A program made the position numbers and the translations under genes. From NCBI GenBank assembly GCA_907165135.1, contig OU015566.1, forward strand, positions 2,294,001-2,358,000: a DNA stretch of 64,000 nt, read 5' to 3'. Below are positions 1 to 64,000 of this stretch, piece by piece. The notes below the pieces were generated by a model. The model worked only from the letters and a program-made list of their open reading frames with translations, did no database searches and had not been told where the DNA came from. The stretch comes from Oikopleura dioica (Eukaryota > Animalia > Chordata). How positions within the stretch are numbered: the stretch's first letter is position 1; each line of letters starts with the position of its first letter.

Positions 1-3000
1 ATTATGTGGCTTTATTTGGTATAATCCGTGAGAAACGGATTCCGAAATATTATTGAAAATTCCTTTTTTTTTCAATTTTATTAACTGTCGACTCCACCCT
101 TTCTGGGAATGAAGGGTCGCTTATTTGATAAATTATCAGTGACGGAAATTTTTCTTTCAATCAAATTTGATCCTCTCGCTTCTTGGTCCTTAATTTTGAC
201 AAACGAGAGGTTCTGGAGGACTCACGTAAAGGTTTCGGTAGGGCTGATGGACCGCACTTGAGACTTGTGCGGCCACTTTTCACGAGGCTTTGAAGCTTTG
301 ATCGAATGGAGTACCTATCAAAAACTTGATTCGAGAGCTGATAATTTTCTATCCCTCTTTTAAATTCAAACACTGGGTCTTTTTAGAATCGCGAAAATGA
401 CAAAAAAAAAGAAGAAAAAGAAAAAAAAATTGAAAAAAAATGTCACGTGTGTTTTCTGCCAATTCTAGCGGCAAAATTATACAAAAGCGAGCCACGTGTT
501 CGGAAGCAGAATAATTTCTAGATACGGTTTATCTCTCTGCGCGTTGCCCTCTCCCCCATCTGACGTGTTCTAATACCTCAGAGGTGATGTCACTTCAAAA
601 TGTTTTTTCGCCGCTTTTTTACGTTGCAAGTGGCGCGAATTAGCAAAACCATAACATCACCGCCAATTTATAGAAGTCGCTCCTCACCTTTACGGGGATT
701 TTTTCGAAGAACAAATTGATGATTTTATCGGACTGAAACCGAGAACTGTCGAAAATATCCTGTGGCAAAACTAAATAAGGGTGTCATTTAAAAAATCAAC
801 AAATTTTTTTCACGATTTTTCGGCATTCTTCATTTTCTTACTCTCAGAAAATCTTGTTGAATGTAAAATTAACCTTTCAAAAAGTCCGATTGCGCGGTTA
901 TGAGAACGGAAGTTGCGTTCTGATTTCTAATTATATTGTTTGGGAATGCGTGTTTAGAAAGAACCAAGAGCGCCGTGGCGTTCTTTCTCAAGCTAAGCTC
1001 CAAAGAGAAATGGGATCGCCACATTTTTTCCGGAGAAAAACGACGTGACGATGCTGTACGGGAAATGTAGCGTAACTGGGCTACTTTTACGCTCGGGCGA
1101 TTAGCAAAAGAGAGTTCATTAAAAAAAAAGTGAACGCGCCTTTTTTTCTAATTACTCGCTCGTGGCCAGCTCGAAGGATTGAAATTTCGCGCAGAATTTC
1201 TTGAAAAAAATCATCACTTTAAAATTTTAGATTCAAAAGATGATGATCGTTCCTCTTCCGAGCCAAAAAATTGACGATTTTCTTTGCCTGGATGAATCAT
1301 CAATTTCAAGCAGCCCGATTTCAGAAAGGAGAGATGAAAAAAGGGTAAGCGCGGTTTTCTCGGTTTTCGGCTCAACCCAGAAAATGCTCATTTTGGTCGA
1401 CTGACTTTAACCTAGGGTTACCAGAACGTTTGATATTAGATAAGAAGATTAGGTCTTTTCCACGAAAGAAGGACTTTTATATTTTCACTTGTTATTATTT
1501 TCAAAAATGCCTGTTTGAGCATTTTCCCGAGAAAATACCGCGGCCGATCGGAGCTCAACTTAAAATTTCTTTCTTCAATCGTCGGTAAATTCAATTTCCC
1601 CGGCCGTTCGATCCATGACGAAAGGCGATTCAATTTTTTGAAAAAATCCTATTCCGTTCAAAATTGCTTTAACCTTCGCCTCCTCCCTCTTATACAGTGA
1701 TTCTAGCCAAGCAGCGGCAATGATGAGAGATGTCAATCCCCGAGTTTGTCGACCATGAGCAGCATGAGCGATTCAAATTCCAGCACGAGCACGACCTCCA
1801 CGCATTCGTCAGGTAAGCGAATTCTGTTCACTGTCCAATTGTAAATATATTTCCCTCAAATTTGTGTTTGAAATTTTTCTTGCTTTTTTGTCGAATAATA
1901 AAAGAGTCAAAATGTGCATTTTCGGAAGAAAAAAAGGTATTTTGAGAGTAGTTGGAGGGAGGGCTGGACCGGATGTTTTAGTTGTATTCCTCTGACAAGG
2001 AGTTCTTCTGAGTTTTGACTTGAATTAAGGGGGTATGCTCAAGAAGGATGGTTGAATTGATGGCTTGCAGACAAGAAACGAATCGAAAAAATTTTCAGTA
2101 AGCTAAGGGTCGATGACTCATCGACGATATGGCTAAGGGTAAGCATTTATTTCATTTTTGACTAAGGGTGTCAATAAGATATTTTTTCGTTTTTGACAGT
2201 AAACCATCTGCTGATAAGCCTTTTTTGTGTAAGATTTGTTGAAAAAACTGGTCAGGTTTATTCTTGAGCGTCATTTTTTGACGCGCAGCTTTGAGTCCTT
2301 CATTGATAATACTCACCTTCGTAGGAAAAAAAAAACAATCGTTTTTCTGAATAAAGAAATCAACCGAAAAAAATGCATTTTGACTGTATTTGAGAAGAGA
2401 ATTGACTTATCCTCTCTTGTGTCACCAGAATCGGAACTGCTCTGAGCGCGGCCGGAAATGAAAGGTCAGCTCTAAAATCTAATTTGGGAAGGTACATTCC
2501 CGCCGTGTTTGACTCGCAGTTTCGTTTTCAGTTTTTCTGATGGAAACGTATATTTTGACCTAAAACGTGGATGGAGCGCAGTTTCGCAAAATATAACGGG
2601 CTTGGTTTCATGATAATGTTTTTTGCAAAATAAGGATTTGACAAATCAAAACTCGCTATTTTACGAATGCAAAACAGGATAAGCTTTCAATTACAAGTGA
2701 TTTTGAGTCAAAATTTCTGACGAATTGAACTTTAAAATATAATTTTTGAGTCAAAAATTAAGACCAAAACCCTCTTTTTGCTATGAATCATAGCCTATGA
2801 AGATTGATTTTTGATTTCATATCAAAATTAAAATTCTAGAAAAGTTACTTTGACCCTTAAGTCAAGAGATTGAGGGCGATAGGGTTGATTATTGATAAGA
2901 ATCTTGATCCAGCTGTTGGCGTCTGCCTGCATGTCACTATAAAACAGGGTCTGCTGATTTTTTTTTATCAAATTTGAGAATTTTAATGATATGAAACAGA

Positions 3001-3986
3001 AATAGGACTCGTGTTTTCGTTATAAGTTTTTGCGTTCAGTTTTAAAATGAATTCTTCACTTTTCTCAAGTGTGTCGTTCTTATCTGTTACAGAACTTCTG
3101 TGTGTTATTTTTCAAAAATGAAAGAGACATATCAGGTTATCTGCTAAATTTGTATTGTTTTGTTATAAAATCTTTACCATTGTTTTTCTTTACCAATATT
3201 TTTTTAAACTGCGATGAAAACAGTAATGAAAACGTCGCAAGTAGCCACAGCAAGCACTTTTCTTAGGTCACGAAAATCGCCCAAAAATGTGATAATCAGG
3301 CATTCAGAACTCAAATTCCTTTACTCGAAAACTGGGCAGCTTTTGAATTTCTTTCTCCTGCAAATGCATTTTTTCATCTGCGCCCGAGCGCAATCCGACT
3401 GTCAAATGGTTAAGCCGCTGGGTTCAGCTACTAAACCGGGCGGTTTTTGACTAAAACGTGAGTGACACTCGCGCTTAGAGAGAAAAGTCGAAGCAGTAAT
3501 TTTGGTTCAACGGCAAAATAAATATTGCGTCGGAGATTTTTTACTGTTTTTATTAGTTTTTAGACTTTTAATATTTTTTAGATTTCTTATTACGACTTTT
3601 TTTTTGGCCGAATTTTAGGACAGGTGCAGAACGCTTTTGAGAACATACAGTAATAGAAACAGTATTGACAATACTGTACTGTGAAAAGTCTTCAAGAAGA
3701 TAGGATGATCTCATCTTGCTCTAGAAAAAAAGAACATAATTTTTAATAATTAAATTCACTTCATTAATAACCTTAAAAGTCGGTCTGTTGATGAAATTAA
3801 ATAAACAATAAATTATCAATTCAATTATGCTTGAAAAACTGCAAATTGATACTTCAAAAAACATGTTCAACGAAAAGTTCTTGTAAAGACAAAGTTACCT
3901 TGATAATTTGCAGCTTCGAAAATTGATGAAAATTGCTTCTTTTCGTCTCTTAAATTTCTGTTTTTGGGCTGAGAAAATTCGAAATC

Positions 3987-4600
3987 TTACGTTCCCGGAG
4001 ATAGAAACTTCGCAATGAGGCTGATATCTGCGAGAATTTTATCATCAAAAGCCTTAAAAATATTCTGGAGCCGATTTTGACGGTACAAAACCTGTTTGAT
4101 TCGGACGGGTTTATCTTCAATTCTAGTTTTTCGCTCATTTTTCAAAAGTTCTTCGGCCATGTTTCCGATGACGCTTTCAATTTCGCCCTCAAGAGAAGAT
4201 TCCATTTTGATCGACTTGGCCTGGGCAAAGAGGAGGTTTTTGTAGTTGTTGATGATTTTGAAGACCAATTTTGTCTTTTCGTACTTGCCAGATAATGACT
4301 TGTCCGAGTGATTGAAATTGCTATTAAATTCGGTTCTGAGATCGATGTGAATATGTCGGCAGCGGTCGATGTTTTCTTTGAGGTTTTTCTCCTCGAAGTG
4401 ATTTTTGAGTTTTTCAGCGACAAAGTGGTTGATTTTCAAAGTGAGGGATTCGATGAGTTTTGGGCGGAAGAATACGCATTCAAGGATGAAGTCCAAAATG
4501 TTGACCAAAGACATGAAGTAGAAGCAGAAAGAATAGGAGAAGATAAGCACAGCTTTTTCGCGCTTTCACTGATGAAAGATATTTTATCAAAGAGATAACC
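3987..4600 (-). CDS. Uncharacterised protein (long open exon, ~190 aa)
   Basis: ORF 3987-4550 is helical and charged, downstream of a TTTTCAG acceptor near 4600. No family recognised. Confidence 0.35.
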
Positions 4601-4811
4601 TGAAAATAAATTTCAGATATATTTGGGTGGCGTCAAAAACCGACAAAAACCTCGTCAAATTTTGCGTGGGCGGCAATTCGGCTGCTGATTTGCTGATTAG
4701 CCAAATCCAGGCTTCTGATTGGTTGAAAATTCCAACGCAAAATTTGTCGGTTCCCGATACCACCCCATATTTTTAGCTTCTTTGAAAGTCAAATTTGAAG
4801 CTTTTTTAACA

Positions 4812-6880
4812 TCAAAAATTGATCTGAATGCGATTTCCTATTATAACTTGAATCCATTCCATTGAATAACTCTTTTCATGGAGCACTTCTTCATTGTGCT
4901 CCAAAACAGTCGCCTTTGACAGATTGGCGCTTGGATCGAAATAGGCAAGGCATGGATTGTGATCGAGAAAGACTTGATATACGGAGCAGCGTTCAAAGTC
5001 TGTTTGATTTTCCGTCATCTTGTTACACGAGCAAAAATGCTTTTCCGTCATCGCAAATGCAAGATGACAATGGAGACTCATCATTTGACAGGACTGCATA
5101 ATGTGCTTGGCCTTAGTTGATTTCATTGGGATCACGTGAGCGCATTTGTAGAGGAAACTTCGGGTGATATTGTAGAACTCGTTTTGGCTTGTTATTTCAT
5201 ACGCGTCTGAATCAGTAAGAGACTTTCTTTTGAGGAATTTCAACAAACCGATGCAATTTTTTTGAGTCGAATAAGTATCGAGGATTCTTTTCGTTTCGTC
5301 GGATCCTCCAATACATGTTTCCCTGAAATGTCATGATACTTGATTTCTTTTCTTGGAGCTCACCAATCAAAACAACATTCTCTAAAAGAATAGTTCGTCT
5401 TGAAAAACTCTTGAATTTTTGTCTCTTTAGGAGGATCAACCTTCTCGAAACCCTTGATTTCCTCTGTCGCGGACTCAACAATTGGCGTGCATTTTGCCAC
5501 AGTTCTCGCTTCATTTTTCGTGCAGTCGGTAAAATCAAGCCTCAGAAAATTCGCCACTTTACAGCCTGTTGATGCCGGGTCGTCGCAAATGCAATTAAGA
5601 GGATGCTGCTTTTGAAATATCTCTTCTTTTTGAGCAATTTGGTGGAAATCGATCAGTAGACGATTTTGTTCTTCTTGGCAGAGGAGAACTTTTACCGCTG
5701 TTTGATTTTCATGGTGACAGCTAAAAAAAGATGTGTTCGTTTTTTACGAAAAAAGAAGTACAGTTAATTATGGAATTTTTGGACATTTTTTGTCCCATGA
5801 TTTTCTCAAAAATGTCCAAAAATTCGATACACGCTCCCAAGAAAAATGTCCCAGCCGAATCGCTTAAAAATTTTTTTTTGAGGAAAAACTCGATCATCCT
5901 CTTTTTCCTCCTTCTTCCAAAGACAAAAATATTCTTGGGGAACGAGATAGACCTTTAATTCTATCTTTCTGAAAGAGAAAGTAAAATTTTAAATAAAAAT
6001 AAATTTCAAATCTTATGATATACATATGTAACTGTTTTTTCATTGTAGAATAAAAAGTTTGGCGCAGAAAATGTCCAAAAATTTGATACAAGCACTTTTA
6101 AAAAGTGTCCCAAGAAAACCCCTTAAAATTGAAAAAATGTCCAAAAATTTGATGTCCAAAAATTCCATAATAAACTGTACAGTTATTTTCCTCTTTTGAA
6201 GACATTTTTTGTCCCAAATTTTCGGAAAAATGTCCACAAAAATGGGCAAGGGTTCCCAAAAAAATGTCCCGCCGTAGTGTATTAAAATTTTTTCAAATAT
6301 AAGTTTTTCTGGAAAAATGGCGAATTTCATCCTCGAAACGCCTTTCTCTTGCTTATGTTTATCTTTTTTCGACAGATTTAAATGCTTTATTCCTTCATTT
6401 CTTGAAAATAACCCTTGATTTTTGAAAATAGGCCATTTTTGCCTCTAAAATTTTCTAGTCAGGGAAAATGTCCACAAAAGTGGAACATTATCTTTGCAAT
6501 AGTGTCCCACGGAAACCCCTTAAAATGAAGAAAATGTCCACAAACTTGGGGTCCACAAAAGAGGAAAAAACTGTACTTGTGGGGACACGAGTCATAAAAA
6601 TGCTCTTCCTTGATTTCATTGCCGATTTTCGATGAAAAAGAAAGAAAAAGCGCTTCGCAAACTATTGTTACATTGACCATCTTTGATGGAATTCTTTCCT
6701 TCCAGCCGATTTATGTACGAAATCGAAATGGAGGGACAAAGCAGCAATTTGTCAAATTTTGACGCGCAGCTTTCCACATTTTGCTCGATACCAATTGCCA
6801 ATTGGCAAATGGGAGCATGGCAACTCTATCGACTTACTATCCGGCTCGGAAAACACCTTCCATAAATACTCACACTTCAT
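4812..6880 (-). CDS. Cys-rich, probably extracellular protein with somatomedin-B/WSC-like Cys motifs (multi-exon)
   Basis: Exons join in frame: ...HFYDSCPH|NCHHENQ... across GT-AG intron 5721-6576, and CCFDW|ETCIGG across a 41-nt GT-AG intron into ORF 4812-5246. Motifs CICDD..C, CCFDWETC and C..MSLHCHLAFAMTEKHFCSC. The 5' end is uncertain. Confidence 0.5.
5761..6177. mobile_element. Tc1/mariner-type MITE, family A copy 1
   Basis: TA|CAGTTAATTATGGAATT...AATTCCATAATAAACTG|TA: terminal inverted repeats with a TA duplication. An inverted homologous copy lies at 57883-58292. Confidence 0.85.
6180..6573. mobile_element. Tc1/mariner-type MITE, related family B, abutting copy 1
   Basis: TA|CAGTTATTTTCCTCTTTTG...CAAAAGAGGAAAAAACTG|TA. 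Shares the TA at 6178-6179 with the previous element and has the same internal AAAATGTCCA motifs. Confidence 0.8.
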
Positions 6881-7555
6881 TTTTTCCGATTATGTTTTGC
6901 GAAAAAGAAATTTTTACCTTTTGAGTCAGAAAAATGGGCGAATCAAAAAGAGGAAAATCCGGAAAATCTGACAAAAATGACGGTAAATTTTCAATCTTTT
7001 TTCGAAAAAATTTTTTTGTGAAAAATAATTTTTAGTCTTCCTTGATATCACATGACTACTTTTAAGAAAGCCCAAACCATACAGTATATTTACAGTAAAC
7101 TCACTCTCTCTCTTTCCTAACTCGCGTCTGATCAGAATCTCCGTGGAAACCAAACAAACGTAATTTCATTCATTTTTCACCATTTTCGTGAATTTTTTTT
7201 ATTTCCCCTTTGTCTCCGTAAAATTAAATATACATCGCGGGCGATAGGAGATTAGGGTTAACTCGAGAGATACAGATAAGAAAGTGCTAAAAAAAGAGGT
7301 TTTTAAAAAATGAAGAGACCGACAGCTGGTTTTAAAAAGCGAGAAGTTTTAGAAAAGAGTTGCAAAATTATGATTTCGAGGAAGAAAAAACAGTAAAAGA
7401 AAAATGAATGCTGCGTGGATTGAAAGAGATAAATTTGATATCCTGCTGCGTCAGCTTTTCAAGAAAGACGGGACAGATTCTATTCAGTGTTTTGTTTTCT
7501 TCATAAACGCGGGATTATTTTATTTCGTAAAAATAGATTTTGCAACTAAGAGACA

Positions 7556-10301
7556 ATGGCTGTCGGACCGGGCTCAACTATTGCAGGAATTCCAGAAGAT
7601 ATCAGGTAATTTCAAACTAGGAATCCCAAGAGGACTCTTAAAACGAATATAAAACAACTGTCATTGAATAACTGCCCTGAAATTTCGAGAATGAAAAAGA
7701 AAATTAAAAATTTTGGTGTCCTTAAAATCGTGCTCTAGAAATCACATAACAATTACCGGCGAATCAGCTTCTGTAACCTTCGACACCCTCTCCCGCAAAA
7801 AATTCCCTCCAGAAATTTACGACAATGAAGAGCTCACGCCAAAAACCGAAGAAGTCCGCATGCCTTACAATGTCATCAAAAAAGTCCCGAACGGCATTGG
7901 AAAAGTCTCAAAGTTAAGAAATCTCGAGCTTCAAGGAAATGACATTAAAAAGATTCCCAAGTCTGTCGGGAAGCTCAAACATCTCAGGTACTCTTTCAAA
8001 GGGAGATTTCATGAATCATTATCTGTAGCAAATTCGACATGTCAAAAAACAAAATCAAATCTGTCCCGCGCTCAATATCAAAAGCAAACAACTTGGAAAC
8101 AGTAAATTTGAACAACAACGATCTTCGAAAGCTTCCACCAAAAGTTGGTCAAATTGGTCGACAATTGAAGATTCTAAATGTTTCTGGGAACAGTCTGAAG
8201 AAACTACCAAAGTCAGTTTATGTTCTGAGAGGAGCAGTAAACGCCGCGGACAATAAAATTTCATCGCTTCCAGCAGGTTTTCGAGTCGAAAAATTGATTT
8301 TCTTAAACAATTCTTTAGTGACATCAACAAAGAAAACAAAGCCAACAGTAGAAGCACTGTATTTGGCGAACAATGACATCGAAGAAATCCCCGAAAGCTA
8401 TTCCAAGCTCATGTATCTTCTTGAACTGGATTTGGCGAACAACAAGGTCGCATCACTCCCATCAACGATCGGCAACATCAATTATCTGACGAGTCTCGAT
8501 TTGAGAAACAACGAAGTCTTCGAGTTACCGGAAGATTTTGGTCGGCTCAAGTTTTCATTGCAGTACTTGAATCTTTCCGGAAACAAATTGGAGAACCTGC
8601 CTGACTCGGTCGGGACATTGGGGCATTTAGAAGAACTGAACTTGTCAAAAAATCAAATTCCGTCGATTCCAGAGTCGATTTCCGGCTGTAGACGACTCGT
8701 GAAATTTGACATTTCTCAAAATCTTCTCGACTCGTGCAATTCGCTCTCTGGCCTCGCCGCTCTAGAAATCGCAAATCTTTCGTCAAACAGCATCAGCGAA
8801 ATAGCGGAGCTGGAGCTAGAATCAATTCAAGAAATCGACTTATCAAAAAACGAGCTGACTTCAATCCCATCAAACTTCGGCACTCTCGGTCGATTAAAAA
8901 AGCTGATTCTTTCGCACAATCAACTTGTTGAATTCCCCGATTTTCTCGGGAAGGAGAATCTGTTGGAGAGTTTGGACTTGAGTTCGAACAAAATTGAAGG
9001 AGTGGTCAAGTTTGACTTCCAAAATATCAGAATGCTCGATGAACTGATTTTGGCAGACAATGAAATAACAGCTTTGAATGCGACAATAAACAAGCTTGAG
9101 TACATCAGACATCTCGGTAAGAAAAAAAAATCTCTTCTCAAAGAAAAAAATTTCAGACATCTCGGGGAACAAAATGACGCTTTTCTTCCCGATTTCGCCG
9201 ACACTGAAATCTTTTAACGGCTCTAACAACCCTTGGAAAGTCGATGCTCCTCAATACCCAAGTCATTACACTTCCTTCATTCTCCCTATCATTGGTGCCT
9301 GTGAGCAGCTTGAAACTCTCAAATTATCCAGTTGCGGTCTTGGTTAGCTCACTTCATCGCTTCACTTCTTTAATTGATTTCTAGAGACGCTGGACGAGTT
9401 CATTGTCAAGTTATTGTTCCTCCAACACATCGACTTTTCAAACAATAATCTGTCAGAAATATCAACCGAATTGATCAACCGATGGAGATATTTACGAACA
9501 GCAAATCTGTCAAGGAACCAACTTTCATCGCTGCCAAAAGGAATCAGAAATATGCAGCATCTTGGAAAACTCGATCTCAGGAAAGTGGCCAGAGATCAAT
9601 ATTCGTGAGTTTTTCTTGAATTTTTGAGCCGTTTGAAAGCTTCAATAAATTCACTGAGTTCAATGAAAACTTCAAGATTCTCAGAGCTCTAACAGAACTC
9701 AGACTCAATAACAATCAGATTTCGACTTGCCCAAAGAATTTCGGCGAGCTCAAATCTCTTCGACTTGTCGATTTGTCACACAACGAGATTGAAGAGCTTC
9801 CTTCAGAACAGCTCGATACTATCAGGTAAATAAGGGTCTCTCTAGCTTTTTATCAAATGATTCTAGCTCTCTGCATATTCTAAAAGCGACAAATAACAAA
9901 ATCACTGTCTTCCCCGAAAATCTCCAACATCTGCGGCTTCAAGAAATCGACCTTTCTGAAAACGAAATTAAGGAGCTCCCCACCGCTATTCGCAATGTAG
10001 GCGTATCTCCAATGAGGCTTTTATTTTATAATATTCAGATGAAAACTGTAAGAAAAATGAACCTGCAAAACAATGCACTCGAGCTGATTCCTGATCAAAT
10101 TGAAAAAATGGCGAGTTTGCGGCATTTGAATATCGAAGGAAATTTCTTGAGATTCTATCCAAAGGTCTGTTAATGATATCTTTTTTGGATAAACAGAATT
10201 TCTAGTGCTTTGCGAGTGGAATGTCAAAATGCGAGATCCTGAAAGATAACCAAAGATCGAAACGAAAACCTTTAGCTGATCTTCCTGAAGACAATAAATA
10301 A
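7556..10301 (+). CDS. Leucine-rich-repeat protein (many LxxLxLxxNxL repeats)
   Basis: Starts MAVGPGSTIAGIPEDI|RNHIT. ORFs 7713-8105 and 8039-9217 are continuous LRRs, with further LRR exons to 10164 and a last exon CFASG...EDNK* overlapping AATAAA. Confidence 0.85.
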
Positions 10302-10494
10302 ACAAATGTCTCATTCGCTTTGCCTTTAAATCCTGGGCTGATGAATTTTCTTCTGAAAATTTCGAAATATTATATTTCTAAGAGCAAGCCCAAGACGGGA
10401 GTTTTGATAATAATAGATAAATCAATCGGAGTCAAGCGCCATTGACGGACATATTAAATTTTATTATTCCGAATTTTTCTAAGAGAAAAGAAGA

Positions 10495-11805
10495 TGAAGC
10501 TAGCACCATGCCTTCTCTCAGGAATTCTAGCTGCTCCGCCGCCGGTGATTTATTACACGGAAAGTAAAGAGAAAATATAATCCTATGGCAAATTTTTATT
10601 TTGAGACATCGTCGAGATGACGAATTTTCTTCCTGATCCGAAGATAAAAATCGGATATGAAATGTCTTATGAATGGATATTCAAATTTTTTCCATCATCA
10701 TTTTCATAAGAATATTCATGATAAAAATCAATGAAGAAGATTTTTTTCATTTATTTTTTTTTGCAAATTTGAAAATTCAAAAAGCGATCAGTCGAGCGAA
10801 TGTGGAACAACCAGCTTCGAGAAATCCTTCCCGGCGTCGAAGATGTCAATCTCGCCTTGATCGGTGATAACGTCGCCGACAATGTCGATGTTGAACCCTG
10901 GATATACTACTTTGTCATCCAAATCGTCTTTGACGAGGCTAAGTGGACGGCAGATGTTCTAGATAAGGTCAGAGCAGTTTTTCCAAACTCTGCAGGTCGA
11001 GATGATGAGGTCTTTTACAATGCGATGGTGGCAAATCCCGACTTGGTTTTGGTCGAAGATCAGATGATCAACACCGAGGTAAGAATCATCACCACCATTC
11101 ATAAACGCTTCTTTTTCTAGAACTGCAAAAGCGAGGAAAAAGAATGCCGCAAGATTGACGTCGTTCAAGAATTCTGCTTCACCAACTCTTATTACTTCTT
11201 CGATGTCACCAACGAAGCAGCTCTCGAAGAAGCCAAAGCAGATTTCTCATCCGACTTCGAAGCTGGTTTCGAGTCCTACAGAACCAACGCAACTATTTCA
11301 TCGGAGAACACCGTGAATTTTTATGAAAGCAACTTCAACGGAAAATTTACTTTTGAAGTGACTTCGATTACTGATATCAGTGAAAAGGTCTCTACTTTCC
11401 AGAGCAAGTCGAATTTCAACGAAGCTGGGATTGATGGACCGGATACTCATATTTCTGGACAAACTTATTACAAGAAACGATTTCAAAATCAATGATTTTT
11501 TCGGCAATTTTTTGAGAATCGTTTGATAGAAAGAAATTTGGGTGAACAAATTCCGAACTTGCGCCGTCTTCCATCAATATTTCGAAGAACAGTTTGGTAA
11601 TGACGTCAAGGGTGCATACTACTGGAAGAACAATGCAAACAACTATCTTGAGGATCACCTGGACAATTTGAACATCAAAGAGGAAGAGTTCAACTTTGAG
11701 TTCAAATGCGTTGCTCCTGATTGCGAGCCATTTACGACGACAACGACGACAACAACAAGTATGATCACCGTTTATTTATTCATCCTCAAAAAGAACAGAA
11801 ATGAA
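10495..11805 (+). CDS. Secreted acidic protein with Thr-rich tail, unknown family
   Basis: Signal-like MKLAPCLLSGILAAPP, coding-like exons 10800-11090, 11110-11470 and 11542-11760 separated by short introns, ending CVAPDCEPFTTTTTTTT. Confidence 0.5.
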
Positions 11806-11816
11806 AATATCTTTTA

Positions 11817-13060
11817 TCAAGCTAGTTCAAAAGGAATTCCATTGCCAACTCCGTTATGAAGAACTTCTTCTTTGGGGAAAAATTTGAATTTCGGGTTTTC
11901 AGTGATTTCGTCGTATTCGCCATGACGGCCGCTTGTTTTGGCGGAAAACTCGCCGTAGTTTTTGTATTTTTTATCTGTCCAGTTTTTCTCGGAGCGGAGA
12001 ATTTTGAGAAACGAGGTGTTTGAGAAACAGGGCTCGACAAACATTGGCGCCGAATATCTGAAATTAGAAAAAACGATTGAATTTTCGGTTGAACCTGTTT
12101 TCGCCAAGATCCATGACTCGATGAAGCGTCGCAGGAAGCTTTCCTTCTGTAATTTCCTCAATCATACTTCCCAAGTTGACAATCAGCGTATTTTTCACCG
12201 GGCGAACCCAGACCCAAGTGTTCTCCTTGTTTCGGACTTGGAGACCATAATTTTCAAAGGTGCTCAAAAGAGTGAGCAGAGAGGAATCAGAGTGTTCTGG
12301 GGTCGAAATCGGGATGTCTTTGTCCGAAAGATTTGAAATTTTTCCTTTTGGCGGGTAGTGTAGGAGGCGAAAAGTGCTAGAAATTGTTGAGAAAAAATGA
12401 TTTTTCGATGTTACCTGAGATGTTGGTCTGTTTGGTTTTCAAAGAAAAAGTCAGTAAAATAACTTTCTTCAACGCCGATTCCGATCGCGAGAAATCGCAA
12501 AATCAATAAAGCGCAGTCATGATAAATTCGATAAAACTTGTCCACTGTCCTGCCAAATTCTTCATGAGGGTAGCAGTTCTTTTCTTTCGTGAATTTTTCA
12601 TAATCAGGGGCATTTTCCGGCGGTTCCACGATCGAGTCGTTGCCAAAATCAGTTTGTTCTTTAAAAACAGGAAGATTTTTCACTAGCGGCATGTATCCCC
12701 TTATTCTATTCTCAAATGAATCTTCATGAAAGATGATTTATCGAGAATGCCTTGAGAATGTCCTGTATTCATTTTTGTTTTCAGCATGAAATCTTTTCAG
12801 GGCCAATTTCATCTTTTCTTCTTTTGGCCGACCGTAGTAAAATTTAATTGCATCGAGAAGTTCCTTGTCCTCGAAATCTAACAGAAAAATAATCTCCAAA
12901 AGCAAGTCGATCTCTTGCCTGGAATATCAACGAGTCTCAAAAAGCCAACCTTCTGAAATTCCTCGACAATTTCTTTCCCAAGCGCAGCGATTTCATCATA
13001 ATTATCAGTCGAGGAAAGCTTTGAAAAAGAAAAGGATTTGAGTTCAGTGACTTCTGCCAT
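11817..13060 (-). CDS. 2-oxoglutarate/Fe(II)-dependent oxygenase (IPNS-like: DIOX_N plus 2OG-FeII_Oxy)
   Basis: N-terminal 'IVEEFQKVGFLRL', HxD motif (PEHSDSSLLTLL), distal His (TLHRV) and RxS (RYSAPMF). Confidence 0.85.
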
Positions 13061-13195
13061 TTTTAATTCAGAAATGATGCTGGGTCAAATTCAGACGGAG
13101 AATTCTGCATGGGAAAACAACATCTGTCGGCTGTTTATTGAACTTGTCTATAGATTTTGAAATTCTTGGATTTAAGGATTTCCTTGAAACCCTTG

Positions 13196-13222
13196 CCCTA
13201 ACCCTAACCCTAACCCAAACCC
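13196..13222. repeat. Short interstitial telomere-like repeat (CCCTAA)3 plus a degenerate unit
   Basis: ccctaaccctaaccctaacccaaaccc, read directly from the sequence. Confidence 0.7.
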
Positions 13223-13577
13223 TTCTGCTTAGGGTCTCAATCTTATGACAACCCCCATAAGTTCATGATAAGTTTGTTTGATCAATATCAGCCAGATTCG
13301 TCTACTGACCCGTGAGGCTAATCCGGGATCGAGGATGTTCGATCGGGAGCATATGTGACACAGAGTGAGAGCACAATACAGATTTGATTTCGATGAATAA
13401 TTTCGAGTCCATCTGTTTGACGCAAGGCGCAAATAATAATCGTACGTTTGGGAGCACATTTTCGGTTCATGCTTTATTAACTAGCGCAGACTCGTTATTT
13501 TTTGCACTCTGTATGAACACACGGGTATAATCAACATTACAACAAATTAAGAGAAATTATGGAATAAAACAACAGCT

Positions 13578-14029
13578 AATGAGAATGAAAAATGATCCAG
13601 GAAAGATTGAAATAAGTAAATTTTTCAAAAAAAAATTTCAACCAATCAGAAAAGCAGATTTTTTGCACCCAATCAAAAACTCCTCACTCTTTTCCAAATC
13701 TTCTTTTTCAATCTTCGACAGACAAGATCTTTTACACGCCAAAAGCATCAAGTCAACTGGACCCATCTACATACGTGCTGATTGGGCAAATCATTCTAGC
13801 GACGATTGCGATTCTCGTGTCAACAGGCATCATTATCGTACTGACAGTGATATTCCAAGGACTGTTCTGCAAGGGTGAACTCTGCCATTTCGAATTACCT
13901 GTTAATCGCGCAAGAGGACCGAGGTTAGCAGAAGAGTGTCTATTTCAAATCATTGAAATTTTAAGATCTGGTTCGACAAAGCGAAGACCAAGCAAAAAAC
14001 AGAGATCAAACTCGAATTCTTTAATGTAA
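13578..14029 (+). CDS. Small single-pass membrane protein
   Basis: Hydrophobic segment VLIGQIILATIAILVSTGIIIVLTVIF followed by a basic tail across short introns. Confidence 0.4.
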
Positions 14030-14066
14030 TAAACATTGAAAACAAGATTTTTTAAATTGATTTTAA

Positions 14067-15374
14067 TTATTTATTTTTGTCGATTGCAGAGTCATCAAAA
14101 CAATAGATGAAATTTCGGACAAGATAAGTAGATCCAGCTTCATCCCATGGATTGCTTGCCCAAAAATGCAGTGGCCCAGAAGAATACGCGTCAGATATTT
14201 TGTAGAAACCGCTTGTCAAAATTACCCCATCTTTTTTGAGAATATATTGAACCATTTCTCGTCTAAGGTCGCAGTCAGTAGGCTCTTGAAGTTGAAGAGT
14301 AAATTGATTATATTCTTTTTCATCATCACAAGGTCCGACGAAAATCTTCTCATAATCGGATGCATTTGGATTATAAAAAGCGAACGATAAATTATCGCTA
14401 TCTTCTTCTTTCGAAATTCCAAAAACTCGATTTCCCGGCTGTCCTGTGTTTTCTCCTTGGGTAACATCAAGAATATTCAATATATCAGAAGATGATGATG
14501 GATGGTTGCATTTTATCTCCGCACTTATTCGGAAATATAGACTTACTGTTTCGTCACCGACTAGATTATTTTTCTGAGGCTCCATGGAAAATGGTTGTGG
14601 GTCTATGAATGTTATTTTCTTCTTCGAACAAAACTGTGTAAATGAAGGAGAGCAGGTCGTCGGCGGTCTCGTCGTTATCGCTGTTGCTCTTAAAGTTCCT
14701 GATGTCAAAGAAGCTTCTGTCGTTGTATCTGTTTCGGCTGTGGTCAAGGTTTTCGCTGCTGTAGTTGGTCTTTTTGTTGCGGGAGTCGTCAAAGGATCTG
14801 TCTTTGTTTCTGTTGCTGTTGTCGAAAAAAAATCTTTTCTTTGAGTTGCTGTTTCCGGTGTTGTTCTCGAGAAAAATTCTTCCGTTGTTTCCGCTTTTGT
14901 TGCTGTTGTTGTTGGGATTTCAGTTGTTATTGTTATTGATGATGATGTTGTTTTTGTTGTGATCGTTTTCAGTGATGTTGTTGTTATTGTTGGCCTTTTC
15001 GTTGTGAATGCTAAAGTCGTTACTGTTCTTGTCGTGGGAAATTCTTTGGTTTTTTCAGCTTCTGTTGCTGTTGCTGTTGTCGGGATTTTGGTGGTTATTG
15101 ATTTCAGTGATGTGGTTGTTATTGTTGGCGTTTCCGTTGAGGTTGTTGTACTCGTAACTGTCGTTTTTGTTGCTGACGATAGAATTATCGGAATAGTGAT
15201 CGTAGTAGCCGTACAGGCAAGCACAAAAAAGACGCTGGTGATCAAAAACTGAAAGATTTTGAGTTCAAGAAGAGCAGACAATCTCAAATTTACCCATGGT
15301 TTACGCCGAGGTTCTTTAGTTGCTTGAAGCTCACTGTCAAGACTTTCTCTTGATAAGGACTTTGCTCTGGTCAT
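14067..15374 (-). CDS. Intronless type II membrane mucin-like protein: signal anchor, Thr-rich stalk, C-terminal beta-sandwich-like domain
   Basis: 435-aa ORF with TM segment FQFLITSVFFVLACT, ~170 aa of Thr-rich repeats and a globular C-terminus ending ...FWASNPW...STYLVRNFIY. Confidence 0.8.
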   Translation of the reverse strand: MTRAKSLSRESLDSELQATKEPRRKPWVNLRLSALLELKIFQFLITSVFFVLACTATTITIPIILSSATKTTVTSTTTSTETPTITTTSLKSITTKIPTTATATEAEKTKEFPTTRTVTTLAFTTKRPTITTTSLKTITTKTTSSSITITTEIPTTTATKAETTEEFFSRTTPETATQRKDFFSTTATETKTDPLTTPATKRPTTAAKTLTTAETDTTTEASLTSGTLRATAITTRPPTTCSPSFTQFCSKKKITFIDPQPFSMEPQKNNLVGDETVSLYFRISAEIKCNHPSSSSDILNILDVTQGENTGQPGNRVFGISKEEDSDNLSFAFYNPNASDYEKIFVGPCDDEKEYNQFTLQLQEPTDCDLRREMVQYILKKDGVILTSGFYKISDAYSSGPLHFWASNPWDEAGSTYLVRNFIYCFDDSAIDKNK

Positions 15375-15944
15375 CGGGAATTGATTTCAGAAATGCTAGG
15401 ATCTAAATGAGAGGATGCATATATCGGAAGAATATTTGCTATTTTCGGAAATGCAGCTATATTTGCCATGCTTTTCATTATTAAGAATGGACTTAGATCT
15501 TCGTCATTTTGACATGTTTTCATCTACAGATGTCTTTTTTTCCCGGCTGGCTATCAGAAATAAGTCATTTCCGCGAGAATAATTCTTAGTCAGTTGCTAC
15601 TAGCAACAGGACGTACTTCTGTTTATGCTTGACTCAAGAATTTTGAAATGAAGTTTTTTACCTTACACTCCTCTTGATCTCACGGCTCTTGATCTCATTT
15701 GACCTGAACTCTCCTGCAGACGCTTTATAAAGATCAACTTATCAGTAATGGGCAAATAAAATCGTTTTTTTAAGATGAGAAGAAGTAAACTTGATACAGA
15801 ACTTTGCTGACACGTGTCAATAAAAATCACCGATTTCAAATCAGACTCCAAAAGATAGACACAAAGACGTAAAAACAAACTGTCTCGCTATCATAACTTG
15901 AGAGTTATACAACCATTACATAACCATGCATTTATTAAGTGCAA

Positions 15945-16645
15945 TAATGATATTAAAATCAGAATTAAATTAAGTTTTATTTAAGTATATTCTCATAAAT
16001 ATCAACCAACTCTTTGTTTCAGAAGTTTTCAAAGAAATGCTCAAAAAGAGCGTTGTCTGATTTGTTCAAATTCTTTGCAGCTTTATCAACTGCTTTTGAA
16101 AGCGCTGGGAGACCTCAACTGAACACGCCGATTTTCTCGATCGACGATCGCTGACTTCTTTTGCTGGATATCTTCTAGAAGTTCGTTGAAATCTGGTCTG
16201 CCAAAGTGGGTCACAGTTCTGAGACCAGTGAACAGGCTCTTGCCGCAGTGAGAGTCGAGTTTGTGCTCCAGGAAGTATCGCATTCGAGTTCGAAGGTCAA
16301 AGTGGTCTTTTTTCGTGAGTTTCGATCATGTTACTGTTCTTTTCAGCTTCTTACAAAAGAATTCGAAAAACAAAGTTTTCTTTGCAAGCTATGAAAGCTT
16401 ATTAATGAAAGAAATTCCAGAGCCCTTCCTTTGAGAATATCCACAATCCATTCAAATTGTTTTTTCACTTTTTTACCTAGATAAAAACGACTTTCTTGCA
16501 CTAAGTCATGCTCATATTTCTCTCTACAATGTCTTTTAAAATGGACACAAAAGGAGTGATCCCGATTCTTGCTGAGATCAAAAGAGCATTCAAATTTGTG
16601 CCAATTTTGATGACCCTCGCCAATTGGCCCGTCGACGAACATATG
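15945..16645 (-). pseudogene. Decayed duplicate of the DUOX 3' end (NADPH-binding exons, intron and 3' flank)
   Basis: Collinear with 19965-20668. Has a 7-nt insertion (acgatcg), a ~14-nt deletion and a 2-nt deletion that break the frame; homology stops abruptly near 16645. Confidence 0.85.
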
Positions 16646-17059
16646 CCAGTCCTGATCAATACCTGGATTGGTGCTAACCGATTGAAATTTCGACTTATTT
16701 TGATGATAAAAACGTATAGCGAGATTTTGAGAATCTTCTCCCTACCAAATTTCAGAAACTGGATCACCAGACTAATCCTTGTTTTCTCTACAAGTCACAT
16801 AAAGAGTATTTTTAAGAACAGAGGAACTTTGATGATAGCATCTTATCTTAAAAATTTACACTTATTGAAAAATATAAATGTGCTGTCCAATAACATAAGT
16901 ATCGATCAACAACGATAGTCCTAATGCCATGACAAAGAAGCAATGGAAACGATTTTGTCGACCCTGTAAGAGAGAAAGTATAACATAATTAACGAGTACT
17001 GCTTAATTTTAATCATTGCCAGTATCAAAAGAAAAGTAAGCGTTTTTAAATTTATTTTT

Positions 17060-18170
17060 TTAAGAAATAAGAGCACCAGTAAATGTTGTATATAAGGACT
17101 CACTTGATTTGGCCTTTTTAATTTCATTTTAATTGATATTTCATACAGGTTTTCGGCCGATCCTGTTGCTATAAATTTTACCGGAAACAAGATAAACATC
17201 GACGATATCATTTTCTTTCAACGAAAGAATAGCCGTCATTGAAGTTGTTCCTTCAGCACCATCGTCATCCTAGAAAACAAATGCATGTATAAGAATAAAG
17301 AACTTACTTCTCCGTAACCAGTTACCACCGTTTCTGAGTTAAGTCGAATCCTTACTTTTGTGCCAGTTTTATTAAGCCTCTTATGATGAATGAAAATTTC
17401 AAAAGCAAACTCAATTTAACTTGCATAAACATTGCATGAGTATAAATCTTATACAGTACCATTTATACTTCATGGCGAAGAAAAATATATTATCCATTCA
17501 TCCAAAATGATACAGCAAATATATATATCCCGTCGATAGGTGTGGAAAACTCACCGGAAGATAGATCGTACATTTTATCACCGGTCACGGAATTTTTAAA
17601 TGATATTTCTTTATCGAACAAAACTTTTGTGTCTTCTTTTTCGTAATTTGATGTGAGTGCAACCATGAAATTGATTTTCGGAGCTTTCTCATATGATGTC
17701 GATTAAGCTTTAACATAAATATTACTCAAGGCAACATTCGTTTTATTTACCTTCACCCTTGTCGCCTTTAAGTCCATGTTCCCCTTTAGATCCTGAATTT
17801 CCTTTTTCTCCTTTCTGACCACTTATTTCTTTGACACCAGGGCTACCCTTTTCTCCTACGTCCCCTGGTGATCCATTTTTTCCGTCGCTTCCAGGAAGAC
17901 CAGCGGGTCCAATTTGTCCTTGATCTCCCTTTTTTCCATCAGCTCCCTGAGAACCAACAACTCCCGGTAAACCAGGTATTCCAGGGGCTCCTTGCATTCC
18001 GTCTCTGCCGTCTCGACCAAATAGATGCGGGAACTTTTCGGGAAAACATTCATTGTCCGTTTTGTTCGTCGGCAAAGATGATCTTATAAGATTGGAACAA
18101 GAAGATATTGCAGAAGTCAATTCCGAACGACAGCTTTTTGCACATTCAAAGCTCGAGCTTTTAAAGAATA
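17060..18170 (-). CDS. Collagen (Gly-X-Y) plus C1q globular domain protein (C1qTNF-like)
   Basis: ~30 Gly-X-Y triplets (17743-18020), then exons FMVALTSNY...VLFDK...YDLSSGEFSTPIDGIYIF, TSMTAILSLKENDIVDVYL and TTFTGALIS*, which are C1q signature segments. Start exon not located; one intron needs a non-canonical donor. Confidence 0.75.
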
Positions 18171-18197
18171 AATTAAGCTTATTCTAAATGAAAACTT

Positions 18198-18372
18198 CAG
18201 GGATCCCAAACTGAAACATTGAGTGCGGTTTTGATGTTCAATCCGTGATTCTTAACTATCGATCGACCTTTTATATCATACCAGTAATATGACTTGTTCC
18301 GATTTCTGCTAAATTTTGGGATTAATTCCGTGTGTCGCTCGGAGCGACTTGAAAAATAAGTTGGGATCCCTG
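18198..18372. mobile_element. Small MITE-like element with 12-bp TIRs
   Basis: CAGGGATCCCAA ... TTGGGATCCCTG. No clear target duplication. Confidence 0.45.
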
Positions 18373-18619
18373 TTTAACACAAAAATTTTCTAAGGACTAT
18401 ATTTTTTCAAAATCCATTAAGTTAATATTCTCAATCCAAAGCAATTATCCAGGCATCTCGTCAGAATTGATTCAGCTTGAATTTAAGATTAGTTGAAATC
18501 TTTCGTAGAATCAAAATTTATCTTACTATTTTTGCGACAGTCCTTCTCAATTTGACAAAAGGAGGCATGAAAAACTATCAAAAAGGCGGATCACGATTCC
18601 CATACTTGTTTAAAAACAA

Positions 18620-18815
18620 TGGAACCGGGCGGAGTTCAAATCATCTATTTGTTTGACAAGAATAACTAAAATTTATTTCTTTTAAGGGAAACTGATCGCT
18701 GTCGGCGTCCTCGACTTCCTGAGCATTTGTCAGTGACCAACTGTATCTCCTCTGTCTATTTGAACTTCGATCCAGAATTAAGGTTCCTCAATTTTAGTTC
18801 CTATTCAGGGCTGGT
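18620..18815 (+). pseudogene. Fragment of an arginyl-tRNA--protein transferase (ATE1-like)
   Basis: Translates as GKLIAVGVLDFL and, after an interruption, NCISSVYLNFDPELRFLNFSSYS, matching the ATE1 C-terminal motif (DGKIIAVGVIDILP.CVSSVYLYYDP). Frame is disrupted and no other exons are visible. Confidence 0.6.
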
Positions 18816-19265
18816 TAATATATAATAATCTCGTTTTTATGGCTTCGACTGATATAACATTGGCTTCGGGAGTCGAAGGTCGACCAGCGGAAACAGCTGC
18901 ATTATCCAATGTAAAAACCGAAAATAATGACAAGCAAAAACAAACTGTCACGCTCAGAGCTGGAAAAAGTGTTCTTCCCCTGCGCTTCAAAAATCTGCAG
19001 AGCGCCCTTCGTTCTAGAAGCGCATTGAAGGTACGAAACGGCTCGGAACTCCTACTTCACGCGCTATTCAAAATATTAAAGCCTTTATCGAAACCTTTAG
19101 CTGCCACTTCATCCGCCACAATCAGCGTGATTTAAATCGTGGAGCCGACAGAACCAAATTGAAGTAGAGATGAAGCGCCGAAGTAGACTTCAAGCCGCAC
19201 AGTTCAAGGCGCTTCAATTTTTGAAGTACACTTAGGGCCGACGAGCAAATATTCAACCCCAAGAA

Positions 19266-19888
19266 CCCCTTGTGGTAAAGCCTAGAAATTTTGGGACAAT
19301 ATGTATTTAGGCCCAACTAAAAAAATTGTTATTGAAAATTTTTTGGTCTGACCACGTGATCACGGGTAACAGACCCTCGAAAAGCTAGAAAAGCTTGCCG
19401 AGCTTGATCCCCTTATGGCATCATCTTCTCGTTCGGCCAAAAAGAAAGGTCTTGGTTTGTTCTAGTGGTTTAGTCAAAAAAATTTTTGGTGCCGTCTTTA
19501 CTGTCAGTAGACGCAATTAGCTATAAAAGGACTCAAAACTAGCTTAAATTGAGTTAAAAATCCAGGTTTCACGGGCTACTTAGGCCAAAATACGTTGCAA
19601 AAAGGGCCATTTTGGACGCATCAATTCCCTCTCGCGACTCATGTGATGTTGCCACCAAAAATTTTTTGGATTCTATAGGAAGAACTTTTGTGCTCTTTCA
19701 TGTGAGCTACATTATGATCACCTGCGGTCAGGGGATCGAGGTTGGCAAGCTTTTCTAGCTTTTCGAGGGTCCGTATCACGTGATCACGTGATCATACCAA
19801 AAAATTTTCAATAACTAATTTTTAAGATTAGCCAAAATACATATAGACTATAATATAGTTCCAAAGTTTCAGGCAGTTACCTGAAGGG
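19266..19888. mobile_element. Foldback/MITE with ~140-bp imperfect inverted arms
   Basis: Left arm TTATTGAAAATTTTTTGGT..CACGTGATCAC..GACCCTCGAAAAGCTAGAAAAGCTTGCC is mirrored at 19725-19888. Confidence 0.8.
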
Positions 19889-20038
19889 ATTTTAGGGGTT
19901 TATTTTTTGCTTGTCGACCCTAAGTATACTTCATGAAGTATACAGTTTAGTATTCAAGTGTTCTTCAAGTGCAACATTTTATAGCAGAATTAATTTAAGT
20001 TTATTTATATTTTCGCAAATATCTAAGAACTCATTGTT

Positions 20039-23000
20039 TCAGAAGTTTTCGAAAAAATGCTCAAAGAGAGCATTGTCTGATTTGTTCAAATTCTTCGCAG
20101 CTTTATCAACTGCTTTCGAAAGCGCCGGTGGTCCACAACTAAACACGCCAATTTTCCCGATCGCTGAGTTTTTTTGCTGGACATCTTCTAGAAGCTCGTT
20201 GAAGTCTGGTCTGCCAAAGTGGGTCACGGTTCTGAGGCCAGTGAAGAGGCTCTTGCCGCAGGGAGAGTCGAGTTTGTGCTCCAGAAAGTATCGCATTCGA
20301 GTTCGCAGGTCGAAGTCGTCTTTTTTCTGAGTGATGAAAACGTGAGTTTCAATCATGTTACTGTTCTTCTCAGCTTCTTGCAAAAGGGTTCAAAAAACTA
20401 AATTTTCTTTCTTAGTTATGAAATCTGATTTATAAAAGAAATTCTTGAGCCCGTCCTTTGAGAATATCCACCATCCACTCGAACTGCTTGTCACTTCTTT
20501 TGACCCAGATAAACACGACTTTCTTGCACTTTGTCATGCTCATATTCCTCCCAACAATGTCCTTCAAAATCGACGCAAAGGGAGTGATCCCGATTCCAGC
20601 TCCAACCAAAACGGAGCATTCGAATTTGTGCCAATTTTGATGACCCTCGCCAATTGGCCCATCGACGTACATCCTTGGAACGGGGAGTTTTCCTGCTTTG
20701 ACTTTTTTCAAATGCTCTCTGAGCGAAATCGTCCACGGACCGACAGCTCTCACGTGACAGCTGATAAAGTCATCGGCAGGGCAAGAAGTCAGAGTGAAGG
20801 GATGAAACTCCCACTTTGAAACTGAAGCAAAAATTATTCATCCTTGATTTCGATAAAGAGAAACTGACCTTCTGGGAGAGCAATTCTGATCCACTGACCC
20901 GAGTGATAATCAAAACTCTTCGGTCTCTTCATTCTCAAGCACGTGACGCTGGATTGAAGAAGGTCGAATTCCTTGAGGGGCACTTTTCACCGTTTATTTT
21001 CTTGTTTCTTTTATCAAAGAAAGTGTATTCAAATATGAACCCGTCAACAAATGACAACGCTTCTGTGGAAAATCAGACAGCCTTATTTGCGAACAATCAC
21101 TGTAAACAGACTCTGACAACCTTTAGAAAAGGCAAAACGGTTCCTTCGACATAAGATCTTCTTAGCTCAATTATCTTGTCAATCAAAAAGATAATCCCCG
21201 GCCCGAGCAGGTAAAATACGAATTTCGGCTCCTGTAGTAGCGCCTGTAATCCGTGAAGACTCAGTAGAATGAAGAAGAGCGGATAGAGCATGTGCGTCTT
21301 CCAAAAGACCTTATGCCGTTTTCGTCGAGATTGGGCGGCGGCGAAGACGTAGATGATCGACATGATGAGGACAAGAAGCAGTCCAGTTATGCCTTGATGG
21401 CTGGCCCAGAGGAGCTGGAAAAATGACTTCTCGGGCTCGTCGTCGCTGAAGATTTGAGGGAGGACGCAGGAAGCGGCTTGGTATGGCGCTTCGGAGAGGA
21501 AGTAGAAATTGAGGAAATGGCCGATCACGTGGATGAGGGAAAGAAAAGCGCCGACATAAGCAGCAAGTTTGTGAAACTCGACGGATTGATCGAATGGAAT
21601 GTACTGTTTTAGGGCTCAGTTTGGGATTCGATTTGGTTGAATGACTGAAAACTAAGAGGATTTAATTTTCATAATTAAGATAAGATTATTGAGTAAGGGT
21701 GTTCGGATGTGAACTCTTTGACAACTTCTGAAATTAATTGGTTAAGAGAGCTTTGCCATTTTTTCAAGGCCTCTTCACTAAAAATTGAAATGATCTATTA
21801 TTTAATGCTTTTATCGGCAGCCAATCTTTCAGACGTAAATTGGAGCCGAGACCTGATTAATTGCTTTTTGCCGAAGCCTAGTCAGCAAATTTCGGGACAT
21901 CGACAAAAGCATCATTGGGTAAATGAAAGAAAGCGCAGCTGCTGTGGATCGTGACATGAGAAGTCCAACTTCTGTTATTTGCCGAATTCCTGCCGACTCG
22001 TTCAGAAATAAGAAGAAATAGATTCTGTCGACCATCAAAGCGATAATTATTCCGAAGAAAATGAAGAGCGTGTATAAATGCCTTCGTTTTTGCTCGAAAA
22101 TTCGTCGGACTTTCTTCGGTATAAATCTGCCGTAAAACGATTGTTCTTCATCTTTCATCACGAGGCTCCGGACCCGGTAGCGGCTGTATCGCCTGTTCGT
22201 CGTCCTTGGAACTGTAAATCTCCGACTGACTTTGCTTGTACTAAGCATCAACTGTATAAAGAGCTCGTTTTCCGCCTGATCTTCTCGTGACTTGATCCCA
22301 AGGCCTTTCATCATCGCCTTGCATGCCTCGTGAAGATCTTTTATGTCTTTTCCGACAGAGCTTTTTGTGATCAAACTGACGATTTTTTCAACTCCTTCTT
22401 TTGAAATTATCATCGAATCTTTGTATTGCTTCTGGAGAATTTCCGCTCGCCAGGAAGGATCGTTTTCGGTAAGGCGAGTCAGGAACTTGATGAATTCGAC
22501 GACATGGACTTCTCCACTGTCTGTTAGATCCATCGCTTTATACAGGGTCTTTACAGGAATGAAGCAAAGTCAGAAATTGAAGATTGTTTTTGAAAATAGT
22601 TCTCCATCGACATTGAATCTTAATTTTTTTTTTACAAAAAATAAGCGCTGTCAATTGCTTGCGCAAATGAAGGACATCAAATATTGACAGTGTCATCCCT
22701 TTACTGTATAAACGTCGAGCTCTGACGTTGGCCAAAGAGCTGGCCAAGTTCAATTTGCGAAAGAATCAGTTGTCCATGTTCATCATCATAGTCGACAATA
22801 TTTGTAAAAACAGAATCTTCGTCATCATCTTTTCCAACCATTTTGGTGAACGCTTTTTGAAGAAAATCCTCGATAAGCTTTCTTCGTTTTCCTCCAGACA
22901 TGGCCATTTCGTCGATATTATTGTCCAACTCTTCTTTCAAATCAAGCTCAACTCCATTATTGATGGTAAAACTTTTCAAAACTTGGACAAAGACATTTCT

Positions 23001-26000
23001 CTGCCAAGTTGAAGCAAATTCAAGATACAGGTCTTTTCGACCGTGATTTTTGAGAAGCAAAGTGTCCATTCGACGATTTTTCGCGACGAAGCCGGAAATT
23101 GAGGGAGACTTGTTCGGGTCGCTCATTTTGTGGATGAAGTACTGGTCCATTTCACCGAAATTATTCATCACATTTATACAGGGCTTTTCTTCTGGTGAAT
23201 ATATGCTTACAAAAATGACGCGCAAAAAGCTGTCTGGCAGACAGAATAACTGGGAGACTATAAATCATCACCAATTCCTTATCTCCTTCTTTTTCAAAGC
23301 CAATCGTCACCTCCCGATCCTCAAAACTCTCAGTACACTCAATTTCCGTCGCCTGAAAGCTTTGAGCCAAAGCACCAGGCCCAGCAAGGACTGATTGTCC
23401 GAATTGAGTGTATCGTCGCATTTGAGAGTTTGTGGGTTTGATCTGGATCATGCTCTCTCTCCGCTGTCTTGCGGTGCGTTCTTTCTTAGTCCAAAATACC
23501 ATGGTCAGATAAATCGCCAAAATTACCACAAGGACGATTATGGCGGAAATAATTGCTTGAACCAAGTTTGACAGACGTTGCTTTTTTGCGCATTCTAGAT
23601 TTTAGGAGTCAAAAAGAAGCTGATTTCACAAAAAAAGATTTAAGATCAAAATGACAAATCAGTATTTTCAAGAATACTGATTCTGTCAGAAATGTCAAAA
23701 TTATCGACATTACTGACACTACCGACATATTGACCCTTTCCTAAAAAAATCTCTTCTACATTCGCATCCATCACACAAGGAGCCCCTGGCTCTAGAATTT
23801 GAAAACCATTCCCATTCCAATCGAAAGAATCCCCAAACGCCATGCTCAAAACATCCAACCACGTGGTCGCCGAAATTCGCGCGACATCATCACTTTCGAG
23901 CAGCGAGTTCAATTCGAAATTTTCAAACCATCGCCAGTCACTATGGCGAATTTTCTGCATTTGAAGAGCGATTAGTTTCCGGAGACTGTCAGAATCAGCC
24001 TCGGCAATCAAGCCTGGGAAAAAAGCAAGATCTGACTCTTGAGGAGTGGAGAAATGAAGGAAATTTCTGACGTCAAAAAGGGCTTTTTTCCTGGATTAAA
24101 ATTTTTTTTCGTGAATTTTTTCGAATTTTTTTCGATCCAATTTCCTGGTATTTCAAACTCCGCGGCATTTTTGGCATCCTTCTCAAAATCTTCATAGTCA
24201 GAATTGACATTATCCGCAAATTGGCGCGACAGACCCAATAAAAGTTCAACTTTATCAAATTTTGGATCTTCGCAAAGTCGCATTGAGCCGCTTATTGAAT
24301 TTTTTAAGGCACAAGTGTTTGTGTCGTTTTCGTCAGCAATCGGTAAAAGGGTCGGAAGGGTTGATTTAAGGGCACGTGACGCAGCGGCGAACTCGACTGA
24401 TACACGAGGGTCGATGTGAGGGTCGTGCCCGTTGTGACGCCCTGAAAAAATAATGAAAGCTGTCTTTTCATAAGGTGTTTTGGAAATACAGATTTAAACT
24501 GACTTGGTCAGCCTGGCTATCAGTACTCTCCACGAGTCACCTTGGTTTCAACTACTCTAATATTTCAGCTTCATATTTGAGAATATCAGGTGTAGCAGGG
24601 TTATCAGTCGGGCGCCCTAAAAAACTGTCCTCTATAAGCCCCTATCTTGGTTGGGATTCTGGTTATGGGACTGGGGGTCCCGGGGCGAAGCTCCTTGGCT
24701 AAGGCCTAGCATAAAGGGCTGCCCGACTTTCGGAAGTATGTAATTAGTATTGATACAGGACCAATTATTCTAAAATTTGGCTAGAATTGGGATGATGCCC
24801 CTAACCCTAAAGCCTAACTCAGGGGGCTTCGCCCCCCGGGACCCCCCTAGTAGGTACTCCAAGCCCGTAACGATAATAAATAGGTATGGTATCAGACAAA
24901 TTCTACCTATATAAGAAGAACAGTTCTGTACATTCTCCGACCCCCTTATCGAAATAAAAAAAAACATGGTATAAAATGAGGATTTGCTATCTCAGCAAAA
25001 ATTATCAATTAAAGACCGCTTGCTGCATTCAATATTCTAGCAAAAAAACCCAGATAGTACTTCAACTTGCCTTCTAAATATGCAGTATCTTCGGGAAGAA
25101 AAAAGTTCGCACCAACGATAAGTGGCAACCATTCATACCTAAACAAATTTATAAATAATTCAGAAAACATACCACTGCCAAGTTTGTCAACCCTACCAAA
25201 TGATATTTTGAAGGGTGCTGATAACAAGCCTCTTTGTTTGTCGGTAAATGGCTTCATCAGAAAGGCCCTCGTCTGATAATTTGACGCTTTCCGCCACAGC
25301 ATTGTGGTAGCGATGCCAGACGAATGTGATTACAGATGGGAGCATTTTCGTCTCCCGCAGCTTAATTATTCAATTATTTGTTATTCATTATTTTTACACG
25401 CATGCAAAATATTTTCGTGGATTTCTGATTAACCTTTTTAATATTTTATTCCACATGACTCCATTTTGGGTTCAAAAATGATCAGTCAACTAAAAAATCG
25501 GGCCATTTTTAGCGGAGTTCATAAACTATTTATCTCGCTCAGGGTAACATAAATACCTTTTTATGACGAACGAAGCATCCTTCATCTCGTTCGCACAAGA
25601 GTACCCGCCCATCTTAAAACACAATTCAAAGTGGCAATTATATAATTAATTGAACTAAGCGCTACTAGACAATCCAATTAATCAAAATCTCCTCTTTATT
25701 TTCAAATACCGGTTGAGCGGACTAATATTATTACTGTAGCAATATCGTACTGAAGCAATTAGTAGAAAGAGCTGAGATCCGCTTTCCTTATTCTTTACCA
25801 AACATTATTATATAAAAAGAATTTCTTTTAAAATAGACAATTAAAATTTAATAGTCTAGACTCCGGCCTATATTGACGTCAGCTGACACCCGGATCTCCG
25901 GCTTAGGGTTAAGCCAGTATTAAAATCCCCTAAAAGACCCCTGCCGGATCTTTCATTAATTTAAATCACCTTTAAATTCGCGCTGAAAGGCTTCTTTCTC

Positions 26001-26837
26001 TGAAGTTCCACCGTAAATAGCACTGCCATCAATCCAACTCGTCGCTGTATTTATCGGAACAGGAACTCCATGCTGATCCAGGCCACTTTCCGCCTCCCAC
26101 ATGAACGAATCATTTTTCACCGAAAGTGTATTCGCAGCGCAGGCGATTTCGTCCGCCTCTAGAATTTCCTCGAGGACGAATTGGGAAAACGCAGCGCCAA
26201 GCGAGGATAAGCCGATGGAACTGGAAGTTCTTGGAACATTGATTTCTTCGACTGTTTCCGAGCTGTCAGTGAAGAGTTCACTTGGAACAAGCCTTGTCAG
26301 CGGCTTGTATCGACCAGAAGAAAAGTCGAAAGAAATGCTGTCACTGGTTATTGCTCCATTTATAAAGAAAATATGACCTGAGAATTAACTCGAAAATCAC
26401 CCTTGCTTGTTGACTTTGTTTTTGTTAAGAAATTCCGAGTTAAAAAGGTTGAACTTTCGTGTTTACGTTCCACTTGCGCAACAAAATATCACGCGCGCAT
26501 GTCCCGGAACTTTTTTCTAGAGCCCTCGTGAGGACTTGCAAATTTCCTGACTGAGGATTACCAACTCGATACCGATCTACAAATTGCTCAAAATGGTATC
26601 CCTCGGTCTAAGGGCTCGAAATTTAGCTTTCATCTCTTATGAAAGTTCGAAAAAGTCGATTTTATTTTCAGAAAAAGCTCAATTCTTGCATAAAAAATGA
26701 AAATTTTAAAATTATTTTCTATAAATAAAATATAAAAATTATTTTTTGAATCAATTTTCTTCATAAAAATCCTTGTTTTTCAGATAACCAGTCCTTGAAT
26801 AAGCCAACTCAAATAAAATAAAAATCAAAATTTTCAT
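20039..26837 (-). CDS. DUOX: Dual oxidase (peroxidase-like ectodomain, TM, EF-hand region, 6-TM ferric reductase, FAD/NADPH domains)
   Basis: [17 protein letters not shown]...[85 protein letters not shown], ends HFFENF*. The signal-like first exon [14 protein letters not shown] (ATG 26837) is tentative. Confidence 0.93.
24590..24950. repeat. Degenerate inverted-repeat element inside a DUOX intron (GC-AG intron ~24443-25068)
   Basis: GGGGGTCCCGGGGCGAAGCTCC (~24672) is inverted against GGGGCTTCGCCCCCCGGGACCCCC (~24823), with weaker outer inverted matches. Confidence 0.5.
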
Positions 26838-27916
26838 GACGTTTTCTCAGATTCTCTCAAATCATCATCTCTCAAGAAAAAAATAATTCTTCTAGTCAAA
26901 TTCCAAAAATGACCGTTTGTTTCACGTTAACTCAAGAAACAGGAAGTTGCTCGATTATGACTGGGATTGTGTTCGGAGCGCTCTAGCGCGGCGGTGCGGT
27001 TAACGAGGCCGAGACCGCGCCCAGACTTGAGATAAGCGCCAGGCAGGACATTGCCGCACGCTGATCGCATTTGTTTTTACTTCGAGAATGTCAAGACGCT
27101 CCTTATTTAATTTAAACAGAGTTTTGGCAAGACCAAAAGTTCAGAATTTAAAAAGACGGCATAAACTTTTTTTCTTCTTTATTTAAACTTATGAATAAAA
27201 AGAATTTTTCTTATAATTAAAGAATTAATTTGATAAATAATTTTGAGGGATTGGCTTTTTAGACCCCAGCTTGACCCTTGAACATCCTTCAAAGCTCAAA
27301 TCGTTCGTTTATTTATTCATGCCATTTCTCAAAAGGATGAGCTCAGCTCGCTGATGCGCCAAAAACACAGAAATCCGAGGCGTCAAAGAGCACCAACGAT
27401 ATATACAGATGCTATAAAAGCGCGAAATCAACCAAGAAATCACTCAATTCATAATTCCCAGATTAGTGAAAAGAACCAAAAATGCGAATTTTTCAAGTTC
27501 TGATATTTTTCTTTGTGAAAGATCAAGGCGTCAATTCAGAGGTGAAAAATAGGAAGAGAAAAAATGTCTTGAATTTTTTGTTTTAGGAATTGAGTGATTT
27601 TAAATATCAAAATCAGCAACCGCTTCAATTCAATGCTAGAGGTAATTATTTTCTTATTTCTGTTAAACTTTTATTTTCAAGAGAAAAATGAGTGAATCAA
27701 AGTTGCATCAAAATTCTAATTTTTCCACCACAATTTTCTGGGTTCAAAATGAGAATCATCAATTATACAACAACCTTGAAGCTGATAAATGTATTTTAGC
27801 ATTAACGAATAATCGATTCCGTGGCTATCAAAATCTGCAGAATATGTTTGCCCAACTGAATCCAGATTTTTTTGTTTAAATAAACTTTATTAAAGGATAT
27901 TTGGTGATAAAATTTT

Positions 27917-29656
27917 TCAAGGATAAAAATAGCAAAAATCATGACAGGAATCGGTGCAGGCATCTGGAGAGGATTCGAAGATGATTGGGCGAGTACATTC
28001 ACCTTCATGCTCATTTATGATCATCGAAGATGTTATATTCTGACCATCCCACATTGCCCTTTCAACATTTCTATAATATCGTTGAAAACAAGAATTCTTT
28101 TTAGTTTTACCGGGACTCTTCACCATCAAAAACAAGAAAATAATCAACAAAATATATTGAAGACCCAAGAGAAAAAACCTTTAATAAAAATAAAAAAAAA
28201 AGAAAATTTGATAATTCTTTACTGATTGCATGGCACCGACTTTTGTCCATTGATGATCTCGAAAAAGGTAAACATTTTTAGTATAACCTCTTTCATTGCC
28301 ATCGTGCAAGTATCCACCAATGGTAAGGACCCCATTGTCCACTGAAAGACAAGTATGTTCGTCAATTTGATGAGGATGAGGAGAAATATCTTGCCAACCA
28401 CTTATTTTTGAATAATAATATAATAAAAAATAATAGATCTGAGATCACCTGGATGTTAGTATTTCCGCGCGATTGGATAGTGGTGAATACGATCCAATGA
28501 TTATAGGTGCATTTTCGAATTCTACCATACAAGAAAAGTCATGCTTGATTTGTGTAGAACTGATTGATCGTGATACTTCCCCGTCAAAGCTTTCGCAATC
28601 GTCCGTCAGACCTCTGCATAAAATAACGGACTCGGTTCCAGCAGAAACAGTTGTTAGGGATCCTCTTCTACCATCGAAAGAATTGACTAAATTTCTACCA
28701 ATGCTCTGGAGTGTGCAATCCGATAATTTTTCTATCTATAATTTTTTTTTAATCTTTATTGAAATTGGAAAAGCTTTTACCTTTTGAGTTGAATCATGCG
28801 ATGATCCGAAAATAAAAATCTCTCCTCGAAGTATCGCATGTCCAGATCGAGAAAGATACGGATAATAGCCATACATAGGAGATTCGTAATGGCGTTTGTC
28901 CTGAATTGTTGTTGAAAAATTATTTCCTGCTTTGATAACCTTGAAACTTCCATCAACAGAAATCACATAATTGAAACTTGTGAAACCGTTAAAATCAATA
29001 TTAAACTGATCAGTTTGGCAAAGTGCGGTCACATAAGTCTCGCACTTGTATCCACCCTCACAGGAACATCCCATCGGACAATTTTTCATACACGGACAAA
29101 AATTCTTTTCCTCTTCAAACACGCCATAACAATCATCATAGCAAGTGTTATTTGTCGCGCAAGATTCAAAACAATCGTCCAATCTTCCCCTCGCTTCCTT
29201 CAGACATTGCTTGAAATACGGATCATTCTTGGGGTCTTTACATCCACAGATTGCATTTTCGCAATTCTCACAACCGTTGGGACAGAGCTCGTCACATGGA
29301 CAAGCTCTGAAGCAGTCTAAAAATTAAAAGCATATTTTGGAACAAATGTGATTACCAGTCCATTCTCCAGCGCATTGGCGTTCACAAGAAGAGCTCATAC
29401 AGCCATCTTTACAAACGATAAACTTCTCAAAGCAATCTTCGTCGCATAATTCCCCAAGATCAGCGTCCCTTATCGGAAAATAAATGTAACCCATTCGGAT
29501 TCAAAACAAAACTTAATTTTGGCTCTTTCATTTTTTAAAAAGCTATTAAATCCCATGGAAGAACATCCATTTAACTTACGGGCAAGAACGATTAATCGTT
29601 CGCCTTGCGACTTGAGCCTGAGTGAAGAAACTCAAAATCAAGAGATTCCACTTCAT
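27917..29656 (-). CDS. Secreted Cys-rich protein with C-terminal propeller-like region (resembles an expanded larvacean family)
   Basis: Signal peptide MKWNLLILSFFTQAQV, repeated C-x3-C blocks, CPCMKNCPMGCSC, HAILRGEIFIFG, ends DFCYFYP*. Confidence 0.7.
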
Positions 29657-29888
29657 AAGAAAATTCTCTATTGCGAAAAATACTACCTTTTTCGATGAGG
29701 ACCATCATGCTTGATATTTGTCGAAGCTTGAGATCATTTACAATTGCGATAATAAAATTCAATCAAGAAGAGTAGGAAAGGTCACTTTCTTTCAATATTG
29801 CTCTAGATTTACCTTTGTAAATTATCAAAAATAGAACAGTTATTAGGGTTATTATTCGCAATTTTCATAAAAAAGGTCTTTTTTATAT

Positions 29889-31429
29889 TTATTTACTCAG
29901 ATAACCGATTGTTTGCAGAGCTTTTTGAAGTGATCGCAGAACTTTATTAACATTCTTTTCCGTGCAGTTGAACCCCATCAGCCCGATTCTCCAGCACTTT
30001 CCAGCAGTAGGGCCGAGTCCTCCCGCCATTTCGATCGTATCATTTTCCATCATCAGTGCTTTTATTTTTCATAAACTCAAATTTGCCTTGAATTTTACCT
30101 GTGACAACATTCCACTCAACTCCATCTGGAACTTTTATAGTCGTCACGCACGGGAGTCGATCATCTTGATTTTCAACAAACAGCTCCAGCCCGAGCTCTT
30201 TCAATCCTTCATGAAGCTTTTTCTGGCAAATTTTATGTCTTTTCCAAGTTTCTTCTAGATTTTCAGAAGAGATGAAAGAAAGAGCTTCTCGGAGGGCGAA
30301 AATATTGGTCACAGCGCCAGTGTGATGGTAAAATCGAGGCTGCGCATCAACATTCCTAATTTTTCAAATTAAACAAAAATCTTATAAACTAACCAGTATC
30401 GACCAAGAACTTCAACATCAAGATAGTAGCTCTGAACTGGCGTCTCTCTATTCCTGATCGCTTGGCTATAAAATTTGTAATAAAAGAAAAAGAAAAAAAT
30501 CAAAAAACCGAGCTCGTGGTGAAAAAGAGATTGGAGCGGTTCCCGGTGGAGCGCTGAGGACTTTTTGACTTCCAGTGTAGAGAACATCGATTCCCCATTC
30601 GTCCATTTTCAGTTCAACTCCGCCACACGCTGCGACAGAATCGACCATGAAAAGACAGCTGTTCTTCTTGCAGATCTCTCCGATCCCCTTAATTAAAGCT
30701 TGATAAAACCGGAATTAAAGTACTGTTCTGCCAGTCACCTTAATATTTTGAAAAACTCCGGTCGAGCTTTCCCCGTGAGTGATAAAAAACGCTTTTGGTT
30801 TCTCTTTCTCTAGGAACCCTTCAATTTCTTCCTTCGAGAACGACTTTCCAGGAGTACCCTCCAAGATCGCCACATTGATACCGGCTCTAGAAGCGATATC
30901 CGCAGCACGCTCGCCCCAAATGCCATTTTTCGCGATTCCGACTTTTTCTCCCGCTTCAAGCGTATTGACAAGCGTTGCTTCCATTGCGGCGTGGCCAGAA
31001 GCGCATAGAGCGATGGTCAGCTCGTTTTCGGTCTGGAAAAGGTGCTTGATCCCGGCTTTGACGTCGTCCATGATTTCACAGAAATCTGGGTGGAGATGGC
31101 CGAGAAGCGGCTTTGCTAAGAAAAAGAAGAATATGAGCAGAAAAATTGACAAATCAAACCTGCTGCTTCCAAAACCCTCGGTGGGCAATTCGCCGGCCCT
31201 GGCCCCATCAATAGCTTCTCCGTTACTTCCAGAGGTTTTCCCAATCTCTCTGGCCATTTCGAGCTCATTTCTCTCCTCGAACTTTTCTCTCGCGAAAAAT
31301 TCGCCGCCAAAAATCTGCTGAAATTTCAAAGTTCAGAACTTTGTTAAATCTTCTGACAAAAAAACACCTGTGTATCGTCCCATGGCTCAGAATTTCGCAA
31401 AAATGGCGAAGACTTCGATTTCTCTGCAT
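29889..31429 (-). CDS. AGXT: Alanine--glyoxylate/serine--pyruvate aminotransferase with N-terminal extension
   Basis: LLMGPGPAN, SGHAAME, THGESSTGV, VDSVA, PLP-lysine motif YTGSQKVLSAPPG, GGLGPTAGKCWRIGLMG, ends IGYLSK*. In-frame ATGs at 31429 and 31268. Confidence 0.95.
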
Positions 31430-31687
31430 TATTTTGTTTAAAAAATGATGAAAGAAATGAGTTCACATCAGATTGCCAACGGAGAATTGACGAGTTGAGA
31501 TAAGCAAATATCATTAATTTTGATTTCTCACATACATTTTATTCCAAAACAAAGATCCTTTTTAATTTTTTTTTCAATTTTTCTCGACATGATCAATCAT
31601 CTGATTAAAAAAATAATAATGAAGAAAAAAGTTCAAATAAATATCCTTTATTGGCAAAAAAACTACAGAAATAAATAATTAAAACTT

Positions 31688-33378
31688 CTAATCTTGAATT
31701 TCCTTCATCCATTTTTGATAATATTCTTCTTGCTTAGCTCTTTCAGCTTCGCTTTCGACATTTTCGAGCGCCGGCCATCTGTAAACAAATCGTCCAAAAG
31801 GGCCTTCGTAGCACATAAGAATATAACGAGTAGATCTGCAGGTGATTTTCGGAAAAGGTGGACGCTTTGGGATTTCTTCGACTTTTCCAGTTTTATAATA
31901 GCTCCAGCGAGCGTTGAATAAATCAACGGCGTATTCGTACAACCAAATGTCCAGCGGCATCAAAACCTTCAAAAATGATCGAAAAATCGAGTTTATTTTC
32001 TAGAAAAGTGAAATTTTCCGACCATTTTCCTTGAGCTTGTCAAGAACATTTTGCCCCGGTTTTTCATAATTCAACTTATTTGCCGTCGATTTCATCACTG
32101 CATCTTTCTTAATTCCATTCGGAAATTGATTATTCAGCAGCTCAATGCTATCATTGAGTCTTTCTTTCAACCCAATCCAAGTGCATGATTCGAGACGATC
32201 AGCAGCGTCTGAGAGGACTTTTTCGAAGTTTAGGCTGTCTTCTTCAAGATCTCGGAGTTGGTCGGATTTCGGGAGGGTTCGATCCCACTCGTGTTTTACC
32301 CAGGATTGGCCGATGTGGGTTCCGCTTTTCGAGGGGATGAAAACTTGAAGCTTCTGTGGGTAAAAAGGGATCATCATAAAACTCTTACTTCCCCCTGATT
32401 TGAGGCTCTTTTTCGTCCCCTTTCCTGAGCCAACTTACACTCGCCTGTCCATCCTGCCACAAACCCCTTACTTGCATCATCAAGTCCAAGTTCCCAAGCA
32501 ATTCCTCCAAACTAACTCCAACGAGCAATTTCGAAGCCCATCCCCGATCTCGTTTGATGAAGTTAAAGTGACTGATCGCCCGTGAAACTGGTTCTCTCAA
32601 AAGAGTGATGACTTCAAAATGTTCTGTTTTGTCCGTCATTGCGTTTTTGAGATTTTCAACGGAGCTCCAGTCGAAGTGTTTTGAAGGAATTCGATGGTTG
32701 CCGAAGTAGTAGCCATCTTGGTCGAGTGGGTTTCGGGATCGAGAAACAATGTTGGAGGTTAAATACTCGGTGAAGGCAGTTCCCGCGCTTTTGGCAACAT
32801 GGAGGAAGCAAATGACTCCATTTGGAACAATTCGAGTCTAAATTTTTTAACCATAAGATGAGCTTAATGAAGGCTGCTGATTTGGAAATGGTCTCCAACA
32901 ACTAACGGTTTATTTTTTTAATATCATTTATTCCTCATAATTATTTGCTTTATTAAAAAACCATTATTCCATTTTAAATGCGTCATTATGGTGCTCAATT
33001 TGCAATTTTTCAAATTACCTTTACAATTGCCAAGTTATTTTTCTGATAATTTTTCATGTCAATCACATCAACTTCTTTTTCAACCCTCTTTATTTTTTGC
33101 TGAATTGGTGATTCTTCATCGGGCAATTTTTCTGCCGGTTTCTCTGTTATTCTGTATTCGAAATCTGGCGAGTCGTTTTCGACATTTCTTCTAAATTTCT
33201 CGCTTTCATGGAGAAGCTTTTGATTTTCTAGCTGGAGGTAGCAGACAAGCAGGACTTTCACTGATTTATTTTGTTTTAAAAGAAAAAAAAAAGAAAATTC
33301 TTGGCAAAATTTGAAAAAATCGGTTCCTGAAAAAAAGATGAGTAAATTGACGGTTTTTCTCTGAATCGCTCTGAGCAT
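31688..33378 (-). CDS. Golgi-type II sulfotransferase (HS6ST/Sulfotransfer_2-like)
   Basis: Signal anchor after MLRAIQRK, 5'-PSB loop FLHVAKSAGTAF, 3'-PB ITLLREPVSRAISHF, last exon LMPLDIWLYEYAVDLFNARW joined by GA-AG intron 31967-32029. Confidence 0.85.
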
Positions 33379-34186
33379 CGTTTTCTGAGCTTTTAATCTT
33401 TGCGTTTTTGTAGCGAAATAAGTTTGCGCCACAAGTCTTGATTAGTTTTGATTAGCAAAGGGCAATGAATTGAAGATCGCCGGAGAACTGAATTAACACG
33501 TTAAGTCACCCGCGTTTCAGTTTCAAGTTTTCTTTCTCTAAAATAAACATTTTTTTCTGAATAGAGATTTTTTTGAAAATAACGACAAGGGAAATACGTT
33601 TTTGAAAGTTCAACGCGGATTTTTTAAGATTATCTGACAAGCCTTCGCGAAAAATTGATGATTTCAATGTTTTATAAACGAAGAGACACCCTTATTCATT
33701 CTCAAAAAAGCTTATTTAAAATATTTTATTAAAAATATAAGAAAAATTTTGTTTTTTTACCTTTTTTTTGCTATTTTTCTTTATTTCTCAGTATTTCTGA
33801 TTAGTTTTTTTTATCAATAATTAACAATTCTAGAGCTTGCTTTTTTGAAGATATTTCTCTCAATAACTCACAACTGGTCATTATATTTTCAAAATAAGCC
33901 AAAACATCTTCGTCCATTTCGGCGCCGGCGCTTTTCCCGGTTTTCGGGCCCTTTTCTGCTGATGCAGAATTTCCGAATCGTATAAGCTTAAGCTAAAGCT
34001 TTTAAAATAGTCGCCGCTGCCTTAAGATTTTAATCCCAGCTGGTCATTTTTGGAATATCATTTTTCAAGACAGAATTTGTCAACTGCCTTTAGTTTGTCT
34101 TCTGACTTGGCCGATTTCTCACAATTCTGTGAAAATGCAATTCCTCAAACTCAGATTTCAAATCATAAAATTGAGAAAAAAGAAGA

Positions 34187-34851
34187 ATGGGAAACCCAAG
34201 GAATGTTTCGCGACGTATTCTTATCACCTTTTCCATAAAAAATCGAGTAAACACCAAAAAAGCAGCGAAGAAGACCCCCCACCATCCTACCCCAGCGCTC
34301 CCCTAGCCGGCGAAGCTCAAGAATTTTCCGGCTACAACCCCAACTACACCCCACCCGCTCAACAAAACTCTCCCCAAGTCATCACCAGTCAGCCTCCAGT
34401 TCAGAATCCACCCGGCGCGGAATGGCCCTTCATCAAAAGCACTCAACCAAAAGACTGGAAATACAACTGCTTTGAAGCTTTTTGCAGCGGCTCTGAATGT
34501 TGCGTCGCCTGGTGGTAAGTTTTTTCGCCAATGAAAAGGGGGGATAATTTTTTAGTTGTCCATGCATGTCGATAGCGAAAACGGCAGAAATGCTTGGACT
34601 TGATGGAAATCGCGCTTTTTGCTGCGCTTTTTGGGGCCATGCCTTTACCCTCGGTATCATTTTAACCCTTTCTCGTCCGTGGACCAATTTTTTTAGCATT
34701 TCAGCAGCGGGAACTGATTCGCTTGAAGTACAACATCCCTTCAAAATACTCCGGCTGCGCGGATTTCTGGTGCTTGTTTTGCTGCTGGTCTTGTACTCTT
34801 GCTCAGAGTTCGCTTCAGCTCAAATACGAGCTTCTCCAAAATCGACAATAA
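34187..34851 (+). CDS. PLAC8/cornifelin-family Cys-rich protein
   Basis: Pro-rich N-terminus, CCVAWWCPC..A, RELIRLKYNIP..GCADFWCLFCCWSCTLAQ. First intron is GA-AG (34201-34247). Confidence 0.85.
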
Positions 34852-34893
34852 AGGAGAATAGTTTGCAACTGTTGATTTTTTATTTAAAGAGAA

Positions 34894-37800
34894 CTACATG
34901 CTCATTTGCGATCTTGGGCGAGAAATCGGTGGCAAGGGCGAAGTGGGAGCAGTAACTGGTCGAAGTTGTTTTTGAACTCGTTTTGGCTTTCTGTGCGCTC
35001 GTTTGAGATTTCGATATTGACCGAGGCAGAACTGCGGCGAATCGGCTAAAAAGATTTTTGACGGAGACTTTCAGATTGCGCTTACCGATGGAAAATCTAA
35101 GCTCTTGAAGCTCCTTTGCTTTTGCATTTTTATCTATTATTGCTCCTGTTGTTGTTTGAGGTCTGTTTGAACCCTTCAACTCACTAAGGATAATAGATAT
35201 TGAGAAAAAAAGGATGAAAAATACCTATCAAGTTGGCGAATAGCGTTGACAGATTTTGAAACTGGGTCAAGATCTGCGGCTGGCCACCCTTCTGGAGGCT
35301 CTAGAATTCGATCGATTCGTTCATATGCTTAATTTTCAATGTTAAATGAGCCTGAAATCGGATTCCTTACCTTCTTGCCACCAAAGAGGAGGATCATTCG
35401 AGCAAAATTCGACGTTTGCAAACCATTTTTTCGCTTTTTCAATCGCCTCCTTCGTTATTGAGCTTGAGTATTTTGCCTGGAGATGATTCATGTTTCTGCA
35501 TCCTTTTTTCAGATATTTGACGGATCTATCAGAGACATGGGGGAGGCCAGAGACGTCGATGTGCTTCAGAAATCGGCAAACGCCAGCAATGTATTGAATC
35601 GCTACATCAGTCAGTTCTGGGCAGCCGGCGATTCGGATTGATTCCAAGTTTCGGCAATTGAAAGCCAGATGTTTTATTCCATTGTTCGTGAGTCCTAACA
35701 AGTTCAATTTTAGTCAAAATTGGAAGATACTTTTTCATACCTCGGATAATCGAGAAATTCAAATGCGTCAAATCCGGATTGAAATTTTTCGTTATCTTTT
35801 CTAAGTCCTCCAATCGTTGACATTCCGCAAAGTCGAGTTTTCTGATCGATCTGATTTTTCCGATCACTGAAGCTCCATGACTTCCGATGACTGAGCCGCG
35901 ACATTTGAACTCTTGAAGCTTGTGAAGACCTGAAATCATGAGGGATGGACGACGAGAAAAGGTCTTACTTGATAGAAGCTCGAAGCCAGAGTCGGTGATT
36001 CGCTCGTTGTAACTCATGTCCAGAAAGATTAGTTTGTGGCATTTCGAAGTAATTCTGTTATGATGATAGAAACAAATTCTATTTTGAACAATTAAAAATG
36101 AAATCGAACGACTGACCAATCAGAATTTACTATAGGCCACATTTCACGAAACAGCGCCACCAAGCAGCTTTTCTTTTCTCTATTATTCCTTCATCAATTC
36201 CTGTAAAGCGCAACATCCGTGAGCGAGTTTATCGAACTGAGATTCAAATGAGTCAGATGACCACCAGACGGGCCATCAACCAAGTGACGAACTCCAGCAT
36301 CAGTGATGCAGGGGCAGCAGGAAAGATCTATGTCTCGCAACGATCTTAGTCCACCAAATGTCCTCAGAAGATCATCGCCGATTTGAGGACAGTTTTTATT
36401 GAAACGGAAGAAAGTTTCGCGCAAAATCGAAAGCACCTGAATATCAGTGTTTTTAAAAATAAAAAGATTTAACTAACTTTGATAGAAGCGAGTCCGAAAC
36501 TTTGAAGTTCTTGCTCAAAGCAAATTTCTTCAAATTCGAGTAGTTCTCCAAATCTCTAAATGCTCCATTTGACAATCTTCCTGCTGATAAGAGGCTAAGT
36601 TCTTCAAGTCCTTTTGCTTTTTGAAGGAATACTTGAACAGCTTCATCTTCCAATGAGTACAAATCATTGAGAATCAAGGACTTGAGATAATTGAGAAGAG
36701 AGGCGAGGGCGGCGAATCCTTGGGTTGAGATTTGAAGACAACCACTCTAAAGAATAAATGATTTGCTGATGGGCGAAATACTAGAATCTGATTGGATGAA
36801 AAGCGTAAAATTGTCAATGAAATTGTCAACTTGGAGAATTCTTAATTGTTCTTACCATGTCCAAAAACTTGAGCATTCTGCATCCCTCCCCTCCGGATAG
36901 ATACAGCAAGCCCTTTGTCGTAAAATTCGTACAGTATGCCAAACTCAACACTTGCAAATTCGTGCCGTACTTTGACAGGGCCCTGATAGTAGTGTCACTT
37001 ATTGAAGTTTTCGATAAATCCAGAGTCAACAACGCCCGAAAACCATCCAATAAGATGACCGCCTGCTCGTCCGTCAAAAACCGACAGCCAGAGAGATTCA
37101 GATGCTGGACATTTCGACACATTGCGAATGCCCGGTAAGTCGATGTTTCCAGGATGGTAGAGCTGAGAATGAGCTTGGAGAGATAAAGTCGGGCAATTTC
37201 AGCATGTCGTTTTGCCGCGTAGTCGGAAACTTGATGGCGGCAGACGGAATAGTCGATTGTTGACCAAAGTGAGGGCGCTGTTTTTGGGCTCTTTCTGATT
37301 GGTCAGATTACATAATAAACAAATAAGATATCCTCATAGATCAAATGACTTCTTATTGGCCTTATTTTGTACTTTTATCAACTTCTGAATTGCTCTTATT
37401 CGATTCTAGAGCCCCTTTCCTTGTGTGATAATATTCCATTCCCTTGAAACCGCTCTACAAATACTGATTTCTTCAATATTCAAAAAGCTGAAAATCTTTA
37501 TCGCAATAACTCTCGGCAGTCGATAAATTGCATCAGCATCTTCTTTCGAAAGCAAGGCATTATAATCTTCAATTTCGCCCTTTTCAATTTGATCAAAATA
37601 TCGCTTCGTTTTCAGAGATTGCTTTGTAAAAGCATCCCAAGCGCGGACGTAGAATTTTCCAAAATGAAGACAATACATTTTCGCAATCCTTTTCGCGGCT
37701 TCATGGTTTCGTGCAGCCTGAACGCGGGTAATTGAGAACCAGCTTTTCAGGGCTTTCGTTTCTGAAAAATTTGATTTATTTCAAGATTTTTTTTTTATTT

Positions 37801-40800
37801 GAGGACGATTTCCATTTGTTTTTGAATGCGATACGGTTCGTCAATCGAACCCTGGGACCTTTATTGAATAATTTGTAAAATAAGCATAATGGAGCGGAAA
37901 TACCACTTTATTATCAAAATAACGAGATCATACCCTTGCCGTACTTTCTACTATGAAAAAACTCGTTGATTATAAGAGTGGAGATGCAAGAAAACATCAC
38001 TTTTGAAATACCAATTATTGACTTCGGACTTTTAAAAACAAGAGATGAAGCGACGAAGAGCAATTTTTTGAAGGCAATCACTGAAGTTGGCTTCTTTTTC
38101 CTCAAAAATCATGATGTTCCTAAAGAGCTTACCGATCGCTTGGAACTTGTTTCTAGAAATTCTTACAAAACAACTTTCGAAGAAAGGATGAAGCTCAAAG
38201 ATTTCAGAGGAAAAATGGAAGTCAGCGGCTCAATCTTTCATGAGAAGCCATTCCAAAACTCCCCGTAAGTAGAAAGTTTTAGAATTAATCGACAAATTTT
38301 CCATTTTTATTCAGAGACGATGAGTCAATCAAATTGGACGAAAAAGAAATAGACTCTACTTTTTTTGATTATTTGACTAAAATTTCAAATATTGGCGTTT
38401 TTTTGCTAAAGTTTTGTGAAGGATGGTTCTTAATCGACAAAATGAAATAGTGACTTCTTATTGGCCATCCCCTGAAAATTAACCTTGCATCCGAAAAGTC
38501 AAAAAGATTATCTAAAGAGAGTCTAGAACCTCGATTTAAGAAGTCTTTGATTTGCCAAATGGTCGTTTGCTCGGCAATTTCGAGCCAAAAAAAGCAATTA
38601 TCGATGCTGTTATGCTTGAGGAAAATCCTACTGAAGAGTTTGAGTTTGAATGTCACCGGGATAATAGACTGATGACAATTCTCAAGCAAGATAGAACCGG
38701 CGGTGTTGAGATAAAATACAAAGACAATTGGTACCCCGTCTTGGAAGACCCGAAAAAAGAGTTTCTAGGCGTAAATATTGGAAATATAATGAACAACCTT
38801 TCGGACGGAAAAGCTAAAGGTTAGAGTCTTTAGAACGATTCTGAGTTTAAAAACTTTATTCTTTAGCTGTTTATCATCGAGTCAGAAGTATTCAAAATCA
38901 AACTCGCTTTATGTGGCCAGTATTTTTGACGCCGAATTTTCGGCCGAGAAAAACCGCGGTAAAGTTTCTCCGCTTCACCCATCGAGGCTGGTACGATTTC
39001 GACACTGTTGACGACGAAACTGATTTTCTGCTTTAAAAAAATCATCCACTATTATCTGCGATTAAAAAAGAAAAAAATAAAATATAATTCAATTGTGCCG
39101 ACTTCAAAAGTCTTTATATTGAACTTGATATCAAAGGATTTTTCTCGTTTTACTCCGATTTGAAGAACTTTCACATGCAGTTTTTTAACCCTCTGCGTGA
39201 CGATCAGAACTACCCCTATGCGTGACGCGGATGCATTCAGTGCATCCGACCCATCTAGAACAATTTTTTGCTCATTTTTGCCAATTTTAGAAGAAAAACA
39301 GCCTGAATTCGCTGTTGTCAGTGTCTCAGAGACCGAAATACCCCCTTCTTCGGCGGCGAAACGGGCTCGAAATTACGTAACATGCATCAAAATAGCTGTT
39401 CTCGAGACGAAAAATAGTAAAATTAGGACATTTTTTACGTTTTTAGGTTACTATAAAATTTGTTTTTAAAATGTTACGAAGCAGATTGGACGTGTTTTTG
39501 GACGTAGATTCTTATTCTTTTTAAATTTTTGAATTCGGGCGAAATTTGAGAGAGAAATGGGCAGAAAACCATGAGCGGATGCACTGAGTGCATCCGCGTC
39601 ACGCATAGGGTTAAACAGTCTCTGATTTCAATCCCCTTGATCTCAAAATCAGCATGCTTTCTCTTCTTAAAATCATTTGTGCTTAGCATTTTTAAGCATG
39701 AAAAGATTGATTTTCTTTTTAACATTGCAGTTTTGCAAGGGAATCGATTATGCTGAATTTTGCGAAGAAAAAATATCAGAGATCAATGATAACCACGCTA
39801 TCACCAACGGTCATTGGGACTGCACAAATCTTAGTAAGAATAAAGTGATTTGCCGAGCAAAATGTGATGATGGTTTTTGGTCGTTCCGAGAATTTTGGCC
39901 GACATGGAATATCAGAGACACGAAAATCATCGCCAAATGCTCCAGAGAAGGAGTCAGCTCTATAAAGAAGTAAGTCAATATTACTTTTTGATATGCCAAA
40001 AAATTTAAGACCTCTTTACGCTATGGAATGCATCAAAGAATACGAATTTCCGTGTTTTGAAAAAGAGAAAACACTTATCAAGCACGGAACACTTCAACCA
40101 AACAAAATAATTCGGAGTAAGAAAAACAAGAACGAGCTTTGGGCAGATTATGACATCGTCTGCTTCAATGGGAAAATAAAAGGTCGTGTCCGCTGTAAAG
40201 GAGGAAAATTTAAACAGCCTTCTCGTTGGGAAAGTGAAGATGTAAGATGGGGGCAGCGTTATTATGCAACGGACAAGCGTTATTCAAAAAGCTGGGTTTG
40301 GACTTGTGCGGGAGAAAGACGAACAACAACAAGTTCTCAAACAACAACAATAGTGACAACAGCAACGCCGCCAGCATGTGCGGATCCTTGCAAAGGACTG
40401 AAAAGACAAGGGTAAAAAAATTAATCCTTATATTAAATATCGGATCAAATTTGGTTTTATTTTTAGTCCATTTACTGCTGTGTCGTTTTTTTGAGGTTTC
40501 TACCCTTCTATAAAGATGCGAAACAATAATTGATGGATGAAGTCTTTCTCCAAGCTTTGCCACATGTGCTGCGAATTCTTATTATTCACATGATGACAAC
40601 TATAAAATGTCAGTTGATATACTCTGCCCATCTTCATCTGGGAGCCATGAAAATTACAATAAGTCATTGATCATTTTCAATACTGAGGATCAGGGCTGGC
40701 GAATTCGTCCAAAACTATCCGCAAGGACATAATTTCTAAAATGCTTTACCTAAGGTACGGCACTGATAATCAGATCTGCAATCGGTGATTAGTCCGTCAA

Positions 40801-42640
40801 TCAATGCGAGTCATTCGTAAATATTTCATGGGAAGAAATGGGGATTCGGATTCAAAGAAGAAACCGGGCATACCCGTCCGTACTCGCGCCAATTCGTTTT
40901 CCAGGCGCAATAATTTTTTGTTTGTTGGGCCGGTCGGGCACGAATTCGCCAACCCTGGCGCAGATTCAAATGGAGATTTATTTTTCTCAATTTGGCGAAA
41001 GCCTCTGGTCACTAATGAAGATAATTCGACATCCGATGAGCTTCATATAAAACTAGGACCAGCTCAATTAGATAAGAGTTGCAAATAAGCTAAGCTTAGT
41101 TGACGAAGTTGTTTTAAAATTTTTCGATGTAGGCTTGTCCAACTTTTTGGAGCACAAAAAATCTTAGTTCAAGTTCAAATAGAAAATATATAATTTTATA
41201 ACTCAAAGTTAGATAAGAAGAGAAAAAAGGAAGACTTTGAATTTTTGATCGATGTTCCATGCAAAGATGGCGAATGGAATACTTTTACTGTCGAGAGAAT
41301 TAATTTCGGCATCAATCGATTTCGTGAAGTTCTCAAAATGAATGATCGCGTTATCGGTCAGACTCGAGAGTATCAAGTGAAAGCTTTCCCTGGTTATCGT
41401 GCGTCATTTCAATTTTCACTGGGACTTTGGAGGAGTAGCTCTTTATGGACACCCCATAAAGACTCTCCTGCTTCAGAGTACTTAGTCCGCAACGTGTTCT
41501 TTCAGTATTTCCTTGATAATATCCGCTGTAACTACTGTCTTAATGAGTTCACATGGTACTTATCTCGAAAAAGTTGTTATATTTCTGGTTAAAGTCATAA
41601 GTTATGACTCATTATAAATAAAAATCCCTAGAATGGTATTTTCTGTTGCTGATTATTCTTTCATATATTTCTCTGATTTGATATCTTGTACAGTGGTATG
41701 AGCGGTTTCCGCACCCCTATTTTTCGCCTTTAAAAATTCATATCTTTTGATTCAGATATGATATTCGATTTCTGTTTCCAGTTATGAAATTTTCACGCCA
41801 TTTTCTATTACCGAAAAATACAATAAATAGAGTTTTTTAAAATTTACTGTGTAATTTTAAAAAATCGTAGGGGTGCGGAAACCGCTCATACCACTGTACC
41901 AAATCAATTCTTTATTTCACAAATTAAATTTCGAAAATTAAAAACTAAATTTATCATTTGAATTTGAATAAACCAAAATCAAATGAATAAGACTTACGGA
42001 TTGATTTTTCAAAATGTTCCTTCGCCATTTTATTCTGAATCGCCTTAATCCGCCTTCTTTCCTTTCTCTGTTCGACATAAAGCTGCCAGACTTTCAGCAA
42101 ATCCGCCTTGAGTCGTTTGTATCGAAAATTGTAAGCAGCGACGTAAAATCTTTCCTCCGACGGGCCATAAGAGTCGATTCTTTCGATTTCATCGCGGGTC
42201 TTTGTCGCCATGAATTTCGCGTCTGGCTTGAATTGAGGGATGAAATGATTCCATTTAACAGCGTCGAGGCCTTTTTCTCTGATTTCTTTCAATTTTTCCA
42301 GAAGAAATTGTTTCGGGGAAATTCCTCCTTCAGCTCCATTAATGATAAGTTCGATTAAAATCGGCTCAATGATCTCTGCCAACCGATGCTCAACGATGTA
42401 GTTTTGCGTTTCTTGGGAATGATTTCTTTTGAGAAAGTTTTCGGCGAAAGTTGAACTCAAGTAGCCTCTTTGGCGAGTGCGGGCGGAGGAAATGGTGAGT
42501 GTGTAACTTGGCGGAAGGGGCCCGTTTGGGTAGGAATAGACATCCGGCTCGGTTCGCGGCGCTAGAATTTAGATTTGAAAACATTGATCTATGTTAAGGG
42601 TTTTTAAAATTTTAAATATTCAATTAAAATTCTCACCCAT
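34894..42640 (-). CDS. FBXL13: F-box/LRR protein 13 (dynein regulatory complex subunit 6-like)
   Basis: N-terminal exons MAPRTEP... and YNFRYKRLKADLLKVWQLYVEQRK, in-frame splice SI|QTKALKSW across a ~4.2-kb intron, F-box LPRVIAIKIFSFLNIEEISICRAVSREW, then Cys-containing LRRs. C-terminal exon choice is approximate. Confidence 0.8.
37984..39036 (+). CDS. Second 2OG-Fe(II) oxygenase (IPNS-like), nested antisense in the FBXL13 intron
   Basis: IPIIDFG...EVGFFFLKNHDVP (DIOX_N), CHRD (HxD), VNIGNIM, AVYHRV; RFMW in place of RxS. Confidence 0.8.
39189..39610. mobile_element. piggyBac-type MITE
   Basis: TTAA|CCCTCTGCGTGACG...CGTCACGCATAGGG|TTAA, with an internal second TIR copy and GCGGATGCA-TGCATCCG palindromes. 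Confidence 0.85.
39698..41592 (+). CDS. Secreted protein with sushi-like Cys modules, short Thr linker and C-terminal beta-sandwich-like domain, nested antisense in the FBXL13 intron
   Basis: Signal peptide MKRLIFFLTLQFCKG, NGHWDC...ICRAKCDDG, YDIVCFNG..GRVRC, C-terminus ...PASEYLVRNVFF. Confidence 0.7.
41691..41896. mobile_element. Tc1/mariner-type MITE, 206 bp
   Basis: Perfect 28-bp TIR CAGTGGTATGAGCGGTTTCCGCACCCCT with TA on both sides. Confidence 0.9.
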
Positions 42641-44193
42641 TTTATTCCCGATTCTTCATTATTCCAGTCTCTTCCTTGATTTCAAAGTCGTTCTTTCCCG
42701 GCTCTAGAAAAACGAGTTCCGCACTCAATAAAAGTTGTCTATTGTTTGTCGCTTGCGGCGATCAGAGTTATTGAGTGGTTATGCTCTCCTTGTTCAAACA
42801 GCTCCAGCGGGCCCAGAATTCATTTATACCCTCCTAGCAACCGATTATGCTCTTCAGAAATTTTAGATTGAAATGGGCAACGATAATTGCTTTCTTCGAT
42901 ATTTGCTCAACTGGGAATGGCTAGACCAGATGTTAAGAAATCAAAATCACGAATTGTCTTTCCCCCTTCTTAAATTTTTGAAAAAGGCAAACAATACGCA
43001 CGCGCCTGAGGGCAATTCAGTAGCAATTTGCCATGGCAACTGAAAATTGTTAAACTGTAAAATGCGACAAATACAAGTATTGTTTCTTTCTTTCTTTTTA
43101 TTTCCAATAAGACTTTCATTCTTTCACTTTGTTTTTGAATACTTGTGTGTTTGAGTATGTTCTTCGAACTCGTGCTTCAGCTCATTTCGTGTTTTGGAAT
43201 TGACGGTGGTCAGATAATAAATGTAGAACCTTGAATTTTTTGTTAATGGAAGGGAACTAACGGTAGTACCTTGGGATTTCTTCGCATTCTGCCGAAATGA
43301 TTTGATATTCTGTCGGGGAAGGAGGGCGGCCTTTTTAGATTTTTAAATTTTTTTTTTCAAATTAGCAAAAATTTCGTTTAAGTTTTATGGAATATTATTT
43401 AACAATAAAAATATCAGAAATACATTTTTTTTACCTAACTAAAAACCTTTCTAAGGCCTCCAACGCATCTAAAAAGAAAAATAAGGGCGTCACTCTTCAA
43501 ATTGAAAACTCAAAAAGAATCTTCAATAACTTACTTCTTTCGCAGGCAAAATATAAATCATGGGCTTTTTTCATGATCATTTTTGTCAAGAAACGATTTC
43601 CTTCGACAGTGAAAAATCCTATAAGCACGAAAATAAAAAACCTAAACATATTTGTTGTGCGACACTATTGCAGAATTGGTAACTTATATACAAAAAGGCC
43701 CATACAAGGTGTTAATCTTTAAAATGGTACTTTATTTTGGCCTTCCGTGGATTTCGAGTGGGGAGCACTTAGAACGAGAGGTAAACCTTTTTGCTTTTTG
43801 AATGATTGAAATGATTGTAGCTGTCTTTTTGAGTCAAAATTGATGTTTTTTTTAGTTTTTTTAGTATAATTAGTCTCTACACCAATGAAAATATTTTTTC
43901 GATGACAGTTTATATTTGCATCAGCGTTCAAATCGTCATATGATATGATATAACTCATATTAATATACAGCGTGAAGCTTTTTTAAGGCCGATTTTTGAC
44001 TGACATCGAGGTTTATAAATATCACGTCGCTTTATTCCGGCCATTCCAACGCAAATCCGTTCATCTGTCCATTTTTGAAGTATAAATTCTCTTTAAAAAG
44101 AATTTTTATTTCAGCACATTCAATTTGATAATCATTCTTTTGAGTCTAACAAATTTAACAAAGTGTCTTTAAATGTATTTATCAAAATAAAAT

Positions 44194-44730
44194 GTTAATG
44201 CGAAATTGGCGTAATACAATTTTTGGAACAATTAAGCTTGGACGAGTAGTTAAAGGAATTTCTAAGGGTGGACGACGAAAAAAAGGAACTTTTAAGCTTG
44301 GACGAGGAAAAAAAGGAACTATTAAGCTTGGAAGAGGAAAAAAGGAACTGCTAAGCTTGGACGAGTAAAAGGAATTTTCGATTTGGAAATTTTTTCAAAT
44401 TGAATTTTAAGGGTGTTAGAGGCCTACCGGCCTATAGAAACCCCCTTAAAATGTTCCTTTCGATCCCCTCTTTTATTTAAACGGGGTTTCATTAGGCCGG
44501 AAGGCCTTAAAAACCCTTAAAATTTAATTTGAAAAAATTTTCCAAATCGAAAATTCCTTTTTTCCTCTTCCAAGCTTAACAGTTCCTTTTTTCCTCGTCC
44601 AAGCTTAACAGTTCCTTTTTTCGTCGTCCAAGCTTAACTGTTCCTTTTTTCCTCGTCCAAGCTTAAAAGTTCCTTTTTCCCCGTCCAAGGCTGAAAAGTT
44701 CCAAAATTTGTATAATGCCGCGAAATTAAC
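44194..44730. mobile_element. Foldback element whose arms are tandem arrays of a ~30-bp unit
   Basis: Near-complete palindrome. Unit AAGCTTGGACGAGGAAAAAAAGGAACT is repeated ~5 times on the left and inverted ~5 times on the right. Confidence 0.85.
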
Positions 44731-44907
44731 TGGATAGAAAAATTTTAATTCACCTCATAAAATAAAGATCACCGTCACTTTCGCTCACAAGCGTTATAGC
44801 AGTAGATCCTTGCTCCTCAATAATTGTCACTTTCTGAGAATTGTATCCGATGCTTAATTCATCTGATGAAAACATAAATATTAAAGTAATCGATTCGTTG
44901 ATTTATT

Positions 44908-44949
44908 CCGGGGACGCGTTTCGGCAAAAAAGTGCCTTCATCAGCCCTA
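44908..44949 (-). ncRNA. Minimal type I hammerhead ribozyme (PLE-associated)
   Basis: Minus strand UAGGG-CUGAUGA-A-GGCA-cuuuuu-UGCC-GAAA-CGC-GUC-CCGG: intact core, 4-bp stem II, palindromic ACGCGU stem III. Confidence 0.75.
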
Positions 44950-45814
44950 GTACAGAAACTTACCCCCCCCCCGGAAATGGATTCTGCGGGTCAAAAAACG
45001 ATTTTGAGGCTACATTTTTTGGGGGTCTATCTCGACTCTTACACCCCCAAAATTGCATTTGAAAATTGCACTTTTCGCCGAAAATTGATGAATTTGCCCT
45101 AATTTTGGCAAAAATATTGTTTTTTTAGGCCAAAAAGTCCTCATATCAAATTTTTGAAGTAAGACTAACCTGAGGAGGGATTAAGAACCAAAAATATGGT
45201 GTTTTCAAGAATTTCCGTTTTTCGAAGGAAAAAGCTGACGGGGGTCCTTAACACCTCAGAAAAAGGAAGAGTACTCTTACCTTAGAGTGGACAATTTCGA
45301 ATGAGAACGAAAGTTGAAAACATAAAATAAAAATTCGCTTTCGCGGCAGGTGAGAAGGCTTCCAACAAGATGCGATCTTTTTAATAAGGTTGGTTGGAAA
45401 TGACAGTCACGATTTTATTTTTCAAGCTAAATTTAGTTTTAATCCTAGCCCTTGATGTTGTGGGTTTGTACTTGTCTGGCTCACTTAGATAATTATCATA
45501 AAGCTCTCTTAATTTTGGACATCTCAAAGTATGAGATGACTGTCATCTCGAACCAAAATTATTATAAAGATCGCATCTTGTTGGAAGCCTTCTCAATTAA
45601 GTTTAACGACCCTAGCTTGAACAAGCAACTCAAATTTGCTGAAGTTAAATTTCTATAGTGGAGCATTTGAAATTCGCTTTCTCTGGCGCTCCATTCACCT
45701 GCCACGAAAGCGAATTTTCATTTTCTGTTTACAACTTTCGTTCTCATTCGAAATTGTCCACTCTAAGGTGAGAGTTATCTTCCTTTTTCTGAGCTGTAAA
45801 GTAAATTTCTGTAC

Positions 45815-45856
45815 TAGGGCTGATGAGAGCACTTTTGTACCGAAACACGTCCCCGG
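45815..45856 (+). ncRNA. Second hammerhead ribozyme copy with a mutated stem II
   Basis: UAGGG-CUGAUGA-GAGCAC-UUUU-GUACC-GAAA-CAC-GUC-CCCGG. Confidence 0.6.
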
Positions 45857-45904
45857 AATAAATCAACGAATCTATTATTATAAGAAGTCAACTATAAGAC
45901 AATT

Positions 45905-46639
45905 AAAAAGTACTTTGATATAATGGCGTCAACGAATCTTCTGCTAAAGCGTCCAGCAATTTTTACTCTATCATAAAAATAAGATTAATTATAGCTTTTT
46001 ATTTGTCTACCTGAGCATAAACAAATCATCGAATGAGTCTGCTAAACTCTGGAGATTTTCAAGATTGATGACTCTTCTAATTATTCCGGGGAAAATGCTG
46101 CGTATAGTCTTCACATCAATCGTTGATATATTCCATGCCAAAACTTGAAGTAATTGTTCAGTTTCCTCGGTCAAACCTTTAATAAGAACTGAGATGGTCA
46201 ATTAAAATTCGGAAAAAGAACTGACAGCGAAATAGATAAGATAAGAAAACAAGATTGTGTCAGAATAAAACTAAGAAAAATACCTTCAGTTGCACGTAAT
46301 TCTCGATAAAATGGAGAATGCCTTTTGAAGGCCGTTACTCCTCCGATTAGTCGTAGAACACAATGTATCGTTGTCCAATCCTACTTGACACTTATTAACA
46401 ATCAATTCAAATTCATTAAATTAAAGTTTTAAAATTCTTATTAATAAGCTTTCCTTAATATTATAAAACGCCAGAGTTTTCCCATCTTCAAGCTGCATGC
46501 CTGCAAAAATGAGCCTCTGTTGATCTGGAGGGACTCCTTCTTTGTCTTGAAATTTTGCTTTGACATTTTCAATCGTGTCAGAATTGTTTACATTCAAACG
46601 GTGTGTTTTGCCAGTAACGGTTTTGACAAAAAGAAACAT
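45905..46639 (-). CDS. Divergent ubiquitin domain (55/76 identical to ubiquitin) fused to a ~110-aa unknown extension
   Basis: [12 protein letters not shown]...[15 protein letters not shown]...YNIK|[14 protein letters not shown] via GA-AG intron 46381-46453, continuing in frame into further exons. Confidence 0.75.
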
Positions 46640-47270
46640 TTTGATTGTTTAAAATGTCCGTGAATTCTTGTTTTCTAGATCTCTGCCACAGATTTTCTGT
46701 AAACGCGATTGGTAGATATGAATGTTTTGTTTTAACGACTGTTTTACGACGTATTAATCTTTCCCCGGCAAAATTAGTGTCCTGACAATAAAAAATGCTG
46801 AAATGAGGTCAAGACGACAATTTTCTCTCCATTTCAACAAGAATAATTTCTTGGAATATTTTATTAATAAAATAGCTCTCTATAAATACAAAATAATATT
46901 TTCGGTGACAGTTTTCGCACAAATCAGCATTGATTTCGTGCTTTTTTCAAGAAGCGGTGCAAAATTTTCTGACATGAGGACATTTTTCAAAAAGGCACTG
47001 ATTAGCTAGTGAAAATGAACAGTTACAGTTATCGCCTGTTCTACATAATTGTGCAGGCTTTTGACTTCGTTTCTTTCGCGGGCGCGGCTGGGGTCGCGGG
47101 CGTTGCGGGCTTTTTCTGTGACTCCTTTTTCGAGCTCGCGGCGAGCTAGAATTCGAAAATTGAAAAGGGTTGGTTTTGGGGGTAAAATTTTGCCAATTTT
47201 TTTGTGGAATTTTGTGAGTTTTTGGATGAAATCATGCGCATATCAAATCACGTGCCGGTTTAACCGAATT

Positions 47271-50200
47271 CTAGTGTTTGCGATCTTTGGCTACCGATTG
47301 GTCTTTTTCTGATTTTGAAGCAGAAGCTGGCATGGGGCTGTCTAGATCCTCGTTGAATTCTTCTTCTTCGGCTGAAGAAATGGTTAAGAATTTATCCCTG
47401 GAATTTCTACAATTTCTTTCTTACCAAAAGTGTCCAAGTTTCCACCAACATTATTAGCACCAGTATCGTATGAGTGTTTTGCTTGGTCGAATTCGAAGGA
47501 ATAGACAGAGATGGTGTCCGATTTGCCCTATTTTTGATTGTTGATTCGTGAAAAAAAAAACAATGTGAACAAGCAATGGTGGTTTTTGGTGTTTTTCATG
47601 AGTAGCTAACTACGAGCGCTTCTTTTGGAAAAACAAATCAGAGCGATTTTTTGTTGTTTGATTTGTTCCAGAACCTTCAGAAGAGCGGTTATCTGATCGG
47701 TTGAGGTAAAAAAAAGGATGAACATTCGACGTTTCTAGTGTTAGATTTTTTGACTAATAAGTTACGTTTGATCCAGAACTGGGGCCTCCGCCGCCTTTCA
47801 GCCTGTTAATCTTGAAAAATTTGATGTTAGTTTTTGAAAATTTTGAGGAAAATGCGAGCTTTGAATTTCAAGGGGGGGTAATTTTGAGGATTTACCATGC
47901 CAATCATTTTCACAGTCTTCTTGAATTTGCCGGAGGAGTTGGCGATTTGGTTGACTTTGTTGTAGAATTCGAGGAAATCGCCGGTTTTCTTTGATTTTTC
48001 GTATTGTCGAACAAGTTCCTTAAATTTACGATAAGCAATATTCTAAAAAAATCAGCAGAAAAACCTGTATTCTAGCTTCTTTTCTCGCCAAAACATCAAG
48101 TCGTTTGTTCATCACTGCCATATCCGCATTTGCCTTTGCCGACATATTCACTGACATTCGACGCAATGAGTTGGGATTAGAATAGCTATAAAACGGTGTA
48201 AAAATGTGTTTTATAAAAAATCTTCTTTGATTAAAAAACTTTAAAAAAGTTCTTTTCGAAAAATAATGCTTTTTTTGTAACATTGATTGAAAGCTAAAAA
48301 GACTGCTTTTTATTCTGTGCTCGTATTATTTTAGCCATGCGTATGTTTTTGATGTGCGCGAACGGGTTAAATATTTGATTCTGTAAAAAAGTATTCGAAA
48401 AAAGATGTTTTCGAATCCCCACTGAGACGTTTTAGCGACTCCTTCGTTTGGATTTGATGATGTCAGGGATTGCTTTTCCTTCAGTTCTCGAGTCGAAAGC
48501 TAAAAATATTTTTATGATCGATGCAAAAGAGGTTATTTTATACTTATCATATTATAGGTGGCGCCTTTTCTGAAACAGCGCCATCATTTCCAAGAATGAC
48601 TCACCTTTGGCACAGATCCATCGCCTTCCTTTTGAATCGCCATGACTGTAAAATTGATACTGTCAGTTTCAAAGATTTCAATAATCTCTTCTGTGACTTT
48701 ATCGATGCTGATCATTCTCGAGTCCTTCCAGCTGGGAGCAAGAGTGCCTGTCAAAATCTTCGTTTTGTGGTGATCCTTGGCTTCTTTTGCAAAGCTGCAT
48801 CCATATTTGACATAGAGACCGTGGTTGAAGCGGGAATTATAAACTTCGGCGTCGCGGACATCGACTTTCACGTGATAAGGTTTTCCGACGAGTTCATTTG
48901 GATCTTCATTGAAATCATCTTCGCCAAGACTTTGGCCCTTGGCATCGCAGGGGGTTAGGACGATCGTAAGATTTCCTTGCTCAAGTCCTCTGTGATCAGT
49001 GATTTGGAGCTTGTCCTCGAAATCAAGACTGTAACTCAATGACTGTAAGAAAGCACTAGAGGTTCCAACGGCGTAGTCTTCCACCTCGTCCCAGAAGGGA
49101 TCCTTATCCTTCGGGCAACTCTTCCAAGATTCATCATCATCCAAGTACTGCTGGTACATTTCCTGAATGATGTATCTTCTGTTCATGAATTTTCCTCGCT
49201 CCCAAAGCCACAAGTTTCCAGTCGCCACATCTTTCATCTGAACCATGACTTTGGTCTGATTGTCGTCCTGAGTCGCAGCGCCGAGGAGGACCAATTCAAA
49301 GTGTTTGTATTTGTTCAGTTCTTCCGAGACAGCGTTGACTTCTGAGATCATCGGGAGCAGCTCGAGAACATGCTCCTGAACTCGAGCCTGGTCAGCTGTG
49401 AGGCCTGCAGATGAGAAGCCAGAGTTTTCGGCAAGTTCTTTCTAAATAAAAAGAGTAAGAGGAGAGCAAAAACAAATAGGGAGAGGGAGCGTTGAGGGGA
49501 AAACGACAAGGAGCTGTCAAAGGTTGTTGACTAACCTGAGCAAAATCCCAGTCGATCGAGCCTTCTGGTGTTCCTTCGGAGGTTTCTGGCTTTGAGGGGT
49601 CTGAAAATTTTCATTTTTAAAAGAAGAAATGACTCGCTTTTTTCTTCAGAACTCCTGAATATTCTCCTACTTTTAATCCTACAACTGTTCAAATAGACTG
49701 TAACTTACCCGAGAACACATAAACATGATTCGATCCCAGGACGACTCTGTCCTTATTGTTGAGACAGACTTCTGACGTAATTGGAACGCCATTAATTTTG
49801 ACCTTTGCATTTGAAGCTCCGGGGGCAATTTTGAATCCATCATCTGTTTTCTTAATAACAGCGTGGAATTTTTGAACGCCAAGGCCGGTCAGGCAAATTG
49901 TCGGAACTGGATCAGCATCTTTTCGGCCAATGGTGATTTCTTCCTTGTCCAAGTAGTGGTGGATGACGCCGGAGAGCTGAGGATCTTCGTTGAGATTGGT
50001 GAGCTTGGGCTTGTTCATAGCGGCCTTTTGGGCAGCTGCCTGGGCGAGGAGCTCGACATCTTCTTTTTGCGCTGCAGCGAGTTCTGCATCGAAACCGCCC
50101 ATGCCGGAGTCGATTTGCTGAGCGTTGAGAGCCAGTTGCGCTCGGATATCCTCTTCCATCTGTCTTCGCATTTCTGCGATTTCTTCTGGCGACATTGTTC

Positions 50201-53200
50201 CAGCTCCTTCGACGGCAAGTGGCAATCCGCCGCCTTGGAGTGATTTCTTGAGCCGCTCGTTTTCTTCTTTGAGTTCTCGGATGAGCTTGTCGACTGGGTT
50301 TTCGTTGACGACGGCTTTGTTCTTGATGTTTTTCGCTCGATCGGCGTAGCGAAGAGTGGACAAGGTTTCGTCGTAGTTGATGTCGGCTGGGGAAAGAGCG
50401 GCGATCATGATGGTCTTGGAGTTTCCACCAAGAGCGTTTTTGAGGAGCTTGGTGAGGACAGAATCTCGGTATGGAATGTTGACTTTCTTCTTTGTTCCCA
50501 TCGAGATATCGGCAAGGGCTTTGATGACATTACCAAGCGCCGACAGCGACTTGTTAATGTTGGCACCTTCTTTGAGTCGATCACCAGTAGCTCCAGTCGA
50601 ATCAGCTCTTTCGGAACCAGCCAAATCGACCAAGTTCATGACAGAAGTCTTTTTCGAGGATAAAGGCAGTGCGAATCAGAGCAGATCTTTGTGATTGTTT
50701 ATGCACGTCAATTGACATAAGTTACGATTGTTGTGTAACGAGCTTCCTGCAAAAATGAATCGATAGAATTGTTTGTGCGTAAATAGCACATTCAAGTAGT
50801 TTTGTCTCAAAAATGTCCGATGCGGTCGAATATCAAAGATGGAAGGGGCAGATTCTTTTAGGAATTCGAGCAAACATGATCTATAATCGGAATCTTTTGG
50901 TAATCATTTTATTTTTCAAATGTTAAGCTGCCCATGCGCAAATATATAAGATAAAGTGACATTTTATAAAGGAGTTATTCGACAATTTCTTCTGTAGAGT
51001 GAACAGCAAAATTTATATTTCTTGTTGAAAGCCAACCCTTGCAAACCATATCGATCAATGTATAGAAAATGTGTGGGCTTCATTTTAATAAAATTTTTCT
51101 GTTCATTTTCTTTCTTGAAAAAAGTAAATTTCATAATCTTTAGGGGAAATCACTAATAATTCTATTTTTTTCTGGGCTTAGTAGGGTGGGCATATAATAC
51201 ATATTTAGAAAGCCCAAGAGCTGGAGATCATTTTCACTATTGATAGTAGGGGGTGATTTCGTACCCTGAGGGCATTTAGGTACCTCTGAAGTCCCGAAAT
51301 CTGGCCAATTTCAGAAATGGGACTTTTTGAAGCCCTAACTAAGCCTTTGAAGGGCTGCCTACTACCCTAGATTGTAGTCCAGGCTCTGGCGGTCATTTTG
51401 AGCCCAAGAAAACCTGGGAGGGGGGTGGGTCTGGGTGGAGCTAGAGGCTCTTGAAATTTCCCCTAATAATCTTTTATGCTAGAAAAACAGCTGTTTGCAT
51501 GTCTGCGATTGAATATAAAGATTATTTTGCTATCAGGTGATGCATATCAGCTGTGCATAATTTTTTTCACACAAGAGAAGTAAGAGAATAAAGAGAAATA
51601 TTCGGACGAATTCTCTTGAAAAAATATATTTGAGCAAACATGCTAATTTTTATCCTTTCCTTTGCCATTTCTTTCCCATCTTGCATCTTCTTCTGCACAA
51701 ACTCGATCGTCACGACTGTATGAGCTCTAGAACTGGTAGCATTCATCTGCGTCGAAGCAACAGTCCTGTTATTGTTTCCTTCTTCAATTCGTCTTTCAAT
51801 TTCTGCATAACTTCCGACGGCGACCTTTTTCAAATCACCAACGTAGAAGAGCCCCAATTTTGGATTCTCACGGACAGGAAGACCTCCCTTGGGATTGGTC
51901 TTGTTCAGAAGATCGCGGACTTGTTCGTTGTAAATTTCAAGCATGGAGAATTTGACTTCGAATTTTGTGTCGTCAGTGTTGGTCTCGATCTTTTTGAACA
52001 ACTCATCGCAAGTGATAGGGACAATTCCTAACAAATGGGTTTGATTTTTTGGTTTAATTTTTAAGTTAAATTACGTAAAATTAAATAAAATCTTGACTTG
52101 CTGCCCATTTTCCTTTGTTTGATCCGTATCCGATCATAGAATACGATTTCCCGGAGCCAGTCTGCCCATAAGCAAACAACGACGTATTGTATCCTTCGTA
52201 AGCATTGTTCAAGACGCCCATGCCAAGATCCTCAAAAACGACTCGTTGCGAAGAATAGGTGGAGCCAGGATTGGGATTAAGGTAGCCATTGTCGTCCTCA
52301 AAGAAGCCTTCGTGGGACCAGTAGGAGAAATCGAAGGCGAAGTCCTTTACTTGTCCATCGGCGGGGTTGGTGATCGAGGTCTGCTTTCCATTCATTCTGA
52401 TGATGAGCTTTGCTTTTCGCTCTTTTTCTCGGCTGTTGAAGGGGCGGCATCGCACCGCCACTTTCACGCTAGAAAATTGTTTTGAATCAGCTGACAAAAG
52501 GAAAGCCAAAATTTTTGAAGCACAAAATTCATTCAAAGAATTGAAATTAATAAAATAAATCACGAAAAATGACGAAAATGAAGCGGGTAATAATTCTGTT
52601 GCCAGGGCTCAACAGTAATTTCGAGAACATGCTTAAGAATTTACGACACGAGCTATTTGACATCAGTAGGGTCAAGGAGTACGCACCGGCCCCGCGACTG
52701 TAAATCTTTTTTTGATGACTTCCGCAAAAACCATGCGAAAATTCAAAAATTGAAAATTCAGCGATACACGCAAGGAAAAAAAAGTCAGGGAATAAGGGAG
52801 CGAAGTTTATCGAGTAATTTGGCTGTAACGAAAATGTCATGACGACGATAGCTACAACGAAAATCGAAAAGATACTGCTGAGAATCCTCGGCAAATATCA
52901 TTATCTTTACGGCTTATCGCTTGCGCAAGAATTTATTTCTTCCCGAAAAAGCAAGCTTTTAAAAAATGGATATTTTAACCAAATTTTCATTCCAAACATC
53001 TCTTTCTGAAAAAAACTAAGAATAATTCAATTTTGAGCAAAAACTGTTCAAATAATCCAATTTTTCGATTAAAAATATCAAAAATACTTTAAATTAATTA
53101 TTTTTCTGGAATTTTATAATCAGAAAAACAAGAAAAAGACAAATTTGGACAAAAAAATTTCGATTGAAAGTTGTTTTTTGACCAAAAAAACTTCTAAAAT

Positions 53201-53227
53201 CTCTCCAACTTACGATTCACCGGACAT
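47271..53227 (-). CDS. Kinesin-3 family motor, KIF28/KLP-6-like (motor, FHA, C-terminal domains)
   Basis: MSGES|[41 protein letters not shown] region [12 protein letters not shown]...TIGR. The 3' exons are approximate. Confidence 0.9.
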
Positions 53228-54477
53228 GATTCTCCCACTCTCTCAAAAATTCTTTCAGAAAAAAAAGCTGCTCAAAAATCCGCGTCTCTCAAGAAGCTGT
53301 CTCGACCGAACCGAGTTCTGAGTTTGACTGTCTCCCTTCGTTACACAGTCAGCCACATCTTTTTTTCGTCGTTAAATTTGCTCAACCAAATGGCCAAAAC
53401 TCTGTTTGTCTGCGTTTCTATGGGAGAGCGAAGAATAGTACGCGCTACTTTCTTTATTCTTTATTTCAACTCAGAAATTAAATGGAAACGAGCATTTTTC
53501 GCCGAGGAGCGGCCAGAATGTTCTTTTCTTTTTTCCATATCTTTTGTCTCAAAAATGACGCTCTGACAAATATGGGTAGTGAAAGGTTAGGGTTAAGGTT
53601 CGGGTCATCATCAGAATTGTCTTACTCAAAAAACATATTTTTTGAGAAACTCAAGTGACACCCTTATTCTCTGTTGGTCCTTTCTCCTTAGTGGTCAAGG
53701 AATATTTCTAGTGCTTCTTTTTGATTTTAAAATTGAGCTGAACTTACATATCTTTTCTAGATCTTGTCGAAAAGAACTTCATTCTTGGCAAAAATCTCTG
53801 TCTGAAATCAAGTTTTCTTGCAAACTTATGAACTAAAGGATTGAGAATGTCTTCAGAACCGCCAGCTTCAACAAATAAAATCTTAAATTTTCAGCCAAAA
53901 ACAAATCTCAGCTGGCCCTTCATCTGCCCGATACAGTTCAGATAAAATGTGCATGTAAGCAGTTTTTGGTCGATTTTGGCGCCTTTTGTCTGACAGACAA
54001 GAAATTCAGAATTGAGTTCTTACTCAGAGAAAATACCTATTCATCCTCCTAATTACAATTAATTTATTAAATTTATAAAATTTTTTTAAATACAGTTGCT
54101 TATGTATAGTAGAGGAGTGTCAGAATATGATTGAACTTCTGTTATGGATACAGTGGGCTTGTAAATCGCCAGTGGAATTTGAAGAGCATGAAAATAACTA
54201 AGCGGCACTAATCTAACCATCAAAATGCAGTAAATTTACGTACCGCTAAAACAAACGAAAATCGCCCGCAAAAGAAATTGATCAATAATTTATTGACAAT
54301 AAATAGTTTTCTAGCATTTTGTGATAAAAAAACTAATTTTCAATATATTTACAGGAAATTTTCAGGTTCTTTCCTTAGGCATTGAAAAATGCAGAACTCC
54401 ACCCTCGAAGTGTCAATATTGACAGGTCCGTCGAAGCACTTTTTCTCAATAAAAAAGAATATGGCGCATTTTCAGAC

Positions 54478-55471
54478 ATGGCCAATTTTGAGTATGATTC
54501 AAAGAGACTTGATCAAAACGTTACCAGAGGACGGTTTAAAGACGAAGTAGCAATCGTCTGCGGCGGAGCAAGTGGGATTGGAAGAGCCACGGTAAAAAGG
54601 TTTTTGAATGATGGGGCCAAAGTGGCAGTTTTTGACTTGAATGGTGACAATGACTTTGGAGATGAAAATGTGAAAGTTTACCAGATTGACTGCAGGTACC
54701 CTAGATACCGATTTCGGTCGATAATCAGCTTTTCGTTCAAGTAAAAAAGAAGATTGTGAGACCTCAGTATCATCAGTCATCTCGGACTTCGGAAAAATCA
54801 ACCACTTGGTCTATTCCGTCGCGTATTTTGGCTCAAAAGCTCTCGACGCAACAGAAGAAGATTGGTCAAAATCGCTGATGATCAATGTCGCCGGCGCCGG
54901 GTTCATGATTTCAGCCGTCACTCCTCATTTAGAAAAAGCGGAGGAGAGGAGAAGATCTGTTTGTCTTCTGACGTCGATTTCTTCGACTCAAGCGCAATGG
55001 CACAGGTGGACTTATGGCGCGACAAAGGGGGCTTTGTGGAGCTTGGTTCGGCATGCGACCTTGGAACTAGGAGAAAAGGGGATAAGGGTCAATTCTGTCA
55101 GGAAAAGGGTTCACCAGATGTTTAACGAAATAAAAGTAAAAGACAGTCATTTGATGAACTTTCAAAAAGTCCGTCGTGGATTTGGACTCCTGAAGTGGCA
55201 AAAGCCTATCCTGAAAAATCCGAAATCAACTCTCCATCTGGCCCTGGCCAACTTTACCATTCCCTCGGCCGAGTCGGGGAGGTGGATGAAGTTGCTGCTG
55301 CGATTTGCTTTTTAGCTTCGAGAGATGCTGGTATTGTCAAAAAAATCAGGCTTTTTTTAATTATTCTTAGGGTTTATTCATGGCCACGATTTACAAGTTG
55401 GCGGTGGGTACCACGCAATGGGCCCTGAAGGATGCCAACCTGCCAAATTTGCTGGCTCCACTGATTCTTAA
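54478..55471 (+). CDS. Classical short-chain dehydrogenase/reductase
   Basis: CGGASGIG (GxxxGxG), YGATK (YxxxK), GIRVNSV|SP, LGRVGEVDEVA, QVGGGYHAMGPE. Confidence 0.9.
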
Positions 55472-55596
55472 AATTTTGAATAAAAAGATTAGACAAAGGA
55501 TCAAACAAATGCTAAATTATTTATGTTGATTATTATCAGATTGACAAGTGACGAGTATTAAAGCTGGAGAAAATGAGCATCCGCGAAATCTTGAAA

Positions 55597-58500
55597 ATGA
55601 GATTTCTCGCTATTATTTTTTGTTTTTTGATGATCGAAGAGGTGGGGGCAAGTTATGGTCGAAATCTGAAACGGTTTGTGAAATCATGGAGGAGTATTTT
55701 TTGATTTATTAAGGGCGAGTGCGAGTAAGTTTTTGAAAGCTTATCTTGAGAGAAAATTCAATGACGGAACCTTTTTTGACAATCGGGGAAAGATTCGCCA
55801 GCAAAGCCACTATTTTCTTGGTAGAAGAGGTTGAAGATTTGACCAATTTTAACTGAAAATAAATTCATAAAAATGACCTTTCATGTGTTGGAAATTTTAT
55901 ATTTTGGTCAGGTCAGAGCATGTTTGTGTGTTCTCCTTCTCTTTGAAACTCGCCTTTTTTCTCGAGTGCTTTTGTTCCCTCAGCTCTTTGCAAAAAGCTT
56001 TTCTCAGCTGCAGCGTTTTTGAAAATATGCGATAATGAAATTAGGCCTTTTTAATTTATTTTTCTTTATTGAGATTCGAGCTCAGAGTTCAAACAGAAAA
56101 TGGAGGTGTCCGTCGGGAAGATCAAGGAAAAGATAATTACTACCCAAAAAGTAAGATTTCAGAAAAAAATAGTAGCATTTAAAATTAACAGAACCAATCC
56201 ATTGTCCTTGATTGAATCTTCATACAGTACTCATACTGTATGCTGCAGAAGTAATCCAGTGGAGAATCCTCAGATTATTAATCTTGTAATGCGGGAAGAC
56301 CTCCCTGTATCGGAGATAATTTCTTTTGCTCCTGCTATAGAAGTTGAGGAGCCACCAGATCTGCTCTCAGTGAGATCCGCTAGTAATCCAAGAGCAAATA
56401 TTTCAATCGACGATGCCTTTTTCGTATCCGGAATTCAAGGGCTGGACATTTGCTCTGAAAATTTCATCTGCGCTGGGGACTTTTTTCGACCTCTATCGTC
56501 TGAGCTACCAGATTTGCCAGCACTCGAAAGTTTCCGTCTCTTATCACAAATCAATTTGAAAGAAATGGGCGGTGGACAGTTCCGATTTGGATTCAATTGC
56601 AATTTTGAGTCTATTCAAGAGGAGTATCAAGTCGAGCTGACAATTCTAGAGACAGATTCAAGCCCATGGCAGAATAAACCAATCATAACTGGAACAAACG
56701 AAACGAGAATTTATGAAGGGCAAAGAGGAGACATCGCCGTGGTCAAAATCGACTCCTATGATTTCTTAAAAGAAAGTATGATTCTTGATCTTCGAACGAT
56801 CCCTGAAGATGTTAGAAATTTTATAGACGTCGATCTTCAGCCAAATTTCCTTCTTCCATATGCTCGACCCGGGGCGGTTAAATTCAGTCAAAATGCCAGA
56901 ATCACTGTCAATTCTCCGCTTAACCCGAATGATTTTGGCGGGCAATTTGAAATCGTTCTTCAAGCAAAAAGTTGGATTGATAACGAAACTTTTGGAATCT
57001 GGTCGGACAATTTTACGATGACGGTCGTTGTCGAAGACCTTGACAACTTGCCACCGGTGTTTTTGGACGAAAGAAATCAAGTCGATATTTCTGTAGGAGA
57101 ATTTGATGAGAGTTTTGTGCTTTTTAATGCTTCAGCGATCGATGGAGATCGAGAAATTGACACGCCAATCAATGTGACGATCTTAGAAGGACCGTTGAAG
57201 GATCTGCTCATTTTGGAAAACAATCAAATTCGGCTGAGAGAAGAAATCACCGACTCAGACCTTCTTCGATTACCGGAATTTTCAATCCTACAACTCGAAG
57301 CTCAGCAACTCGACAATCCAGAAAAGAAAACAACGAAGACTCTTCTAATCAAAATTTCCAAAAACTTCGAGTCCCAATTAACATCAGATGAATGCTCCTG
57401 CGAAACAGTCGAAAACTCGTCGTTCTCTTCCTTGATTTCTCCGGTGCAAAACCAGCGTTTTCTCTGCTCACTTTTCTTTGAAGAAGCATATGTTTTTTCC
57501 GTGGAGAGATTTTGCAGCGATTTTAAAGAAGAACTAACGAATCTAGAAAAAGCTCTGATTGCATGTCTTTGCTTATTGATTCCTTTGTCGATGATAAGTC
57601 TTATTCAAAAAATCGCACCGAAAATGAAAAACTGCAAAAATGATGCTTCAAAGAAAATCGAAGAACATGAACAAATCGAGGTGAAGGATTTTCCTGAACT
57701 CAAAGAAAAACCAGCAAAAGTTCATGCAAACGTGGAAAAAAGGAAGAGTATGAATCCATTGGTCGATTCAGGAACTTGGCTTTTGATTTTGGCTTGGCCC
57801 TCTTGCGGATGTAGGTCGGGCCATTATGCTTTTACCCCGATTTTACATATCAACAGAAATTCTGTCATTATGATTTCATATACAGTTTTTTATGGAATTT
57901 CTGGACATCAAATTTCTGGACATTTTTCGGATTTTAAGGGGTTTTCTGGGGACAAATTCAAAGAGAGGGGGTATCAAATTTCTGGACATTTTTTCTCAGC
58001 AGATATCTTCCACATCTTAATTTATGATCAAACTTGAGTTATTGATGCCAATTTCATCTATAAAGAGCTGTGTTTATTTGAAACTCTTATAATATGATAA
58101 AATAGGCGGCTACAGCGCGTTTCTTTTAATGTTTTTCAGTTATTTATTTGAAAAAAATCGTAAATTTTTCTTTCTCGAAAAATTTATAAGCAATTTTGTT
58201 GGGACATTTTTCTCAAGGCTCTGTATCAAATTTCTGGACATTTTCGGGAAAAATGGGGGACAAAAAATGTCCAGAAATTCCATAATTAACTGTATCATCA
58301 AAAAGTAGGCATTTATATTAGAATACAAAGCCAAAAAAAAAAGACCGAACTCATCACAAAATCAATTCCTCCACAATCCTTTACGGTCAAATCATCAAGT
58401 CCGGTTCAATCAAATCTATTCAAAAAGTCGCGCTCGCAGGCGAAACCTCATTTGGCGATGATATTGGCCCTTCATTTGACAAAATCGTGAAGAAGTCGAA

Positions 58501-61500
58501 AATTGAAAAACTCCTTGGTCAAGAATGTATTCATTTGTCCGCGTTTATCAATTTGCTCAATTTGAAGAACCTTACTCACGAGAATATTTTAAAATATCAC
58601 GGCTCATTTTTGGAAAACAACGAAAACGGCGATGATTTTTCAGTAGGAATTGTTTGGGATTTAGCTGATCAGGGCTCGCTGGAAGAACTGTTTTCATTTT
58701 ATCGACAGGCAAAGGTTTCCTGAAGGCTATTTTTCATCCCATCATTCTAGAATCACTGGAAACGATTGACGGACTTGACCGAAGCTCGATTTCAAAACTG
58801 GATCAGAAATATTATTGCAGCTCTTCAGGCCTGGGCTCAAAAACCTATTATAAAGCGACCCTGACTCAGGTTTTTACTCGAGTTATCGAGCCCGGCTTAA
58901 GGTATGTTTTCAAAAGACTCAATATTTTTGACGAAGAAATAAGTATTTTCACGAAAACGACGTGATACTCGGCCGATTATCCTGCAAAAACATACTCATT
59001 GATGCGAATATGAATGCGAAAATCGAAATTTTACCGTCAACGAGCATGGGAGACTTGCACGAAGTTCGGTGGTGGTCGATTGAGCGATTTGAAGGGCAAT
59101 TGAGCTCGTTTAGGAATCGGGAGTTTATTTATTTCGTTTTTTTTAGTAGAATAATTCATGGTAGAATTCAGTTGAGAGTTTTATGACTATGATAGGCTCA
59201 AAATCGATATTTTCAAGCAACAGGCAGTCGCTCAGAGCATTCTAGAGCTGTGAGAAATCGATTGAAAATCTTTTTGGATCGTCTGATATCAGACTTGATG
59301 TTTCTATTTCTTCGTTTTGCCATTCTGTCGGCTTCGATTTTATCCAGGCAGACATGATGATCGTAAAATTCCATTGTCGAGTTAATCAAAGACGCGAAGC
59401 TTCGACAAATGTCTTCATCGTCGATATTAGGCGATCTCAATTTTTTCGTTCCAAAAAGAGCAACTGTCTTATTTTTGCAGATCTCACTCGAGTGATCGTA
59501 GAACCAGGAAAATTTGTCCGCAACTCGATTAAATTGTTTGATCTTTAGTTTTTGATTCTTGACACTGTTTTCTTCAATAAAATTGCCGAGTTTTGAGAAC
59601 GCCTCGATCAGACGATTGCTTGGTGAGTCTTCCATCGCGACTAAGCGTTCGACTTTTATATCAGAAATTTCAGTTTCGAGAACTTCAACGCCAGGTCCAA
59701 TGTTGAGATTTTCGATGAAATTTTGGATTTCTTTGTTTGTTTGAGCGAGAACTTTTCTTTCGTCTTCTTCATTTTGAGTACTTGACAAGGAGTCGGATGA
59801 TCTTCTTGATAATTTCAAAAAAATTTTTGCGGGTCCGGAAATCATAAAAAATCTGAAAGTGCAGTTTTCTTGAGCTCGTCGAGACGAGTCGAATGATGGG
59901 TCAAACTTTTGATGACTCCAATGATTAACCGGTTAGCCGGCAATTTCCCGGAAAATACATTTCCGGTCGCCGTTTTTGTTCTAGAAATGCTAGAATGACA
60001 AAAAAAGAGGGAAACTGGTCCTTGAAGTTAGTTCTTCTGTGGGTGAAAAAATGAGAATCATATCTCTAACCATAAGATGCTTATCACCAAAATTCTATTT
60101 TTTTATGAAAATGGGACCGAAAATTAGGAAGGTGCAGCAACAACGAAATACATACAAAATTTAGAATTTTTATCGTTAAAAAAAGTTTCGCTATATATTT
60201 GACCAATATCTTTTTGCCCACAGTAGAACTGACCATAAGGATCAGTTTCCGGGTTCATTCATCATCCTAGCATTTCTAGAACAAAAACGGCGAGCGGAAA
60301 CGTATTTTCCGGTAACAAGCCGGTTAACCGGTCAATCCTTGGAGTTATCAAGAGTTTGACCCACCATTCGACTCGTCTCAACAAGCTGAAGAAAACTGCA
60401 CTTTCAGAATTTTTACGATTTTCAGACCCGCAAAAATTTTTTTGAAATTATCCTTGTTGGCTCCAGATACTTTCGAGTATAGATTGTCGACACGAACTTG
60501 TACCAAATTTTATGCGGTTTATTCTTTCGATCTGTCACGTGATTGACAGTCCATTTCTTCGTTATTCTCCATCCATCTGCATATTGAGCAGTATTCTTAA
60601 CAAAAATGGATAGGAACTCTCATAAGGGTTTTCAGATTGTCTTACCCAATCGATGAAATGACCATTTTTCTCTCTCAAAAAGTCAATATACTCATTTGCT
60701 TCATCAATACCACCAAATCTGCAGAAAATTTTCGCAACAGTTCCGTAGTCCTTCCAGAGAATATTCGACGGTTCAGAGCAATCTTGTCCATTGATTGCTA
60801 AAAACAAAGTTGATTCCTTTTTGATTCTTTTGAAAATATTTCTGACCGTAGCTTTCATCGTTTCTGTCTTCCATGATGCTTCCACGAAGCTGGCAAGAAT
60901 GGTCCTCCTCTATTTTGAATTTGAAGCAGCCAGGAGTATCGCGACAACTTGCGGCGCATCGCTTCTGAAAATCAGGAAGATCAACTCCGGTTTGTTTTTC
61001 AAAAGACTTTGAATAAATGGAGTCTGGAGTTAATTTGTCTTGAGATCCGATGTTCCAAGCTTTCATCAGAACTGACTCATCATCTTCAGAGGGGGACAAA
61101 TAATTTCGCATCAAAAGTTAATTTCAAAATCATTTTCAAGCACTGAAGCTTGAAAAAAACTTTTGATTCACGAAATTTTTTGTCACCCTCTTTATACGGC
61201 CAAATACAAATAGGCTCATGATCAGAGATCCGGCAATATTCGTCAGCTTTTTCTGAAAAATTTTGAAAAAAAATTATTTATGCGTTTTATACTTGAGGTC
61301 ACTCTCAATTGAAAGCCTTCATTCGTTTGCCCAAAGACGTCGCTTTCGAAAATAATCTTTATCTTGGTCCCTCGGACATAGACCCGACGATCAAAAGTCT
61401 CAATTGTTCCATGCTCGAGTTTTTGATTGCAGTAAATTTCATTGAACGATTGATCTTCGTTCGTTATGACGAGTTTGTCAAAATAACATTTTTTATGACC

Positions 61501-62578
61501 TGAATATCATTTACGCTACAAGAAGGTTTTCTAGACTCTAGAATCTAGAATCTAGACTCTAGATTCTAGAGAGAAGATGTTCATACTTTTAACATCAAAT
61601 CGTAGAGGGTCGACAAAAAATCCATCAGCGCATTTATCTTGAAAAATCCATTCGCAGAACGCAGATCTTGGATAGGTAACGATTTCAGTAGTAGAATTAC
61701 CGAAAAAGTAAGAATGAATCGGCGAAGAAATCTCTACGCTGTTTTCCTCATCGGTGAATTCTCTTACAAATCCGCAGTCCAAGAAATCGGCGAGAGAGCG
61801 TTTTAAAACGAAACTATAAAAAATCGAGAAAATTTTCATTTTACAATTTTTTTTCTGATTGAGAGACCATGAACTTTTGCATTTATACGGAGCATTTGAG
61901 CTTACGGCTTAGTTTAATACCGTAGTTGCCCGCCGATCTGCCGTTACTAGCTTCGCTCCGACCTAGTAATCCACGAGTATCTCAAGATTGACAATTTTGC
62001 TTTTGAACTTCATTTTCTTATTTTCTTTTTATTTTTCTAAGATTCACGATTTCGCCGTATTTTTGGGGACCCCCTCTAGTATAACAAAATCTTCAAACTC
62101 CGACAAGTTCAGACATCTGGATGCTCGGCGTCACCATTTGGCAGATCATGAATTCAGGTAAGCGGCAAAGCCGACCCGCATAAAATCGGGGTCAACTTAT
62201 CTCCCCGATACCTAGGCGCCACGCCATATGGACACTTGTCCGGCCCGTCGCTCAAAGAAGAACTCTTCAGTTTACTCAAAGTTGACAGGCTCTCCATGAC
62301 TCGATCCATTCCAGAGGTACTCATTCCATTGCCAAAAAACGCCCATAACCAAATTGTCTATTTAGCCACTTTACGGAGTCCTGAGTAACACATGGAAGCG
62401 CGACGCGGAATTACGACCGGATATCGCGCAGATTAAAATTGACACCGACGACATCTTCTCGAAAGGTGCCCTTTTGATGATGACTAATTTCAAGCGTGTG
62501 ACTTTTCTCTTTCTAGGTCCTTTGAAACCCGTCACCAAAAGAAAATTGACTCCCATCGTTACTGAGAAGTTTTGACTG
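55597..62578 (+). CDS. Cadherin-repeat receptor with a tyrosine-kinase-like (pseudokinase) domain, RET/Cad96Ca-like architecture
   Basis: Signal MRFLAIIFLFF, cadherin motifs EDLDNLPPVF and SAIDGD, juxtamembrane Cys, TM ALIACLCLLIPLSMISLI, N-lobe exons 58322-59094, C-lobe SDIWMLGVTIWQIM..GATPY...WKRDAELRP at 62108-62578. Joining the lobes across a ~2.9-kb intron is inferred. Confidence 0.65.
57883..58292. mobile_element. Tc1/mariner-type MITE, family A copy 2 (inverted relative to 5761-6177), intronic
   Basis: TA|CAGTTTTTTATGGAATT...AATTCCATAATTAACTG|TA, with collinear similarity to copy 1. Confidence 0.85.
59213..61839 (-). CDS. Secreted CUB plus PAN/apple-like multidomain protein, nested antisense in the receptor-kinase intron
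   Basis: Signal MKIFSIFYSFVLKRSLA, CUB (CG..ISSP..YPRSAFCEW..FDVKS|HKKCYFDKL..IIFESD..EGF), PAN-like CAASCRDTPGC..HSCQL. The last coding block is split by the element at 59808-60452. Confidence 0.7.
59808..60452. mobile_element. 645-bp foldback MITE with 3-bp target duplication (CTT), coinciding with a GA-AG intron
   Basis: 28-bp perfect terminal inverted repeat GATAATTTCAAAAAAATTTTTGCGGGTC, arms similar over ~250 bp, CTT at 59805-59807 and 60453-60455. Confidence 0.9.
61530..61570. repeat. Intronic microsatellite of palindromic TCTAGA units
   Basis: tctagactctagaatctagaatctagactctagattctaga. Confidence 0.8.
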
Positions 62579-64000
62579 CTTTGACTGCTCAAGAAATATT
62601 TTCATGAGATTTCATGAAAAATCGCAAAATCGATGTTGACACCCTTAAAACCCATTTTTTGATCAGAAATTAAATAAAAAAGCGTAGTAATTCTAATTTA
62701 AAATTTGTAAAGGCATTACTACGGCGCATGAAAATGAGCATTTTCTAGAGTAGTAGAAGCGTCTGGCTAATCCAACGCGGCGGATCGTCTAAGCGCCAAA
62801 TTTCTCTCCAGTTCTAAAAACATTCTTTTTGCCCGGTTTGGTATGCAAGCTGGCGATAAGACATTACCGCATGTTTCGTGTTTCAACAAACGATCTATAA
62901 AAAATGTCCAAACCGCTGCCTGAAATAACTTTTCCAAATATATTTTTTTTCGCCAAAAATAACGGATTAAATAATCGGATTAGTTTTGAAGTTATTAAAG
63001 CCGATGAGATACTAATTGAGCAAGAAAATGATTGAAGTTTACGATTAAAACCCACTGAACGACCAATTTCCCGTGGTTAATTGCTCAAGTTTAAAATGAT
63101 CACTTCCTTTTTTCATGACAACTCATTCTTAAAAAATGACAATTTTTTGTCTTTTTTTTTGGATCAATTTTTCTCCAAAAGGAAAAAAATTCGTCGATTT
63201 TAAAAATTCAAAAACGGTGAAAAATATGTAAAACAAAATGTTTATGACCACTCTTCCCGCGTTTGAAATTGTGTCGGTTAGAGAACGGTACTTGGCAGAT
63301 TCGCATGTTGGCGTTCCAGGCTGTTGACCCACGTGACTTGGCGGGTTACAAAGATTTATGGCGAATGCACAAATACCGATCTATCGAATTTTTTGTCATT
63401 TATGTCGGACCACTTGTCGCGTTTCCGCTCTCGCTGCCCCGTAATGGGAAAGCGAGTTTTGGAATCGCCTCAAAAATGCACAGAAAAATGAATAAGGATG
63501 AATTTTTCTTGATCGAAAAATACAGAAAAAAGAATAAATTTAGTTCCTTTGAAGCTTTCAATTAAAAAATAAACCTCAGGAAGAAGTCAAAAAGGGTCTT
63601 GGAAGCAAATCAAAGAACCTGCCCTTATTTCTCAAATCTTGAGCCAAGGAAGAAGCGCTGGGAACGGCGATATTGACTGTAAACTGCGTGATACAATCTG
63701 GCGGAAGGGTTTAACTCGCCTGGGAAGGTGTAATCTGTTTTTTTTGTCAATAAATGCAAATGATTTGAAAAAGACCAGGTTTAAAAATATTATTGAAAAA
63801 AAAATGCATTTCTCCGGAAGAATGAATTTCTAGAGCCGTGGAAACAGGTGTTGCCGTGGCAGGGAAAAGCGGATTAGGACGGAAATAGGGTTGAGGGTGA
63901 TTTTTGATAAGCGGAAAATCGCAAAGTCGCAAAAATAAAAATCGTTGAGCGCGCGCGGGGGAAGCCGTTACCGTCGCCGGATCAGGAGTCGATACGATTG

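Follow-up and report, generated by a model that had tools for sequence, protein, structure and literature searches.

A DNA transposon of 645 nt has inserted very recently into the last exon of g575, a secreted-protein gene of Okinawa Oikopleura dioica, where it segregates beside an empty allele and where the element plus one copy of its 3-nt target site duplication (TSD) make up the whole of a GA-AG interval whose removal keeps the reading frame intact. The filled allele is known from the genome assembly. We regard the element as a clean candidate for a nascent intron, of a kind already known; every step that would lead from this geometry to a spliced transcript we infer.

The Insertion and Its Host Gene

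The window, by which we mean the whole 64-kb stretch of DNA analyzed, contains the following features at the insertion site:

59213..61839, minus strand: Oidioi OKI2018_I69 chr1.g575, the interrupted gene, whose public model encodes 529 aa
60453..60595, minus strand: upstream part of the interrupted exon, 143 nt, stop-free, behind a GTAAGA...TTAAG intron
60453..60455, minus strand: first TSD copy, AAG, which supplies the exonic AG preceding the GA donor; the single AAG of the empty site
59808..60452, no strand assigned: non-autonomous foldback MITE, 645 nt, from inverted-repeat and end analysis and folding
59805..59807, minus strand: second TSD copy, AAG, the candidate 3' splice site
59213..59804, minus strand: continuation of the exon downstream of the insertion, 196 codons and a stop, encoding a conserved Cys/Trp larvacean C-terminal domain
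59114..62107, plus strand: intron of an overlapping RET-like kinase gene that encloses the whole of g575, element included; ends AG/GAATCG...GACAAG

The preliminary description had proposed a transposon with terminal inverted repeats (TIRs) and a 3-nt TSD within a coding exon, and this is what we find: on the minus strand the exon reads ...TAT CTG GAG CCA ACA AG, runs into GATAAT...ATTATC at 60452-59808 and resumes with the second AAG at 59807-59805. The proposed stop-free upstream exon of 143 nt with its GTAAGA...TTAAG intron is likewise borne out, and the downstream frame comes to 196 codons. A query with the downstream exon retrieved the 529-aa protein chr1.g575.t1, the last 196 residues of which are identical. 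The product begins with a signal-like stretch and contains a CUB domain and, by inspection, a PAN/apple-like Cys pattern; its C-terminal domain is conserved in larvaceans. The gene belongs to a small larvacean family whose paralogs g4728, g9613 and g3677 have the same C-terminal domain. The linker that holds the insertion is otherwise poorly conserved and differs in length among the homologs, and its YL-to-LA span measures 22 aa in the spliced model, as it does in P0002, the closest outside homolog.

Since g575 lies antisense inside the RET-like intron, on the opposite strand the element is merely intronic. That 3-kb intron itself appears to be of the GA-AG type with a poor AAG acceptor, and 14 RNA reads of run X12 agree with its junction at 26/30 letters.

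Several further observations concern g575. Its public model omits about 20 in-frame codons (DDESV...KLTP; window 61083-61025, minus strand) for which g4728 and g9613 have conserved counterparts; the true acceptor probably lies at 61084. The g575 intron at 61088-61191 (minus strand), a palindromic GT-AG intron of 104 nt with the ends AGAGGGTGAC...GTCCCCCTCT, has a palindromic counterpart at the same position in paralog g4728 (L009, about 10664-10782) and none in g9613, and is possibly an older, fixed transposon-derived intron. Intron 1 carries a TCTAGA tandem/palindromic repeat (61528-61571) that is 35 nt shorter in DNA run X5, and a 67-nt stretch within 59127-59198, just beyond the g575 stop, is missing from haplotypes in DNA runs X2 and X5.

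Other repeats are found elsewhere in the window. A MITE family with TACAG...CTGTA ends has two copies (5759-6179 and 57881-58294), the second falling within the RET-like gene where a 645-aa ORF ends, and there are five unrelated inverted-repeat elements (44208-44719, 19222-19933, 39211-39613, 41688-41899 and 44881-45883) as well as a direct duplication, 84% identical, of 15960-16642 and 19985-20672. Two short high-depth repeats, 58854-58893 and 62617-62650, are joined one to the other by many contigs and probably represent a small dispersed repeat family. An ORF of 435 codons (14067-15374, minus strand), with a 165-nt repeat inside it, has neither a Pfam match nor, at E 0.001, a homolog.

Structure and Class of the Element

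The element has a perfect 28-nt TIR at its ends and two arms of 245 nt each around a 155-nt spacer, and we class it as a foldback-type MITE because the arms are 85% complementary over that length. Besides the TIR and the 3-nt TSD, it is short, noncoding (the longest stop-free frame is 68 codons), multicopy and accompanied by empty sites. As RNA it is predicted to fold into a single hairpin with an energy of -362 kcal/mol (z = -33.6 relative to shuffled sequences), a stability far above chance expectation. On the strand of the gene, arm mismatches are not biased to G-U pairing (13 vs. 9, p = 0.52), and nothing therefore points to selection acting on the stem as RNA.

PHIS transposons (PIF/Harbinger and kin) have 3-nt TSDs and TIRs beginning with A or G, and the 3-nt TSD and G-first TIR of the element accordingly suggest kinship with PHIS/Harbinger. 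TWA is a target triplet of the PIF/Harbinger group; neither it nor the PHIS triplets ANT, CWG and TNA are matched by the two duplications at hand, AAG/CTT and AAA/TTT (n = 2). No transposase with the same ends was found in the 64-kb window or in four 21-kb loci.

Empty Alleles and Insertion Age

The empty-site allele that had been sought is present in exact form in X2, a run from another sample, where a contig joins 59804 to 60453, skips 648 nt and contains zero other differing letters across 60453-60946. X5, from a different study, adds two further haplotypes that lack the element and are equal in net length; since they read PTTRSS and PTTRLS, the AAG target triplet is itself polymorphic. We considered whether the altered triplet in X5 might be an excision footprint and set this aside, since it occurs on two divergent haplotypes with the length kept. 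The paralogs g4728, g9613 and g3677 and the marine-metagenome homolog L002 have no intron at the insertion position and carry one continuous last exon instead, and L002 shares the upstream GTAAGA intron of g575. The intron position would hence be novel, absent from homologs and from three haplotypes.

Recency had originally been argued from the perfect 28-bp TIR. The conclusion itself stands, because the empty allele sits on an otherwise identical haplotype, but the argument does not: with 36 of 245 arm positions mismatched, the perfect terminal 28 nt are weak evidence of age. It is very improbable that the insertion reflects an error of assembly or an old intron with only the look of a transposon. 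In favor of such a reading, none of the runs examined showed the filled allele; the clean TSD, the exact empty site, the existence of a second full-length family copy, an assembly built from 221x Nanopore reads (PMC8008620) and the lack of an intron at this position in homologs all speak against it.

The Element Family

The inferred multicopy family is real: in both DNA runs, reads pile up on the element to tens or hundreds of times the depth of its flanks (a rough figure that gives no copy number), and a second full-length copy lies in another O. dioica locus:

L008, 12171-12809: second full-length family copy, 639 nt, 75% identical, ends GATGAT...ATCATC, TTT duplication

This copy is intergenic, about 530 nt downstream of g3677, its arms are about 93% self-complementary, and it has TTGCAG where the element in g575 has an inner TTTCAG acceptor. 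It confirms the 3-nt TSD and the GA-type ends as family properties and makes clear that targets other than AAG are used; flanked by TTT, it could not be a scarless intron. It is also the only copy besides the insertion in about 150 kb sampled, and no further ones were found in the window, L007, L009 or L010. The element ends and the arm motif gave no match in two metagenome pattern scans, and the one viral match (L006) was rejected as a family member, being a 21-nt chance match with no similarity beyond. A related element with a GATGAT end occurs in RNA reads seemingly from a divergent lineage.

The idea that this family exploits the tolerance of O. dioica for GA donors is so far unsupported, given that the only other copy found is intergenic with a splice-incompatible duplication. 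The donor in g575 departs from the reported GA consensus at +3. By chance, a 3-nt duplication would end in AG at 5.6% of g575 coding positions, and splice-compatible insertions are therefore expected from any abundant family with GA ends. A stronger model, in which an active and widespread family of GA-ended foldback MITEs with 3-nt TSDs prefers AAN targets, a set proportion of the copies landing in exons turn instantly into exact GA-AG introns and exact splicing is furthered by the 245-bp stem in spite of the non-consensus +3 base, strikes us as improbable. Were it true, it would provide a dedicated and tractable source of GA-AG introns in a laboratory chordate, with both alleles on the same background.

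Splice Sites of the Candidate Intron

Three features bear on how the filled allele might be spliced (slashes mark splice sites):

59805..60452, minus strand: candidate intron, 648 nt, GA-AG (AG/GATAAT...ATCAAG/A), phase 2, used in public model g575.t1
59853..59858, minus strand: inner TTTCAG acceptor within the distal arm, the use of which would keep the frame and leave 48 nt (16 aa) in the mRNA
60422..60427, minus strand: inner GTCTGA donor just ahead of the first stop, frame kept only with a weak AG at 59906

Translation of the joined frame confirms the earlier expectation that removing the 648 nt restores YLEPTRRSSDS, a sequence equal to public protein P0001, and the predicted premature stop of unspliced RNA is found at the 10th codon of R-IISKKFLRV-stop. 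The sequence shows that a cut-and-paste MITE with a 3-nt TSD jumped into an AAG within the poorly conserved linker. Both of its ends read GA inward, and a duplication ending in AG on the sense strand turns any insertion into AG/GA...AG, an arrangement that makes this copy removable without a scar. GA donors after an exonic AG serve about a tenth of O. dioica introns, and in the pathway that we envisage the permissive U2 spliceosome of this species would take out the element at these sites, perhaps aided by the hairpin drawing both ends close. The outcome would be a nascent, unfixed transposon-derived intron whose splice compatibility arises incidentally from the element's ends and a target hit by chance, with no targeting involved.

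The splice sites offer evidence in both directions. An exonic AG precedes the GA donor (AAG/GA), as in GA-AG introns of the O. dioica type (PMC7072748, PMC5714493), and predicted U1 pairing is stronger at the GA site (-3.0 kcal/mol) than at the GT donors of g575 introns 1 and 2 (-1.8 and -1.6 kcal/mol). GA donors are reported to carry A at the third intron base, the position being explicit only for a copepod (PMC7072748, PMC5714493); the element's donor, AG/GAT, has T at +3, and that of the neighboring RET-like intron is AG/GAA. The candidate acceptor is an AAG with a U7 run 8-14 nt upstream, both base-paired in the predicted stem. More generally, donor, U-tract and likely branch region are located inside the predicted 245-bp stem, at the foot of which both splice sites stand. 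The median O. dioica intron is 49 nt long (PMC8008620), and at 648 nt the candidate is 13 times that length. In favor of exact splicing we count the exonic AG, the frequency of GA/AG introns in this animal, the efficient splicing of MITE introns in Fritillaria (PMC11282704), the weaker U1 pairing of the gene's own GT donors, the RET-like GA-AG neighbor and the equal linker length; against it we count the T at +3, the stem, the 648-nt length, the rival TTTCAG, the several g575 paralogs and the youth of the allele, on which selection has hardly had time to act. On balance, exact GA-AG splicing of the element in a useful share of transcripts is the reading that we tentatively prefer, with a likelihood only a little short of even.

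A different course of splicing would chiefly use the inner TTTCAG at 59853, adding 16 residues to the linker, or else the GT donor at 60427. As many as 13 donor-acceptor pairs preserve the frame, TTTCAG is the most canonical acceptor among them and linker length varies among homologs anyway, but TTTCAG sits deeper in the stem and is not conserved, reading TTGCAG in the sister copy, while the GT donor stays in frame only with the weak AG at 59906. We hold such imprecise splicing to be rather unlikely.

What RNA and Annotation Can Say

RNA from the empty allele yields, letter for letter, the same junction as a spliced filled allele, and neither junction reads nor annotation can therefore decide whether the latter is spliced. 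Intron hints for the OKI2018_I69 annotation came from RNA-seq of pooled culture animals (PMC8008620), and the re-annotation admitted noncanonical sites only where they were hinted. With pooled hints, annotation should yield a GA-AG intron regardless of how the filled allele is processed; we accordingly rejected the public model as splicing evidence, the pooled empty-allele RNA giving an identical hint. RNA runs X12 and X9, apparently from a divergent lineage, contain zero reads on g575 exons and match only at 88-95%, on a RET-like exon and the element arms.

These considerations lend weight to a plainly disruptive allele, in which the element is left (almost) unspliced, the message stops 10 codons in and is degraded or yields a truncated product, and the annotated intron reflects empty-allele RNA laid upon an insertion-bearing reference (PMC8008620), where the same 648-nt gap would appear if the pooled animals carry the empty allele. 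Such an allele could persist because it is new and probably heterozygous and because g575 has paralogs. It would fit the very recent origin of the insertion and its absence from three other haplotypes, and it would also fit the atypical +3 base and the long stem. The chance background, moreover, would supply splice-compatible cases that a first reading preferentially picks out. Set against this are the presence of the obligate exonic AG and of an AG acceptor with its U7 run, the tolerance of the O. dioica spliceosome for weak sites and the expectation that near-neutral spliced insertions should outlast nulls. We take disruption to be a serious possibility, though one that falls clearly below an even chance.

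Should the preferred reading of exact splicing hold, g575 would present an intron at birth in an animal that can be cultured, the two alleles sharing a haplotype that differs only by the element, and would allow a clean test of whether tolerance for GA donors makes new transposon insertions neutral at once. The case also carries a caution for annotation: where insertion and empty alleles co-segregate, annotated noncanonical introns and their junction reads may stem wholly from the empty allele, and such introns may consequently be overcounted.

Comparison with Known Systems

Intron gain through transposon insertion has already been reported for Oikopleura (Denoeud et al. 2010, as cited in PMC3296678 and PMC3443670), and the novelty initially claimed for a direct mechanism of intron gain was, going by these citations, overstated. 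About 11-12% of O. dioica introns are noncanonical, mostly GA/AG (PMC8008620, PMC4122922). The transposon-derived introns of Denoeud et al. 2010, to the extent that the citing papers describe them, resemble the present case in species, in the presence of a DNA transposon in a coding exon and in the novel position, the difference being that in g575 splicing is a candidate property.

The element further resembles PHIS MITEs (PIF/Harbinger, Pangu and Nuwa; PMC4482050) in its 3-nt TSD, G-first TIR and noncoding nature; the targets described for these are ANT, CWG and TNA (PMC4482050), whereas ours shows AAG/CTT and AAA/TTT duplications and 245-nt arms that are longer than usual. In the MITE introners of Fritillaria borealis (Henriet et al. 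2019), as outlined in PMC11282704 and bioRxiv 2025.08.15.670264, non-autonomous TIR ends likewise form the splice sites and the TSD gives rise to the 3' site, but the ends there are AG-AC/AG-AT, most introns are of this sort, splicing is proven and U2AF is duplicated. The TIR-ended MITE introns of Fritillaria are, by the account in PMC11282704, efficiently spliced; g575 offers in comparison a single GA-AG candidate with an ordinary AG acceptor. Closest in layout are the introners of Gozashti et al. 2022 (bioRxiv 2022.06.06.494994, Fig. 2C class), where the element contributes the donor, the TSD contributes the acceptor and mRNA length is unchanged, although introner families exist as many copies that are whole spliced introns, whereas the only other copy seen of our element is intergenic and splice-incompatible. 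By its geometry, then, the element is introner-like, a candidate member of the already known type of transposon-made introns.
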